A stretch of 64,000 nucleotides of DNA from contig CAZNDZ010000003.1 in assembly GCA_964572155.1 (NCBI GenBank), forward strand, positions 266,224-330,223, given 5' to 3'. Shown piece by piece: positions 1 through 64,000 of the stretch. Below the pieces are notes generated by a model. It did not search any database. It had not been told where the DNA came from and was given only the letters and a program-made list of their open reading frames with translations. Source of the stretch: an uncultured Planctomycetales bacterium. Lineage in GTDB: Bacteria; Omnitrophota; Gorgyraeia; Zapsychrales; Fredricksoniimonadaceae. The position numbers and the translations under genes are program-made. Every line of letters begins with the position of its first letter. Positions within the stretch are counted from its first letter, which is position 1.

Positions 1-121
1 ATTTCGTTTTAGTTTTTATGAGGCTGCGGATGTGAACTTAACATTTAGCCTGGTGATGATTTTTGTCTTCTTGGCTTTGTGTATCGTGGTCGTTAAATGG
101 ATGTTTAAGACGGGTTATCGA

Positions 122-610
122 TTAAAGAATTGATTTATTTTGTTCTAGTTCCAAGAGTTTGCGCTTGTTGGCAATACCCCCACCGTATCCACCAATGGTA
201 CCATCTGCAGCAATCACCCGATGGCATGGCACAATGATACAAAAAGGATTTTTACCATTCGCTGTTCCAACAGCACGCACCGCTTTAGGATTTTTAATAC
301 GCTTGGCGATGTCTTTATAGGATACCGTTTGACCAAAAGGTATTTTAGTTAACTGATGCCAAACGTGTTGTTGAAACGGTGTGCCAGAAAATGATAGGTT
401 GATATCAAACTGCTTTCTCTTGCCTGCGAAATATTCTTCCAATTGCGCGATAGTCTTAATCAATATTTTATCACTAGCGGTTCCCAATTGTAACGTGCGT
501 TTCAAAGACAGAGATTGCTTATCAAAGAATATGCCCTGCAATCCTGTATCGTTAGCTACCAGATAAAGCGGACCAACAGGTGATTTCATTTCATATTGAA
601 TCTGACTCAC
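122..610 (-). CDS. ogt: methylated-DNA--protein-cysteine methyltransferase (O6-alkylguanine DNA alkyltransferase)
   Basis: 162 aa. Active-site PCHRV motif and C-terminal HTH-like region typical of Ogt/MGMT. Confidence 0.9.
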   Translation of the reverse strand: MSQIQYEMKSPVGPLYLVANDTGLQGIFFDKQSLSLKRTLQLGTASDKILIKTIAQLEEYFAGKRKQFDINLSFSGTPFQQHVWHQLTKIPFGQTVSYKDIAKRIKNPKAVRAVGTANGKNPFCIIVPCHRVIAADGTIGGYGGGIANKRKLLELEQNKSIL

Positions 611-1143
611 TGTACTTTTCCCTCGGCAACGCTCTTAAGTTGCTCTAAACCTTTTTCAAATTGTTCACCGATCATCTTATCGCAATTAAAAACAAAGCCC
701 ATGGCCTTGCCAACAAAGTCGTTCTTTCCAAACATACTCCAGGTGACAATGGTTTGATTGCCTTGAGTTTTAAATTCAAAAGCTGCACCATTGGTGGCTT
801 TAAAAGGTTTTAGAAATTCTAGCCTTAAGTCAATGCGTTCATTGAGGCGGCTCTCAGTGATCGTTTCAATGCCTTCGCCAACCTGATCATTGCCTGACCA
901 CTTAAAAATAGCACCTGCGCCCGACGATGGACCTTCAAAAGTATTTTTGGCATTAGGATCCAACTTAGCCCAAGGTGACCAGTTCGCCCAATTGTGAAAA
1001 TCATTTACCTGTGCAAAAACAACATCCACAGGAGCTGTGATTGTGATTGAACGCTCATAATGAAAATTGTCTGGACGTAACGAAATCATATAAATCAAAA
1101 CACCCACCACAAGTGCTACTGTCATCAGAATTTTTTTGAGCAT
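607..1143 (-). CDS. SRPBCC-superfamily protein (polyketide cyclase/dehydrase-like) with N-terminal membrane anchor
   Basis: 178 aa. N-terminal hydrophobic helix then SRPBCC-like fold sequence. Overlaps ogt start by 4 nt, which suggests an operon. Confidence 0.55.
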   Translation of the reverse strand: MLKKILMTVALVVGVLIYMISLRPDNFHYERSITITAPVDVVFAQVNDFHNWANWSPWAKLDPNAKNTFEGPSSGAGAIFKWSGNDQVGEGIETITESRLNERIDLRLEFLKPFKATNGAAFEFKTQGNQTIVTWSMFGKNDFVGKAMGFVFNCDKMIGEQFEKGLEQLKSVAEGKVQ

Positions 1144-1191
1144 ATTTTCTCCCAGATTTTTTCTTCAATGTAATGGTAAATATTTTATTCG

Positions 1192-3057
1192 TCAAGAAGT
1201 CTTAGTGTCTAAATTAAAATCGGTGAGATCTTTGGGAGGAAATGCAGCGCGTAAGGCGTTTAGGACAGCGACCACATCGATGATTTCTTGACCGATGGCA
1301 CCTGCAACTGGCGTTAGATGACCTGTGGCAGCCAATAGCATGCCTAAGACCGATACAATCATGCCACCAACAGCGCTTTGTAGGGCAATTGCACGCATAC
1401 GTCGGCTAATGTGCATGAGCTCATCGACTTTGGCTAAAGAACTATCTAAGATCACAGCCCCTGCGGCTTCCGAGGTGATGTCACTATTTTGACCAAAAGC
1501 TATGCCAACCGTCGCAGCGGTTAAGGCGGGGGCATCATTAATACCATCGCCTAAGTACATGGTTGGGCCTTTGAGCGTTTCAGCGCGAACGATATCAATC
1601 TTCTCTTCCGGACTCTTTTCTGCATAAACAATATTTATGCCAACTTTTTGCGCTAAATATTTCACTTCACTTTCTCGATCCCCAGACACAATCATGACCC
1701 GATCAATTTGATGACGTGGATTTAGATGGTTAATAAAAGACTTACCTTCCACACGAGGCTCATCATGAAAACGAAAATGTGCGGCAAACTTATCATCGAT
1801 GACAAAAACACATTCTAGCCCACCGGATTGTTCAATGCCATTAAACCATGCGGCTTTGCCTTCTTTGATTAATAAAGCTCGACTTGTAATCAAAACCACA
1901 TGCCCCTCAACAACCCCTCGCAACCCTTGCCCTGGGGCTTCATTGATTTCCTTGACATCTATAAAACCAGCCCCTTCTTTCTTAGCAGCTTCAACAATGG
2001 CATGCGCTAAAGGATGTTTGGAATATTGTTCTAAACTAGCCGCATAGGTTAGCACTTGTTTTTTATCAAACCCGTTATAACAATTCACCTCTGTCACAAC
2101 CGGCCTGCCATAGGTCAACGTACCCGTCTTATCTAAGATAATGGTATGACATTGATCTATTTTTTCTAAAATAGCTGGATTTTTAATGATGATACCTCGA
2201 CGAGCACTCAGCGAAATGGAACCAATCACGGCAACAGGAATGGCAATTAATAAGGGACAGGGGGTTGCAATGACCAAGACACTTAAGAAGCGCATAGGAT
2301 CTTGTGTCGCCACCCACGCAACAATAGCGATCAATAAAGCAAGCGGTGTATAAATCGCACCCAGCTGATCGCCGAGGCGTTGAATATTCGGACGTTTCTC
2401 CTCTGCAGCGCGCATGACTTCCATGATCTTGGCATACCGCGAATCAATCGCACGCTTAACAGCTTTTATTGTTAGGGATGCTTCCCCATTAATCGCCCCC
2501 GACATAACAGATGAACCAACCACTTTTGAAATGATAAAAGGTTCACCGGTTAAATATGATTCATCCATGGCCCCATGCCCTTCGACAACCAAAGCATCGA
2601 CAGGACAAATCTCATGCGGGAACACAACTAGCTCATCGCCAATATTAATCTGGTCAATCGCAACATCCACAACACCATCTGCGCTCTTACGATGCGCTTT
2701 ATTTGGCATGCGCTTGGCCAAAGCCGCTAGCACCGACGAAGCACGGCGGATCGCAAAACTTTCCAAAGCCTCGCCACCCGACAACATCAACACAACCAAA
2801 CTACCAGCTAAATATTCGCCAAGCAAAACTGAAACAACAATGGAAATGCCTGCAAGCAAATCAGACCCAAATTGCCGGTTTAAAGCTTTTTTAATTAAAT
2901 CCAAAACCAATGGCGTCCCACCAAAACACAATGTGATCCACAGAGGCCAATTGGCTATTAGCACCGGTATTTTGAAACCATAGTGCATCAGTAAATAGAC
3001 ACAAATACCGACAACACTTAAAATAGCAATGTAGATGGAATATTTTTTATCATTCAT
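1192..3057 (-). CDS. P1B-type heavy-metal-translocating P-type ATPase lacking N-terminal metal-binding domain (P1B-4-like)
   Basis: 621 aa. DKTGTLT phosphorylation motif and GDGINDAPAL hinge. TM6 has TPCP (CPx/SPC-like) motif. There is no HMA/MBD N-terminus and only about 6 predicted TM helices. Confidence 0.8.
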   Translation of the reverse strand: MNDKKYSIYIAILSVVGICVYLLMHYGFKIPVLIANWPLWITLCFGGTPLVLDLIKKALNRQFGSDLLAGISIVVSVLLGEYLAGSLVVLMLSGGEALESFAIRRASSVLAALAKRMPNKAHRKSADGVVDVAIDQINIGDELVVFPHEICPVDALVVEGHGAMDESYLTGEPFIISKVVGSSVMSGAINGEASLTIKAVKRAIDSRYAKIMEVMRAAEEKRPNIQRLGDQLGAIYTPLALLIAIVAWVATQDPMRFLSVLVIATPCPLLIAIPVAVIGSISLSARRGIIIKNPAILEKIDQCHTIILDKTGTLTYGRPVVTEVNCYNGFDKKQVLTYAASLEQYSKHPLAHAIVEAAKKEGAGFIDVKEINEAPGQGLRGVVEGHVVLITSRALLIKEGKAAWFNGIEQSGGLECVFVIDDKFAAHFRFHDEPRVEGKSFINHLNPRHQIDRVMIVSGDRESEVKYLAQKVGINIVYAEKSPEEKIDIVRAETLKGPTMYLGDGINDAPALTAATVGIAFGQNSDITSEAAGAVILDSSLAKVDELMHISRRMRAIALQSAVGGMIVSVLGMLLAATGHLTPVAGAIGQEIIDVVAVLNALRAAFPPKDLTDFNLDTKTS

Positions 3058-3141
3058 ATAATGATTATACGCTTATTTGTGACTTTAGGGTAATTAAGGC
3101 AACCAGTGCTTTTTCTGCAGCGTACTCTTGATATAGCCATA

Positions 3142-3798
3142 TCATAAGGCATACCCTTTTTGATTCAAATGGATTTGATCGTCGGCATACACATCCGTTA
3201 AATCCGCACGCTTATTGTTGGTGATGATATCAATATAAGCCACGCGATCATCCTGTGCCTTCATATAAATATCACGCAATGTTAACGTGCGCTGTGTGAA
3301 TATAAATGACAAAGGCCACAAGAACATTTTAGAATCGCCAATGTCTCCGCTATGCAAGATCACAATATGTGTGGCGATGTTTTTAGCCAAAGCTAAAACA
3401 CGCTGATGTTCAAGGCGAACCCTAGACCATGGTGTGAAATACAAAATATCGTTGCCGCCAATGTGAAAAACTGCCAGATTAAATTTCTGACCTTGCAAGG
3501 ATTGTAAAACCTCAATCAAATCTTTGAGCGGCATGCCATTAACGCTATGATTCTCGACGTGAACATCTGGGTAATCTTGGCTAAACAATCCAGACGTACT
3601 AAACCGATTATCTGTTAATCCTGTACCAACCGCGGTACTGTCTCCTGCAAATAAAACTCTAAACGACGCATCAGGTTTTAGATTCTGCCAAGGCTTTAAT
3701 TGGAGGTTTACGCGTTGTTTGTAGGAATGAATGATGGCCATCTGCAGGGCAACAAAAACCGCCATCACCGCTAAGAAGATCACTACTTGCTCATGCAT
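3142..3798 (-). CDS. SGNH/GDSL-family hydrolase, membrane anchored
   Basis: 218 aa. N-terminal TM helix. FAGDS block I and GGNDIL block III of the SGNH hydrolase family. Confidence 0.6.
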   Translation of the reverse strand: MHEQVVIFLAVMAVFVALQMAIIHSYKQRVNLQLKPWQNLKPDASFRVLFAGDSTAVGTGLTDNRFSTSGLFSQDYPDVHVENHSVNGMPLKDLIEVLQSLQGQKFNLAVFHIGGNDILYFTPWSRVRLEHQRVLALAKNIATHIVILHSGDIGDSKMFLWPLSFIFTQRTLTLRDIYMKAQDDRVAYIDIITNNKRADLTDVYADDQIHLNQKGYAL

Positions 3799-4178
3799 TC
3801 TTTTAGATGGGTATCAATGCCAATGATGTGATTTGTAATCCATTGCTCGATAAAGTGATGCATGTCCATAAAGAAATCTTTTTCAAACTTCCCTGATTCA
3901 AAGACCTTCTTATACTCTTCGACTTTAACCAAGAACATTTGATGGGACATTTTATTTTTCTGTTCAACAGGGCATTTACTAGCGTGCATACAGCCTTCTT
4001 CAAAACGAAAATGGGCTTTGGCGTATGACTCCAACATGCCAAAACTCTTTTCTAAATAATGCGCACCTTTGCCTTCTTGAATAATGATCTCAAAATCGTT
4101 AAAGAAGTCAAAAAGCAATTTATGTTGCCGATCAATGGCTTCATTTCCAGTTGAGTAAGCTTCATTCCATTCAATCAT
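3783..4178 (-). CDS. hemerythrin-like metal-binding protein (bacteriohemerythrin)
   Basis: 131 aa. W-x-STG-x-IDxQH N-terminal signature, HFxxEE and HxxxH/WxxxHI iron-ligand motifs of the hemerythrin domain. Confidence 0.75.
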   Translation of the reverse strand: MIEWNEAYSTGNEAIDRQHKLLFDFFNDFEIIIQEGKGAHYLEKSFGMLESYAKAHFRFEEGCMHASKCPVEQKNKMSHQMFLVKVEEYKKVFESGKFEKDFFMDMHHFIEQWITNHIIGIDTHLKECMSK

Positions 4179-4196
4179 TGCTTTGACCTTTCTAGA

Positions 4197-5711
4197 TTAG
4201 CCGCCACCTGTGTGACAATCGATGCAATTCATCGTCTTCCAAGAATCATCATCTTCGAATGGATGCAAAAAGTCAAGGCCATCAGCATTTTTCTGAATGT
4301 TTTCATCCGAACCTTGTTGTGTTATGGTGTGGCAAATCTTACAATCACGCGAAATAACACCACCACTTTTACTCTTATGTTCTTCATCATGACAACGGAA
4401 ACATCCATTTGATATCATATGACCTGTATTGTCAGGATACACATCCCAACGCGCCTTCATTGCTGGGAAAAAATTTTGTTTGTAAATGGACTTAACCACA
4501 TCAACGGCTTCTTGAATTGTCTTTTGATTTGAATTATAAAACTCTGTTTGGCTTTTGGCATAATACTTAACCAAACTTGAATCTATTTTATCCATTGCTT
4601 CTTTCTCGTCTAGATATTCCTTAGATAGCACTTCAACTGCTTTACCCTTAATCATGGGAATCGATGATTTAAGTTTACCTTCTTCTAAAGCTTGATTGAT
4701 TAACACAACTGGCGCTTGATAATGATGGGCTGGACGATTATGACAATCCATACAATCCATCTTTCTTATCTTAGAAGAATCTGGTTCTTTGTCTTTATAT
4801 GGAGAATCTGGTGATGTGTAAATAGTTTCTTGTCCAACCTTACTAATGCTTTTAACCCAAGAAATTTTCTGACGTTTATCATCATCTGCCACATAATAAA
4901 TGTCGTTATTATTATACATGTGTGCATGTATTCCCGACTGTGTATCCCCTTTACCACTAACATGCATCAACATCTTAATAGACCACTTCGACGTCTTTGA
5001 TGGGTCATCAGCAAAATAGGTCTTTTTAACTTCAATGGCATTAAAAGATTTGCCTGGCCAATGACATTGTTCACAAATTTCCCTTGATGGACGCATGCTT
5101 GTCACGGGAGCAGGGATTGGTTTAGCATAATCGCCTTTTATGGTCTTTGCAAACATGCGCACACCCGCCATCTTATAATGCACATAAGAACCTGCCCCTG
5201 ATCCTATATGACACTGCACACAATTAACACGTGCGTGAGGTGATTGCCCATGCACAATAAATTCTGGCTCCATGATCTGATGACATGTAGCCCCACAAAA
5301 ATGATTTGATTCCGTATAATGATACGCCTTATAGGAGCCAATAGCCGTCATCAACATCACAACGACCGTCACAATCACAAATATGATAAATGCGTTTTGA
5401 TGTTCAGGGATTGAAAGATCAATATGAATCGCCCGTGGCTTACTATCAGCAAGCCCCTTGAGGACCCGTCGATGTTTCCAACGCGCGCCTACTGGAATCA
5501 AAATTAAACCAAGGATTAAAAACGGGGGCAAAATAAGGTAGGTTATGATGCCTAAATAATCATTATGTGTAGGTGCTAAGAAATCCACCCAAAACAAAAT
5601 TGTTTCACAAACGAGAACTACAATGGATAACGCTACACCTGCGTAGGTTATCACATTGTAGAAATCGTCGGAAAAACGTTGTTTCTTCGGTTTAGGATGA
5701 TGCTGCGTCAT
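4197..5711 (-). CDS. inner-membrane multiheme c-type cytochrome, ImcH-like (3 TM helices, NapC/NirT-like first heme after TM3, 7 heme motifs)
   Basis: 504 aa. Three N-terminal hydrophobic helices. Heme motifs are CGATCH (CX3CH), CVQCH, CEQCH, CMDCH, CFRCH, CKICH and CIDCH. The size, TM count and heme count match Geobacter ImcH-type quinol-oxidising cytochromes. Confidence 0.7.
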   Translation of the reverse strand: MTQHHPKPKKQRFSDDFYNVITYAGVALSIVVLVCETILFWVDFLAPTHNDYLGIITYLILPPFLILGLILIPVGARWKHRRVLKGLADSKPRAIHIDLSIPEHQNAFIIFVIVTVVVMLMTAIGSYKAYHYTESNHFCGATCHQIMEPEFIVHGQSPHARVNCVQCHIGSGAGSYVHYKMAGVRMFAKTIKGDYAKPIPAPVTSMRPSREICEQCHWPGKSFNAIEVKKTYFADDPSKTSKWSIKMLMHVSGKGDTQSGIHAHMYNNNDIYYVADDDKRQKISWVKSISKVGQETIYTSPDSPYKDKEPDSSKIRKMDCMDCHNRPAHHYQAPVVLINQALEEGKLKSSIPMIKGKAVEVLSKEYLDEKEAMDKIDSSLVKYYAKSQTEFYNSNQKTIQEAVDVVKSIYKQNFFPAMKARWDVYPDNTGHMISNGCFRCHDEEHKSKSGGVISRDCKICHTITQQGSDENIQKNADGLDFLHPFEDDDSWKTMNCIDCHTGGG

Positions 5712-5722
5712 AAATAATTAAT

Positions 5723-7792
5723 TTACCATAATAATTTTGCATCCAGCCAAACCACATGCGCACTATAACTACCGTTATCTGCATCTTGATTTGTACGATA
5801 TGAATAATAACTATAGTGTGGTTCTAAAGAGAAACTCTTATTGACATTCCATGCTAAACCCATGGTCATATCATAACTTTTATTATCAGCCCCATAAGGT
5901 TGAAGTGATGAGGTTGTTACATCATTAAAGTTATCAATGATTGTATATTGATAAGAACTATTTAAACTCAATTTCTCATTAATCACATAACTGGCAGATG
6001 CAAGCCAGCTATTAGAATTAGATTCAAATGACGGGATCTGTGTTGAGCTTACGGAACCCGCACGTGTTTTAACATCTGAAAAATCCTGAGAAAACGATAA
6101 CGTCACAAACAATGGGTCAATGGGTTGAAGATTAAGATCATAGGTAAAGATATTACTTAATCCTCGAGACTTTGTTTCTGGTTCATTCTCAACCCGTGGC
6201 ATGTAGCGATTGCTGATTAATTTATAACGAACCACACCTTCCACTCTGGAAATAGGCTTCCATGCAATCTTGGCCGAAGCTTCATCACCCTTGGTCTTCA
6301 AAGCATCCATGAATGCTGATTTCGAACCAGAACTATACGTGGTTTCCATGATATCGTCATAATCATTAACACTTAATTTATGACGCACTTGGGTTGTAAT
6401 ATTGACCGACTTTGTTGGAACAATACGAGCCCCAGCTGTAAAGACAGTGTTTTGAATATTTGTCCGTGTCTCCCGGCCTAATTGTTCTCCAGCCTCTGCA
6501 GATGATTGACCTGCAATGCTGTTGCGTTCTTCTGCCAACCAATTCCTTGTTTGTTCTAATTCAACTTCACTATACAAACTAGTTTTAGGAAGTCCGTTGT
6601 AACGCAAGGAGAAGTTCTCGCCAAAACGGTAGATTTTATTTTCAGTATTGCTAACATCCGTTGTATTGATAATCCCATCTGGCGTATTGGCTGTTGTGTC
6701 ATGTGGATACGTTGAAACGCCACGTCGACCAATGACTTCAGATTTAAACTTAGAAATGAAACTTAAAGTACTGGTTAACGATGACATAAAACTTGCTACC
6801 GTTGTATGTGCCTTATATTTATTATTCGCAGATGCATTAACCGCACTCTTTGGGTTAGAGTAATTAAATGGCGTGCCGTCCGCTTTATATTCGGTAATAT
6901 TCTCAAGCTCACTGGCATCCATATTGCTAAAGCGATACCCTAAAGATACATAATTCTTATCATCTAGAAACCAGCGATCCCCTTTAAATGTCGTTGTAAA
7001 TAAATCTGACTGAGGTTCTTGCCATTGTCGACGCATTTTTGTGTCTGATGTTAAACCACCGGCAGAAGATATGCTCTTTTCTTCACGTAAACTTTGGGCA
7101 TGAAAAAATTCAAACTTTTGCTCACCAGATACATGAATGCCAGCCACTTCTCCATTGGACTTTAGTGCAACAGAATCAGTCACTTCTTGCACATCTTGCC
7201 ATGATGGTCCTATATCACGCGTTGTTGCCCCTGCTTTAACAGCAGTCCACGCGAGACGGGATTTGCGCCCATCTTTGGTATGGCGTTCAAAAGCTAAGCC
7301 AACACCTGGTTCATCTGGCGTCTTTGTCCCGACCTCAACTAAAAAATGCTGCATATCCATTTTTAAATCATCGCCTAAAGTCGTAACACGCATGTTGGTA
7401 AATGGATAATATACACCGCCTGTTCCGTCGTAATACTTACGAAATGAAGTGTAGTCTGTTTTTAAATACCCTAAACTGTCTTTGCTTAATTTCAACTCAA
7501 CAGCATTGTCATAATCATTAGGCAAAGAATGTCCTTCTAAGGACACATGTGTATCTTTATTCACCGTCTTATCAACAATTAATTCTTTTAAACCATACGA
7601 TGTGCCATCATTCATCCATTGCATGGCTCTAAACTTCTGCGCATCTCCTTTTACCGTTGCAAATTGAAACGGCATGATGTTGACAATCACAGGATTTGGT
7701 ACTTCCTGCGCATGCACATTAAAAGCGCTTAAACTCGCTATCATGACACTTGATACAACACTCTTTGTAATTTTATTTTTAGCGATTTTCAT
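5723..7792 (-). CDS. outer-membrane beta-barrel protein, porin-cytochrome-complex type (MtrB/PioB/MtoB-like candidate)
   Basis: 689 aa. Cleavable signal peptide (ends AQ), alternating amphipathic beta-strand pattern throughout, C-terminal aromatic residue (LLW). Sits directly downstream of a periplasmic multiheme cytochrome, as in mtrAB/pioAB. Confidence 0.6.
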   Translation of the reverse strand: MKIAKNKITKSVVSSVMIASLSAFNVHAQEVPNPVIVNIMPFQFATVKGDAQKFRAMQWMNDGTSYGLKELIVDKTVNKDTHVSLEGHSLPNDYDNAVELKLSKDSLGYLKTDYTSFRKYYDGTGGVYYPFTNMRVTTLGDDLKMDMQHFLVEVGTKTPDEPGVGLAFERHTKDGRKSRLAWTAVKAGATTRDIGPSWQDVQEVTDSVALKSNGEVAGIHVSGEQKFEFFHAQSLREEKSISSAGGLTSDTKMRRQWQEPQSDLFTTTFKGDRWFLDDKNYVSLGYRFSNMDASELENITEYKADGTPFNYSNPKSAVNASANNKYKAHTTVASFMSSLTSTLSFISKFKSEVIGRRGVSTYPHDTTANTPDGIINTTDVSNTENKIYRFGENFSLRYNGLPKTSLYSEVELEQTRNWLAEERNSIAGQSSAEAGEQLGRETRTNIQNTVFTAGARIVPTKSVNITTQVRHKLSVNDYDDIMETTYSSGSKSAFMDALKTKGDEASAKIAWKPISRVEGVVRYKLISNRYMPRVENEPETKSRGLSNIFTYDLNLQPIDPLFVTLSFSQDFSDVKTRAGSVSSTQIPSFESNSNSWLASASYVINEKLSLNSSYQYTIIDNFNDVTTSSLQPYGADNKSYDMTMGLAWNVNKSFSLEPHYSYYSYRTNQDADNGSYSAHVVWLDAKLLW

Positions 7793-7809
7793 ACCGCTCT
7801 CCTTTAGCC

Positions 7810-8553
7810 TTAATACCGTAAATGGTCATCAAAATTCGATCCATGAACTGCCGTGTGACATCCGCCACTAAAACAACTCCCTTGAGCCAAACGACTTGCA
7901 TGATTTGACTTACCAATCGTTGGATATAGAATTTGTGTATGGCACCTTAAACACAAGTTTGAATCCTTTGCGATGAGCATCTTATCGTTAACGGAACCAT
8001 GCACCTTGTGGCATGTTGTACAACCATCACGCGCAGCTTCATGCTCCCAGACAAAAGGACCTTCTTGCTCTTTATGGCATTTAAAACACGCTTGATTGAC
8101 ATCATTAAATGACGTTGCACTCCAAGGCTTGGCTTCTTCACCATGAGCACTATGACAATCAGTACATGTCATTTTTCCTTCTAATACAGGATGGCGATAT
8201 GGTAATTTGAATTCGGCTTTCTTCTCGGTATGGCATGTGAAACAAACATCCGGATTCTTTTTGGGATTGATGATGTTATCCTTACCACCAGACGCATCGG
8301 CATGTATGCTACCTGGCCCATGGCACATTTCACAACCCTGTGCGGTTCCTTCATTCTTATCATTTGAAATACGTGAGTGCGTCGACAAAGTAAATTGTTT
8401 GAATTCTTTATCGTGACACGTTGCACATGTTTCTGTGCCAACATATGTCGCCGTCTTATACAACTCTCGTGCTTTATCATCTAACGCATAGGCTGGTTTA
8501 CAAAAAACCAGAAATAAACTTAAAACAATAAATAATAAATGTTTTATCTTCAT
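7810..8553 (-). CDS. periplasmic octaheme c-type cytochrome (MtrA/MtoA/OmaB-like partner of the beta-barrel)
   Basis: 247 aa. Signal peptide. Seven CXXCH motifs (CATCH, CEMCH, CFTCH, CTDCH, CFKCH, CTTCH, CLRCH) plus a C-terminal CFSGGCH (CX4CH). About 30 aa per heme. Confidence 0.8.
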   Translation of the reverse strand: MKIKHLLFIVLSLFLVFCKPAYALDDKARELYKTATYVGTETCATCHDKEFKQFTLSTHSRISNDKNEGTAQGCEMCHGPGSIHADASGGKDNIINPKKNPDVCFTCHTEKKAEFKLPYRHPVLEGKMTCTDCHSAHGEEAKPWSATSFNDVNQACFKCHKEQEGPFVWEHEAARDGCTTCHKVHGSVNDKMLIAKDSNLCLRCHTQILYPTIGKSNHASRLAQGSCFSGGCHTAVHGSNFDDHLRY

Positions 8554-8571
8554 ACTCCCCCCAATCCCTGT

Positions 8572-8871
8572 TTACTTCGCCTCGGGTTTAAAATCTTCAA
8601 TCTTGCCAACTGCTTTATACGTCTCTGCAGTTATTTCTTCTGCTTTTGCTTTAACGGCATTACCGTATTCATTTAATTCATGCTGGCCATCGTCCTTCTT
8701 TGGCTTTTCTTGAACATGGCATTCGATGCATTTTGGTTTTGCTTCTGGAAATGCTTCCTTATATTTCTTGATTTCTTTAAGATCAGCATGCGCTGGAATA
8801 ATACCATTTAAGATAAATAAAACTGCACCAACGATAACTAAACCATTAAACTTTACTTGTTGTTCTTTCAT
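8572..8871 (-). CDS. membrane-anchored monoheme cytochrome c (MtoD-like periplasmic shuttle candidate)
   Basis: 99 aa. N-terminal signal anchor and a single CIECH heme motif. Confidence 0.7.
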   Translation of the reverse strand: MKEQQVKFNGLVIVGAVLFILNGIIPAHADLKEIKKYKEAFPEAKPKCIECHVQEKPKKDDGQHELNEYGNAVKAKAEEITAETYKAVGKIEDFKPEAK

Positions 8872-9892
8872 AACTTCCCCCTTTTAAGATGGCTTTATAA
8901 AATTCTTCTCGCTTGCGTATTACTAAAGCTTCAACATCAGCAACCGCGTCTTGACGTTTTTGGATAGTTTTCTCTATCATTTTGTCCAAATCATCTAAAC
9001 TGATCAGCGTAACACCATCAACATCAGCAACGGTTGGCTCTATATTGCGTGGCATGGAAATATCAATTAACATGAGAGGATTCTTACGTTCTGAAACGAC
9101 ATTTGCAACGAGATCTTTGGTGATCACATAATGCGGCGCACCCGAAGAACAGATGCACACGTCCACTTGTGTGAGCACTTCCTTCATATTCCAGAAAGGC
9201 ACAAACTCTGCTTTAACTTCTGCAGCCACAGCTGCGGCTTTTTCGGGCGTGCGATTCATCAGATAAATGTGTTTGGCTTTGCGTTGATGTAAATAATTGA
9301 GCGCCATGCAACCCATTTTTCCAGAACCAACCACCAAAATGCTTTTGTCTTCCAATGAACCTAATAGTTTCTGAGCGGTGCTGACAGCAGCCGCACTGAC
9401 TGAAACGCCACCAAAATCAATCTGCGTATCTTGGCGCGCTTTCTTGCCAGTCTCTAATACAAAGTTCGTTAAAATATTTAACACACGATCCATCATGCCT
9501 TTTTCACGGGAAAGATTCACAGCATCCTTGATTTGTCCTAAGATTTGCTTCTCACCTAAGATCAGAGAATCAAGGCCACACGCGACTTGTAAGAAATGAT
9601 CGACGGCATCTGTTCCTTCTTTACAATAAAACATGTTTAGCAAATTAGCATCTTGTGAGAGATGCTTGATATTAAATAAATGATTCAATACGACCGATTC
9701 GTGACAATCATCAACCACATTGACATAAATTTCACAACGATTACAGGTAGATAAAATGATGGCAGATATAACGGAAGGTTCATTCTTTAATTGAGCAATC
9801 AAAAGCTCTTTTTCTACGGTGGTTAAACAAAACTTCTCACGCATGGCGATGGGGGATGTTTTATGATTGATCCCTAAAGCTAATATCTTCAT
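8846..9892 (-). CDS. hemA: glutamyl-tRNA reductase
   Basis: 348 aa. Conserved STCNR(C/T)E active-site region and NAD(P)-binding GxGxxG. Overlaps the monoheme cytochrome gene start. Confidence 0.9.
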   Translation of the reverse strand: MKILALGINHKTSPIAMREKFCLTTVEKELLIAQLKNEPSVISAIILSTCNRCEIYVNVVDDCHESVVLNHLFNIKHLSQDANLLNMFYCKEGTDAVDHFLQVACGLDSLILGEKQILGQIKDAVNLSREKGMMDRVLNILTNFVLETGKKARQDTQIDFGGVSVSAAAVSTAQKLLGSLEDKSILVVGSGKMGCMALNYLHQRKAKHIYLMNRTPEKAAAVAAEVKAEFVPFWNMKEVLTQVDVCICSSGAPHYVITKDLVANVVSERKNPLMLIDISMPRNIEPTVADVDGVTLISLDDLDKMIEKTIQKRQDAVADVEALVIRKREEFYKAILKGGSYERTTSKV

Positions 9893-9912
9893 GCCTCTCC
9901 TTGAAAGGTGTA

Positions 9913-10284
9913 TTAATGAAGTGTGTTTAAAATCTTGTTTACATTTGGCACCAATTGTTCAACCAAATGACTTTTACTAATAAAAGTCTTAATCAGATGC
10001 TTACTATTGAGTCGTTCGATGGTTTTAATATCAAACATGGTTAACATGATGATCGAACAACTTGGGAGTATGGCTTTGATCTGCGTTGCGGCATCAATCC
10101 CGTTGATACCACCTAACCAGAAATCCATTAAAATAATTTCCGGTCTTACTGCTTTTGCTTTAACAATGCCTTCCTCACCAGATGCTGCTTCAACCATTGC
10201 TGCTTTAATGTGGCTAATTTCTAAGAAACGTTTAACTTCTTGGCGAAATTCTTTATGATCTTCCACGATCAAGATGGTTGACAT
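9913..10284 (-). CDS. stand-alone response-regulator receiver (CheY-like) protein
   Basis: 123 aa. REC-domain acidic pocket and conserved Lys. No output domain. Confidence 0.8.
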   Translation of the reverse strand: MSTILIVEDHKEFRQEVKRFLEISHIKAAMVEAASGEEGIVKAKAVRPEIILMDFWLGGINGIDAATQIKAILPSCSIIMLTMFDIKTIERLNSKHLIKTFISKSHLVEQLVPNVNKILNTLH

Positions 10285-10393
10285 AATCCCCCGTGAAAAA
10301 AAATTAATAACTTGAGAAAGATTATAAAATTACAGGCTGGATAAATACATGCGCTAAACTACCGAATCATCTACGTAGTATCACGCAGAAAGG

Positions 10394-11038
10394 CTAGATA
10401 ATCCCCTTGGCAATGGCATATTTGACCAAAGCTGCGGTAGTTTTAAGGCCAAGCTTATGGATAAGATGACTACGATGCGTCTCGACGGTGCGGATGCTAA
10501 TTTTGAGTTTTGTAGCAATGTTTTTATTGGCATGACCTTGAGCAATCAATTTTAGAATCTCTTTTTCACGCGAGGTTAATATTTCTAATGATGGGCTGTC
10601 GCCTTCTCTCACAGAACTTAAATATTGATTGGTAATGATCTCTGAAATGGCTGATGAAACATAGGACTTACCTTTCATGACCATCTTTATCGCAATGACC
10701 AAGGAATCAAACGCTCTATCCTTAAGGATGTAGCCTTTCGCCCCATTGGCCATGGCGCGTTTAAAATGTTCTTCATCTTTTTGCATGGTTAAAACAAGGC
10801 ACTTTGTTTTAGGAAATTCCTTTTGTATCTCTTTTAAGGTGGCCAAGCCGTCTAAGTTTGGCATGGAAAGATCCATGACCACACAATCAACCGTAACTTT
10901 TCTTAACTTCTCCAATAACTTCTCTCCATCTTCAGCTTGGGCCACAACTTTAAAGTCAGGCTCTTTCTCTAATAAACCCTTTAAACCTGAACGAAACATT
11001 TCATGATCATCAGCTAAAATAACGCGGATTGTTTTCAT
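10394..11038 (-). CDS. NarL/FixJ-family response regulator (REC + LuxR-type HTH)
   Basis: 214 aa. N-terminal receiver with DDH..D..MP motifs. C-terminal LuxR HTH (LTSREKEIL...IA..L.IS..TV..H). Confidence 0.9.
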   Translation of the reverse strand: MKTIRVILADDHEMFRSGLKGLLEKEPDFKVVAQAEDGEKLLEKLRKVTVDCVVMDLSMPNLDGLATLKEIQKEFPKTKCLVLTMQKDEEHFKRAMANGAKGYILKDRAFDSLVIAIKMVMKGKSYVSSAISEIITNQYLSSVREGDSPSLEILTSREKEILKLIAQGHANKNIATKLKISIRTVETHRSHLIHKLGLKTTAALVKYAIAKGII

Positions 11039-12090
11039 ATTTTCTTTAACGATACAGGAACTTCCAATGTGATCGTTGCCCCTTGGTTAACGTGAGATTT
11101 AATGATAACCCGACCACCTAACAAATGCGCGCGTTCTTGCATGGTGGCAAGACCCAGCCCAAAAGTCTTACCATTGGTTTGAAAGCCACGGCCATTATCA
11201 ATGATGGTTATCTTCAAATTATCCTTCAATCGTGTCATGCGGACTTTGACGACGGTTGCCTTGGCATGTTTAATGCTGTTAGTCAATGCTTCTTGTACAA
11301 TCCGAAATACGTTGATAGCATCCCCCTGAAAAATCAGATTTTCAGTCTTAACAGGATAAAAATGCACTTTAAAATTCTTTTGATGATTAATGTCGTTGAT
11401 CAACAACTTTAATGCCGCGCCCAAACCAAGAACTTCCAGCGACGACGGACGCAAGCGTGTTGCTAAATTGCGTGACCGTTCAATGATACCGCTCAAATAA
11501 TTTACAATCCGCTTGTCATCAACCTTACATTGTTGACGGTCCCCCTGATCTAACAATGACGACTGAATCATCATCTTTAACGTTGCCAATGATTGCCCTA
11601 AATCATCATGAATATCGCGCGCAATGCGATTGCATTCACCTTCTTGAGCTTGAATGATACGCTTAGGTAAAGCCTTGATCTGTTCTTCCATTAATTTACG
11701 CTGTGTGATCTCAGTACGAATGGCAACATATTGATATGGCTTATTTTTTTCATTTAAAAACGGGACGATGGTTGTATCAACCCAATACAAACTCCCATCT
11801 TTTGCACGATTACACAACTCACCCTTCCACACCTTGCCGTTGGCAATGGTGCGCCATAGATCTTTGAAAAACTCTTTAGAATGATGCCCCGAGTTAATGA
11901 TCCGATGATCCTGCCCCAATAAATCTTTTTGAGAATACTTGGATATCTGACAAAATTTATCGTTTACATAGATGATCTTGCCTTTTTGATCAGTAATGGC
12001 CACGATCGATGAGGCATCTAGCGCAAACTTAATGTCGGCAAGTTCTTTGAGGGATTTTTCTAAGGTGTTATTTTTAATTGCTTGATTCAT
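11035..12090 (-). CDS. PAS-domain sensor histidine kinase (HisKA_3/NarX-type dimerisation domain + HATPase_c)
   Basis: 351 aa. N-terminal PAS. H-box RIARDIHDDLGQ of HisKA_3 type. N/G1/G2 boxes (DNGRGF, GLGL). Overlaps the response-regulator gene by 4 nt. Confidence 0.85.
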   Translation of the reverse strand: MNQAIKNNTLEKSLKELADIKFALDASSIVAITDQKGKIIYVNDKFCQISKYSQKDLLGQDHRIINSGHHSKEFFKDLWRTIANGKVWKGELCNRAKDGSLYWVDTTIVPFLNEKNKPYQYVAIRTEITQRKLMEEQIKALPKRIIQAQEGECNRIARDIHDDLGQSLATLKMMIQSSLLDQGDRQQCKVDDKRIVNYLSGIIERSRNLATRLRPSSLEVLGLGAALKLLINDINHQKNFKVHFYPVKTENLIFQGDAINVFRIVQEALTNSIKHAKATVVKVRMTRLKDNLKITIIDNGRGFQTNGKTFGLGLATMQERAHLLGGRVIIKSHVNQGATITLEVPVSLKKI

Positions 12091-12155
12091 AGATTAATTC
12101 GCATATTGGTATGTGAATTCTAGCATTTTGTCCTCATTTTAGAAAGGAGTTAAAC

Positions 12156-12824
12156 TTACTTTTCAAATTCTTGTCTAACTTTAAGGATTTCCTGATTGGT
12201 GTACTGCTCTTCTCTTAGTAAATCCACGGTAAGTATTTGTGGGGAGGGAATAAACGGTTGGATCACATAATGAGCCGCATGCTCTAGCCGTTGTTGTATG
12301 GCTTTAAGATCATCTGACAAACACAAAGACTTTACCAACGTTGTGCGAAATTGATGGGGCAATCCACTATGAATGATCAAATCTATGCTTTGCTCTATTT
12401 TTTTTATTTCAACCGATATGCCAGCAGCTTCATGATACCTAGACATAGAAGTTTTTATATCCATCGCTATATAATCGATAAGCTTTAAATCAATGAGCGG
12501 TGCTAAAACTTCAGGATTACTCCCATTCGTATCTAACTTAACAGCAAACCCAATATGTTTTAGTTTGACGATGAAATCAACTAAGTCTTTTTGCAGGGTT
12601 GGCTCTCCGCCACTAATCACTATCCCTTGCAGTTGATGACGACGTCGTTCAAAATAATTTAGAACTTCTTGTGGGGATAACGAGGTTTGAAATTGCTCGG
12701 GTAAAACCAAATGCGGATTATGGCAAAAGCCACAGCGAAAGTTGCACCCTTGGGTGAAAACAATCGCTGCGACTTTTCCAGGAAAATCGACCAACGTTAA
12801 GCGTTGAACACCGCCTATACGCAT
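12156..12824 (-). CDS. nrdG: anaerobic ribonucleoside-triphosphate reductase activating protein (radical SAM)
   Basis: 222 aa. CNFRCGFCHN radical-SAM cysteine cluster. Immediately downstream of and overlapping nrdD. Confidence 0.85.
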   Translation of the reverse strand: MRIGGVQRLTLVDFPGKVAAIVFTQGCNFRCGFCHNPHLVLPEQFQTSLSPQEVLNYFERRRHQLQGIVISGGEPTLQKDLVDFIVKLKHIGFAVKLDTNGSNPEVLAPLIDLKLIDYIAMDIKTSMSRYHEAAGISVEIKKIEQSIDLIIHSGLPHQFRTTLVKSLCLSDDLKAIQQRLEHAAHYVIQPFIPSPQILTVDLLREEQYTNQEILKVRQEFEK

Positions 12825-14917
12825 AACTGATACGTTTTTCTATCGATGAATTCTTCTTTTTTACCCTTATTCCACTGTTTGACCGGCCGCAAGTATCCAA
12901 CTACCCGAGAATATACTTCACATTCGCAATCACATCGTGTGCATTTTGGATGCTCCCCTGCTAAATATCCACAACTAGGACAAACACTAAACGTCGGGGT
13001 AATTGTAAAATATGGCAACCGATATTGCGTGCAAATGGTACGAATCAATTGTTTTAATCCTTCGGCATTATCAATGCGTTCCCCAATAAAACCATGTAGC
13101 ACTGTGCCTCCGGTATACAATGTCTGCAAATCATCTTGATGGTCCAACGCCTCAAAGATATCTGCCGTATGCTGCACCGGCAAATGTGTTGAATTAGAAT
13201 AAAACGGCTCATGCCCATGTTGATAATCAGCTTCATTGGCGCAAATGATGTCCGCGAACTTGGCTTTATCTAATTTAGCTAAACTATACGACGTGCCTTC
13301 CGCTGGCGTTGCTTCCAGATTGAAAATATTGCCGGTTTCTGTTTGGTATTGCATCAGGGCTGCACGGATATACTCCAGAACCCTAATCGCAAAGGCCTTA
13401 CCTTTTTCTGAGGCAATATCTTCACCCAACAAATTAAGACACGCTTCATTCATCCCCAACACGCCAATGGTTGAGAAATGATTTTTCCAATATTGATTAA
13501 AACGTTCCTTAATATGCCGTAGATAGAATTTAATATAAGGATAAAGATTATCGTCGGTAAGCTTTTCTAAAATCTTACGTTTGATTTCTAAACTTTCTTT
13601 GGCCAAATCCATGATTTGTTGCAATTGCAAAAGAAATTCTGACTCACTGGATGTTGTGTATGCTATGCGAGGCAAGTTGATGGTCACAACACCGATTGAT
13701 CCCGTCAAGGGTGAGGCGCCAAATAAGCCCCCGCCTCGACTTCTTAACTCGCGATTATCAAGACGTAAGCGACAGCACATGCTGCGCGCGTCTTCCGGAT
13801 TCATGTCTGAATTGATAAAATTTGAAAAATACGGAATGCCATATTTTGCTGTCATCTTCCACAACAGCTCTAAATTTGGATTTTCCCAATTAAAATCTTT
13901 GGTCATGTTATACGTCGGTATTGGAAACGTGAATACGCGCCCCTTCGCATCCCCAGCTAACATCACTTCAAGGAAAGCCTTATTAAACATATCCAATTCT
14001 GTTGTAAACTCACCATATGTTTCTTTTTGAACAACCCCGCCGATGATCACCCCTTGATCTTTATAGTAACTTGGCACTGTTAAATCCATGGTGATATTGG
14101 TAAATGGTGTTTGAAAACCAACACGGGTTGGCACGTTGACATTAAAGATAAACTCTTGTAGGGCTTGCTTAACCTCGTCGTAAGTTAACTTATCATAACG
14201 GATAAACGGGGCTAACAAGGTATCAAAATTCGAGAATGCTTGAGCTCCAGCTGCCTCTCCTTGCAGCGTATAAAAGAAATTAACAATTTGCCCTAAGGCG
14301 CTGCGAAAATGCTTGGGCGGCTTACTCTCCATTTTTCCTGTCACACCTTTAAATCCCACCGTCAGTAAATCTTGCAAGTCCCAACCAACACAATACACAC
14401 TTAACAATCCCAAATCATGGATATGAAAATCCCCGCGTTGATGCGCTTCCTTGATCACCGTTGGATAAATGCGATTAAGCCAATAAACTTTGCTGACCTC
14501 TGACGACAGATAATGATTCAACCCTTGCAAGGAATAAGCCATATTGCTATTCTCATTTACCCGCCAATCATGTTGATCTAAATATTTATCAACCAAATCG
14601 GTGTTGAATTGAGACGCAATCTCGCGAATTTCTGCGTGTTGTTGACGGTAAATGATGTAGGCTTTGGCGGTTTTACGGTATGGTGATGAGAGTAAGACAT
14701 CTTCGACGATATCTTGTATGGCTTCAACGGTTGGGCTATCTGCATAAATCTGTTGGGCAATATTCACGACACGCATGGTTAACTTCTGCGCCATATCCAT
14801 CTCAAACTCGCCGGTGACTTGACCTGCTTTGGCGATCGCCGTTGTTATCTTGTGAGGATCAAAATCTTCTGCCCTGCCATTGCGTTTGACAATCTTCGTG
14901 AATAAAGCACTTGCCAT
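12815..14917 (-). CDS. nrdD: anaerobic ribonucleoside-triphosphate reductase (class III RNR)
   Basis: 700 aa. N-terminal ATP-cone (VIKRNG..E.F...KI). C-terminal Zn-ribbon CPSCG...CTRCDC and glycyl-radical RVVGYL motif. Confidence 0.9.
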   Translation of the reverse strand: MASALFTKIVKRNGRAEDFDPHKITTAIAKAGQVTGEFEMDMAQKLTMRVVNIAQQIYADSPTVEAIQDIVEDVLLSSPYRKTAKAYIIYRQQHAEIREIASQFNTDLVDKYLDQHDWRVNENSNMAYSLQGLNHYLSSEVSKVYWLNRIYPTVIKEAHQRGDFHIHDLGLLSVYCVGWDLQDLLTVGFKGVTGKMESKPPKHFRSALGQIVNFFYTLQGEAAGAQAFSNFDTLLAPFIRYDKLTYDEVKQALQEFIFNVNVPTRVGFQTPFTNITMDLTVPSYYKDQGVIIGGVVQKETYGEFTTELDMFNKAFLEVMLAGDAKGRVFTFPIPTYNMTKDFNWENPNLELLWKMTAKYGIPYFSNFINSDMNPEDARSMCCRLRLDNRELRSRGGGLFGASPLTGSIGVVTINLPRIAYTTSSESEFLLQLQQIMDLAKESLEIKRKILEKLTDDNLYPYIKFYLRHIKERFNQYWKNHFSTIGVLGMNEACLNLLGEDIASEKGKAFAIRVLEYIRAALMQYQTETGNIFNLEATPAEGTSYSLAKLDKAKFADIICANEADYQHGHEPFYSNSTHLPVQHTADIFEALDHQDDLQTLYTGGTVLHGFIGERIDNAEGLKQLIRTICTQYRLPYFTITPTFSVCPSCGYLAGEHPKCTRCDCECEVYSRVVGYLRPVKQWNKGKKEEFIDRKTYQLCV

Positions 14918-15006
14918 AGTACCCTCCTCATTTGATGTACACCATATATGGTATAAATAAATAATGAAGTACTATGACTAATTTCTAATTAGAAATAAAT
15001 GCGTAT

Positions 15007-16575
15007 TTATACTGATCTGGTTTTTTGATTAATCATCCCAACGGTAAAGACAAGGAAAAGCAGCTCAACAATGGCATAAATAATGAGTGTTGTGGCAACA
15101 CCCGAGGTAAATCCGTATGAATGCAGACCAACGCTTAAAAGATTAACTCCAAACCATGCCCACATGACAATGAGTAAGCCAATCACACAACCAACAGCAA
15201 CGCCTAGCGCATCAATCATTTTTGCCACACGCGCATGCAAAATGATGGCAATCCACAGCACAATCATTAAGGCCCCATTTTCTTTAGGATCCCATCCCCA
15301 AAAACGACCCCAGCTTTGATCCGCCCAAACACCGCCGAGATTTGTTCCTAAGAATGTTAACGTCAATGAGAATCCCAAGATGCCCATGGTTGTCTTATAG
15401 GTTTTATCCAACATGGCTTGAGGTTTCCCAAGTGCCGCTTGAATTAACCACACATGCCCCAACACACCGGCGACACATGTTGCGCCATAGCCCATGGTGA
15501 TGGTGGTCACATGCGTTGCCAGCCAAAAATTAGAATCCAAGACAGCAACCATCATGGTTAAGGTGTCCCCGTCAGCACTATAGCGATTGGCAATAAACAA
15601 CATGACGGCACCACAAATCGCCGCTGTAATAACCCCAAGCCATTGGCGATTATTACGCTCGATAAATAATCCTAAGATCACCCCCATTAACCCTACAAAA
15701 ACAAATGTTTCATATAAATTTGTTACAGGTGGACGATCCATAATAATCGTGCGTGCAATCAAACCTAACGCATGAGGGATAAATCCACAGATGACAGCCC
15801 CTAGCCCTAAAACATACCCCAGCTTCTTTGAAGAAGCCAACGAGGCAACAAATAATAGAAACGCCAAAATATAAAAAACAATGGCCCACGTAAATGGGCT
15901 GCTTTTGTGATACAACAATTCTAATGGGAACTTACGGACATTGGCCTGCTCTGATTTTGAAAGCTTACCCCCCACGACGTTGATATACCCCACAACTGCC
16001 GCATCAAAATCTGCCTGATTTCCAAGACGGTAACTTGCTGACATTGCACGCCAATAAGCTGTCATTTCCTCGGTCTGGTCGACGACCAAATGCATATTCG
16101 CATAAGAACGCGACAGATCGGCATAGATATTGATGTTGTCAAAAATACGCAGGATTTCTCGCTCTACTAATGAACGTTCTTTCTCTGAGATATTTCTAGC
16201 TTGCGATTGAAGCTCAGCGAGTTTTCTATAAGAACCTTTTAACTGCGCAGGTGTATAACGCCGATGTGAATCTACGGGAATCTCTAACGCTGCTGCGATG
16301 TCAGGATTATTAATTAAGAACACACGATCACTCATGGTTTTCTCTTCGAGAAATAAAACATCCGCCAACCAGGCAATGCCTTCTTCTTTTTGATAATGAT
16401 CTTTTCCAGAGAACTGTGTTAATACACTGCGGGCAAATGTATCAAGCGGCTTAACGCGGCCATTTTCGATCACAGGGATGTGTTTAAACTGCGTCAAATC
16501 CTTAACCCCTGAGGCAAAAGCACTGTGCGCTCCACAAATAAACAATATGCTTAAGAAAAATATTTTAATTTGCAT
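15007..16575 (-). CDS. ccsA: cytochrome c biogenesis protein CcsA/ResC (system II heme lyase subunit)
   Basis: W-rich WGxxWGWDPKENG (WWD) heme-handling motif and multiple TM helices. The likely start is the ATG at 16573-16575 (MQIKIFF...), which overlaps the ccsB TGA by 1 nt and suggests translational coupling. The track ORF extends to 16644. Confidence 0.85.
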   Translation of the reverse strand: MQIKIFFLSILFICGAHSAFASGVKDLTQFKHIPVIENGRVKPLDTFARSVLTQFSGKDHYQKEEGIAWLADVLFLEEKTMSDRVFLINNPDIAAALEIPVDSHRRYTPAQLKGSYRKLAELQSQARNISEKERSLVEREILRIFDNINIYADLSRSYANMHLVVDQTEEMTAYWRAMSASYRLGNQADFDAAVVGYINVVGGKLSKSEQANVRKFPLELLYHKSSPFTWAIVFYILAFLLFVASLASSKKLGYVLGLGAVICGFIPHALGLIARTIIMDRPPVTNLYETFVFVGLMGVILGLFIERNNRQWLGVITAAICGAVMLFIANRYSADGDTLTMMVAVLDSNFWLATHVTTITMGYGATCVAGVLGHVWLIQAALGKPQAMLDKTYKTTMGILGFSLTLTFLGTNLGGVWADQSWGRFWGWDPKENGALMIVLWIAIILHARVAKMIDALGVAVGCVIGLLIVMWAWFGVNLLSVGLHSYGFTSGVATTLIIYAIVELLFLVFTVGMINQKTRSV

Positions 16576-17576
16576 CAATGTTCTTTCGTCCGAAATGCAT
16601 GTATTAAATAGTGCAAGGCCAATCCAAAAAAGACAACCAAACATGCCACATATGGCAAGACTCTGGCAAAATTCTTAACCACAGCCAGCGTCGAATATTG
16701 TCGACCAAACTGGTCTTTGTCATATGAAGCCTGATAAATTGTATAGTCCTTATACTTTAATGGATTATTCATAAAGATCTTTGCCTGCCTCTTTAAAGAA
16801 CCGGTATCAATCATCACATGGCTTTCATAATTCTTAGCCATGCTAGTCCCTGGGAGAAATTCGGCTTTAAAACTATCGAGCGTGATCTTAAATGGCAGAG
16901 GAAATACTTTATGACGCAAGATGAAATAATACCTTTGTCCGTCGATCAAAGCTGTTGCAGGCTGTTCAATTTGACCATCTAACATAAACTCGAGTGGCTT
17001 ATCATTGACCCAAAGCTCAAAAACACCGCTGGCATTATTCTCAACGTTGTTTAAATGAAACTCTTTCACCACAAGGCGGGCATTCTTATTTACGAATGGC
17101 AATGTTGTATTTGATTTGAAGTGTTCTACATCTAAGGCCGTGATGGCACGATCTTGTTGCTCTCCAGTCCAATACGCCAGTTCCCATGCTTGATATGAAA
17201 CCGATACATTGGTTGATTGCCCCTCGGCTAAATGTATGGCAGATTCTTCTGAGACATGAAAAACCATAAAAGCGGCCACAAAATAAAATAACAACCCGAC
17301 ATGGGTGATTAATAAACCCGCATTCACCCACTGACTATATCTCTTTAATGAAAGCAGCGTCATGGCAAGCAAGTTGACAAACAAAACCCATAACACTGAT
17401 TGAGCACCTGGGAATGGGAGAAATCCGCCGGCCAAAAAGAAGAAGGAATTAAAGAAACGTTCCTGTGACGCATACAAACCTTGTTGCACTTGAGCGATCG
17501 TGCCCCAAAATGTCAAGATCAGCAACAACGTCAAACATGTCACCGTGATCACAGAAGAACTTAAACGTTTTAACAT
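16575..17576 (-). CDS. ccsB: cytochrome c biogenesis protein CcsB/ResB (short form)
   Basis: 333 aa. N-terminal TM helices, periplasmic domain, and C-terminal ResB-family block NNPLKYKDYTIYQASYD. Confidence 0.8.
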   Translation of the reverse strand: MLKRLSSSVITVTCLTLLLILTFWGTIAQVQQGLYASQERFFNSFFFLAGGFLPFPGAQSVLWVLFVNLLAMTLLSLKRYSQWVNAGLLITHVGLLFYFVAAFMVFHVSEESAIHLAEGQSTNVSVSYQAWELAYWTGEQQDRAITALDVEHFKSNTTLPFVNKNARLVVKEFHLNNVENNASGVFELWVNDKPLEFMLDGQIEQPATALIDGQRYYFILRHKVFPLPFKITLDSFKAEFLPGTSMAKNYESHVMIDTGSLKRQAKIFMNNPLKYKDYTIYQASYDKDQFGRQYSTLAVVKNFARVLPYVACLVVFFGLALHYLIHAFRTKEH

Positions 17577-17580
17577 GGTA

Positions 17581-18246
17581 TTATTTTCGACGCAACGATT
17601 GAACTAAACCTATCAAATGATCGCGTTCTTTCTTTAGTGAAGCAACGCTTCCTGATAACTTTACAAAGATCGTAGAACCATTCAACGTAAACATACCGAC
17701 AACCAAACTTTTAGTTGTGCCTGCTGCCCCATCTTGCAAAGCTGTTATATCATACACTTTTGCTTCTTGACCGTCTTTGGTCTTAAGCGCAGTAACACCT
17801 TTAAGCAATTTATCTAAATTTGCTTCACTCGGTTCTACGCCAACTTGCCCAAGCCAGCGTTTGAGGTTTGAATCAACACCGCCAGCTTCACCACCAAGCA
17901 TGATGATAGAACATTCGAACGCCTTAGGATCATTCTTTAATCTAAATGTGGCTAAACGCATAGGATGACCGCCCACAATTTCCCAACCTTGTGGCACATC
18001 CCAATCCAAAATACTTTGTGAAGGAATTGTTGTATCTGCGCCCATTGCAGACATATCCATCCCTGCATGAGGGTCCGCCATATTCATACCTGCATGCGGA
18101 TCATCCATATTCATGCCCCCGTGTGGATTTTCCATATTCATGACCACAGGAGGCTTTTGAGGCACTGTCTCTGTAAAATGACGTTCTTGAATTTGCTGTT
18201 GGCAACCTGTAAAAACTAACAAAGCAATGATGACTGACCAGATCAT
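17581..18246 (-). CDS. periplasmic lipoprotein with Met/His-rich repeats (putative Cu(I)/metal-binding) heading the ccs operon
   Basis: 221 aa. Lipobox LVFTGC. Three tandem M-N-M-x-D/N-P-H-x-G-M repeats (MNMENPHGGMNMDDPHAGMNMADPHAGMDMS) followed by a globular domain. The gene starts 5 nt upstream of ccsB. Confidence 0.5.
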   Translation of the reverse strand: MIWSVIIALLVFTGCQQQIQERHFTETVPQKPPVVMNMENPHGGMNMDDPHAGMNMADPHAGMDMSAMGADTTIPSQSILDWDVPQGWEIVGGHPMRLATFRLKNDPKAFECSIIMLGGEAGGVDSNLKRWLGQVGVEPSEANLDKLLKGVTALKTKDGQEAKVYDITALQDGAAGTTKSLVVGMFTLNGSTIFVKLSGSVASLKKERDHLIGLVQSLRRK

Positions 18247-18356
18247 AAAAACTCCTCATTCATTTTAATTAATTTCGTAGGAAGAATTAATATCTCACAA
18301 AATCAACTAAAATGATATGAGGAAATTTACAGACGACAATCTGTATAACTACGTAC

Positions 18357-18605
18357 TCAGTGCCACTGTGAAGAGTCTGTCTTATGTTTGACCAGTAAAT
18401 TATTATCAACCGTCTCAACACCTGCAACAGCGGTTGCTGTATTGGTTGCCAGATTCAATTGTTTTTCAGATGACACTTGACCATCTAAGGTCACGGCACC
18501 ATTTTCAACTGATACTTTAATGTTAGATGTATCTGGTGTTAAACCTTGATCATCTTTAATGGCTTGTTGCACAGTTTGTTGCGATTGTTTATCTTTAGAT
18601 TCCAT
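18357..18605 (-). CDS. BON-domain protein
   Basis: 82 aa. The sequence VENGAVTLDGQVSSEKQ...A..V.GVETVDNNLLV matches the BON-domain pattern seen in OsmY. Confidence 0.6.
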   Translation of the reverse strand: MESKDKQSQQTVQQAIKDDQGLTPDTSNIKVSVENGAVTLDGQVSSEKQLNLATNTATAVAGVETVDNNLLVKHKTDSSQWH

Positions 18606-18607
18606 GA

Positions 18608-19036
18608 TTAATCCTTCTTTAATAGGGCGACGTGTCCACGCACTTCATCTGTGGATTTTAATGAGGCAATCTTTATGCCTTGTTGATCGAGTGCCACATC
18701 TTGGCCTGTTTGTTCCTTGATAAGCTTAGCAATGCTTTGCGTTGTGCTATGCTTTGCATCAAACTTAACCATTTTGATATTGTCGGATTGCAGCGAACTA
18801 ACTTTTCCGCCGGGTAAGTAAATCGTTCCATTATTAAAATCAACCACAAATGCAATGATCCCTGGGATTAAGAATACCAATAAACCAAGACCGTCTAAAA
18901 TAGCAACACCACTGTCGATGCGGCCATCTTTTTGACCCTTACGTTCAGGATACATCAATGTCCCGCAACCAGTTAATTGTACGGTTACTGCAGCACAAAC
19001 AAAAAGACGTAATCCATAGAGTAATTTATGATTCAT
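18608..19036 (-). CDS. hypothetical lipoprotein with internal TM segment
   Basis: 142 aa. Lipobox LTGC and a hydrophobic segment LGLLVFLIPGIIAFVV. Lies between two BON-domain genes. Confidence 0.4.
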   Translation of the reverse strand: MNHKLLYGLRLFVCAAVTVQLTGCGTLMYPERKGQKDGRIDSGVAILDGLGLLVFLIPGIIAFVVDFNNGTIYLPGGKVSSLQSDNIKMVKFDAKHSTTQSIAKLIKEQTGQDVALDQQGIKIASLKSTDEVRGHVALLKKD

Positions 19037-19044
19037 ATGTTCTC

Positions 19045-19821
19045 CTAATTCTTTGATAATGAGTCAACAACCTTCATGTTATTAACGACGCTGGTCACAC
19101 CATTGACATCATTTGCAACCTTGGTTGCCATGTCTTTGGCAGCACCTGTACCAACATCACCACTTAAGGTAACAATGCCTTCTTTTGTTTCTACACCCGT
19201 CTTAAAAGCACTGGTTGAATGGTGGCTTAAAAATGCCATCTTCACTTGTGCTGTGATGGATGCATCATCGATCTTGTCACCCATATTTTGTTGTGGTTTA
19301 TTAGACACAGCAGCAATGGTCATTTCATTTCTAACGTCTTTAATGCCTTCAACATCCTTGGCATATTCACCCGTTAAATCTTTTTGTGCTTGTGTTTCTG
19401 CTTCTCCTTTTAACGTCACAACGCCATTTTCAACAAAAACTTGAGTCTTAACAGCGCTTACATTACGGTTGAATAACAATGAACTTTTGACTTTCATGCT
19501 AAGCCAACCATCGGAATTTTGAGCTGGCATTTCGCCTTTATACACTAACTGATTATCAACACTCTTAACACCAGGCAAACTTGCAACAGTTTCTTGTGCC
19601 AAGGCCTTATGTGATTCTTCATTGACGCTTCCTGTTAAGGTTACGCGACCATCCCTTGAATAGGTGTGAATAGCATCATTCTTCAAATACGTCTTGAAAA
19701 CATATGACTTCTTAGCGGATTCTTCAATGCGGTTATCTGTCTCTGCAGCACGCACGGATACGCTTGATACAATAACAGCGGCGATGGCCGCGACAAACAC
19801 TTTGGAATAATTGACCTTCAT
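19045..19821 (-). CDS. osmY: OsmY-like periplasmic protein with three BON domains
   Basis: 258 aa. Signal peptide plus three repeats of the (V)xVxNGxVTLxGxV...A.....GV..V.N...V BON pattern. Confidence 0.75.
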   Translation of the reverse strand: MKVNYSKVFVAAIAAVIVSSVSVRAAETDNRIEESAKKSYVFKTYLKNDAIHTYSRDGRVTLTGSVNEESHKALAQETVASLPGVKSVDNQLVYKGEMPAQNSDGWLSMKVKSSLLFNRNVSAVKTQVFVENGVVTLKGEAETQAQKDLTGEYAKDVEGIKDVRNEMTIAAVSNKPQQNMGDKIDDASITAQVKMAFLSHHSTSAFKTGVETKEGIVTLSGDVGTGAAKDMATKVANDVNGVTSVVNNMKVVDSLSKN

Positions 19822-19857
19822 GGAACACTTCCCTTCACTAGTAAGACATGGATTAAA

Positions 19858-20022
19858 CTACGAATTTACTCTTCTACCGAAAATAAAAGAAACCACAGCT
19901 AAAACTAAGAACACAAAAAATAAGATCTTAGCGATATCTATAGCTGAACCGGCAATACTGGTGAATCCCAATACAGCGGCGATGATTGCGATAACAAAAA
20001 ACGAAATGGCCCAATTTAACAT
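19858..20022 (-). CDS. DUF1328/UPF0391-family small membrane protein (not in ORF track, <60 aa)
   Basis: 54 aa ([54 protein letters not shown]). Two TM helices with the GFxxIAG core of the YtjA/DUF1328 family. Strong SD AAAGGAG 7 nt upstream. Confidence 0.5.
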
Positions 20023-20036
20023 GATGTACTCCTTTC

Positions 20037-20702
20037 TTAACGTGTAATTATAGTCGTTGTTGTGGTGGTTGTACTTGAAACACGTGGCGCATAGGATGTT
20101 ATGTAACGCGCTTGTTTCTTACCATTTAATAAAACGTAATCAACCTTAACAACATCCCCTTGTTTTAAGATCAGCGTCACAGATTGTTTATTAGGGCTTT
20201 GCATAACAACAATGGTGCTTGGCTCGAACACAAAATATGCCATGGTATTTTCTTGCTGTGTGCCCATTGCATGTTTGACTGCCACAACCAAGGTTCCGGC
20301 TGCACCATCAATGGATTCAACTTCTCCAAAGGCTTGTTGAAACTCTGATTCTGGCCTTGGATCTGCTGTGATTTTTGAAACAACTTCTGCTTCCTTACCT
20401 TCTACAACATCAACAATGACATGTTGACCAGGCTGTAAATCAACAACTGATAAAAACTTCTCATCGGTTGGATTTGTCACCCGTGTTTCATGCTCAGAAA
20501 TGCGATATTCTGTAATTTCTCCAGTGCTTGGGGTTTGATCACGTTCTAATTGTAATTGCCCAAGCTTCAAATCAATCCATGTAATCTCTCCAGATACATG
20601 CTTCACATATTCCACTTCATCTGCTCGAAGCAAAAGAATAGGAAAACCAGCAATAATCATGACGGACAATAAAATAAAAAAGAATTTAGGTGATTTAATC
20701 AT
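20037..20702 (-). CDS. hypothetical secreted protein with Thr-rich C-terminal tail
   Basis: 221 aa. Signal peptide. Two internally similar halves. C-terminus [13 protein letters not shown]. Confidence 0.4.
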
Positions 20703-20835
20703 TATGATTCACCGTCTTCTGAACGCTATGTCCTGCGTTTTCTATATCTTTTCCCGCACCTCTAAACATATTGCATCCGACCAACATTGTTGAAAAAAAT
20801 ACGACGGTAAGTAATAGTAAAAAATTTGTTCTCAT
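20695..20835 (-). CDS. ecnB: entericidin A/B-family small lipoprotein (not in ORF track, <60 aa)
   Basis: 46 aa ([46 protein letters not shown]). Lipobox LVGC followed by the NxxRGxGKDIexaG core typical of entericidins. Confidence 0.55.
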   Translation of the reverse strand: MRTNFLLLLTVVFFSTMLVGCNMFRGAGKDIENAGHSVQKTVNHND

Positions 20836-20846
20836 GTACTACTCCT

Positions 20847-21257
20847 TTATTTAGCAAATGACTGATTGATCAAACTAACCAAATCTAGGTCATTTACAGG
20901 TTTTGAAAAAAATCCAACAGCCCCAATCTTTAACGCCTTATCTTTTAACCCGCCATTTTTCTCTGCGGAGATAATGATGACAGGTCGTTTTGAGCCGGAT
21001 GCTGTAAGACGTTGTAACGTTGACCATCCATCCAAACCAGGCATATGGATGTCTAAAATCAAACAACCTTCTGTGCTGTTTGAAACTTCCTTGAAAAATT
21101 CTTCAGCGCTATTAAATGTGATGACATCAAACGTGTAACTGAGTAAAAGCATTTTAAGAGCGCGACAAACGGATGGGTCGTCATCTACGATAAAAATTTG
21201 TTTCTTTCCTAATGACATGATGTCTAGCTCCTTGATCTCATTTAAAATTGCTTGCAT
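20847..21257 (-). CDS. stand-alone response-regulator receiver protein
   Basis: 136 aa REC domain only (DDD..., K near the C-terminus). Confidence 0.8.
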   Translation of the reverse strand: MQAILNEIKELDIMSLGKKQIFIVDDDPSVCRALKMLLLSYTFDVITFNSAEEFFKEVSNSTEGCLILDIHMPGLDGWSTLQRLTASGSKRPVIIISAEKNGGLKDKALKIGAVGFFSKPVNDLDLVSLINQSFAK

Positions 21258-21288
21258 AAAAGCATTCTAAAGTAATATCAGAAGGACG

Positions 21289-21310
21289 CTATTGTACTGA
21301 GGTATAACAG
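21289..21310 (-). promoter_or_regulatory. conserved intergenic motif copy 1 (coding-strand TTATACCTCAGTACAATAG) upstream of stand-alone REC gene
   Basis: Consensus TATACCYCAGTACAATWG shared with sites at 26319-26343 and 30626-30651. Lies in the 63-nt gap between the FixJ-like RR stop and the REC start. Confidence 0.45.
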
Positions 21311-21320
21311 AGGTATTTAC

Positions 21321-21938
21321 TTAAACGACTACGCCTGCAGTTTTTGCAAAATCAATGAGTTCTGTGACGGTCTTTGCTTGCATTTTTTGCATGACACGTC
21401 CACGATGAACCTTGATGGTTTGTAATGCGGTTCCCCTTTTTGAGGCGATTTGTTTATTCATCAGGCCTTGAGCAACAAAATGAAAAACCTCTAACTCTTT
21501 TGGAGACAATGTTTTAATGCGACGTTTAATCTTTTCAACAGCCACATTATTCTTGTTTTGAATCTTAATCTTGGAAAGGGCAATGGTGATGGCGTTAAGC
21601 AATTCTTTATCTGTGAATGGTTTTGCCAAAAAGTCGATCGCTCCTGCCTTCATGGCCTTAACGCTCATATGAATATTCCCGTACCCTGTGATAAAAACGA
21701 TCGGCGTGATAATCCCTTGTTTTGCCATAATATCCTGCAGGGCAAAACCATTGATGGTAGGTAACAAAACATCTAAGACTAAACATGATGCTACTTTCGG
21801 ATATTTAAACGCTAAGAAATCTTTGGCTTCGGTAAATGTTTCTACGCGAAATCCATGGGATTTCAACAGCAGTGACAATGACTTACAAATAGATGTGTCA
21901 TCATCAACGACATATATCATTGATCCGCTATTGGTCAT
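21321..21938 (-). CDS. FixJ/NarL-family response regulator (REC + LuxR HTH)
   Basis: 205 aa. Receiver domain plus C-terminal LSPKELEV...A.G..NK.IA LuxR-type HTH. Confidence 0.9.
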   Translation of the reverse strand: MTNSGSMIYVVDDDTSICKSLSLLLKSHGFRVETFTEAKDFLAFKYPKVASCLVLDVLLPTINGFALQDIMAKQGIITPIVFITGYGNIHMSVKAMKAGAIDFLAKPFTDKELLNAITIALSKIKIQNKNNVAVEKIKRRIKTLSPKELEVFHFVAQGLMNKQIASKRGTALQTIKVHRGRVMQKMQAKTVTELIDFAKTAGVVV

Positions 21939-23008
21939 ATGCCCTCTTTGCCATTAATGGGTATGGAAAAACTAAACGTTACCCCTCGGTCTGGATTATT
22001 GGTCACGTTCATGTGCCCACCATGTCCCTCAACAATGGAGCGACTTATCGAGAGCCCCATGCCTAGTCCGTCGGGTTTGCTGGTAAAGAAATTCATAAAA
22101 AGCTTCTTCATATTTTCCTCTGGTATCCCACAACCAGCATCTTTGACATCAACTAAGATCATATCTTTGTCTTTGATAGATGTACGAATCACCATGTCAC
22201 GCGCCTCTTTACTGCCCTCCATGGCATCAAAACTATTGCTAATCAAATTCAATAACACCTGCTGCAGTTGAATGCGGTCTCCGTAAATTAACGGCAAAGT
22301 ATTATCTAATTCAAGTTTCAGCGTATTGTTGCGCACCGTAACATCTGTTGTAATCAAAATGGCTGTCTCTTTAATGAGCGCATTCATGTCCAAATGCTTC
22401 ATCTCAGGTTCGATCTTCTTTAATAATGCACGTAGACGCCGAATAACTTCTGCTGCGCGCTGGTCATCATTGATGATGTATTGAAAAATTTCATTTAATT
22501 GCGGGTCTTTATCTGGGAACATGCGTTGCGCAGCTTGTGCATACGCCAGAATGGCTGTTAATGGTTGACTAATCTCATGGGCAAGCGAAGAAACAAACTC
22601 AGCAAGTTTTCCGACGCGCGTCACATGCAACAATTCTTCCCGCTGTTCTTTAATCTCTAAATCGCGCTGACGCATTAATGTAATGTCAGTTTGTATGCCC
22701 ATAAAATGGGTGACAAGACCCTTTGTATCCCGCACTGGGGCAATGCGCAACAAATTCCAATATTTCATCCCATCTTTTTGGAAATTAAGCATCTCGCCAT
22801 GAAAGGGTTTGCCTTGCGTGATGGTATCTTTGATCTCAGCGACAACTCGCTGGTCCGCACCATCCCCATACAATAGAAAATAATTACGACCTAAAATCTC
22901 ATGCTTTACATAACCACTCATGGTCTGAAAAGCTTGATTAACGTAGGTCACAGGAAAATCAGGTTTTAATGCGTCAATGATGAAAATGCCGTCGGCGGTT
23001 GCTTCCAT
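21935..23008 (-). CDS. PAS-domain sensor histidine kinase (FixL-like architecture, HisKA + HATPase_c)
   Basis: 357 aa. Cytoplasmic PAS (LOV-like but lacks Cys/His ligands), H-box SLAHEISQPL, N/G boxes. Overlaps the RR gene by 4 nt. Confidence 0.85.
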   Translation of the reverse strand: MEATADGIFIIDALKPDFPVTYVNQAFQTMSGYVKHEILGRNYFLLYGDGADQRVVAEIKDTITQGKPFHGEMLNFQKDGMKYWNLLRIAPVRDTKGLVTHFMGIQTDITLMRQRDLEIKEQREELLHVTRVGKLAEFVSSLAHEISQPLTAILAYAQAAQRMFPDKDPQLNEIFQYIINDDQRAAEVIRRLRALLKKIEPEMKHLDMNALIKETAILITTDVTVRNNTLKLELDNTLPLIYGDRIQLQQVLLNLISNSFDAMEGSKEARDMVIRTSIKDKDMILVDVKDAGCGIPEENMKKLFMNFFTSKPDGLGMGLSISRSIVEGHGGHMNVTNNPDRGVTFSFSIPINGKEGI

Positions 23009-23232
23009 GGCCTTGGCTCGGATATGTAACTGCGCTTCCTGCAGTTTAACTTTTTTACCTAAGTTACTTCGGGTCTTAAAAATAAGCTTCCTTAAAAAGG
23101 ACTACTGTTGATTCCTGCTTGAATAGTACTCTTGTGAGCGATTTCAGTCAACTGATTGTATTCATTGAGGTATTCTAAGATAAATCAACAAAGACACAAT
23201 TATACCTAGGTACAATCTAATGTAATGTTGTA

Positions 23233-24117
23233 TTATTCGATTAACAGCGGATAGGATTCGGGCTTGGCAGTAACGCGCATCGTATAAATACTTGTCCAAT
23301 GATCATCCCAACGGTTAAAGTCCAAACCAACTTTTTGCCTTGGTTTAGATTTATCGTCAATGGTCATATTATGAACCTGCACATCTGCGGCATGACTAAC
23401 ACCTTCTTTGGTGATATATTGCGCGGGCGGCATATTCACCACTTTTTCTGAATATGGAAAATATTTTTTAACGGGTTGATCGGCTTTAAACTGCACCATC
23501 ATATTGAGCATAAACTGCGAACGCGCTTTTCCCTCAATGGGAATACCGGCAAAGGGCATGTTGCGGTTAACGGTGCTTACCCCATCAGCCCCCATTTCAA
23601 GCGAGATCGGCCATTGCCATGGTTCTGACTTAAATTGCCATGCCCATTGGCTGCCATCTTTTGCGTTTGGTGCCTTTGCATAAATCCATTCTTTAAGTTC
23701 GATCAGACCACGATCATCTTGTTCTTGGGTATAAACAAAATTTTCTGTCCGACCAAAACAAAACAATGCATCCATCCCATGAATTTGTTTAACCTGATAT
23801 TCATAAGGCGCTCCACTATTTTGCAATGTCATCACAAAGGCATACCCATCTTGGGATTTCTTTAATCGAAAATGCTTCTCGATCGTTGACGCTTTGATGT
23901 TAAACGTGATTGCCACATCTTCTCCAGACGACTGCAGAAATATAGCACTATTTTCGTTATACACAATTTTGGCAGGTTCTTTGGGGAGCCTACCCGTTAA
24001 TAACTGACGTTGCTCAATGCGTTTAATCATGTCTTTTAACTCGGGTGGCTCAACAACCATATCTGCATAGACATTCCATGACAATAACATTAATGCCATC
24101 AAAATATAAAACCTCAT
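23233..24117 (-). CDS. hypothetical secreted protein
   Basis: 294 aa with N-terminal signal peptide. No recognised motif. Overlaps the downstream TPR membrane protein gene by 4 nt. Confidence 0.4.
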   Translation of the reverse strand: MRFYILMALMLLSWNVYADMVVEPPELKDMIKRIEQRQLLTGRLPKEPAKIVYNENSAIFLQSSGEDVAITFNIKASTIEKHFRLKKSQDGYAFVMTLQNSGAPYEYQVKQIHGMDALFCFGRTENFVYTQEQDDRGLIELKEWIYAKAPNAKDGSQWAWQFKSEPWQWPISLEMGADGVSTVNRNMPFAGIPIEGKARSQFMLNMMVQFKADQPVKKYFPYSEKVVNMPPAQYITKEGVSHAADVQVHNMTIDDKSKPRQKVGLDFNRWDDHWTSIYTMRVTAKPESYPLLIE

Positions 24118-25955
24118 GACCCACCCCTCATTTTTAACATCGCCTTTAACTCAACATCCTTAAATCCAAACTGCCTCGCTATAGCTGCTAAATCATTGAG
24201 CAACTTTTGGTCTCGTGTCCGATTAACTAATGTTAAAGCCATGTCATGAGCATCAGACTTCCGCCCTGTCTGAATACACAATAATATATAAACAAATTTT
24301 CCTCGAAGATCATCTGGAAAAATTGCCATGGTATCCCGCGATAGTGCTATCGCTTGGTTGAACTTACTTTGTAAAATATATGTTTTAATCAAAAGGCTTC
24401 GCGTCGGTAATTGGTATTGGTTTAATTGAAAAGCTTTTTGCAAATACACCTCGGCTTGATGATATTGCTTGATGGGTATTTGCATGCTAGCAAGATTCGT
24501 ATAAACCAACGCCGCATTCGGGTTTTCTTTTAAGGCTTCCATGAAATATTTTTGTGCTTTTGCTTCATGTCCTTGTTTTAATTCTAATAATCCTAAATTG
24601 TTGAGCGTCGCCCAATCATGGCCATAACTTTCATACAGCCGCTTTGATTGTTCATATTTACCCTCACGTGCATACGTATCTGCTAGAACAAACTTAGCAA
24701 ATGGCGCATCAGGCGCATGACTTAACCAGTACTCACAATAAGCTTTTTCATTCGACCATAGCTGATTGTAGCTATGACTCACCACCATATATGCAGCAAC
24801 CAAGCATGTCACAGCGATCAAAACATGACGTTTAAAGACGTTGGTCAGCATGGACGCAATACAAAAGAAGAAACCAATCGATGCAAAAAACATCCAATGC
24901 GGCTCAAACATCATGCCATATTTAGGTTTCAGCAAACAGGCAAATGCTACAGGCACAAAGCCAAATCCAAACCAAAGCAACCCTCCCAAAATACGTTTAT
25001 CTTTATCATAAAAATATTTTATTAAGAAGATCCCCGCGGTCACCCATGCCAGCACAATGACTGCTTGCGTTCCAATGGCGGCATTATCAGGACGCATGAC
25101 CCACGTGAGCACAATGCCCTTTAAAAAGACTAGTTTTGACACATACCATGCCAAAATGTGCATAAGCGACGACACATAATCCAACACCGTAAAGTCAAAT
25201 TTGGCATACTTATCGATGATACCAACTTTTAAGCTTGAGAAAAATACACGAAACACCCCATACGCTAAGAGCATGGCAAAAAATGGAGCCAGTTTTTGGT
25301 ACGTGACTTTAATGTTCTTGAATCTATACGCTTGCAGGAGCATTAAATAAAACGGCATGACCATGGCGGTCTCATGACACAACAACGACGCCACAAAGCA
25401 TGCTAAGCTTATGTAACTCTTGCCTTTCCAAAAGAATATCGCGCACAATAACATCAAGATTAATTGGATAGAAAATACCTGAGCCGTGATGTAATTGACC
25501 ATGAGCCCGTTGATTGGGTGCACCAAAAACAAGACACTGGTGATAAACGCAATCAGCGCTTCATTTGTGATAAGCACAATGAATTGATATAGCGTGAAAC
25601 ATACACCAATAAATAACAACAGATTGAAAACATGATGGGCAAAAACATTATCTTTAAATGCCATGTACGCGAACGCCGGCGTAATATACGCCAATGGACG
25701 ATAATATGTCGCGTCTGTCGATACTTTATCCATCCCCAATGTTTTTCTCATATCAGGGATAAAATAATTTAATACCTTTTTTGGCGTGGACATTTTCATG
25801 TCACTAAAGAAAAACGTGCGGTCATCCATCAAGAAGGGATTATGCAGGGCATTGCTAAAATTCAATATACCAATCACACATAAAAGCACAGCCACCAACC
25901 AACGATTGTTCAAGGAGTGCATTGTGCTTTTATGTAAATTCTGAAGGCTTAACAT
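24114..25955 (-). CDS. polytopic membrane protein with C-terminal TPR repeats (PMT/TMTC-like glycosyltransferase fold candidate)
   Basis: 613 aa. About 11 TM helices followed by 4-5 TPR-like repeats (W-LG.....G....A...Y..AL...P). Confidence 0.55.
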   Translation of the reverse strand: MLSLQNLHKSTMHSLNNRWLVAVLLCVIGILNFSNALHNPFLMDDRTFFFSDMKMSTPKKVLNYFIPDMRKTLGMDKVSTDATYYRPLAYITPAFAYMAFKDNVFAHHVFNLLLFIGVCFTLYQFIVLITNEALIAFITSVLFLVHPINGLMVNYITAQVFSIQLILMLLCAIFFWKGKSYISLACFVASLLCHETAMVMPFYLMLLQAYRFKNIKVTYQKLAPFFAMLLAYGVFRVFFSSLKVGIIDKYAKFDFTVLDYVSSLMHILAWYVSKLVFLKGIVLTWVMRPDNAAIGTQAVIVLAWVTAGIFLIKYFYDKDKRILGGLLWFGFGFVPVAFACLLKPKYGMMFEPHWMFFASIGFFFCIASMLTNVFKRHVLIAVTCLVAAYMVVSHSYNQLWSNEKAYCEYWLSHAPDAPFAKFVLADTYAREGKYEQSKRLYESYGHDWATLNNLGLLELKQGHEAKAQKYFMEALKENPNAALVYTNLASMQIPIKQYHQAEVYLQKAFQLNQYQLPTRSLLIKTYILQSKFNQAIALSRDTMAIFPDDLRGKFVYILLCIQTGRKSDAHDMALTLVNRTRDQKLLNDLAAIARQFGFKDVELKAMLKMRGGS

Positions 25956-26033
25956 ACGCTATTTATTATCAGCGCATTATATAAAATATAAAGCGTTATT
26001 GCTTCTTTTCATAAAACAGTCATGTATTTTTTT

Positions 26034-26234
26034 CTATTCAACAGTGCGACGGATTGATGATGCCACATCACGACCTGCGGCTTTTACATCATCACCAACA
26101 TTCTGGACACTGGTTTTTAAATCACTGCTTGAATTGCGAAACATTGGCCGTCCACCAGACACAGCCCAAACCAATAAAACAACCACCAACAATATAAAAA
26201 CACTCATTGGCACAACTCCAAAGTTTTTATTCAT
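26034..26234 (-). CDS. small single-pass membrane protein (stress-protein-like)
   Basis: The likely start is ATG at 26232-26234 (MNKNFGVVPMSVFILLVVVLLVW...), preceded by a perfect AAGGAG SD. The track ORF uses an upstream TTG. One TM helix then a charged Gly/Asp/Lys-rich tail. Confidence 0.4.
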   Translation of the reverse strand: MNKNFGVVPMSVFILLVVVLLVWAVSGGRPMFRNSSSDLKTSVQNVGDDVKAAGRDVASSIRRTVE

Positions 26235-26318
26235 TTTGCTCTCCTTTGACAAATCTGACGTGCATCAGACATGCGTGTTAACGACATAGAGGCATTCTAT
26301 TGATTATGGGATTTGAAT

Positions 26319-26343
26319 CAATTGTACTGGGGTATAACAACAG
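26319..26343 (-). promoter_or_regulatory. conserved intergenic motif copy 2 (coding-strand TTATACCCCAGTACAATTG)
   Basis: 18/19 identical to copy 1. About 85 nt upstream of the small membrane protein gene (26034-26234) and 7 nt after the dbpA stop. Confidence 0.45.
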
Positions 26344-26349
26344 CGGGGC

Positions 26350-27735
26350 TTATGCAGCTTTTCCGACTTTAAACTTTTTGCCTTTGATTTTGCTCTTGCC
26401 TAAATGTTCAATGGCATGATCTCTTTTATCGTTGCTGATTGCAACATAACTATTCACTTCAAGGATATGTATCTTGCCAATCTCATCTACTTTAAGGCCT
26501 GCATCTTTGGTCAACGCACCAACAATATCTCCCGGACGTAAATTATCTTTTCTACCGCCACTTAAGTATATCGTCGACATGAATGGGCGCATGACAACGG
26601 GTTTTAGTTTGTCTAATGCATTTAATTCCATCACCGGGCATTCACACTTTAAATATTCCGCAATGGTTCTTAAAATATGACGTTCTTTATGAGTAAACAG
26701 GCTTAAGGCCAACCCTTCTTGACCGGCGCGACCCGTACGTCCAATTCGATGCACATAGAGCTCATGGTCTGAGGGTAAATCATAGTTGATGATGACGCTC
26801 ACATCTTTGACATCAAGCCCACGCGATGCCAAATCTGTGGCAACGAGGATGCGGCAGCTTTTATTATCAAACTTAATTAAAATCATGGTGCGATCTGGCT
26901 GTTCCAAATCTGAATGGATTTGCAGAGAATCAATTTTCTTGGTGCGCAACAATCCCGCCACTTTATTGCAACCTTCACGGCTATTACAAAAAATAATGCA
27001 AGAATCTGGACGATAATGACTCAACAGGCGCAACAAGGCTTCATTTTTATCTTCTTCCACTTTGAAAAACAACTGCTTGATCGTGGTTGTTTGATGTTGC
27101 GAATCAATGGTGACTTGAGCCGCGTCTTCTTGCAAGCTAGCACTTAATGTCTTAATGCCATTTGGAAACGTCGCCGAGAATAACATGGTTTGACGGTCAA
27201 CAGGTGTAAATGAGGCAATGTGATTGATTTCTTTAATCGTGCCCATCTCAAGCAAACGATCCGCTTCATCTAACACCAACACTTTAAGCTCCACACAATT
27301 TAAGATTCCCGTTTCAAGTAATTTGGTGATGCGCCCAGGGGTGCCAACCACAACATGCGCCCCTTGTTTTAAGGATTTTACTTTGTGATGTTCATCCGCC
27401 CCGCCTGAAATGGTTAAAACTTTGATATTACTTGCAAAACGCGCAAGGCGTCTGATCTCATTGGCCACTTGTTCGGCTAATTCTCTCGTCGGAACCAAAA
27501 CCAATGCTTGAGGCATCTGGCTTTTTAAATCAAGCTTGGTTAATATCCCCAAAGCAAAAGCCGCTGTCTTACCACTGCCGGTATTCGCCTGCCCAATAAA
27601 ATCACGCTTGCTTAAAATAAATGGCAGACCTTTTTCCTGAATCGGCGTCATGGTTAAATAACCCAATGACTTTAAATTATCTAAAATGGGTTGGCTTAAA
27701 CCAACACTCTTAAAATCTTTGGATGCGTCAACCAC
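26350..27735 (-). CDS. dbpA: DEAD-box ATP-dependent RNA helicase with C-terminal RNA-binding (DbpA-type) domain
   Basis: 461 aa. Q-motif, Walker A AQTGSGKT, DEAD, SAT, HRIGRTGRAG, plus a C-terminal about 70-aa DbpA-like RBD. Confidence 0.8.
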   Translation of the reverse strand: MVDASKDFKSVGLSQPILDNLKSLGYLTMTPIQEKGLPFILSKRDFIGQANTGSGKTAAFALGILTKLDLKSQMPQALVLVPTRELAEQVANEIRRLARFASNIKVLTISGGADEHHKVKSLKQGAHVVVGTPGRITKLLETGILNCVELKVLVLDEADRLLEMGTIKEINHIASFTPVDRQTMLFSATFPNGIKTLSASLQEDAAQVTIDSQHQTTTIKQLFFKVEEDKNEALLRLLSHYRPDSCIIFCNSREGCNKVAGLLRTKKIDSLQIHSDLEQPDRTMILIKFDNKSCRILVATDLASRGLDVKDVSVIINYDLPSDHELYVHRIGRTGRAGQEGLALSLFTHKERHILRTIAEYLKCECPVMELNALDKLKPVVMRPFMSTIYLSGGRKDNLRPGDIVGALTKDAGLKVDEIGKIHILEVNSYVAISNDKRDHAIEHLGKSKIKGKKFKVGKAA

Positions 27736-28981
27736 GGAATCCCTCTTTCTTTGCAGCGGCGCGGGCTTTATCTTTTTTGCTCATGCGCTTGCCTTTAATA
27801 GGTGCGCCGCCAGCCATAGCTGGTAATGGGGCACCGGTTAATTCAAAACCTTTGATCGATGTGCGGGGCAATCTCAGACGTACCCTTTTTTCTATCAAGG
27901 AAAAATGGGCCTGATCTTCATGCCCAATCAATGTGACTGCTGTACCTGTTTGTCCTGCGCGCGCCGTGCGACCAATGCGGTGAATATAATCTTCTGGAGA
28001 ACGTGGCAAATCATAGTTGACCACGACGGGCAAATTGTGAATATCAATCCCCCGTGCGGCTAGGTCTGTTGCAACCAAAACCTTAAACTTCTTGGCTTTA
28101 AAATCACCTAAGATAGCGGTGCGCTGGGCTTGGGTTAAGCCACCATGAAAAGCATTGGCCTCAATATTGGCTTTCAATAATTTAGCGGCCAAAATATCGG
28201 CATCACGCACACTGGCTACAAACACTAAAACTTGCGCCCATTGTTGCGTTTGAATCAAATGACGCAATAACGGCCCGCGATTATTCCGATTAACTTCTAT
28301 CACTTGCTGATCAACATGCTCAACGGTCTGTGTGTCTGCTTCCACTTTTAAAGATACAGCATTAGGCATAAATACGGATGCTAAATCTTTAAGATTTCCA
28401 TCAACCGTTGCTGAAAACAATAAATTTTGTCGTTTCGCTGGCAACAAATTAAGCACAGCTTGTAATTCTTTGGCAAAACCCAGATCAAACATCTTGTCTG
28501 CTTCGTCGATGACCAGAAATTTTAAATTTGTAAAGTCCACCTTCTGCTTGATGACCACATCTAATAATCGCCCAGGGGTGGCCACGACAATGTCTGTACC
28601 ATGGATTAAAGTGCGCATTTGCACGTCAATATTAAGCCCCCCAACTAATAATACTCGACGCAACGGCTTGGTCAAATTGCGACCATAAATCTTTATCTGC
28701 CCATTGACCTGCACCGCAATTTCACGTGTTGGGGCCAAGATCAAGGCTTTGATGGTTTGGCGTTCTTCTTTGGGACCATCTTGCAGTAATTGTAAAATAG
28801 GTAAGGTGAAACTTGCGGTCTTGCCCGTCCCCGTCTTTGCTTGGGCAATGATGTCATTGCCTTTTAGGATCAACGGGATGGATTGAATTTGTATCGGGGT
28901 TGGTTGGTCATAACCAGCATTGCGAACCGCTTCGATAAGATCTTTGGAAAGGCCAAGTGAGGCAAAAGACGCATCGGACAT
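27728..28981 (-). CDS. rhlE: DEAD-box ATP-dependent RNA helicase (RhlE-like) with basic C-terminal tail
   Basis: 417 aa. AKTGTGKT, DEAD, SAT, HRIGRTARAG. Lys/Arg-rich tail. Confidence 0.85.
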   Translation of the reverse strand: MSDASFASLGLSKDLIEAVRNAGYDQPTPIQIQSIPLILKGNDIIAQAKTGTGKTASFTLPILQLLQDGPKEERQTIKALILAPTREIAVQVNGQIKIYGRNLTKPLRRVLLVGGLNIDVQMRTLIHGTDIVVATPGRLLDVVIKQKVDFTNLKFLVIDEADKMFDLGFAKELQAVLNLLPAKRQNLLFSATVDGNLKDLASVFMPNAVSLKVEADTQTVEHVDQQVIEVNRNNRGPLLRHLIQTQQWAQVLVFVASVRDADILAAKLLKANIEANAFHGGLTQAQRTAILGDFKAKKFKVLVATDLAARGIDIHNLPVVVNYDLPRSPEDYIHRIGRTARAGQTGTAVTLIGHEDQAHFSLIEKRVRLRLPRTSIKGFELTGAPLPAMAGGAPIKGKRMSKKDKARAAAKKEGFRG

Positions 28982-28992
28982 GATAATTAAAT

Positions 28993-29274
28993 TTACCCGT
29001 GTGTCGTGCGCGTCATTTTATAAAAATACACATGACGAGAACTATCTTTCTTTGATGTGCCGCCTTTACAGCCCTTCTTTAAAAATAAGGCCATCATTTC
29101 TCTAGCATCAATTTCAGAACCAGCATCTTTAAACGTCCAAATGCCGCTTTTTTCATCGACATTATGACCTTCAAACAAACGTTTGCGTGGGTTTAAATCG
29201 ATGCCCACATACCATTCACGGTATCCGCCGCCACTTTTTTGAATCAAGCTATCTACTTCGTGTTCTATGCTCAT
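28993..29274 (-). CDS. small GIY-YIG-superfamily (UPF0213/YhbQ-YazA-like) protein, possibly degenerate
   Basis: 93 aa. EHxVxxLIxKxGG...WYVGI...RKRL..H aligns to the YazA/YhbQ pattern EHHYVYIL.KDGS.WYTGYT.D..RR...H. The first catalytic Tyr of GIY appears replaced (VDS). Confidence 0.4.
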   Translation of the reverse strand: MSIEHEVDSLIQKSGGGYREWYVGIDLNPRKRLFEGHNVDEKSGIWTFKDAGSEIDAREMMALFLKKGCKGGTSKKDSSRHVYFYKMTRTTHG

Positions 29275-29579
29275 ATGCTTTGCTCCTGTATTTTATGCCC
29301 TTCGGGCGAGACTCCGTTTAGAATAAATTCTCGCTCTTCTGCTGTAGAACTTGAAAAAGCATCCACTAAACTTTTAAAACCTTGCATGTAAATAAAGAAT
29401 CCCTCGACGGGAACAAAGATTTCAAAATTCTTCCCTGTCACTTCACATGGACCAAAAATTCTAATCCGTTTATTCTTTGATTCAAAATAGCGTTTGAAAC
29501 GTAATGGAGCCAATAAGTAACTTCTTTTAGGCATTTCTTGAATCATTAGAAACACATCCTCTCGTGTGAAGTCAGTCAT
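29271..29579 (-). CDS. hypothetical protein co-transcribed with GIY-YIG-like gene
   Basis: 102 aa. No recognisable motif. Stop/start overlap ATGA with the downstream GIY-YIG-like gene. Confidence 0.35.
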   Translation of the reverse strand: MTDFTREDVFLMIQEMPKRSYLLAPLRFKRYFESKNKRIRIFGPCEVTGKNFEIFVPVEGFFIYMQGFKSLVDAFSSSTAEEREFILNGVSPEGHKIQEQSI

Positions 29580-29653
29580 TATACCCTATAAAGGCAAAAA
29601 CCCCTCGAACTATTTAGTTGGAGGGGTAAATGACAGAATGTGCAAAAAAGCAG

Positions 29654-30028
29654 TTAAGATTTTTTCTCTTGTTCATTGAAAATCTTGAGCCACTTTTCTT
29701 CTGCAAAAATCGATGCAAAAATTTGTACGGCGATAAGTGCGTATATGGCTGAACACGTAAAACCGATCCACATTTTGGCTGTTATGGTCAAAGGAGCATA
29801 TAAAAAGAACGTTGCATGAAAGAGCACCAAACTCGCAAAGACAAAAACCATGCATATCCCCATCCCAAAGGTTGTCAGGAACAACATGCGTGTGGTTTTA
29901 ACCATTCGCAAATATAACAACTGCATTTTTAACTGTGTCATATCCTTGAATGCGGCTTGATTGACGGTAAGTTTTTGTGCCGCACGCGTTAGAAAGAAGA
30001 ACAACAAAGCCATGATATTTCTTTTCAT
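29654..30028 (-). CDS. YqjE-like inner-membrane protein (phage-holin-3_6/DUF1469-like)
   Basis: 124 aa with two TM helices. Positioned downstream of a DUF883 gene, as in E. coli yqjD-yqjE. Confidence 0.4.
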   Translation of the reverse strand: MKRNIMALLFFFLTRAAQKLTVNQAAFKDMTQLKMQLLYLRMVKTTRMLFLTTFGMGICMVFVFASLVLFHATFFLYAPLTITAKMWIGFTCSAIYALIAVQIFASIFAEEKWLKIFNEQEKKS

Positions 30029-30092
30029 AATATTTTCCTTAAACTTTCAAATACATCCTCCCTAAGACATCGCAGCCTTAGGGAGGTAAAAC

Positions 30093-30329
30093 TTAATTCT
30101 TAGATTTACCTAAGATTAAACCTAACAAAAGACCACCGACAGCAACACCAGCGACCAATGGCCACGGATTTTCGCGTGTTTTCTTGTCCATATCGGTTGC
30201 CCATCGTGTTACTTGCTCTTGGCCTTGCTTCATTTTGTCTTCGGCTTGAGACAATGCATCTTTGATCCGATCCTCGCCTTGATTAAAAGCGGATTGGGTA
30301 TAATTTTTATTCTTGTCTTGATCGTTCAT
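30093..30329 (-). CDS. DUF883 family ribosome/membrane-associated stress protein (ElaB/YqjD-like)
   Basis: 78 aa. Charged helical N-terminal region and C-terminal TM anchor WPLVAGVAVGGLLLGLILG typical of ElaB/YqjD/YgaM. Confidence 0.7.
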   Translation of the reverse strand: MNDQDKNKNYTQSAFNQGEDRIKDALSQAEDKMKQGQEQVTRWATDMDKKTRENPWPLVAGVAVGGLLLGLILGKSKN

Positions 30330-30541
30330 AGTGATCTCCCTGTTGAATTTGCGTTAACGTCTGCTTTTGCCATATGTTCTGGCTCTGCTTTAGTTTTATC
30401 TGGATTATTGCCGCTTTGTTTATTCTTTGATTCTTCTTTCAAGCCATACTGAGGGGCTTGCCAAGGTTTATCTTCAAACGAAGGCTTGTTGGACTGAATT
30501 GGTTTATTCTCTTGCTTCTTGATTATTGTTGGTTCTTCCAT
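30326..30541 (-). CDS. hypothetical small Lys/Glu-rich protein, first gene of ElaB module
   Basis: 71 aa. SD AAAGGAG upstream. 4-nt overlap with the DUF883 gene. Confidence 0.35.
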   Translation of the reverse strand: MEEPTIIKKQENKPIQSNKPSFEDKPWQAPQYGLKEESKNKQSGNNPDKTKAEPEHMAKADVNANSTGRSL

Positions 30542-30625
30542 GATGTTTCTCCTTTTTGAAACTGTTAATAAAATCTTGGATATAAACCCTAGATAAGAGA
30601 ACTATAAGGCGTGTCACATCATGAG

Positions 30626-30651
30626 GCAATTGTACTGAGGTATACGTCGAG
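30626..30651 (-). promoter_or_regulatory. conserved intergenic motif copy 3 (coding-strand GTATACCTCAGTACAATTG)
   Basis: About 85 nt upstream of the first gene of the ElaB/YqjE module and 8 nt after the U32 peptidase stop. Confidence 0.45.
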
Positions 30652-30658
30652 GATGGTC

Positions 30659-31978
30659 TTACTTAGGATTTGCGAAGACAACTTTATCAGGTTCAAAATC
30701 ATGAACCGCTTCACGGATCACGGCAAATGGGCCAATGTCTTGTGGATATGGGATCCAACAGGAATTAACACCGCCATGCACTTCTTGGATGCTTTCACCT
30801 TTATCAGTAAATAGTGCGTCGATCACAATGGGGATGTTACGATCCGGCAAACAAATTTCATATGATTGTCCTACCTTAATCGGATTACGCACTTCAACAT
30901 TAAGCTGTTTCTTTGTTTCATCATAACGTTTGATCAATGCACTATAACGATAGGCGGTATAATTGGAATTGCTATTTAAATACTCTTGGCCTTGTGCGCC
31001 TGGGTTACCATATAAAAACCCTTCGATGAAACCACGATTCGCTGTCGCAAAAATATCGCGCATATGTTCGGGATTAAATGGCTTACCTGCAACTGCATCA
31101 TCAATGGCCCGTCGATACGCACGGGTAATCATAGCAACATAATAAATCGACTTAGAACGTCCTTCGACTTTAAACGAACATACCCCTGCATCTGCCAATT
31201 CTTTAAGCGAATGAATGGCACAAAGATCTTTAGAATTCATCAGATAACTACCATTCTCATCCTCGTCTAATTCAAATAATTCATTGGGACGTTCTGATTC
31301 TTTGACGTAATATTGATCCTTGAGCGGCACATAGGTGTCGTCCTGTTTATCGTCGGTCTTATAAACTTTATATTCCCAACGACAAGAATTGGTGCAAGCC
31401 CCTTGGTTCCCGTCGCGATTGCTTAAATAATTTGAAATCAAACAGCGACCAGAATAGGCCATGCAAATCGCGCCATGCACAAAGGATTCTAGTTCCATGT
31501 CAGGGCAAGCATCTTTAATTTCTCGCATTTCTTTAATACTAATCTCACGAGAAACAATGATACGCTTAGCACCTAGCTTTTGCCAAAATTTCACCGACGC
31601 ATAATTGATGGTGTTTGACTGAACGGATATATGTACGATTTGTTCAGGAAAATTCTCCATCATGATCATGATAAGCCCTGGGTCAGACATGATCCACCCG
31701 TCAGGTTGGCATTCATCTAATAATTCTTTGATATATTTTGGAAACGACGGCAACTTACTGTTGTGAGGAAATATATTGGCCGTGACATAGACTTTTTTGC
31801 CTAACTTATGCGCATAATCAATGGCCGCGGACACGTCATGCAAACTCTTAAACCCATTCTCACGCGCGCGTAATGAAAACCTTGGTATGCCTAAATAGAC
31901 AGCATCAGCCCCAAAGGCAAAAGCAAACTTCATTTTGTCCATATCACCGGCGGGCATTAATAATTCGGGCTTGCTCAT
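30659..31978 (-). CDS. peptidase U32-family protein (TrhP/YegQ-like Fe-S hydroxylase candidate)
   Basis: 439 aa. U32 catalytic core with conserved Cys cluster (HGAICMAYSGRC...C..SC). Its size matches the TrhP/YegQ subgroup. Confidence 0.8.
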   Translation of the reverse strand: MSKPELLMPAGDMDKMKFAFAFGADAVYLGIPRFSLRARENGFKSLHDVSAAIDYAHKLGKKVYVTANIFPHNSKLPSFPKYIKELLDECQPDGWIMSDPGLIMIMMENFPEQIVHISVQSNTINYASVKFWQKLGAKRIIVSREISIKEMREIKDACPDMELESFVHGAICMAYSGRCLISNYLSNRDGNQGACTNSCRWEYKVYKTDDKQDDTYVPLKDQYYVKESERPNELFELDEDENGSYLMNSKDLCAIHSLKELADAGVCSFKVEGRSKSIYYVAMITRAYRRAIDDAVAGKPFNPEHMRDIFATANRGFIEGFLYGNPGAQGQEYLNSNSNYTAYRYSALIKRYDETKKQLNVEVRNPIKVGQSYEICLPDRNIPIVIDALFTDKGESIQEVHGGVNSCWIPYPQDIGPFAVIREAVHDFEPDKVVFANPK

Positions 31979-31984
31979 ATGTTT

Positions 31985-33523
31985 TTACCAATCGACTGGA
32001 AAATAATCTTTAAGAAACTTTCCCGACCAATGAATTCCTGTGTTTATACCATGAAAAAATGGGTCGCACACCCGTGCGGCGCCATCAACAATATCTAAGG
32101 GCGGCTGAAAATCATGCATGGCTTGCTTGCGCAATGATAAATTGATCGGATCTTCATCCGTCACCCACCCAGTATCAACCGCATTCATGAATATACCATA
32201 CTTTGCCAAATCACTGGCAGATGTGTGTGTTAGCATGTTCAGCGCAGCCTTGGCCATATTTGTATGGGGATGTCGGTCGGTCTTGGTATAGCGATGAAAC
32301 TTCCCTTCCATCGCCGAGACATTGACAATGTGCTTACACCCGGTATTCTCCCGCTTCATCATCGTCGATAAACGATTGCACAAAACAAACGGGGCGACCG
32401 CATTGACCAATTGCAACTCAATCATTTCAGCTGTTTGAATTTCACCTAAACGCAGGCGCCAGCTATTGTTCTCCCGCAAATCCACTTGTTGTAAATCTGC
32501 ATCCAACTGTCCTTTGGGAAAAACTTTTTCTGCAGGGATATTTTGATCATGCGTGTAAGGAATTTGAGATAATTTTGCCGATGCTGTAAGCCCAATGCCT
32601 GTCATGGTCCCGTTCCACCCCAAAGTTGGCACAAGCCCATTGCTTTGAGATGTCATGCGATCAAGCTTGGCTTTAACGGCGGCAAACGGACGCAGCAATT
32701 GCTTTACATCGTCGGACAAGATTTCAAAATCGGTCAATTCATTGGCCATCAAATGGCTATAAAACCCTGGAGGTCGACGCACGGTTTGCGCGGCATTGTT
32801 GATCAATAAATCTAAACGCGGATAATTGGCTTCAACATAATCACAAAAGAGTTCAACGCTTGGGGTATGTCGCAGATCCAAACCATAAATATGCAGGCGG
32901 TCCTTCCACAAATGAAAATCTTCTTCACGTGCATACCGCAAGGCAGAATCGACGGGAAAACGCGTTGTGGCAATAACCAAAGCCCCAGCACGCAACATCT
33001 GTAAAGATGCTTGATAACCAATTTTCAAACGTGACCCTGTGATCAAGGCAATTTGGCCATTGAGCGGCGCTGTTTGAAAACGCTTGGCATAATTTAATTC
33101 CGCACACTTAGGGCACATCGAATCATAAAAGAAATGCACCTTGGTGTATTCGGCTTTGCAAACATAACACGCTTGCGGCCTAATTAATTCACGGAACTTT
33201 TCTGATTCAGGACGATTATCGGTAATTTGCAATGGGGCACTAAAGACCGCCGCTTGACGGGCGCTACGAATCCCTGTAGCCGCACGTATCTTACGCTCAT
33301 GTTCTGAGCGACGCTGACGCCATAATTGCTCACGATCCTTTTTACGCTTGCGTACTTCTTCACGGTCTGGTCGAGACAGGAGCCCTGCCGCTTTGATCAA
33401 CGCAATGCGTTGCTCAACCGGCAAGAGGGCTAATTCTTCACTATTAGCCACAATACCCTCAAGCACCGAAAGGCAATGCGTAATTTCTTCGATTGTATAT
33501 TTAGCTTGTAATTTTTTATCCAT
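31985..33523 (-). CDS. atypical short-chain dehydrogenase/reductase with N-terminal basic region and CxxC...CxxC zinc ribbon
   Basis: 512 aa. Residues about 60-95 are highly basic ([19 protein letters not shown]). C-YVC-K...C-PKC zinc ribbon. Then TGSRLKIG Rossmann motif, NNAA and AKAAL blocks. The Tyr of YxxxK is apparently not conserved. Confidence 0.6.
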
Positions 33524-33596
33524 TTATGTCCCTTATTGCCGAGACATTATATCTAAAAAGCCAAAAATGACTAATGGATTTAATTACAGCGTAAAA

Positions 33597-33797
33597 CTAC
33601 GTATTTGGATCACCTTCATTAATTAACCTAGAAATATCTGCTGCTTCATCCTTAGTTATAGGAGCTATCTTGGTTACACTCTTTGATTCAACGATTGCTT
33701 TGCGAATAGAGTAAGACTTTTGCTTATAATGAAACGGTGCAGACGCGCTGCCTTTTGCTTTAATTTGGTCAGCAATGCTTTTGAGATGATGTGACAT
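33597..33797 (-). CDS. hypothetical small protein
   Basis: 66-aa ORF with no motif recognised. Weak support. Confidence 0.25.
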   Translation of the reverse strand: MSHHLKSIADQIKAKGSASAPFHYKQKSYSIRKAIVESKSVTKIAPITKDEAADISRLINEGDPNT

Positions 33798-33880
33798 AGT
33801 TTTTCTTCTCCTTTAATACAAACGATCTGTTAACGTTTATATTAAAATCACCGGAAAGAAAAATCTATGCTACTAAGGTA

Positions 33881-34252
33881 TTACTCGACGGATTCGACTG
33901 TTTGCAAATCACCCAATGGATTTCGTTTCTGATCCATGCGTTTTTGCTTATATTTATGGGAAAGGTCTAATCCCAGCTTGAAGACTTTTAAGATAGTTGT
34001 CTTTAAAGAATCTTTGGTTGCCATGCATTTTTCCTCAATGACGATGTCATCGAAATGAGCAATTTTTAGATCTAACGTGACACTGGCCATATCAGACTTT
34101 TGATGATGTTTGCTTAATTTCTCGAGGGTCACATGACACTTTGTTAATTCTGGATTCATCGTCAGGACTTTTTCAAATTTCTCTTTAATAAGTGCATCAA
34201 TCTCTGAACTGTTATCTAAATCATGGTAGGTAATTTGAAGTGGATTTTGCAT
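33881..34252 (-). CDS. hpf: ribosome hibernation promoting factor / RaiA-YfiA family (short form)
   Basis: 123 aa. N-terminal (I)xxxHxDL..S.AI...I..K..KL and C-terminal charged tail characteristic of the sigma-54-modulation/HPF family. Sigma70-like -10 TATAAT upstream. Confidence 0.55.
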   Translation of the reverse strand: MQNPLQITYHDLDNSSEIDALIKEKFEKVLTMNPELTKCHVTLEKLSKHHQKSDMASVTLDLKIAHFDDIVIEEKCMATKDSLKTTILKVFKLGLDLSHKYKQKRMDQKRNPLGDLQTVESVE

Positions 34253-34304
34253 AACGCCTCTTTCTTATAAGGTGTGTTTATACAAAGATATTATAGCACA
34301 AAAT

Positions 34305-34745
34305 TTAGTCAACCGACTGAAGAAATCCTGGTTGGCGATCTATGTCTGCTGGAAGATATTCTCTTAGCTTGTTACGAATGAGCATATTAAGCGGTGTATC
34401 CGCTGCCGCTTTATGCCTGGTGCCAACAAATTGTAGATATGCCATGTTCAAATTAATCATGCTATAAAGCCATGCACGCTTCTGCTGACCTTGCACCTCT
34501 TGCTCTTTGATCATATGTGCATAGGTTTTAGCCATGGCTTCTTTGATCACCAAATACGTTTGAGGGTGCGCTGATTTCTCAAGATCTTTGACCATTGTCG
34601 ACAATGATTTATGTTCCACATCAACTAACGCATCTTGAACAACCTTAACACGTTCAATCTCAATCGTCGATAATGTGCCCGCCATGGCCATAGACAATTG
34701 TCCAAAAACCATGCTAAAAATACATATAATAACTGTTACTCTCAT
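34305..34745 (-). CDS. hypothetical secreted protein
   Basis: 146 aa with signal peptide. Immediately upstream of and co-directional with the hybrid histidine kinase (3-nt gap). Confidence 0.4.
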   Translation of the reverse strand: MRVTVIICIFSMVFGQLSMAMAGTLSTIEIERVKVVQDALVDVEHKSLSTMVKDLEKSAHPQTYLVIKEAMAKTYAHMIKEQEVQGQQKRAWLYSMINLNMAYLQFVGTRHKAAADTPLNMLIRNKLREYLPADIDRQPGFLQSVD

Positions 34746-34747
34746 GC

Positions 34748-37027
34748 CTACACTTTCACAGAATACTGCTTAATTTTCTCTTTTAACTTTTTGATATCAA
34801 TGGGCTTTGGTAAATAATCATTCATGCCCGCATCAAAACACTTCTTCTGATCTTCTGCCATGACGTTCGCCGTAAGCGCAATGATAGGTATATCTTTATT
34901 AATATCAGCACGTATGATCTTCGTTGCTTCAATGCCACCCATCACGGGCATTTGCACATCCATCAGGCATAAATCATAAACATTACTCTTAACTTTATCA
35001 ATGGCCTCTTGGCCATTGCTGGCATAATCACCAACGCAACCCATAATATTAAAGAAAGCTTTCATCAAATCTTGATTTGCTTTCACATCTTCAACCAAAA
35101 GCACTTTAACACCTTTAACACTAAATTCTTCTGCCATGTGCCGATTAACAATTGGCCCCTGAGTGCGCTGATCCCCAAACACCGTCGCGATGACTTTCGC
35201 TAATTCATCCCTAGTGATTGGCTTTGGCAAGAAACCATTAAACCCGCTTTGCTTCAATTTGTCCATGATCCCCATACGAATATCCGACGAAACAGCTACT
35301 ATCTTTATGGCGTCATACTGTTGATTCTTGCGAATAAGTTGCGCTAAATCATAACCATCCATTTGTGGCATCATGATGTCAGACAGAATAACCTCTGGCA
35401 TTTGTCCACCTTCAGCAAGCTTCTTAAGTGTTTGTAATGCTTCTTGAGGGTTTGATAAAACAGCGACCACGTTCATTTCCAAAGCTTTGCAATATCGTTT
35501 TAAGAGCTCATTGGCATGGGCATTATCGTCAATGATCATCACGCGTTTTTGCTTTAAAGCACTTAAACTTAACGGATTAATTTGTTGCTCTTCTAATGCT
35601 TGCCCTTTCTTAAACTTCAGATTAAAAACAAAGTCACTGCCCTTGCCTTCCACTGAATCAACCCACATATTGCCACCCATCAACCCAACTAAATTCTTAC
35701 TAATCGTCAACCCCAAGCCCGTACCCCCAAACTTTCGTGTCGTTGAATCATCTGCTTGACTAAACGCTTGAAATAATTTGGTAATCCCTTCTGGTGATAT
35801 ACCAATCCCTGTGTCACGCACAATAAAATGAAGCATGGGCTCTTCTGGGGTACTCTTTTCAATGTCTTGACGGATGATGATGCCAATCTCACCTTGCTCT
35901 GTGAATTTAATGGCATTGCCCAACAAATTGATTAAGATCTGTCGCATGCGGGTTGGATCGCCAATTAGAAATACAGGGATGCGTGGATCAAGATCGATGA
36001 ACGTATGAATTTTCTTATCAACCAACCTTGAGGAAATCATCTTAAAAACATCTGAAACTAAATATTCCAAATTAAAATTCACCGCTTCTAACTTAACTTT
36101 ACCTGCTTCTAACTTAGAGAAATCAAGGATGTCATTGATAATGCTAATTAATAGATCGCCGCTGGACTTAATGGTCTTAATATATTCCTGTTGTTTCTCA
36201 TCAAGTTTTGTCTGAGATAACAAATCTGTAAACCCCAAAATGGCATTCATCGGCGTGCGAATCTCATGGCTCATGTTCGCTAAGAAATTTTCTTTGGCTT
36301 TTGATGCTACCATGACTTCTTGATTAGCTTTCATCAAATCCTCTTGTGTCTTCAACATTGTCATGGCAAGTTTTCGACCATAAACAGCGACGGCAATGAC
36401 GATAAATATAACCGCGATGACGATAAAGTATTCATAATAAACTAAATTCTTCGATAACTGCTCTTGTTGAGCTAAGTGATAACTTTGTATGCGTCGGATC
36501 TGACTATTTAAACTTGCAATCTTTTCATTTAGATTAGCAAACTTACGATCCATGGTTGCCATGCGCTCACCAGCGCTTTCTGGCTTTTGATCTCTAAAAA
36601 ATGTAAAAATCTGATCAGCCTCATCGGTCATGCCCTTCATGGCCAAATTGACTTCATTAAGTTGTGCTAGGATTGGGGCCGCTTCGGTTGGATTAACACT
36701 GGTTCGAATTTCATGTGTTAATTGTTCTAAATTCGCATAAAAATTACTTTTTGCCAGCTCCATGCGCAATAATTCTGCAGATGCATCCTTAGAATCAAAA
36801 ACATCATTACCTGGCGCATTTACTTTCCCAGCAAGCACCGATAATCTGGCAAACTTATCAAGCCTTATCATCCATTCTTGATTAACTTGTACAGAACGCG
36901 TGAAATTCTCAACAATGGCATGGTTTAGATATAGGCTTAAGAGGATGGTGACAACATCAAATGCCGCTAACGCAAAATATACAAGATACCACTGCGGTTT
37001 TTTCTTCATAACTTGACTTTGATTCAT
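34748..37027 (-). CDS. hybrid sensor histidine kinase with periplasmic sensor domain and two C-terminal receiver domains
   Basis: 759 aa. Two TM helices flank an about 160-aa periplasmic domain. HisKA H-box SHEIRTPMN, HATPase_c (DTGIGI, GGTGLGL). Two REC domains. Confidence 0.85.
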   Translation of the reverse strand: MNQSQVMKKKPQWYLVYFALAAFDVVTILLSLYLNHAIVENFTRSVQVNQEWMIRLDKFARLSVLAGKVNAPGNDVFDSKDASAELLRMELAKSNFYANLEQLTHEIRTSVNPTEAAPILAQLNEVNLAMKGMTDEADQIFTFFRDQKPESAGERMATMDRKFANLNEKIASLNSQIRRIQSYHLAQQEQLSKNLVYYEYFIVIAVIFIVIAVAVYGRKLAMTMLKTQEDLMKANQEVMVASKAKENFLANMSHEIRTPMNAILGFTDLLSQTKLDEKQQEYIKTIKSSGDLLISIINDILDFSKLEAGKVKLEAVNFNLEYLVSDVFKMISSRLVDKKIHTFIDLDPRIPVFLIGDPTRMRQILINLLGNAIKFTEQGEIGIIIRQDIEKSTPEEPMLHFIVRDTGIGISPEGITKLFQAFSQADDSTTRKFGGTGLGLTISKNLVGLMGGNMWVDSVEGKGSDFVFNLKFKKGQALEEQQINPLSLSALKQKRVMIIDDNAHANELLKRYCKALEMNVVAVLSNPQEALQTLKKLAEGGQMPEVILSDIMMPQMDGYDLAQLIRKNQQYDAIKIVAVSSDIRMGIMDKLKQSGFNGFLPKPITRDELAKVIATVFGDQRTQGPIVNRHMAEEFSVKGVKVLLVEDVKANQDLMKAFFNIMGCVGDYASNGQEAIDKVKSNVYDLCLMDVQMPVMGGIEATKIIRADINKDIPIIALTANVMAEDQKKCFDAGMNDYLPKPIDIKKLKEKIKQYSVKV

Positions 37028-37081
37028 GGAGAAATTATACAGAATAACAACAAAGAGAAATAAGAAATTTTAGGTTTTTAA

Positions 37082-38197
37082 TTACGATAATTTTAATACT
37101 TCACGTGCAATTTCTAATTCTTCGTTGGTTGGGATGACTAAAACTTTAACTGGGCTTCCCTCAAGGCTGATTTCACGAACACCTTTGCCACTGACATTAT
37201 TACGTTTATCGTCAATGATAATCCCTAAATGTTCCATGCCGCCTAAAACCATCTGACGGATCAATGGCATATTCTCGCCAATGCCTGCGGTAAAGATAAT
37301 CGCGTGACACCGCCCCAAAACAGCCAAATAAGAGCCAATATATTTCTTGATACGGTACGTATAAACTTCAAATGCAATGCGGGCGCCTTCGTCATTTGAA
37401 TCGTGCTTCTTGATAATTTCTCTAAAATCATTTTCCCCACAAAATCCCTTTAAACCACTTTGTTTGTTTAAGATATGATCAATTTCTTTCAAAGTTAACT
37501 TAAGATTTTCTGCCAAATAGAAGGGAATGGCAGGATCAATATCACCACTGCGCGTCCCCATAACCAAACCCTCAAGGGGTGTCATGCCCATCGAAGTGTC
37601 AATGCATTGCCCTTGACTGATTGCAGCCATGCTACAGCCATTGCCCAGATGAACACTAATCAAATTAAGCTCTTGCAACGGCTTGTTTAAAAATTGAGCA
37701 GCTTGCTTAGCGACAAACGCATGTGAAGTGCCATGAAAACCGTAGCGACGAATCTTATGATTCTTATATAAATCCAGCGGTATAGCATACAGGAATGCTC
37801 GTCGAGGGATTGATTGATGAAAAGCAGTGTCAAAAACAGCCACTTGTTTGGCGTTTGGTAGAATATCTTGCGCCACTTCAATGCCTTTTAAATTCGCGGG
37901 ATTGTGTAATGGTGCCAAGGGAGCATTTTCTTTGATCGCCTTAATGACCGACGCATCAATTAACACCGGTGTTTTAAAACGCTCACCGCCATGGACCACC
38001 CGATGACCGACAGCCGCAATATCTTTGACATCTTTCAATAATTCTGCAATATGCGCAAATGCGGCCGCATGATCTTTAAAGCCTTGTGCTTCACCAATGC
38101 GCTCAACCTTACCGCTGGCTATCACAGACTCATTGCTCATTTCAAATAATTCATACTTAATTGATGAGCTACCTGAATTAATGACTAATATTTTCAT
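37082..38197 (-). CDS. ackA: acetate kinase
   Basis: 371 aa. MKILVINSGSSSIKY N-terminus and conserved acetokinase motifs. Confidence 0.9.
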   Translation of the reverse strand: MKILVINSGSSSIKYELFEMSNESVIASGKVERIGEAQGFKDHAAAFAHIAELLKDVKDIAAVGHRVVHGGERFKTPVLIDASVIKAIKENAPLAPLHNPANLKGIEVAQDILPNAKQVAVFDTAFHQSIPRRAFLYAIPLDLYKNHKIRRYGFHGTSHAFVAKQAAQFLNKPLQELNLISVHLGNGCSMAAISQGQCIDTSMGMTPLEGLVMGTRSGDIDPAIPFYLAENLKLTLKEIDHILNKQSGLKGFCGENDFREIIKKHDSNDEGARIAFEVYTYRIKKYIGSYLAVLGRCHAIIFTAGIGENMPLIRQMVLGGMEHLGIIIDDKRNNVSGKGVREISLEGSPVKVLVIPTNEELEIAREVLKLS

Positions 38198-40313
38198 GCA
38201 ATTCCAACGCTTCTACTGTTTGAGCTTGAATAGCGGTGATGGCCACCGTCGTAAAAATATCTTCAACCGTACACCCACGGCTTAAATCATTAACAGGTTT
38301 CTTTAAACCTTGTAAGACCGGACCAATGGCGACAATACCTGCTGAACGCTGCACGGCCTTATAAGTATTATTACCTGTATTTAAATCTGGAAAAACAAAG
38401 ACGGTGGCTCTACCAGCAACTTGACTATTTGGCATCTTCGTCTTTGCTGTAAACGCATCAACGGCGGTGTCATATTGCATGGGCCCGTCGATCATGATAT
38501 CAAGACCACTAGCTGCTGCCAATTCCTTGGCTAATCCTGTGGCAACACGCACCTTATCAACATCCACCCCTTTACCTGAATCACCCGAAGAGTAGGACAA
38601 CATGGCTACCCTTGGTTCGATGCCAAACGCTTTTGCGGTTTGCGCGGAACTGATGGCAATTTCAGCTAATTGTTGGGCATTGGGATCTGGATTAACAGCA
38701 CAATCACCATAGACCAGAACATGATCATGAAAACACATGAAAAACACACTTGAGACAATCGAACAATTAGGAACCGTCTTAATGATTTCTAAAGCTGGGC
38801 GAACGGTATTGGCTGTGCTATGAATAGCGCCGGAAACCATACCATCAGCCAATCCTTTATACACCATCATGGTCCCAAAATAGCTGGGGTCATTAAGCGC
38901 ATCCAAAGCCCGTTCCTTGGTCATGCCCTTATGTTTCTTTAACTCATAATATGTTTCAACAAACTCATTAAACAATGGAGAAACTAATGGATTAATGATC
39001 TTGGCTTTCTTAATATCTAGACCCAACTTGCTAGCCTTATCATAAATAACCCTCTCATCACCCAATAAAGTCAAATCTGCCACATCGCGCTGTAACAACA
39101 ATTCCGTCGCTGTTAGAATGCGCTCTTCTTCACCTTCGGCGAGTACAATATGACGTTTTTGTGAACGCGCTTTTTGAATCAATTCGTATTCAAACTTCTT
39201 GGGTGTGACAATTTCTGTTTTTACAGCAATGATTTTCTCCCGCAACTGATTTACAGGAACGCTCTTTTCAAATAATGATAAGACATGATTGATCTTCTTT
39301 GAATCATTGGGATCAATATTGGCGCGAATGGCATTAACCGCCGCGGCAATCGCAAACGTATCTTCCTTCACACTTAAAACCGGCACCATCTCAGGGAAAC
39401 CTTTGATCAAATCCCATACAGAATCTTCGGGTTCTAAGCCACCGGTTAATAATAAGCCCGCAATATTTTCTGTGTTGCGTGATGCCACCGACGCACAACA
39501 GGCCACAATCACATCGGCCCGATCACCTGGGGTGATGACCAACGCACGGTTCTTAACCCGCAATAAGAAATTACGCAGTTGCATCGCAGCAACGGTAAAA
39601 TGACTGACGTGGCGACCCATCATATGATCATTGAGCAACACCTTGGCATGCAACTGATCTGCCACTTGTTGCACCGTCGGCCAACCTAAATATGGCTCTT
39701 CCGGAATCGTGCAAATGATCTGCCCTTGAGCTAAAGAGGTTTGTTCTAATTGCGCCATGATTTGTGATTGTTGAGCAGGGTCAATGCGATTGATCACCGT
39801 GCAAATGGTTTCACAACCTTTAAGATTAAGCGACCCCATGGCTAATTGCGTCGAAGAAATAATTTGTTCAACATTTTTCTGATAAGCATTGGAAACAAGT
39901 AAAACAGGACAACCTAGGTTCTTGCTGATCTCAGCATTGATATCAAATTCATATGCCGCCGTCGAGGTATTGTAATCGGTGCCTTCTAACAAAATAAAAT
40001 CATACTGATCTTTCATGTTGTTGTATTTCTCAATGACCTTCTCAACAACAAAAGCTTTTTTGCCTTTAGACACCAGATCTTGAACTTGCTCAAAGGTAAA
40101 ACAGCTCATCTCCTCATAAGACGCTTTAAGCTTAAATTGGGTTGCAATCAATTCGATGTCTTTGTCTTTTTCACCCGGAGCTACCTGATTGATAATGGGG
40201 CGAAAAAAACCTACGCGGGCAATATTGCGGCAAAGCATTTCCATGATGCCTAAGGCCACAATGGATTTGCCACTGGAACTTTCTGTTGCGGTGATATAAA
40301 GATTTTTTGACAT
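38178..40313 (-). CDS. pta: phosphate acetyltransferase (long form with N-terminal DRTGG/BioD-like domain)
   Basis: 711 aa. N-terminal TATESSSGKS P-loop-like BioD fold. C-terminal phosphotransacetylase domain. Overlaps ackA by 20 nt. Confidence 0.9.
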   Translation of the reverse strand: MSKNLYITATESSSGKSIVALGIMEMLCRNIARVGFFRPIINQVAPGEKDKDIELIATQFKLKASYEEMSCFTFEQVQDLVSKGKKAFVVEKVIEKYNNMKDQYDFILLEGTDYNTSTAAYEFDINAEISKNLGCPVLLVSNAYQKNVEQIISSTQLAMGSLNLKGCETICTVINRIDPAQQSQIMAQLEQTSLAQGQIICTIPEEPYLGWPTVQQVADQLHAKVLLNDHMMGRHVSHFTVAAMQLRNFLLRVKNRALVITPGDRADVIVACCASVASRNTENIAGLLLTGGLEPEDSVWDLIKGFPEMVPVLSVKEDTFAIAAAVNAIRANIDPNDSKKINHVLSLFEKSVPVNQLREKIIAVKTEIVTPKKFEYELIQKARSQKRHIVLAEGEEERILTATELLLQRDVADLTLLGDERVIYDKASKLGLDIKKAKIINPLVSPLFNEFVETYYELKKHKGMTKERALDALNDPSYFGTMMVYKGLADGMVSGAIHSTANTVRPALEIIKTVPNCSIVSSVFFMCFHDHVLVYGDCAVNPDPNAQQLAEIAISSAQTAKAFGIEPRVAMLSYSSGDSGKGVDVDKVRVATGLAKELAAASGLDIMIDGPMQYDTAVDAFTAKTKMPNSQVAGRATVFVFPDLNTGNNTYKAVQRSAGIVAIGPVLQGLKKPVNDLSRGCTVEDIFTTVAITAIQAQTVEALELHENISH

Positions 40314-40338
40314 AGGCCATTCTTTCCTAAAATTAAAA

Positions 40339-40354
40339 AAATACCATAAGTAAT
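40339..40354. promoter_or_regulatory. perfect 16-bp palindrome AGTAATGATCATTACT in pta 5' region (candidate operator)
   Basis: Self-complementary over all 16 nt. Located 26-41 nt upstream of the pta start codon, in the 200-bp divergent pta / aspT-family intergenic region. Confidence 0.4.
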
Positions 40355-40512
40355 GATCATTACTGTAATTGTTATATATTATAGAATAAATACAGAATTA
40401 CACTAGAAAAGACCGTAGTAGTACTGATACGTATTTTCACCTATTGTTTCCTCGTCATTATTTCTTATAATTATGTTTTCTCAAAACAACATCTACCTGC
40501 TAGAAGGATCCT

Positions 40513-42180
40513 ATGTTATCCATTGAAAGTTTATTCGAAACACTCCATTTAACCCAGACTGCAATCAATTTAATTGCCATTGCTTTGACAATCGCTTTAG
40601 GACTTACCATTGGCCGTTTACGCTTTGGGCAAATTTCGATCGGCGTTGCAGGCGTCTTATTCTCGGGGATCTTCCTTTCTCATTTTGGCTTAAAAGCATC
40701 TCCTGAAATACTCGATTTCATCCGAGAATTTGGCCTGATTATCTTTGTCTACACGATTGGGGTTCACGTTGGCCCTAGATTTTTCAATAATTTCAAACAA
40801 AATGGGATCCAATTAAACATTTTAGCATTTGTCATTGTTTCCTTAAGCGTAGGTATTGCCTTTTTAGCCTATTACTTTGGAAAATTACCCATTGGCGCTG
40901 TTGTGGGCGTATTATCTGGCGCTACAACCAATACCCCTAGTTTAGGTGCAGCGCAACAAATCTTAAGTCAAAACAATGCCGAAGCTGTTAATTTATCTAC
41001 GATCGCCTATGCCATTGCCTACCCGATGGGTATTTTTGGCATCATCATCACCATGCTGGTTTTTAAGTTTTTTAAGAAAATTGATATCTCAAAAGAAATT
41101 CACCATTATGCCAAAGATAATTCAACCCACCTAATCGGCATGAATATCCTTGTCGAAAATAAAAATATTAATGGTCTTCAATTAAAACAAATCATTGAAT
41201 CCAATGATAGCTCGATCATTTTCTCGCGCTTGATGCATAAAAATGAGATTGTGTTACCCCATCATAATACTGTTTTGCATTTAGGCGATATCATTCGTGC
41301 AGTTGGCCCTAAAAACAGCATTGAGAAACTCTGCATATTTATAGGTTCAACATCCAATATCGCCTTAGAACAGATTGATAGTGATATTACAGGACGAAGG
41401 ATGGTTATCACAAACCAAAAAGCAGTCGGCAAAACAGTACAAGAACTTAACTTGCGTCAATCTTTTAGAGTAACCGCAACGCGCATCAGTCATGATAACT
41501 TTGAAATACCAGCTACCAATAACACCATTCTCTATTATGGTGATTCCATTTGGGTGGTTGGAGAACACGAAGATTTAGATAAATTCTCTAAATATATCGG
41601 TGATTCACAAACAGCTTTAAATCACCCTTTTATTTTGCCCATGTTTGTAGGCATGTTCTTAGGTATTATCGTCGGACAGATCCCGATCTATTTACCAGGA
41701 TTACCATCGCCCATCAAGATTGGTTTAGCTGGCGGTCCATTGATCGTGGCAATCCTTGCTAGCCGTTTAGGCCGCTTTGGGCATGTGGTGTGGTATTTAC
41801 CGACAAGTGCTAACCTCGTCATGCGCAAGTTCGGCATCTCACTTTTCCTCGCGTGCGTTGGCTTAAAATCAGGAGCCCATTTCGTTGAAACAGTTATGAC
41901 CACACAAGGTCTGATTTGGTTCTTATGGGGATGCGCCATTACCATCATACCGCTCATGATCGTAGGGGCTTATGCGTTGTGGAAAATGAACTTAAATTAT
42001 CTAACTGTTTGCGGACTTTTAGCAGGCAGCTTAACTGATCCACCGGCCTTGGTCTTCGCGAACAATTTAGGACAAAGCAATGCTCAATCTGTTGCTTACT
42101 CGACGATTTATCCTTTTGTCATGATCCTAAGGATCATTAGCATACAAATCTTAGTCATCGTGGTGGCCATGAGCGGTTAG
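40513..42180 (+). CDS. AspT/YidE/YbjL-family transporter (duplicated membrane domain with central TrkA_C domains)
   Basis: 555 aa. Two homologous 5-6 TM halves separated by a cytoplasmic region with two RCK_C/TrkA_C-like domains. Confidence 0.8.
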   Translation: MLSIESLFETLHLTQTAINLIAIALTIALGLTIGRLRFGQISIGVAGVLFSGIFLSHFGLKASPEILDFIREFGLIIFVYTIGVHVGPRFFNNFKQNGIQLNILAFVIVSLSVGIAFLAYYFGKLPIGAVVGVLSGATTNTPSLGAAQQILSQNNAEAVNLSTIAYAIAYPMGIFGIIITMLVFKFFKKIDISKEIHHYAKDNSTHLIGMNILVENKNINGLQLKQIIESNDSSIIFSRLMHKNEIVLPHHNTVLHLGDIIRAVGPKNSIEKLCIFIGSTSNIALEQIDSDITGRRMVITNQKAVGKTVQELNLRQSFRVTATRISHDNFEIPATNNTILYYGDSIWVVGEHEDLDKFSKYIGDSQTALNHPFILPMFVGMFLGIIVGQIPIYLPGLPSPIKIGLAGGPLIVAILASRLGRFGHVVWYLPTSANLVMRKFGISLFLACVGLKSGAHFVETVMTTQGLIWFLWGCAITIIPLMIVGAYALWKMNLNYLTVCGLLAGSLTDPPALVFANNLGQSNAQSVAYSTIYPFVMILRIISIQILVIVVAMSG

Positions 42181-42713
42181 CGACCAGGGCTCTGGGGAAC
42201 TTTACGTACCTTTGAGATGTCGTATCCTTGATCAGCTAGCATGCGCAATAATGCTTGATACTCCTCTTCTGGAATTTGTGGTGTTCGTGCTTGTATCCAA
42301 AAGAAATCTCGCTTATTACGCGCAATCACCGTCTGACTATAATCTTCTTTAAGATACGTAATCAAGAACTCTGCTTTAAACGGCCAAATAAATTGCATGC
42401 CCCACGTTGAATTATTAACCTTATCAATAACAAATCCTCGAGGGTTATATCGCTTTAAAGGCCCATCAAAACCACCCTGATTAAATGTAAAAATCGTATT
42501 AATGCTACCATCCGGCAAACGCTGATATTCTTCGATCGCATTAAACGCCTTGGTTTCAATGAATGTTGGGATGCATGCAATCACATACCAAGGCCCCATA
42601 TAACGATCAAGATCAACATGATCAACCGTTTTAAGTTTAGGCATTGAACTCGCACAACCCATCATAAATAACGACACAACCAACACCATTACCTTTTTTA
42701 GAACCATATCCAC
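42177..42713 (-). CDS. blc: bacterial lipocalin (Blc-like outer-membrane lipoprotein)
   Basis: 178 aa. Lipobox MMGC. The sequence DLDRYMGPWYVIA matches the lipocalin SCR1 pattern (GxWY). Confidence 0.7.
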   Translation of the reverse strand: MDMVLKKVMVLVVSLFMMGCASSMPKLKTVDHVDLDRYMGPWYVIACIPTFIETKAFNAIEEYQRLPDGSINTIFTFNQGGFDGPLKRYNPRGFVIDKVNNSTWGMQFIWPFKAEFLITYLKEDYSQTVIARNKRDFFWIQARTPQIPEEEYQALLRMLADQGYDISKVRKVPQSPGR

Positions 42714-42843
42714 CTCTTATATTAAAACACCTGTAAATTCATTATTTCTAATAGGTTACAATCTTAGCACAAAATTCAAATATGTTATACTTTAATTAGA
42801 TGTTAAGTGCGGCGTTCTTAACCATCTAAAGAGAGGGGCAAAT

Positions 42844-43416
42844 ATGTTTAAACAATTTCTGTCTTTCTTCGTCATTATAACATTCCCTATGAGCACCTGC
42901 TTTGCCGATCCATCAAACACATTGCCAGTACAAACGATGTTGCCAACACAAGCACAACAGATGCAGCCAGTCGAGCAACTCAAACCCATTGTCATTAAAC
43001 CTGTTGCTTTAAAAGAAATACAAACGCCAGCATTAGCACCTCGAATAAAGAATACTGAATATGGAGATTTTCTTGCCTACGCATCTTTAGAGGAACGTAA
43101 ACCAGAGAAAAAAATCGCCTTAGTCAAAGTTAACAATACCCGAAAAAAACAAGCCTTTATGTTCGTATTTTTAATGAATCGCCAAAAACCGCAAGAAGCA
43201 CCTAAAGAAGACCTTGCTAAAAAACGTAAACACATGCACATCATGTGGACAGGATCCAAAAAATTAATGCCTAAACAAAAGAACATTGAAAATAAATATC
43301 CCATCGATGTGTCAATCGACAATTATTCCGACGGCTTTGTTCCTGGGGAATGGAATTTAGCATTGCCTGACAAGAAGCCTCGAGAGGTATCAATATCTTT
43401 CTTGTGGTCGTTTTAG
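42844..43416 (+). CDS. hypothetical secreted Pro/Gln/Lys-rich protein
   Basis: 190 aa with signal peptide. No recognisable domain. Confidence 0.35.
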   Translation: MFKQFLSFFVIITFPMSTCFADPSNTLPVQTMLPTQAQQMQPVEQLKPIVIKPVALKEIQTPALAPRIKNTEYGDFLAYASLEERKPEKKIALVKVNNTRKKQAFMFVFLMNRQKPQEAPKEDLAKKRKHMHIMWTGSKKLMPKQKNIENKYPIDVSIDNYSDGFVPGEWNLALPDKKPREVSISFLWSF

Positions 43417-43531
43417 AAGTTTATTTGCGGCTTGATAAAGCTCAAGTAACACTTGCGTCTAGTGATAACCGACTTTACACTAGAAACTAATAAGATTTAT
43501 CAACTAATCTATAACGCCCAAGGAGATCACA

Positions 43532-44857
43532 TTGGAAAATCTTTGGAATAACATCAAAGGCGATCTTGTCAAACTCGCAAGCCTTCCCCATCTGTTGAAT
43601 TTCCTAAAAGAAGCAAACACCGAAGAGCTCATGTTGCTTTTAGATCAAGCGCGAAAGATCCAGAAACGCAAGAATCCAAAATTCCCTCCCATCAATGGTG
43701 ACTTTTATGACGTTCAAGCGTTACTAACCGACGATGATCGAAAACTCCTTGGTGAAGTGCGTGAATTCATGGTTAAAAAGATTGATCCAATCGCAAATGA
43801 ATATTGGGCAAAAGCTGAGTTCCCATTTCATATCATCGCTGATCTTAAAAAGCTAAATATCATTGGTTTAACCATGGATAAATCTGTTGGTGGCCAAGAA
43901 CGTTCTTATTTGTTGGAAGGCATGATCGGGCAAGAAATCGCTCGGGTTGACACATCCGTTTGTACTTTCTTTGGGGTTCATAGTGGATTGGCCATGAATT
44001 CGATCGACATGTGTGGATCCGATGAACAACGTAAACAATTTTTACCGTCGATGATAACGCTAGATAAGATTGGTGCCTTTGGTTTAACAGAACCTGATGT
44101 AGGTTCAGCAGCTTCCATGGGACTTAAAACAACCGCCAAACGCAATGGCGACACATGGACCATTAATGGACAAAAGAAATGGATCGGCAATGCAACATTT
44201 GCGGACTATATCATCATTTGGGCCAAAGATGTCGACGACAATCATGTCAAAGGCTTCATTGTTGACCGTCAAACTGAAGGATTAACGACGGAAAAGATCG
44301 AACACAAATTATCCCTACGCACTGTTCAAAATGCGCTGATCACACTGAAAGACTGCAAGGTCAAAGAAGAACGTCGTCTACAAAAAGCAAACACATTTAA
44401 AGATACCGCCGCTGTTTTAAAGAAAACCCGCGCCGGCGTGGCATGGCAAGCAGTCGGTTGCGCTCGAGGCGCCTATGAAAACACATTGGCGTATACCCTT
44501 AAACGTGAACAATTTGGACGCCCCATTGCAGGTTTTCAGTTAACCCAAGACATGTTGGCGCACATGCTCTCTCAAATCACCGCCATGCAATGCATGGTTG
44601 CACGTTTGAGCCAATTGCAGGACCTTGGTAGACTCACCGACGAACAAGCGTCGCTTGCAAAAATATTTTGCACTGTCAATTGCCGACAAGTCACAAGCAT
44701 GTCCAGAGAACTCATGGGTGGAAATGGCATCTTGCTGTCTCAAAATGTAGCCCGCTTCTTGGCAGATGCTGAAGCCTTATATTCTTATGAAGGAACAAAG
44801 CAAATTAATAGCTTGGTCGTTGGTCGTGCTATCACAGGGATGAGTGCGTTTACTTAA
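43532..44857 (+). CDS. gcdH: glutaryl-CoA dehydrogenase-like acyl-CoA dehydrogenase
   Basis: 441 aa. ACAD fold motifs. C-terminus YEGT..I..LVVGRAITGMSAFT closely mirrors GCDH termini. About 50-aa N-terminal extension. Confidence 0.8.
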   Translation: MENLWNNIKGDLVKLASLPHLLNFLKEANTEELMLLLDQARKIQKRKNPKFPPINGDFYDVQALLTDDDRKLLGEVREFMVKKIDPIANEYWAKAEFPFHIIADLKKLNIIGLTMDKSVGGQERSYLLEGMIGQEIARVDTSVCTFFGVHSGLAMNSIDMCGSDEQRKQFLPSMITLDKIGAFGLTEPDVGSAASMGLKTTAKRNGDTWTINGQKKWIGNATFADYIIIWAKDVDDNHVKGFIVDRQTEGLTTEKIEHKLSLRTVQNALITLKDCKVKEERRLQKANTFKDTAAVLKKTRAGVAWQAVGCARGAYENTLAYTLKREQFGRPIAGFQLTQDMLAHMLSQITAMQCMVARLSQLQDLGRLTDEQASLAKIFCTVNCRQVTSMSRELMGGNGILLSQNVARFLADAEALYSYEGTKQINSLVVGRAITGMSAFT

Positions 44858-45275
44858 AGTTTGCGGTGACATCTTTTTGAATAGCAATGTAGTGACTGAC
44901 ATTACCTGATTCATTGGAATAACCAATAACCTTCCATTCCATCATAAACTCTGTCCCATCCTTGCGATAATTGATCGCTTGTCCATGAAACGGCGTTCCA
45001 CTGCGGATATTTTCACTTAAACGTTTCAGTACAGCCTGATCCGTCTTGGGACCTTGCAAGAACGAAGGGCTTCGCCCCACACATTCATGCTGGGCATAAC
45101 CTGTAATGCGTGTGAATGCCTGATTGATATAAACAATGGGAAATCCTTTTTCTGCTGTTGTGATCATAAACGCATCAAAGGAACACTGCATCGCTAATTC
45201 AAAAAGTTTATCAGGTATCTGACGATTCTGCTCTTCGACGACAAACTTAATTTCTTCTTCTTTGTTCTTAAACAT
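44850..45275 (-). CDS. short LOV-like PAS domain protein lacking the photoactive cysteine
   Basis: 141 aa. GRSPSFLQGPKTD aligns with LOV GRNCRFLQGPETD but with Cys->Pro. NYRKDGTEF block conserved. Confidence 0.65.
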   Translation of the reverse strand: MFKNKEEEIKFVVEEQNRQIPDKLFELAMQCSFDAFMITTAEKGFPIVYINQAFTRITGYAQHECVGRSPSFLQGPKTDQAVLKRLSENIRSGTPFHGQAINYRKDGTEFMMEWKVIGYSNESGNVSHYIAIQKDVTANFK

Positions 45276-45277
45276 TT

Positions 45278-46063
45278 TTAACCCTTTTGTTTATTAAGTG
45301 TTAAATCATATTGGTTATATTTAATTTTCCAAGTCTTAGGATTCTCACGGATGCTCTGTGCAACGGCTTGAGGCAAATATTTGGATATAAAAAGCAATAC
45401 CTCTCCTTGATCCTTTCCAAAATCCTTAGACGACCAATTAAATAATGGCGATAGCGTGGCTGTTTTTGTCATCGGATCAAACGTATTCAATCGGACGTCA
45501 TTAATAAAGGTTCGCGTTTGATCATCCATCTGTTGGTCAATGATAGCGCCTTCATACGCTTCACTGCGAAAAGCCCCACAACCAATCGCTCCACAGGCAA
45601 TGGCAAATTGAATGCGTGGATCTTTAAACCTTGGACGAAGTATTTCATGATCAACCTGTCTTAAGTTATATGCCCTTTGATTGACAATAACAAACGGCCT
45701 ATCCCAGACCGACTTTTTTAAGACAACCGATAAAACCAAACCGCCAGAATTTAAATCATTCACACTACGAATCGGATACTTTTGACAAATCGCATCCAAG
45801 GAATATGCGCTATACACATTCAGCCAAAATGCAAAACGATCGTTATTTTCATTAATAGCGTCGGGATCAATAAATTGTACGCGTTTGATATATTGTTTTA
45901 ACTGATTATCCTTACAGAGCCCTTGAAAGTTAGTAGCCCCATCACGGACATAGGTCGATAGGACTTTGGTTAAATCATCGTGCATATTTGCTGCCATGAC
46001 CGATTTTGGCGCGATCATAACGGATATGACAACAAACAAGCCCACATATAATTTATTCATCAT
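45278..46063 (-). CDS. DUF547 domain protein (secreted)
   Basis: 261 aa. Signal peptide. AFWLNVYSAYSLD and IACGAIGCGAF blocks match DUF547 signatures (AFWINxYN, CAxxxCP). Confidence 0.6.
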   Translation of the reverse strand: MMNKLYVGLFVVISVMIAPKSVMAANMHDDLTKVLSTYVRDGATNFQGLCKDNQLKQYIKRVQFIDPDAINENNDRFAFWLNVYSAYSLDAICQKYPIRSVNDLNSGGLVLSVVLKKSVWDRPFVIVNQRAYNLRQVDHEILRPRFKDPRIQFAIACGAIGCGAFRSEAYEGAIIDQQMDDQTRTFINDVRLNTFDPMTKTATLSPLFNWSSKDFGKDQGEVLLFISKYLPQAVAQSIRENPKTWKIKYNQYDLTLNKQKG

Positions 46064-46092
46064 GATCCTTTATTAATACTCCATTGCTAAAC

Positions 46093-46659
46093 TTAAACAG
46101 CACGGTTTAAACCAAGCACCTGTTCTTTTAAATGACGATCAAAAGGTTTCTTGCCGATCCATACAGCAAAAAGGGCTTTGGCAAAATCGTTACCCTTGAT
46201 TGTGCCAACTAATTGTCCATTATAGGCAAATTGCGTACCAATGGCAGGAATATACGTTAAAGAAAATCTGTCCCCTGGTTTTAAATCTACAAAATATTGC
46301 GACATTTGTTTGATTTCATCTTCTAATGATGCCAGATCAGATGCACTAATATTTTTCTTCATGGTCTCAATGGTAAAATCATTGAGCTTAGCCCCTGGAA
46401 TATTGACAAAATATTCTGCTTCGATTCTTTTTGGATAGTTCCCTAATAGATCCGTGTCATCCCCTTCGCCTTTATAAAAACCTGCGGCAAAAGCTTTAAA
46501 GAGGAACATGGTCTTAAGGCCTGCACCTTGAAGCGACATCGTGGTGTTTTGATCAATATAGGTCTTATTAAATGTAACACCTGCGACTTCTGTGGCAGAT
46601 GCATTGAACGTAATGCTTAAGCAGATTATGAACAGCAAGATCGAAATTTTTTGAATCAT
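46093..46659 (-). CDS. chalcone-isomerase-like (CHI fold) secreted protein
   Basis: 188 aa. Signal peptide. Its length and beta-rich pattern are consistent with the CHI-like/fatty-acid-binding family. Assigned by weak similarity only. Confidence 0.45.
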   Translation of the reverse strand: MIQKISILLFIICLSITFNASATEVAGVTFNKTYIDQNTTMSLQGAGLKTMFLFKAFAAGFYKGEGDDTDLLGNYPKRIEAEYFVNIPGAKLNDFTIETMKKNISASDLASLEDEIKQMSQYFVDLKPGDRFSLTYIPAIGTQFAYNGQLVGTIKGNDFAKALFAVWIGKKPFDRHLKEQVLGLNRAV

Positions 46660-46781
46660 GTCCTACCTCCTTGTTTCACCTACTGTAAGGATAACAGGAA
46701 TGTAGAAGCCATCAACGCCTCTTTAACATGTATATAATGTGTATATAAAAATACACAGTATAAAGAATACTAAAATTATTC

Positions 46782-47597
46782 TTAAAGTGTTTGAAGATAT
46801 GTGGTTAGGTTTATGTCTTTGTTTAGTACGCCTAATTTACTGCGGATCTTATTACGATGGGTCTCTACGGTCTTGAGGGAAATGCTTAACATGTCACTTA
46901 TGGCCTTGCTGCTAACCCCGCCTTTGATCAAATTGGCTATTTCCACTTCTCTGGGTGATAATTTAAACCGCTTCTGGGAAACATTGCGGCCAAAGGACGA
47001 TGTCAGGCTTTTGATACTTTGTTCAAGCACATCAATGTATTGTCGATCAAGCGCCGTTCCCTTTCTGCGCATTTTCTTTAATGCCGGCAACAATACTTCT
47101 TCGACATTTAAAATAACATCATCTTTAATGATCTTCTTTTCAATCTCAACTTGCTCAATGATTTCTTTTAAGGCAATGTTCTTACTTTCAATAGCCTGCT
47201 CTGATTCTTTTCTCTTGGTGATATCGCGTTGAATCGCAACATAACAATCAATGGCGCCTGCATCATCTCTGATAGGCTCAATATGCCATTCGTTCCAGAA
47301 TTCCGTTCCGTCTTTGCGGTAATTAATCGACTGACCAAAAAATACGTTACCTGATTCTAACGTTGCCTTTAAGCGTTGCAAAACCCCTCGATCAGTTTTA
47401 GGACCTTGGAAAATCCTTGGTGTCTTGCCGATAACTTCTTGTGGAGCATATCCAAACATTTTTGTAAACCCAGGATTAACGTACATGATCTTAGGGCCAG
47501 GTAAATCTAAATCTTTGGTCGTAATGATAATGGAATCTTCCGAGAAACGCACGACGGAGGCAAGCAATTGATCTGAGATTTTATATTCTTTATGCAC
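46782..47597 (-). CDS. LOV-like PAS + LuxR-type HTH transcriptional regulator (Cys-less LOV-HTH)
   Basis: 271 aa. GKTPRIFQGPKTD LOV-like block (Cys->Pro). C-terminal LSPREVEIANLI..G.S.K.I...L.IS..TV..H LuxR HTH. Confidence 0.75.
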   Translation of the reverse strand: MHKEYKISDQLLASVVRFSEDSIIITTKDLDLPGPKIMYVNPGFTKMFGYAPQEVIGKTPRIFQGPKTDRGVLQRLKATLESGNVFFGQSINYRKDGTEFWNEWHIEPIRDDAGAIDCYVAIQRDITKRKESEQAIESKNIALKEIIEQVEIEKKIIKDDVILNVEEVLLPALKKMRRKGTALDRQYIDVLEQSIKSLTSSFGRNVSQKRFKLSPREVEIANLIKGGVSSKAISDMLSISLKTVETHRNKIRSKLGVLNKDINLTTYLQTL

Positions 47598-47665
47598 AAA
47601 GGCATTATAACAGACTTATAAGTATTTTTAACGACATCACGTTCTTTTTTGTTACATTATATGAC

Positions 47666-48736
47666 ATGTTCAGTCAACATTACACACAAGCGCGTCAACA
47701 TTTCATAAATGCCGCTCAAAACGTCAATGCTGAAATTATTTCACATAAAGTTTCTGCACGCGGCGTTAACGGTGAAGATCTTTATATTGATGTTGCAACC
47801 CTTGGCTCAAAAAATCCTAATCAAACCCTCTTACTAACATCCGGACTGCACGGCGTTGAAGGCTTCTTTGGATCAGCCGTACAACGTCAATGGTTAGAAA
47901 ACTTCAAAGCCAATCCTATTGATTTAGGAACGTCTGCCGTTGTCTTAGTGCACGCGCTAAATCCTTACGGCTTTGCATGGCAGCGACGGACAAATGAAAA
48001 CAACGTCGATCTTAACCGTAATTTCTTACTGTCCCATCAATCGTATCAAGGATCGCATCCTTTGCTTCAAGAAATACCATGGCTTCAACAGCCAGCATCA
48101 CCTTCCAATAAATTCTTCTCATTTGAACTATATTCCATTTGGTCCATCTTACGCTATGGCTTTAAAAATATTCAAGGTTGCCTGCAATCAGGTCAATTTG
48201 ATTATCCCCATGGTCTTTTTTGGGGTGGGCATAAACTAGAAGAAACAGGTCAAATTGTCCGTGAACACATCGATGCATGGACAAGGCAAGCGCCCAAAAT
48301 TTTTCATATTGATTATCACACAGGGCTTGGGAAATATGGGTATTGCCATCTGTTAACATTCGGGGAAGAAGAATTCAAACAAACGTTCTGGTTATTAGGA
48401 AGATTTGCAACGGGACCCAACGCTATCTATACGACACTAATCGGCGGCGGCAAACCTGAAGGATCTTTTGCCCATTTTATGTCGCACCACTTTGCAGCCG
48501 CTCATAAAAAATACACCTACATGGCCGCTGAATATGGCACACATTCTGTCTTACAAGGCTTTAAAGCCCTCTATCACGAGAATCGCTTCCATCAACATAT
48601 GGGCCCCCAACATGACGCCGCTAAAAAAGCATTACTGGAATTTTTTTGCCCGACGGATCCTAAGTGGCGAAAGAAATGCCTCGATGATAGCCAATTAACC
48701 ATAACACGGGCACTACAAGTTATTGCCGAGGACTAA
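47666..48736 (+). CDS. M14-type zinc carboxypeptidase-like protein (DUF2817 / succinylglutamate desuccinylase-aspartoacylase superfamily)
   Basis: 356 aa. HGVE zinc-binding HxxE motif near the N-terminus (SGLHGVEGF), typical of the AstE/AspA fold. Confidence 0.5.
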   Translation: MFSQHYTQARQHFINAAQNVNAEIISHKVSARGVNGEDLYIDVATLGSKNPNQTLLLTSGLHGVEGFFGSAVQRQWLENFKANPIDLGTSAVVLVHALNPYGFAWQRRTNENNVDLNRNFLLSHQSYQGSHPLLQEIPWLQQPASPSNKFFSFELYSIWSILRYGFKNIQGCLQSGQFDYPHGLFWGGHKLEETGQIVREHIDAWTRQAPKIFHIDYHTGLGKYGYCHLLTFGEEEFKQTFWLLGRFATGPNAIYTTLIGGGKPEGSFAHFMSHHFAAAHKKYTYMAAEYGTHSVLQGFKALYHENRFHQHMGPQHDAAKKALLEFFCPTDPKWRKKCLDDSQLTITRALQVIAED

Positions 48737-49167
48737 GCGCGCGGTTGAGAACTTAACCAACCCTCAATCTTGCTTCTAATTTCTTCTCGAACAGCTCTGG
48801 TCTTTCTTGTCTTTTCTTCTAATGTACCGTCGAACTTTGAAGGATCCGTAAAACCCCAGTGCAATCTTTTGGCGTTTCCTGGAAAAACAGGGCAACGTTC
48901 CGCGCTGGTTTCATCACAGACCGTAATGACATAGTCGTAGATCTTGCCACTCGTAACACAATCTATCGCAGCCCGAGTTTTCTTATGTGCAATATCTATC
49001 CCCATCTCATTTAAAACTTCAACCACGACGGGATTTAACTTCCCAGGTTCAATGCCAGCACTTTCCACATCAAATCGATCACCCGCCAATTTACGCAACA
49101 ATTCTTCTGCCATCTGGCTGCGCGCGGAATTATGAATACATACAAATAATACGTTTTGCTTTCTCAT
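48733..49167 (-). CDS. arsC: arsenate reductase, LMW-PTP (thioredoxin-coupled) type
   Basis: 144 aa. CIHNSARS P-loop (CX5R) and downstream Cys pair characteristic of the ArsC LMW-phosphatase family. Confidence 0.8.
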   Translation of the reverse strand: MRKQNVLFVCIHNSARSQMAEELLRKLAGDRFDVESAGIEPGKLNPVVVEVLNEMGIDIAHKKTRAAIDCVTSGKIYDYVITVCDETSAERCPVFPGNAKRLHWGFTDPSKFDGTLEEKTRKTRAVREEIRSKIEGWLSSQPRA

Positions 49168-49168
49168 A

Positions 49169-50194
49169 TTAACCTTTCTTCTGAATAAACGTTGCGAGAT
49201 GTACTAACGCCAGCATCACGGGCACCTCAATCAATGGGCCAATGACCGCAGCAAATGCAACACCAGAATGAATGCCAAAGACAGCAATGGCCACAGCGAT
49301 GGATAGCTCAAAATTATTACTCGCCGCTGTAAACGACAATGTCACGGACTTTCCATGATCCGCCCCCAATTTTCGACTCATCCAAAATGATAGAACAAAC
49401 ATAACAATAAAATAAATCAATAAAGGCAAAGCAATGCGCACAACATCCATGGGGATTTTGACGATATATTCTCCCTTGATAGAGAACATTACAAAGATCG
49501 TAAATAGTAATGCGACAAGCGTGATAGGACTAATGCGCGGGATAAATACTTGCTCATACCAAACTTTTCCTTTGAGCCTAATTAAAACAAAGCGAGATAA
49601 CATCCCCGCAATAAATGGGATGCCCAGATAAATGAGAACGCTCTTAGCAATAGCGCTCATTGTCACTTGCACCACAACACCGTGCAGTCCAAACCAATTG
49701 GGCATGATGGTTATAAACAGCCATGCGTAAAATGAAAAAAATAATACCTGAAAAATGGCATTAAACGCCACCAAACCCGCGCAATACTCTCTGTCTCCGT
49801 CGGCTAAATCATTCCATACTATAACCATCGCAATGCAACGCGCCAAACCAATCAAGATCAAACCAACCATGTACTCAGGATATCCGCGTAAGAAAATAAT
49901 GGCTAGAACAAACATCAACAGAGGGCCGATCAGCCAATTTTGAATGAGCGAAAGACTAAGGATCTTGTAATCCTTAAAAACATCTCCCAACTCTTCATAT
50001 CTTACTTTCGCTAAAGGAGGATACATCATTAGGATAAGGCCAATGGCAATGGGAATATTCGTCGACCCTGATTGAAACTGATTCCAGAATCCAACGATGC
50101 GGGGATTGAAAAATCCCACCCCAACCCCAATCCCCATGGCTATTAAAATCCATAAGGTGAGAAAACGATCTGTGAAAGCTAACTTCTTAACCAT
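49169..50194 (-). CDS. acr3: arsenite efflux transporter ACR3 family
   Basis: 341 aa with 10 TM helices. Conserved ACR3/BART-superfamily blocks. Confidence 0.85.
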
Positions 50195-50212
50195 AACTTC
50201 TTTTGATAATCC

Positions 50213-50344
50213 TTAAACCTTTGTCGCCACATTATTCTTTACTGACGAACGGCTTCTCTGTTTAATGCGCCCACCCAAAGCTTTTGCACCTTGTCGCTGA
50301 GATGAAGACTTGCTGTTACTTCCGCTTCGAATTTTCTTTTCCAT
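50213..50344 (-). CDS. small basic Ser-rich protein (not in ORF track, <60 aa), hypothetical
   Basis: 43 aa MEKKIRSGSNSKSSSQRQGAKALGGRIKQRSRSSVKNNVATKV. AAGGAG SD 8 nt upstream. Occupies the position where arsR would be expected. Confidence 0.35.
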   Translation of the reverse strand: MEKKIRSGSNSKSSSQRQGAKALGGRIKQRSRSSVKNNVATKV

Positions 50345-50404
50345 GACTTATCTCCTTATACCAATGTATAACACAAAATTAATAGGACAAACTAAATCCT
50401 CATT

Positions 50405-50905
50405 TTAAGGCTGCGCTACACTCTCGCTCTTGGCATAATCTTTTTCTGCTAATTCCGTATTGCCCAACTTTTCGTAAATGCTTGCGCGTAATTCATATGA
50501 AAACGGGTCATCATCTTTTAAAGCAATGGCTTTGTTAATATACTCCAAGGCTTTATCTGGTTCTGCCGCTTGATCTAATGCAATGGCTGCTCGGACATAG
50601 TAGGCAAAATGAATTTTGGGAGAATCTGGATCGAGTTCTATGGCTTTCTTCGCATCCACCAAGGCACCATCAAAATCTTCTTTCGTTGCTTTAGCAATGG
50701 CACGATTGGCATAACCTTCGGCAAAGTTTGGGTCCAACTCAATCGCTTTATCACAGAACTCAATTGATTCCTCAACCTGCATCGCGTCCAAAGCACCCCT
50801 AGCATCCGTCATCAAAACCCTTAAGTCATCCGCTTTATCTGCAATAGCCAATCCATTTAAACCAACCATGAATAAAAACAATACTAAAATAAATACTTTC
50901 TTCAT
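50405..50905 (-). CDS. TPR-repeat lipoprotein/secreted protein
   Basis: 166 aa. Signal peptide. Four TPR-like repeats (AIELDP.. Y..RA.A). Confidence 0.65.
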   Translation of the reverse strand: MKKVFILVLFLFMVGLNGLAIADKADDLRVLMTDARGALDAMQVEESIEFCDKAIELDPNFAEGYANRAIAKATKEDFDGALVDAKKAIELDPDSPKIHFAYYVRAAIALDQAAEPDKALEYINKAIALKDDDPFSYELRASIYEKLGNTELAEKDYAKSESVAQP

Positions 50906-51256
50906 GTTGCTCTCCTTGTTTTCTCCTTTTGAAAAACTTTTAACTAGGCACTCAAAATATTATGACGGTAAAAATTATAATCATGTGGTTATTATAGACA
51001 TAAGAATACGCTGATTCAATGGCACTAACATATATATAAACAATGATTCGGGTTAACCGACATTATTTAGAAGTAACAGACATTTGATCTAAAACTGTAA
51101 CCATCCCCTCAACATGTGAAGCAATGCTCACAGTGGCTAATTATTTAAAAAACTATTCATAACCTTATTCCAGAGAAACATCACTGAAACAAGAATTGCA
51201 GATCAATCAAAAAATACTCTGATATACTGTTTTCAATGAATTTAACATAGGAGATT

Positions 51257-52567
51257 TTGATGCAGTTTTTGAATGAAACCCTGATCATTTTGCTAATGAT
51301 CATCTTTAATGCCGTTTTTGCCGCCTACGAAATGGCCTTGGCCTCAATATCACAAACGAGACTCTCCTATTTGGTGCAAACCAAAAAGAAAGGCTCAATC
51401 GAAGCATTGTTCATGAAAGACCGCATGGAAGCAAGTTTAGCTGTCGTGCAATTAGGAATCACATTAGTGGGAGCCATTGCGGCAGCTATTGGTGGCGCTA
51501 GCATTACAGAGCTGCTTAATCCTTATTTCCAAGAACATTTTAACGTATCAGATCAGATCGCAGAATTTTTAAGTTTAGTCACGCTAATCATTCCCTTAAG
51601 TGCCTTTACAATCATATTCGCAGAGCTTATCCCTAAAACATATGCGCTTAAAAATAGCGAGTGGGTTGTTCTAAAGTTATCGAGAATAATGAAATATTTT
51701 ACGATCATCGCATATCCAATTGTTTCATCTATGGAGAACATTGTTAAAGCAGCTATCAAATTCATCAGCAAGAAAACACAGAACAACACATCCACGACAG
51801 ACACCCAAAGCAGTCTGCACGAGTTAACAGCCGCCCTTTCACTCGCTAGAACATCCCGACTTATTAATGCACAACAAGAAAAAATCGTTTTATCTGCAGC
51901 TCAGTTATCACTAAGGCCAATTAAGGACATTATGCTTCCAGCAACCGAAATTTGCATGATCCCACTCAGTAGCACCCTGGCAGATGCCCTTGTCCAAGCC
52001 CATTTAGATATGCATACACGATTTCCCGTCTGTGAAAATAGCAATGACCCTCAGACAATCCAAGGATACATCAACTTCAAAGACATCATGGCTGCTCTTA
52101 AAATCAATCCCGAAGAACCCACAATAAAAGGAATTATCCGCCCACTTAAGAAATTTGTGTGTGCTTTACCAATTTCAAAAGTGTTGGAACAAATGATCCA
52201 CGAAAAACTTCACATTGGATTAATACAAAACTCTCAAGGTGAAATTATTGGAATGATTACTCAAGAGGATATTATTGAAGAATTAGTTGGGGAAATCGAA
52301 GATGAATTTGACCGGCTTCCCAACCATATTCATCCCTACGGCAATCAATGGCTTATTGGAGGCGCAGCACAGATGTCAGCTGTTGCGAAAACTTTAGGTA
52401 TTGAATGGACTCCCAAAGAAGGTGATTTGAAACTTGCAGACTGGTGCCATCGGCAATCAACTAAACCTTTTAACGGCGGAGAAACCATTCCAGGAAGCGG
52501 ATTCCAAATCACGATTAGAAAACTAAGAAGAAAGAAAATCAGCGAAGCTTTTGTTTCCAAGTACTAA
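51257..52567 (+). CDS. CNNM/HlyC-CorC-family transporter (DUF21 TM domain + CBS pair + CorC_HlyC)
   Basis: 436 aa. N-terminal 4-TM DUF21, tandem CBS domains, C-terminal transporter-associated domain. Confidence 0.8.
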   Translation: MMQFLNETLIILLMIIFNAVFAAYEMALASISQTRLSYLVQTKKKGSIEALFMKDRMEASLAVVQLGITLVGAIAAAIGGASITELLNPYFQEHFNVSDQIAEFLSLVTLIIPLSAFTIIFAELIPKTYALKNSEWVVLKLSRIMKYFTIIAYPIVSSMENIVKAAIKFISKKTQNNTSTTDTQSSLHELTAALSLARTSRLINAQQEKIVLSAAQLSLRPIKDIMLPATEICMIPLSSTLADALVQAHLDMHTRFPVCENSNDPQTIQGYINFKDIMAALKINPEEPTIKGIIRPLKKFVCALPISKVLEQMIHEKLHIGLIQNSQGEIIGMITQEDIIEELVGEIEDEFDRLPNHIHPYGNQWLIGGAAQMSAVAKTLGIEWTPKEGDLKLADWCHRQSTKPFNGGETIPGSGFQITIRKLRRKKISEAFVSKY

Positions 52568-52593
52568 AATGCAAGGGCCACTTCTCATTTATC

Positions 52594-53280
52594 CTATGCT
52601 GCTGACTCTTTTAATTTTCCATCAACAATGTGAATCAACCGGTGAGCGTAATGCGACACTTGATCATCATGAGTCACCATAAGAATGGTGGTCCCAAGAT
52701 CTTTGTTGATCTTCTGCAGCAAATCAAGGATGTTGCGGGCGTTGCTACTGTCCAAATTTCCTGTGGGCTCATCTGCTAGAATACATTGAGGATCATGTAA
52801 TAAAGCACGCGCGATGCAGACCCGTTGACGCTCTCCTGCGGAAAGCACTTCAACCGGCATATTCTTTTTCCCACCTATGTGCAAATATTCAAGATGCCTT
52901 TCAGCTTTCTTGATAAGGACGGAAGGGATGATCAACTGGCGCATGAAAGGGAGAACGATATTCTCCAAAACCGTAAAATGCGGATAAAGATAAAAATCCT
53001 GGAATATGAACCCTAAGTTCTCTCGTCGATAAAGCGCCATATTTTTTATACTGCTAAACGGTTTGTCATAAAAATAAATCTCGCCTGAAGTCGGGGAGAT
53101 CAGCCCTGCCAAGTGATAAAGCAAGGTGCTCTTGCCGCTGCCGCTGGGCCCCTTGATCCCAACAAATTCGCCTTTCATAACGGTTACACTAATGTCTTGC
53201 AAGGCCGATGTTTGCGTCTGGGGATAAAACTTACGCAAATGCGACGTACGAAAAATTTCTTGGGTAAAAGGTTCACTCAC
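52594..53280 (-). CDS. ABC transporter ATP-binding protein (MacB/LolD-like)
   Basis: 228 aa. Walker A GPSGSGKST, signature LSAGERQRV, Walker B ILADEPTGNLD. Confidence 0.85.
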   Translation of the reverse strand: MSEPFTQEIFRTSHLRKFYPQTQTSALQDISVTVMKGEFVGIKGPSGSGKSTLLYHLAGLISPTSGEIYFYDKPFSSIKNMALYRRENLGFIFQDFYLYPHFTVLENIVLPFMRQLIIPSVLIKKAERHLEYLHIGGKKNMPVEVLSAGERQRVCIARALLHDPQCILADEPTGNLDSSNARNILDLLQKINKDLGTTILMVTHDDQVSHYAHRLIHIVDGKLKESAA

Positions 53281-54391
53281 CGCGAATCACCTCGATAGGA
53301 TTGGAATTTAACGTGATCCATGTTGGAACAATGGCGGCAAAAACAGCGGTGCCTAAAATCATCGCCACGATCTTGGATATCAAAATGACATCCAAGACAG
53401 GCACAAAGGCTTGAATACTCGTCAATCCAAAGACATATGCCGTCCCCTGAAACCCTAGAAAAATCCCTATGGCTCCTCCAATCGCAGATACGACGAGAGA
53501 TTCACACACAAAGAGCGCGGCGATCTCGAACTTCTGCCATCCCAACGCCAATAAAATGGCCAAAAACTTCCTTTTTTCAATTGTGGATGTCACCATCGTA
53601 TTAGCCAGACCTAATGCCACAGCAATGATCGTAATGAAGCTGATCAGTAGCGAGAATTTCTCTCCCACTACTATAAATTTAGTTTTCTCAGCGATGAAAA
53701 CATCTGCACGCATGGCAGATACAGATGGAATATTGTTTTCTATTTCCTTTGCTATATTCTCAATGGCCGCATCTGTACGGTACGCCTCTTTAAGTCTAAT
53801 GTTTATAAAACTAGCCTTACCCTCTTCATGGATAGCTGATTGCAAATCGGCCATCGGGATCACGGCGGCATATTGTTCAAATGGGCTCGTGCTTTTGTAC
53901 TCGCCAACAACATTAAAAGACACGCCCTTGATCTTTATTTGCTGCACATTCTCTTTGGTAAGGCTGCGCATCAGGGCCTGCCCCACCATAGCTTCCTTCA
54001 TGTTAAGAACCGGCCGTCGGCCAGAAGTGATTTCCACAGCGTCAAATAAAAAGCTGTCTGGTTCCCAACCAAAAATCGGCACAGCAGAACTTTTGAGCTT
54101 ATGGATATAAAGAAGCGTTGCGGATAGATCTTCAATAGCTGCATTATTTCTAACCTGCTGGGGAATTTGAGCGTTGACCCTACTTAACAAAATACTTAAT
54201 TGATCTTTTTCTTGAATGATCAGGTCAATCTGACGCTTACTGTAAGCATCCTGAAATGAACTCTTTATGCTTTCTCCTACCCCCAACATAATGATACATA
54301 CAGAAATACCAATGCTGATGCCAAGGATGGTTAAGAACACCCGGAATTTTTTTCTAAAAATATCTTTAATAATGAAATAAAAAATGTTCAT
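53273..54391 (-). CDS. ABC transporter permease, FtsX/MacB family
   Basis: 372 aa. TM1, then a large periplasmic domain, then three C-terminal TM helices (FtsX topology). Confidence 0.75.
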   Translation of the reverse strand: MNIFYFIIKDIFRKKFRVFLTILGISIGISVCIIMLGVGESIKSSFQDAYSKRQIDLIIQEKDQLSILLSRVNAQIPQQVRNNAAIEDLSATLLYIHKLKSSAVPIFGWEPDSFLFDAVEITSGRRPVLNMKEAMVGQALMRSLTKENVQQIKIKGVSFNVVGEYKSTSPFEQYAAVIPMADLQSAIHEEGKASFINIRLKEAYRTDAAIENIAKEIENNIPSVSAMRADVFIAEKTKFIVVGEKFSLLISFITIIAVALGLANTMVTSTIEKRKFLAILLALGWQKFEIAALFVCESLVVSAIGGAIGIFLGFQGTAYVFGLTSIQAFVPVLDVILISKIVAMILGTAVFAAIVPTWITLNSNPIEVIRGE

Positions 54392-54400
54392 AAGCGCACT

Positions 54401-55222
54401 TTAAGAAGTAAGTATCTCTTCGTAAATATCCATAAGTTTATCATTTTCCAAATGGAGAAAATGCCCCGCGCCTTTGATTGTCCTTATTTTCGCATTAGGG
54501 ATTTGTGCAGCTAATAAGATGAGGTCTTCGGGATCAATGATCGTATCATTTTCACCTCTCAAAAGAATGGTCTTGCAATGAATGCTTTTGAGATCAATCA
54601 CTTTTTCTAACGAATCGCTTGAGAGAATAAACTCGCCATGTTGATAAAATGAGCTTAACGCGTCTATATCCATTCGTTCAAACTGACTAATGATGGTGTT
54701 CTTTACTTTTAGTGGCAAATCTTGGCCAAAACCATTGATCAATGTTTCAGCTATTTCCAATCGGTTCTCCATTGGAAGTTTCGATCCTTGAGAAATGACT
54801 TCAATCATTCTAGGGTTTGGTTTTGTACCGATTCCAGAGAGAATAAGCTTTTTGACCCGATCAGGGTAATGAATGGTAAAACTTGCAGCAATTACACCAC
54901 CCCATGAGGCGGAACATATTGTCAACTTTTCTTCAATCCCTACAGCTATAAGCAATTCATTTAAAATCATTACTTGCTCAGCAAGACTAACATCCGGTGA
55001 GCCGGCGATGACTTTGCCTTTCCCTTGATGAGGAAAATCAAAAAGCAAAATTCTATACTTTGGTGAGAATCGATGAACAAAATCAAACCAGATGGCCATG
55101 GACTGCTGAATCCCATTTACACAAACAAGAACTTCTGATCCCTCTCCAAAAATCCGGTAAGGAATTTGAAAACGGCCAATATTGACTATATTTTTGGTAA
55201 CTTTTTTAATCGACATTCTCAA
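54401..55222 (-). CDS. alpha/beta-fold hydrolase
   Basis: 273 aa. Nucleophile elbow CSASWGG. C-terminal catalytic His (GAGHF). Confidence 0.65.
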   Translation of the reverse strand: MRMSIKKVTKNIVNIGRFQIPYRIFGEGSEVLVCVNGIQQSMAIWFDFVHRFSPKYRILLFDFPHQGKGKVIAGSPDVSLAEQVMILNELLIAVGIEEKLTICSASWGGVIAASFTIHYPDRVKKLILSGIGTKPNPRMIEVISQGSKLPMENRLEIAETLINGFGQDLPLKVKNTIISQFERMDIDALSSFYQHGEFILSSDSLEKVIDLKSIHCKTILLRGENDTIIDPEDLILLAAQIPNAKIRTIKGAGHFLHLENDKLMDIYEEILTS

Positions 55223-55315
55223 TACATTACTTATTTTTTTATTTTTTACTACATATTTTTTCTAGAATGAGCTAGGAGACGCCAACTTTCTGAACTTCAT
55301 CCATCACATATCTGT

Positions 55316-55957
55316 CTATCCCGGATTTCTTATCTCGATCATTACCTCATTGCGTCGAAGAAAAGGCAGCGTCCACGGTGGATTAAAAAAGGCGTACGTA
55401 GGATTTGCTATTGGCTTTAAATCATGTTGCATAACAAACAGCTCAAGTTTATTTAACTGCTGAGCAAGGAGTTTTTGATTGGCCGTGCCGGAGAAACGAA
55501 TTACCGCAAAGCGTTTAGTTGAAGCTTCTTTAAGCTTTACCATATCATTTTTGGGTACAGGCAAAGTTTCCATTGAATACCCCCGCGGCATAACAAAGCA
55601 TACGGTCCATATTCCAGAATCACCTCTTTGCTGTGTAACCGGTGCGGTCATCGCAATCTTCTCACTTTGTTGCTGAGTAACTGGCGCTGTCATCTGCACC
55701 TTTTTGTTTGCTTTATTATCACCAAAAATATAACCTGCTAGTAAGTTAAAGCCTTGGTTAATTGCTTCCTCTCTTTCTCCATTGATTTGCACCTCGGCAA
55801 CAATCTGCGGCTCATAATCACGAATTTCAAGATTTCCTACAGATTTTATAACCACATATTTTGCTTGTTCTACATTGCTCATAATGGACCCCAAAAATAT
55901 AGCGCCGATCCCCATCAAGGCTATTATTGCTAAATAAATATAATTGCTTTTTTTCAT
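55316..55957 (-). CDS. SOUL heme-binding protein family (secreted/anchored)
   Basis: 213 aa. N-terminal signal anchor. YEPxIVAE... and repeated IAMTAPV blocks characteristic of SOUL/HBP. Confidence 0.6.
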   Translation of the reverse strand: MKKSNYIYLAIIALMGIGAIFLGSIMSNVEQAKYVVIKSVGNLEIRDYEPQIVAEVQINGEREEAINQGFNLLAGYIFGDNKANKKVQMTAPVTQQQSEKIAMTAPVTQQRGDSGIWTVCFVMPRGYSMETLPVPKNDMVKLKEASTKRFAVIRFSGTANQKLLAQQLNKLELFVMQHDLKPIANPTYAFFNPPWTLPFLRRNEVMIEIRNPG

Positions 55958-56038
55958 ATGTCCACTTCTTTGGCGTTTCCATTAAAATTGATGTGAAGAC
56001 TTATTGTTACCATAACTTGCCTCCCTTTGTGTTCTCTA

Positions 56039-56608
56039 TCACGAAAAAGCATCTTCCATTTTCATTAAGACAGCTTTTTCTTCAATTGAGATCTTTGACG
56101 TCACACCAAGAAACCCACCCGCAGACTCAGCTACTTTTCTAGCCCTATCAAGCACTTCGAATTTTAAATCATCCAATTCTTTTGTATTTAAAACCTCTTT
56201 GAGTCCTTGGATAAAATGAACCCATGCCTCGAGGAACTTGGGCGATGGTTTTGCTTTAAGCCAAGCATTCAATAAATTATAATCGATCGAACCTTCCACA
56301 AAACCCCCCTTAACGGAAGCGTCAAGGATGGCTTTCCTTTCTTTTTGATTTAGCTCGCCATCTGCCCAGGCTACTTCCACCAAAGGAAGAATGGTCAAAG
56401 AAGCCAAAATACTTGGTGATACTTCTAACTCAATCAATTTATCCAAGATCTTAGGATTACGGATCCCGGAAATTTCCGCCAAAGACTCTCTGGTCTTTTT
56501 CATTTCCTCAAGCTTCTTATGTTGTTCAATCAATTGTGCATCGCGCTGCATAAAGAATGCTTCTTCAAGGCTACGCCCTTTTTTTGCCAATGCATCATCC
56601 ATTTTCAT
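56039..56608 (-). CDS. TerB-like (tellurite-resistance TerB/DjlA N-domain fold) protein
   Basis: 189 aa. EVAWADGELNQKERKAIL resembles the TerB-family ADG...E motif. Confidence 0.4.
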   Translation of the reverse strand: MKMDDALAKKGRSLEEAFFMQRDAQLIEQHKKLEEMKKTRESLAEISGIRNPKILDKLIELEVSPSILASLTILPLVEVAWADGELNQKERKAILDASVKGGFVEGSIDYNLLNAWLKAKPSPKFLEAWVHFIQGLKEVLNTKELDDLKFEVLDRARKVAESAGGFLGVTSKISIEEKAVLMKMEDAFS

Positions 56609-56642
56609 CCTCCTTATTTAGTATAATTAGACATTTGATTAC

Positions 56643-59372
56643 TCATGCTTTTGCGACTATTTTCTTATGCATTTTAACGCGCAAGATTTTTTCTAACTCA
56701 ACAATCAGAAATGCCGCTACAGCAACGACAATGATCTGAAGCCAAGCAGCTAGACTAATCGGAGCTGAATGGAACAACTGATTCATAAGGGGTGAATACG
56801 TGTAAAACAATTGAACTAAAATCATGGTAATACTGCCACCAATGACCCAAGGATTCGAGAAAGGGGCAATGCTAAATATAGATTTTGTTAATGATCGACA
56901 ATTAAAAAGATAAAAAATTTCAACCATGATAATAATATTAACAACCATCGTGCGCGCCTCTGCTAAATTTGCATCATGCGCATGCTCTGCATGCCAAAAC
57001 ATACCAAACGCCCCTAGAAGCATTAGGAATGAAACTAGCAACGTGCGTAGAGATAATTCAACTGTCATAATTGGCTGATTAGGATCACGCGGGGAACGCT
57101 GCATAATATCTTTCTCTTTTGGTTCAAAAACCAGCATAAGCCCAAGAAATATGGCGGTAACCATATTGATCCAAAGTAATTGCACCGGCAAAATAGGTAA
57201 AGACATACCTGTAAAAATTGCCGTTAAAATAATCATGGCTTCCCCTAAATTGGTCGGCAATGTCCAAACGATGAATTTCGTTAAATTATCAAATATAGCC
57301 CGGCCTTCTTCAACCGCAGCCTTAATAGAACTGAAATTATCATCCGTTAACAACATATCTGAAGCACCTTTAGCCACATCAGTTCCAGTAATACCCATCG
57401 CAACACCCACATTTGATTGCTTAAGTGCCGGGGCATCATTAACACCATCACCTGTCATAGCGACCACATGACCTTTTGCCTGAAGCGCTTTGACTAATCT
57501 CAACTTCTGCTCAGGAGCAACGCGAGCAAAAACAACCAAATCATCGACAATGTCACGTAGCTGCTCATCTGAAATTTGTTCCAATTCTTTACCAGTTATG
57601 GCAGAATCTTTTTGATTAATGGAAATCTTTTCTTTTAAACCAATTTGATGAGCAATCGCAATGGCGGTGAGAATATGGTCTCCTGTAATCATTTTAACTT
57701 TAACGCCAGCCGCTTTACATTCACGTATCGCCTCAATCACCTCCTGTCTTGGAGGATCCATCATGGCTTGTAACCCTAAGAAAGTAAACCCTCCAACAGC
57801 GTCGGCATGACTAATCCTATCTTGCCCACTTGAGAACGTACGCTTGCCAAATGCCAACACTCTTAATCCATTTTTTGCCATTTCCTCACTAACTTGTAAT
57901 ATCTTTCCTTTATTAAAAGGCACTAATTCATTCTTATGATTTAATTCATCCGTACATCGTTCAATGATTTTCTCCACGGCACCTTTAATATACATTGTCT
58001 TTGAATGCCCATTCTCCGAATGATGCAATGTAGCCATATACTGATGTTCTGATTCAAAAGGGATACTGTCTAACCGCGTTAGACGGGAAACAAGTTCAGC
58101 TTGATCTAATCCACCCTTTTGAGCTGATGCAATCAATGCCCCCTCTGTTGGATCTCCTTGAACAATTAGACGCTGATTTTCTAATACCAATAAAGAATCA
58201 TTGCACACAACCCCAGAAAGCAAACATTCTCTCAAAGCAAGAGTGGATTCAATTAATGGTCGCTCATTTCCTAAAAGAATTTGACCTGTTGAATTATATC
58301 CATTTCCTGTCACAGAAAATCTCTCTTGGCCAGCATAAATCTCCTGCACTGTCATTTGATTTTCAGTCAAAGTTCCTGTCTTATCAGAACAAATAACTGT
58401 AACGCTTCCCAACGTCTCAACAGCAGGTAGTTTTCGTATGATCGCCCTCCTCTTCGCCATACGAGACACGCCAATGGCTAAAGTAATGGTCACTGCTGCC
58501 GGCAATCCTTCTGGAATAGCTCCCACTGCAAGCGCAACAGAAGCCATAAACATATCTAAATATGAATTTCCTCTAAGCACACCTATCAGAAACGTGACCA
58601 CAGCTAAACATAAAATCACATACAATAAAAGTTTGCTAAACTGCGCAATCTTCTGTGTTAACGGTGTGGATAAATCTGCCACACCAGAAGTAAGTGTTGC
58701 AATACGTCCTATTTCCGTTTTATCAGCCGTTAAACAAACCACACCTTCAGCCTGCCCATATGTAACCAACGTTCCTGCAAAAGCCATATTGGAACGATCT
58801 GCAAGCACTGTATCTTCTTTAAGATCACCTTCTTTTTTTTCTACAGCAACAGACTCACCCGTCAACGCTGATTCATCAATCTGCAAATTACGTACATAAA
58901 ACAATCTTAAATCTGCCGGAACCTTATCACCAGATTGAAGAAGAACAACATCTCCTGGAACCAAATCCTCAGAAGGAACACGTATTTTCTCTGCATTCCG
59001 TCGTACCGTTGCCTGAGTCACAACCATTTGCGCTAAAGCCTCAATAGCCTTCTCTGCCTTAGCTTCTTGTAGATAACCAACAATAGCATTAATAAACACC
59101 ACACCAAAAATCACCAAAGAATCAACAATCTCTCCTAAGTAAAACGTAATTGCAGAAGCCACAAGCAGAATATATAAAAGGGGTTGATGAAACTGCAGCA
59201 AGAAACGCATCCATTCACTCATACGTTTCGAAGGGGTCAGCTTATTGAGTCCATATACGCGTTGCCTTTCTTTGACTTGCTTAATCAGCAAACCAATCTT
59301 AATATCTGCCTGCAAGGTTTCAGCAACACTCTGAACTTTCATATGATGCCAAATGTGGTTTTCAATAACCAT
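56643..59372 (-). CDS. P2-type cation-transporting P-type ATPase (Ca2+/Mg2+-ATPase-like)
   Basis: 909 aa. [18 protein letters not shown]. 10 TM helices. No CPx motif (PEGLP in TM4 is typical of P2A). Confidence 0.85.
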
Positions 59373-59460
59373 ACATAATCTTTCTGTTAATTCGTTTAGT
59401 TGTCTATATCTTTTGTGTATCCAACTATTTCAACACTAAGAAATAAAAAAATCAATTCAT

Positions 59461-59979
59461 CTATTCACTTTGACCAACTAAACTTTTATATGATTCTTCT
59501 TTGCCCTGCAATAAATCCTCTATCAATTGATCAATCTGCTTGGCTTCCTTAAGAATGACAATGCGAATATCTTTTTTAAGAGATAAAACTTCTTCAAATA
59601 ATTTAAGATCTGCCCCCTTGACCTTACCACCTGAGATCTGAATCTCCGTGACGACTGTTGTATAGATCTTAGCAACAAAATAAGCATCATCTAAGTAGCC
59701 AAATAAACCCAAATCTTCCTCAGAAAGATAATCCTTAGGCACATACAAATAAGTTAACAAATACGAGCCCAACTTCTTCGTGGTTGAGTTCACCTTTTCC
59801 TTCTCCCAATACCCATAAATAATGCTGATCAAATCTGGCATTAGAACAATGATCTGCTTCAACCTTTTCTCCAATATTTCTGTTGCGCGTTTACCGACCC
59901 TTTCACGTAGGATAAGATGAAATTGTCCGTCTTGATCCAAACTTAAATTCTTTAATTGATCTTTCATCGCTTTTAACAT
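59461..59979 (-). CDS. DUF1232 (YkvA-like) domain protein
   Basis: 172 aa. YLYVPKDYLSEEDLGLFGYLDDAYFV matches the DUF1232 Y-L-x-x-P-x-D-x-I-P-D...GYLDD signature. Divergent from the LysR gene. Confidence 0.45.
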   Translation of the reverse strand: MLKAMKDQLKNLSLDQDGQFHLILRERVGKRATEILEKRLKQIIVLMPDLISIIYGYWEKEKVNSTTKKLGSYLLTYLYVPKDYLSEEDLGLFGYLDDAYFVAKIYTTVVTEIQISGGKVKGADLKLFEEVLSLKKDIRIVILKEAKQIDQLIEDLLQGKEESYKSLVGQSE

Positions 59980-60117
59980 AGATCATCTCCTTTACTCTTT
60001 GAGGCTATTGACCTTATTAAAAAGAAGTAAAACTCTTCTTTCCTACATTTGAAGTGTACAGTACAATTAATACATTTGTAAAATAGATAAATATTATGTT
60101 AAACATTCATTAAAACT

Positions 60118-61029
60118 ATGATTCCTTTTAACTACCACCACCTATATTACTTCTACGTTATCGCCCAAGAAGGCTCAATTGCCAAAGCTACCCAAATACT
60201 TCACTTGGCGCAACCCACATTAAGCGCTCAATTAAAACAATTTGAACGTTTCTTAAGAACCCAGCTATTTTTAAGGGAAAATAAGAAATTAGTACTCACC
60301 GATGAGGGTCGACAGGTACTTGCTTATGCCAAAACAATTTTTGACATAGGTCAGGAGTTAAAGAATAGGATGGTTGACCTGTCGTTCAAAGGAAGGCTAA
60401 AGATACAAATCGGCATTACAAACTTTGTACCAAAAACAATCGTGGATGTTCTTCTTGATTATATGATCAAAGTTGAACCAACTGTCTATATACAGCTGGA
60501 AAAAGATAACATGAAGAAATTAATCCAAGATCTTGATGACCATCTTTTAGACTTGGTTTTAACGGATACTCCCTTTGAATCCAATCTTGGTGCAGATATT
60601 CAAAATAAATTTTTAGGGAAAATCCCCATTGTCTTTTGTGCCCATCCAAATTTGGCGAAGAAAATTAAGAAGTTTCCTCAAGACCTCAATGGACTACCCA
60701 TGCTTTTACCTGCGGCCCCAAGGCAAATGTTCTATGAACTCAAAGAATACTTTTATAAGAATAATATTAAACCTGAGGTTGTAGGAGAGATTCAAGACTT
60801 AGAAACCGTACGCCGATTGGCTTTACGAGGGCACGGGATTGCTCCAATCAATTTATTGACCATTCAAGGAGCACCTTCAAAACAAAAACTAGTCATCCTA
60901 AATAAACCATCTCAGCACTCTTTGCATGACAATATTTATTTAATAACAAAAAGAAGAAAAGTTCCTCATCCTTTAACGGACAAAATCCTAAAATCATTTC
61001 ATCTTGAAGACTATATTCAAGCAACTTGA
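60118..61029 (+). CDS. LysR-family transcriptional regulator
   Basis: 303 aa. N-terminal wHTH (LHLAQPTLSAQLKQFE) and C-terminal LysR substrate-binding domain. Confidence 0.85.
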   Translation: MIPFNYHHLYYFYVIAQEGSIAKATQILHLAQPTLSAQLKQFERFLRTQLFLRENKKLVLTDEGRQVLAYAKTIFDIGQELKNRMVDLSFKGRLKIQIGITNFVPKTIVDVLLDYMIKVEPTVYIQLEKDNMKKLIQDLDDHLLDLVLTDTPFESNLGADIQNKFLGKIPIVFCAHPNLAKKIKKFPQDLNGLPMLLPAAPRQMFYELKEYFYKNNIKPEVVGEIQDLETVRRLALRGHGIAPINLLTIQGAPSKQKLVILNKPSQHSLHDNIYLITKRRKVPHPLTDKILKSFHLEDYIQAT

Positions 61030-61062
61030 AAGTCTTCTAAAAAAAGAAACCCTAATTACTAT

Positions 61063-63969
61063 TTATTTTAAGCTTGCTAGATCCAGCCCAATCGTTCCTT
61101 CTAAACGCTTTAAATATGATGCGTCCGAAACCTTGCCAAGAGCCTTTCTTGCCATTTCAAGACGATCTTTAACCCCAAGTTGCAAAGAAGCATCATTGAA
61201 GTTCTTCATTCCAAGAAAATTCTCAAGATAAGCAACACGGCCCTGCCAATCATTTTTATCGCGAATCTGCTTAGCTTCTAATCGTTTGTGATACCAATCA
61301 CTATTCAAAACAACTTCCCTTTCAAACATAGACCTGATGTCCGGATGGTTACGACCTTTCCCTTGATACTTGCCATCGCGCATGATATAGATGAGCGCCT
61401 GCAATGGTGGACAAAGCTGCTCAAGCGATCCATCCTTAAAATAATTTTCAGCAACCCTTTGCTGTGTTCCGACCAAATTATGAATACTCTTAGCAAAAAC
61501 GTCAGGATTTTGTTTTTCTGGACACAGCATTTCTTCTGAAAAAAGGTCATTAGGATTATTAAAAATCCTACCCATGAAATGATGCACAAACTTTAAGGTA
61601 ATGCGATAACCAAGAAGACTTGCTTCAACAAACTTTCCATTTTGTTCATAATCTTCTAATTTTTCTAAGTACCCGTTTTCAATAAGCCACTTTGGATCAC
61701 GCTCTTGAACCTTCATGCGGCTCCACACCTCTGGAATAAGCAAGCTAATATCATGATCAACGCGATATTTAGGCCCAAGATAACCCGCCACAGAAGAAAA
61801 AACTACATATTTTGTTAAGATGAATGACAAAAATGCATTATTCAAGTCAATTGAAGGAAGCAATGCGTTAAAAGGACCTTTGGTTAATGCTCCCTCCGAC
61901 CCAAAACCGGTGGTTGATGGAGATTTTCCTGTAATACTACAAATAAAATCGATGAAGATCTCAGGCAGTTCCTGATAATGAATTGGGTTATACACAGCAA
62001 ATGGCGGAACATTGTTTTTACTATCTTCAGGATTATTGCGCCGCCCTGTCAATATAGCATTAACAGGAAAATAAACAGGTTTTTCATCTGGGACTTCCCG
62101 GGAAAGACGCGCCCCTACTTCAGCTAAATAGGTCTCACGATGGTTAACAAGATCAGGACGAGGCTGAAGATAGCGAGGATTTTCCGTTGGCTTTCCATTC
62201 ACAATTCTTGGCTCAGAAGGCAGCGACAAATATTTAGATTTTGAATCTTTTAAGAAAGACTTAATCAATTCTCGGACTGGTTTGGTATAAGAGCTGTACC
62301 CCACGATATCATCCTGAATATTTTGAACAGTTTCTTTTTCTAAAGGTTCAAAATTTGAAAGAAAAACACTTTTTGAAACAAGGTCATACTCCGCCTGTTT
62401 GTCATAACCTTTATGAATGCAATCATCAGGGCGCTGAAAAAGATACCTTTCACAGTTTGTGAGAATTTTGACGCTTGGGTTTTGATATTCTGGATCAAGA
62501 AAGCTTAGCTGTGCACTTGGAATAGTAATCGAGGCTGTAATATCATCCTCAACCTGAACCTTGTCAGCAGAGTGAAAATCATCCCTCAGCTTAAAAGTCC
62601 GCCAGGCTTTTTCTTCGTCTCTTCCAACACGCAAATAACTCGCCAATAGTTTTTTATTATTATATTTTAATTCGTGGCCCAAAACACCATTAACACGGTC
62701 CACCCTAAAGTGCCCCCGCCAATTCTCACCCCATGCTGGATCGTATAGACGCTTGACTGTAAAAACAACTTCCTTTATATGATCAGGTATGGCCGCAATC
62801 CACTGTGAATATTCTTTTGTATACAAATCTGAAGGGGCGAAAAGCTTGATCACAGAACCAAGAGAACGCCGTTGGTCAAGAATAGATCGGGTATCATCCG
62901 ACCGACGATTAGCATCAACAAACCGGTCTTTGAAATTGTATTTCATTATTTCATCAACATAATCCAAGTCCTTCTGATAATCAGCGACAAAAATAGAACC
63001 TTGAACCATTGCATCCCGGATGGATTTTGATATTTCAGATTTTCCTCCACCCGACACAGTGCATGGCTTATGGCAGAGAGTTCCTTCAGGAATTGTCCCG
63101 ACTAAATTCCAGTTAAGACTAAACTCTCCTTTTTCCATTCGGACTTTATAGCCGGAAGGTGAAACGTATGTATTTTGCAAAAGCAATTTAATATGCTGCT
63201 TACTATTGTTTTGTTCCCAACTAACAAGTTGTTTCGTTAAATCAAAATGTGCATTCTCTGGAACATAGATGATATCTTCATAGTTTTTATCAACACCATA
63301 GCCTTCCGGTTTGAAATCGATAAAAGATTTATGCCTTGTCTTAAGGTCAGTAAACTTTTTAGTATTTAAATCAGGGTATTGATCAAAGCGATATTCATCA
63401 CCAAGTTTATAACTAGGAAAAACAATAGCGCCGCCAGCATGCTCTTCTTCAGCCAAACCAAAAAGATTTGCTGAATAACTAATTTGAGTTTTAACCTCTT
63501 TTTTGCAATAGCCAAAATAATTGTCCGCTATTAAAGTCACCATTACTCCGCGATGGTCTCGGCATGTAATTTTAAAAGGTGTTCCTCCGTTATAAAGCTC
63601 ATTTTCATCTCTGAAACACATTTCATCTGCACGCTGTCTTTCTGTTGCATCATCATAATGCGGTAAACCTACATCCTTCTTTTTAAGCTTAAGAAGCTGA
63701 GGCGCCAGAATGACACACCCTGTATGTCCGGTCCACCCATCCATATCAAGAGCAGCATCGTTTTCTGGAAGATGAGGATCTCCCGCATTACCAAAAATAG
63801 ACTCAACAAAATCTAAATTGCTAACCAAGTTGCCGGGAGCAAAGAAACGAATTTCCATGGATTTCTCTTTGATAATGCCGGGAACTTCCGGAACAACCGT
63901 TGGGCGCAAAAATAGTGAGACAAAAAGCTCCGCCTCTTTCTCTTGGTTAGAAGTGAAAGGAAGTTTCAT
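61063..63969 (-). CDS. large conserved hypothetical cytoplasmic protein (968 aa), function unknown
   Basis: Uninterrupted 968-codon ORF. Contains a P-loop-like CTVSGGGKSEISKS segment and an ADNYFGY block. No canonical family signature that I can assign with confidence. Confidence 0.5.
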   Translation of the reverse strand: MKLPFTSNQEKEAELFVSLFLRPTVVPEVPGIIKEKSMEIRFFAPGNLVSNLDFVESIFGNAGDPHLPENDAALDMDGWTGHTGCVILAPQLLKLKKKDVGLPHYDDATERQRADEMCFRDENELYNGGTPFKITCRDHRGVMVTLIADNYFGYCKKEVKTQISYSANLFGLAEEEHAGGAIVFPSYKLGDEYRFDQYPDLNTKKFTDLKTRHKSFIDFKPEGYGVDKNYEDIIYVPENAHFDLTKQLVSWEQNNSKQHIKLLLQNTYVSPSGYKVRMEKGEFSLNWNLVGTIPEGTLCHKPCTVSGGGKSEISKSIRDAMVQGSIFVADYQKDLDYVDEIMKYNFKDRFVDANRRSDDTRSILDQRRSLGSVIKLFAPSDLYTKEYSQWIAAIPDHIKEVVFTVKRLYDPAWGENWRGHFRVDRVNGVLGHELKYNNKKLLASYLRVGRDEEKAWRTFKLRDDFHSADKVQVEDDITASITIPSAQLSFLDPEYQNPSVKILTNCERYLFQRPDDCIHKGYDKQAEYDLVSKSVFLSNFEPLEKETVQNIQDDIVGYSSYTKPVRELIKSFLKDSKSKYLSLPSEPRIVNGKPTENPRYLQPRPDLVNHRETYLAEVGARLSREVPDEKPVYFPVNAILTGRRNNPEDSKNNVPPFAVYNPIHYQELPEIFIDFICSITGKSPSTTGFGSEGALTKGPFNALLPSIDLNNAFLSFILTKYVVFSSVAGYLGPKYRVDHDISLLIPEVWSRMKVQERDPKWLIENGYLEKLEDYEQNGKFVEASLLGYRITLKFVHHFMGRIFNNPNDLFSEEMLCPEKQNPDVFAKSIHNLVGTQQRVAENYFKDGSLEQLCPPLQALIYIMRDGKYQGKGRNHPDIRSMFEREVVLNSDWYHKRLEAKQIRDKNDWQGRVAYLENFLGMKNFNDASLQLGVKDRLEMARKALGKVSDASYLKRLEGTIGLDLASLK

Positions 63970-64000
63970 AATGTCTCGAGGTGGGTGAAGCGCAGATTCA

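Follow-up and report, generated by a model that had tools for sequence, protein, structure and literature searches.

The 64,000-nt stretch of DNA analyzed here (the window) carries three copies of an 18-nt motif, TATACCYCAGTACAATWG, and the question raised by this locus is what kind of signal the motif is and which protein reads it. Our preferred reading, to which we would give a probability of about three in four, is that an 18-bp inverted repeat, with the motif at its core, acts as a class-II-type activator site and is bound by the response regulator encoded at 21321-21938. Response-regulator boxes in class-II-like promoters are a known kind of element; this operator, this regulator family, and this regulon appear to be undescribed. 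Literature searches with the motif strings returned only irrelevant eukaryotic primer matches and no paper containing the motif, and searches on Omnitrophota promoters or stress found nothing relevant.

The inverted repeat and its promoter

The first-pass annotation had reported the 18-mer in three copies on the minus strand, and exact matches are indeed found at 21289-21306, 26319-26336, and 30627-30644, all on that strand, where 0.14 would be expected by chance; three matches were reached in none of 100 shuffles. The window contains no further match to TATACCYCAGTACAATWG, even when up to three mismatches are tolerated. Each copy occupies a short intergenic gap between genes on the minus strand: site 1 separates the gene for a REC-LuxR response regulator (21321-21938) from that for a stand-alone receiver (20847-21257), site 2 separates a DbpA-type helicase gene from the gene for a 66-aa membrane protein, and site 3 separates a U32 peptidase gene from the genes for two small proteins.

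The true element is the 18-bp inverted repeat ATTATACC-NN-RGTACAAT, which is shifted 2 nt upstream relative to the 18-mer and has the consensus (A/G)TTATACC-NN-(G/A)GTACAAT, with the half-site ATTrTACC in an 8-2-8 palindrome profile. The repeats paired with the three exact 18-mers are boxes 1 to 3 of Table 1. A fourth copy, ATTGTACCTAGGTATAAT, is diverged and was overlooked in the first pass; its A/G difference between half-sites is swapped relative to the other window boxes. That this A/G difference between half-sites is conserved counts somewhat against our reading. A position weight matrix (PWM) derived only from loci other than the window picked out exactly four sites in it, with scores from 21.5 to 34.4 bits, and the top score over 20 shuffled windows was 13.3. 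The sequence GTAATACCTTAGTAGCAT, with five mismatches, scores under the PWM threshold and is therefore kept merely as a weak candidate for a fifth box, with low confidence; the 66-aa gene that it precedes has a homolog in locus L010 that sits behind an exact box.

Table 1. Boxes, predicted promoter elements, and associated genes in the window
Feature	Position	Strand	Remarks
Box 1, GTTATACCTCAGTACAAT	21291-21308	minus	12 nt past the regulator stop codon; PWM score 22.7 bits
Promoter 1, -35 equivalent TAGCGT	21286-21291	minus	Poor
Promoter 1, -10 TAGAAT	21264-21269	minus	Leaderless; start predicted at the A of ATG, 21257
Stand-alone receiver (single-domain response regulator)	20847-21257	minus	Pfam Response_reg; commonest box target
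FixJ/StyR-type response regulator, REC + LuxR/GerE HTH	21321-21938	minus	Proposed box binder
Cytoplasmic histidine kinase, LOV-like PAS + FixL-like HisKA/HATPase	21935-23008	minus	Cognate to the regulator; Pfam and PDB matches
Box 4, ATTGTACCTAGGTATAAT	23199-23216	minus	Upstream of the kinase/regulator operon; PWM score 25.3 bits
Promoter 4, -35 TTGTGT, 16-nt spacer, -10 TAGAAT	23172-23177 (-10)	minus	Predicted start near 23165; leader of ~157 nt ahead of the kinase gene
Box 2, GTTATACCCCAGTACAAT	26321-26338	minus	PWM score 34.4 bits
Promoter 2, -35 TTGATT, 16-nt spacer, -10 TAGAAT	26316-26321 (-35); 26294-26299 (-10)	minus	Predicted start 26287
66-aa single-pass membrane protein	26034-26234	minus	Target of box 2
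Box 3, CGTATACCTCAGTACAAT	30629-30646	minus	PWM score 21.5 bits
Promoter 3, -35 TTGCCT, 17-nt spacer, -10 TATAGT	30624-30629 (-35); 30601-30606 (-10)	minus	Predicted start near 30594
71-aa hydrophilic and 78-aa proteins	30093-30541	minus	Targets of box 3
Possible weak fifth box, GTAATACCTTAGTAGCAT	33867-33884	minus	TAATAT 20 nt downstream; upstream of the 66-aa gene at 33597-33797

The promoter profile was drawn from 133 unique promoters in a set of loci selected by the regulator protein only. In this profile the box reads (A/G)TTATACC-YN-GGTACAAT, and its final T doubles as the first base of a -35 element TTGAtt, with TTGA present in about 90-97% of sites. There follow a spacer of 16 or 17 nt that includes a T-tract and a -10 element TAnAAT, with C at -13, A at -6, and A at +1. 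In 26 of 132 sites the first codon of an open reading frame (ORF) comes exactly 5-6 nt past the -10, that is, without a leader, and at none of these 132 does an ORF start 2-4 or 7-11 nt after it; an N-terminal extension, M-K-x-E-K-L...KKQIFIVDDD, is kept in 15 leaderless receiver orthologs. The spacing of the leaderless ORFs and the conserved extension identify the TAnAAT hexamer as the -10, with the start 7 nt beyond it. With the start inferred in this way from sequence, the box spans about -51 to -34 and is centered at -42.5 when the spacer is 16 nt and at -43.5 when it is 17 nt. The position thus predicted agrees with that of a class-II-type activator, whose dimer site is centered at ~-41.5 to -42.5 and abuts or overlaps the -35, and the sequence pattern places the box within a complete housekeeping-type promoter. 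A generic promoter scan independently called TTGATT-16-TAGAAT at box 2 and TTGCCT-17-TATAGT at box 3.

Because the core promoter is already good, with TTGA at -35 and a strong -10, the predicted activator may be dispensable and repression is possible. For the same reason, the main rival to our reading keeps the same regulator and site and gives them the opposite sign: the regulator, whether phosphorylated or not, would repress strong constitutive promoters from beside the -35, and stress would release them. We regard this as unlikely. The near-consensus core elements (TTGA at -35, a 16- to 17-nt spacer, TAnAAT, and A at +1) and the calling of two window promoters by a generic scanner, with no activator logic, do favor it, as do reports that unphosphorylated FixJ represses nif promoters in R. 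palustris (PMC13327599) and that StyR represses from other sites (PMC2442086). The box, however, is upstream of the -35, with only a 1-nt overlap, and covers neither the -35, the -10, nor the start; its position is that of the activators StyR at STY2 (~-40), FixJ at fixK, and the LuxR-type boxes (-42.5). Box 1, moreover, has a poor -35 (TAGCGT) yet a conserved target, as would fit dependence on an activator.

Recurrence of the box and its coupling to a regulator gene

The exact 18-mer TATACCYCAGTACAATWG was searched for in about 186,000 species genomes and found at 44 loci, a number that is not above the naive expectation for uniform composition (tens). Since tens of chance matches are expected, the raw count was rejected as evidence of enrichment, and the case rests on promoter architecture and lineage concentration instead. 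About 34 of the 44 loci have TAnAAT 19-20 nt downstream, very often with ATG or GTG six nt later. These anatomy-bearing loci are concentrated, with several hits per genome, in metagenome-assembled genomes (MAGs) labeled uncultured Planctomycetales, Candidatus Omnitrophota, Elusimicrobia, and Firestonebacteria, where lineages are named by the MAG taxonomic labels as given. The remaining loci, about 10, look like chance matches, having no -10, a coding context, and unrelated taxa. A mismatch-tolerant search of those loci and the window revealed many diverged copies with identical anatomy, and, in keeping with a dimer-type symmetry, some sites have their half-site variants swapped or doubled, box 4 of the window being an example.

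Six motif-seeded loci (L017, L026, L031, L035, L039, and L044), picked without any protein information, encode orthologs of the window regulator with 65-75% identity, and in the same six loci orthologs of the window kinase (62-71% identity) adjoin the regulator gene. In motif-seeded loci the usual order runs from a box through REC, kinase, and regulator to a second box and the next gene. For the converse test, 80 metagenome loci were picked by regulator alignment alone (61-76% identity to the window regulator), and a box was counted where at most one mismatch to TTRTACNNNNGTAYAA was accompanied by a -10 at the correct distance. The 562 kb of these loci hold 137 boxes, compared to 1 in shuffled sequence, and 127 of these boxes share the strand of the regulator gene. 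Of the 73 loci with sequence sufficient for scoring, 66 have a box at most 150 nt past the regulator stop codon. The gene behind that box varies (REC, lipoprotein, MlaE, DUF1328, and others), and hence the constant partner of the box is the regulator gene and not a target gene. The recognition helix, LQTIKVHRGRVMQKMQAKTVTELI, is invariant among seven regulators (that of the window and its orthologs), paralleling the invariant DNA site.

Upstream boxes are present in 13 of 14 REC-HK-RR operons, a pattern that indicates autoregulation of these REC-kinase-regulator operons, as judged from sequence. Among loci scored as HK-RR with no leading REC, just 2 of 26 have an upstream box, so either autoregulation is not universal or the operon starts are misassigned there.

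These results favor the neighboring FixJ/NarL-type regulator, which the first-pass annotation had proposed among possible binders, as the best candidate. A different, unlinked transcription factor might instead bind the box, with the kinase/regulator operon and its neighbors being mere members of the regulon. Such an arrangement would suit the occurrence of many boxes far from any regulator gene, and the targets do include a DUF2582 winged-helix protein and other signaling proteins; binding by the regulator is itself argued from sequence comparison. We nevertheless consider it improbable, given that the box stays within 150 nt behind 66 of 73 regulator genes despite the varying downstream gene, that the size and geometry of the palindrome fit a dimer of LuxR-type HTH domains, and that the boxes have no other recurrent DNA-binding protein nearby in either the motif- or the regulator-seeded loci.

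The other candidate binders in the window fare poorly. The PAS-LuxR protein (46782-47597), suggested in the first pass under the name LOV-LuxR, is an unlikely binder, with an HTH 27% identical to that of the regulator and a different recognition helix, and a second regulator (10394-11038) was set aside too, the HTHs of the two being only 27-29% identical to that of the proposed binder; neither has an ortholog linked to boxes in the motif-seeded loci. A binder of the CRP/FNR type was rejected as well, there being no such gene in the window or near boxes and the half-site geometry being different. NarL sites have the heptamer consensus TACYYMT and are typically paired as 7-2-7 inverted repeats with TAC outermost. 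The proposed resemblance of the motif to this heptamer does not hold up: the half-sites are arranged 8-2-8, as ATTrTACC-NN-GGTAyAAT, with TAC at their inner ends, and the matched Y and C positions fall in the variable center.

Much less probable still is that the motif is a -35 or -10 element of an alternative sigma factor. The fixed orientation, the fixed distance to the downstream hexamer, and the asymmetric half-sites might be expected of such an element, and TATACC had been likened to a sigmaS-type -10, with TACAAT noted beside it. The motif spans -51 to -32 and these strings lie at about -49 to -34, however, and the real -10 is 19-20 nt downstream of the 18-mer; with the start fixed by leaderless ORFs, TATACC (~-49) and TACAAT (~-39) are too far from it. 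The element is also palindromic, sites with swapped half-sites look functional, and separate housekeeping-type TTGAtt and TAnAAT hexamers are present at canonical spacing. No sigma-factor gene was found within the window or linked to boxes. Elements of the sigma32, sigma54, or ECF type were dropped in view of the downstream -10 and the palindromic symmetry.

The view that the copies are a shared cis-regulatory signal and neither a repeat nor a terminator was upheld: upstream flanks are unrelated, and there is no terminator call at the boxes. The accompanying statement that flanks are not conserved is true of the upstream side only, since a -10 follows at fixed distance downstream (TAGAAT three times and TATAGT once). 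Nor does the placement of each copy 7-11 nt after a stop codon seem meaningful: the gap from stop codon to palindrome is 12-16 nt in the window, with a median of 35 nt and a range of -11 to 109 nt in 67 related sites, and we regard it as incidental. A remnant of a repeat or mobile element, or an RNA-level signal of the upstream genes (a 3'-UTR element or terminator), would account for copies just behind stop codons, but it is highly implausible given the unrelated flanks, that variable distance in other loci, the lack, at all four boxes, of a GC hairpin with a following T-run, the merely 2-nt loop that a hairpin from the palindrome would have, and nine viral-contig matches without promoter architecture. 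Rfam covariance models gave no match at gathering thresholds across the whole window.

The regulator and kinase compared with known systems

The regulator matches Pfam Response_reg (2e-23) and GerE (3.2e-16), and its full-length matches in the PDB are StyR (1YIO; 1.6e-41) and FixJ (2.6e-37). Its phospho-acceptor aspartate is in an LDV motif near residue 56. It belongs to the FixJ/NarL (LuxR-type HTH) response-regulator family and falls outside FixJ proper, scoring 182.6 bits on the NCBIfam FixJ equivalog model (NF006900), under the cutoff of 255. Database names for it are only "FixJ family two-component response regulator" or "response regulator [Candidatus Omnitrophota bacterium]".

The best PDB match of the kinase is YF1, an engineered LOV-FixL chimera (1.5e-69), and many LOV domains are matched too, so that kinship of its sensor domain to LOV at the level of the fold is clear. 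On the NCBIfam FixL model (NF041777) the kinase scores 203.4 bits versus a cutoff of 850, with FixL essentially tied with AtoS. LOV photoreceptors are recognized by the motif GXNCRFLQ with its adduct-forming cysteine and by conserved flavin-binding residues (PMC4682037). At the adduct-cysteine site the window kinase has GRNYFLLYG, and it and all of its orthologs have G(R/K)(N/D)YF.(L/H)Y and are without C62, R63, F64, and Q66 (YtvA numbering). The kinase was therefore rejected as a LOV photoreceptor, the adduct cysteine and three other flavin-site residues being absent. The PAS-LuxR protein of the window (GKTPRIFQ) and a short PAS protein (GRSPSFLQ) also have no cysteine there.

Among characterized systems, StyS/StyR of Pseudomonas is similar in that StyR is the best solved relative of the window regulator and that the regulator is in an operon with its kinase. 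The STY2 sequence differs from the window box. The StyS/StyR system also serves a single catabolic operon rather than a dispersed stress regulon, StyS is a large double kinase, and stand-alone receivers and leaderless targets are not part of it. StyR dimerizes upon phosphorylation, and the dimers activate PstyA from the inverted repeat STY2 at about -40 (PMC2442086).

FixL/FixJ of the Alphaproteobacteria shares with the window a PAS kinase and a regulator that is the best NCBIfam model for ours, and the architecture is alike, with an 18-bp imperfect palindrome near the -35; FixJ sites are described as 18-bp imperfect palindromes with footprints extending to -31 (PMC4999443). We tried the canonical FixJ box as an identity for our element and rejected it, since TAAGTAATTTCCCTTA, GTAGTTTCCC/GTAMGTAG, and the FixK2 site are unrelated to ATTATACC-NN-GGTACAAT. 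The PAS domain of FixL binds heme, whereas that of the window kinase is LOV-like, and FixJ acts mainly via FixK, whereas the window regulator appears to drive many promoters directly.

The lux and tra boxes are 18- to 20-bp inverted repeats bound by dimers of LuxR-type HTH proteins, centered at ~-42.5 and abutting or overlapping the -35, from which class-II-type activation occurs. LuxR and TraR differ from the window system in being ligand-activated one-component regulators rather than response regulators, and their box sequences are unrelated.

Targets and the proposed circuit

The first-pass annotation had seen in the motif a regulon of small stress and signaling genes, and the wider set of loci agrees, the box preceding receivers, BON proteins, superoxide dismutase, GlsB/YeaQ, DUF1328, YflT, and ElaB-like proteins. 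Across loci, the targets tallied are 49 stand-alone receivers plus 2 full regulators; a lipoprotein family without a Pfam match (14); STAS-MlaE proteins (7, all leaderless); Transgly_assoc (YeaQ/GlsB) (6); DUF1328 (5); PEP-CTERM-type sugar transferases (4); and DUF2582 winged-helix proteins, kinases, and a GGDEF protein (3 each). Further targets are DUF5670, OmpA, DUF748/AsmA, DUF2934, DUF6515, BON, Fe/Mn superoxide dismutase, and YflT/DUF1269.

In the window, the identification of a stand-alone REC gene behind box 1 was correct, as the Pfam match in Table 1 attests. The in-frame leaderless ATG at 21257 has an alternative inside the gene, an ATG at 21217 with a Shine-Dalgarno sequence, and orthologs of the receiver with 50-64% identity lie behind the box in many loci. 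The same-strand genes that come after the receiver include OsmY-like BON proteins (NCBIfam OsmY, 9e-29). Behind box 2, the protein of 66 aa, described earlier as a membrane stress-like protein, is a single-pass membrane protein with no Pfam family; a homolog sits behind a box in a regulator-seeded locus. Its gene is preceded by a leaderless upstream ORF of 18 codons (26231-26287), the TGA of this ORF overlapping the gene's ATG. The ElaB/YqjD-YqjE module proposed behind box 3 is retained in weak form, in that the 78-aa protein has an ElaB/DUF883-like C-terminal glycine-zipper anchor with a weak DUF883_C match (E = 0.04); the other genes are without a match. A strong hairpin is present at 30057-30086, beyond the box 3 target genes. 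The gene content of the window as a whole points to an anaerobe, with multiheme cytochromes, NrdD/NrdG, acetate kinase/Pta, and a hemerythrin.

Under our preferred reading, activation by the FixJ/StyR-type regulator, the cytoplasmic kinase with its LOV-like, cysteine-less PAS domain would sense a cue (redox or oxygen is a guess) and phosphorylate the regulator. The phosphorylated regulator would dimerize, bind the palindrome beside region 4 of sigma, and activate transcription in a class-II-like manner, as does StyR at STY2, FixJ at fixK, and LuxR and TraR at their boxes. The outputs would be its own operon (through box 4), at least one stand-alone receiver, and small envelope and stress proteins, often from leaderless mRNAs. 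The receivers, as the dominant target, are probably phosphate sinks or kinase inhibitors that provide feedback. A precedent is FixT, a single-domain receiver of Caulobacter that is induced by its pathway and feeds back on FixL (PMC7078487). Comparative genomics establishes the promoter layout, its conservation, and the genomic link between box and regulator gene; binding by this regulator, the activating sign, the cue, and the function of the receivers are proposed. Since many uncultivated anaerobic bacteria have this same combination of regulator, site, and small stress genes, we read the system as a mechanistically ordinary two-component regulon.

Several target families are hallmarks of the regulons of sigmaS, sigmaB, and EcfG, and for this reason the idea of a stress regulon is reasonable. 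The gene content of the general stress regulons of E. coli (sigmaS), Bacillus (sigmaB), and the Alphaproteobacteria (EcfG/PhyR with LovK-LovR/MrrA) overlaps strikingly with the box targets, in BON/OsmY-like and ElaB/DUF883-like proteins, Transgly_assoc (YeaQ/GlsB), DUF1328 (YtjA), YflT, superoxide dismutase, and small membrane proteins. Those systems work through an alternative sigma factor with partner switching, whereas control in the window system appears to pass through a response regulator that binds DNA at promoters of the housekeeping type. LOV-type kinases and single-domain receivers also feed the alphaproteobacterial stress response (PMC5964349).

A wider reading, which we offer tentatively and would not yet favor, is that the kinase and regulator, with the box, serve as master switch for a general stress response, or for a response to oxygen or redox shock, in several uncultivated anaerobic lineages, namely those labeled Omnitrophota, Planctomycetales, Elusimicrobia, and Firestonebacteria. 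The switch would then be a functional counterpart of sigmaS, sigmaB, and EcfG-PhyR, built from a FixJ-type regulator at housekeeping promoters, sensing by a LOV-derived, cysteine-less PAS domain, buffering by receivers, and leaderless targets. If the general-stress reading is true, it would add a two-component-based design to the short list of bacterial general stress responses.

We know of essentially no described transcriptional regulation in these bacteria, which are known almost only from metagenomes, and the analysis supplies for them a concrete regulon, with a proposed regulator, an operator, a promoter anatomy, and a list of targets. Given an operator that is unusually invariant between lineages and a regulator abundant in metagenomes from anoxic freshwater, peat, and groundwater, the box could serve to mark stress genes for annotation. 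Candidates for such annotation are the 14-member lipoprotein family, DUF1328, DUF5670, DUF2934, DUF6515, and the small membrane proteins. As close natural relatives of the YF1/FixJ optogenetic parts that have a different and well-defined operator, the kinase and regulator may also provide an orthogonal signaling pair.

Half-site asymmetry and promoter spacer

The two half-sites of the box, the 18-bp inverted repeat adjoining the -35 element, are consistently unlike each other at positions -48 versus -37 in the promoter profile of the metagenome loci that were chosen by regulator homology only (L046 to L125). The promoter-distal half-site reads ATTATACC, with A in 93% of sites, and the promoter-proximal one reads ATTGTACC on the opposite strand, with G in 78%, whereas autoregulatory sites ahead of the operon show a tendency towards the symmetric form GGTATAAT. 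The asymmetry may be due to contacts with sigma region 4 or to graded affinity. The -35/-10 spacer is itself conserved, as attcattttagNccatccc, in many MAG promoters of the genome-collection loci found by exact motif (L003 to L045), and this conservation exceeds what a plain spacer needs; of this conservation, the broader promoter set retains just the T-tract and a C at -13.

Kinase start and box-controlled units

The PAS histidine kinase of the window has 357 aa and lacks a 70- to 110-residue N-terminal coiled-coil region (GADREK repeats) that is present in all orthologues. The untranslated leader before its ATG nonetheless stays in frame and ends ...LQEAQLHIRAKA, directly before the ATG, which corresponds to EEQIHIRTKA of the orthologues. 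This combination suggests that the gene was recently truncated at its 5' end or that its start codon is non-canonical. Most other loci have a gene for a stand-alone REC protein (a receiver) between box and kinase, but none is in that place here.

At promoter 2, the box-controlled promoter of the 66-aa membrane-protein gene, the predicted leaderless ATG starts an 18-codon uORF, MSLTRMSDARQICQRRAK, whose TGA shares bases with the ATG of that gene (ATGA); the overlap could reflect translational coupling, or chance. The promoter 3 transcription unit probably ends at a strong hairpin immediately 3' of the ElaB-like gene, and the DEAD-box helicase genes downstream of the hairpin are thus probably outside that unit. 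They are flanked by two box-controlled units. DEAD-box RNA helicases are frequently linked to cold or stress responses. In three Elusimicrobia-type loci (L005, L024, and L034), the box is followed by a leaderless gene whose product is a bacterial sugar transferase carrying a PEP-CTERM-like segment, which hints that exopolysaccharide synthesis is within the regulon of some lineages.

Features of the window around the box-controlled units
Feature	Position	Strand	Remarks
Multihaem cytochrome c cluster	4197-8553, 12156-17576	-	NapC/NirT-like, paired CXXCH, 689-aa protein without family
Kinase leader	23009-23165	-	In frame
uORF of promoter 2	26231-26287	-	
Two tandem DEAD-box RNA helicase genes	26350-28981	-	One with DbpA RNA-binding domain
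Hairpin	30057-30086	-	12 bp, GC-rich; 3' of 78-aa gene
Ribosome-hibernation-factor-like gene	33881-34252	-	Ribosomal_S30AE, weak match
Hybrid kinase	34748-37027	-	Two receiver domains
Short stand-alone PAS protein	44850-45275	-	LOV-like; GRSPSFLQG, proline replaces adduct cysteine
PAS-LuxR one-component regulator	46782-47597	-	EL222-like architecture, LOV-like; GKTPRIFQG, proline replaces adduct cysteine

Gene neighborhood and lifestyle

Immediately upstream of the box cluster are the hibernation-factor-like gene (a weak match), whose stop codon is overlapped by the possible, weak fifth box, and the hybrid kinase. Three cysteine-less LOV-like sensors (the kinase, the PAS-LuxR regulator, and the short PAS protein) occur within this 64-kb window of an apparent anaerobe. 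The multihaem cytochromes, together with nearby genes for hemerythrin, HemA, NrdD/NrdG, and system II cytochrome c biogenesis (ResB/CcsA), indicate that the host has an anaerobic, cytochrome-rich lifestyle.
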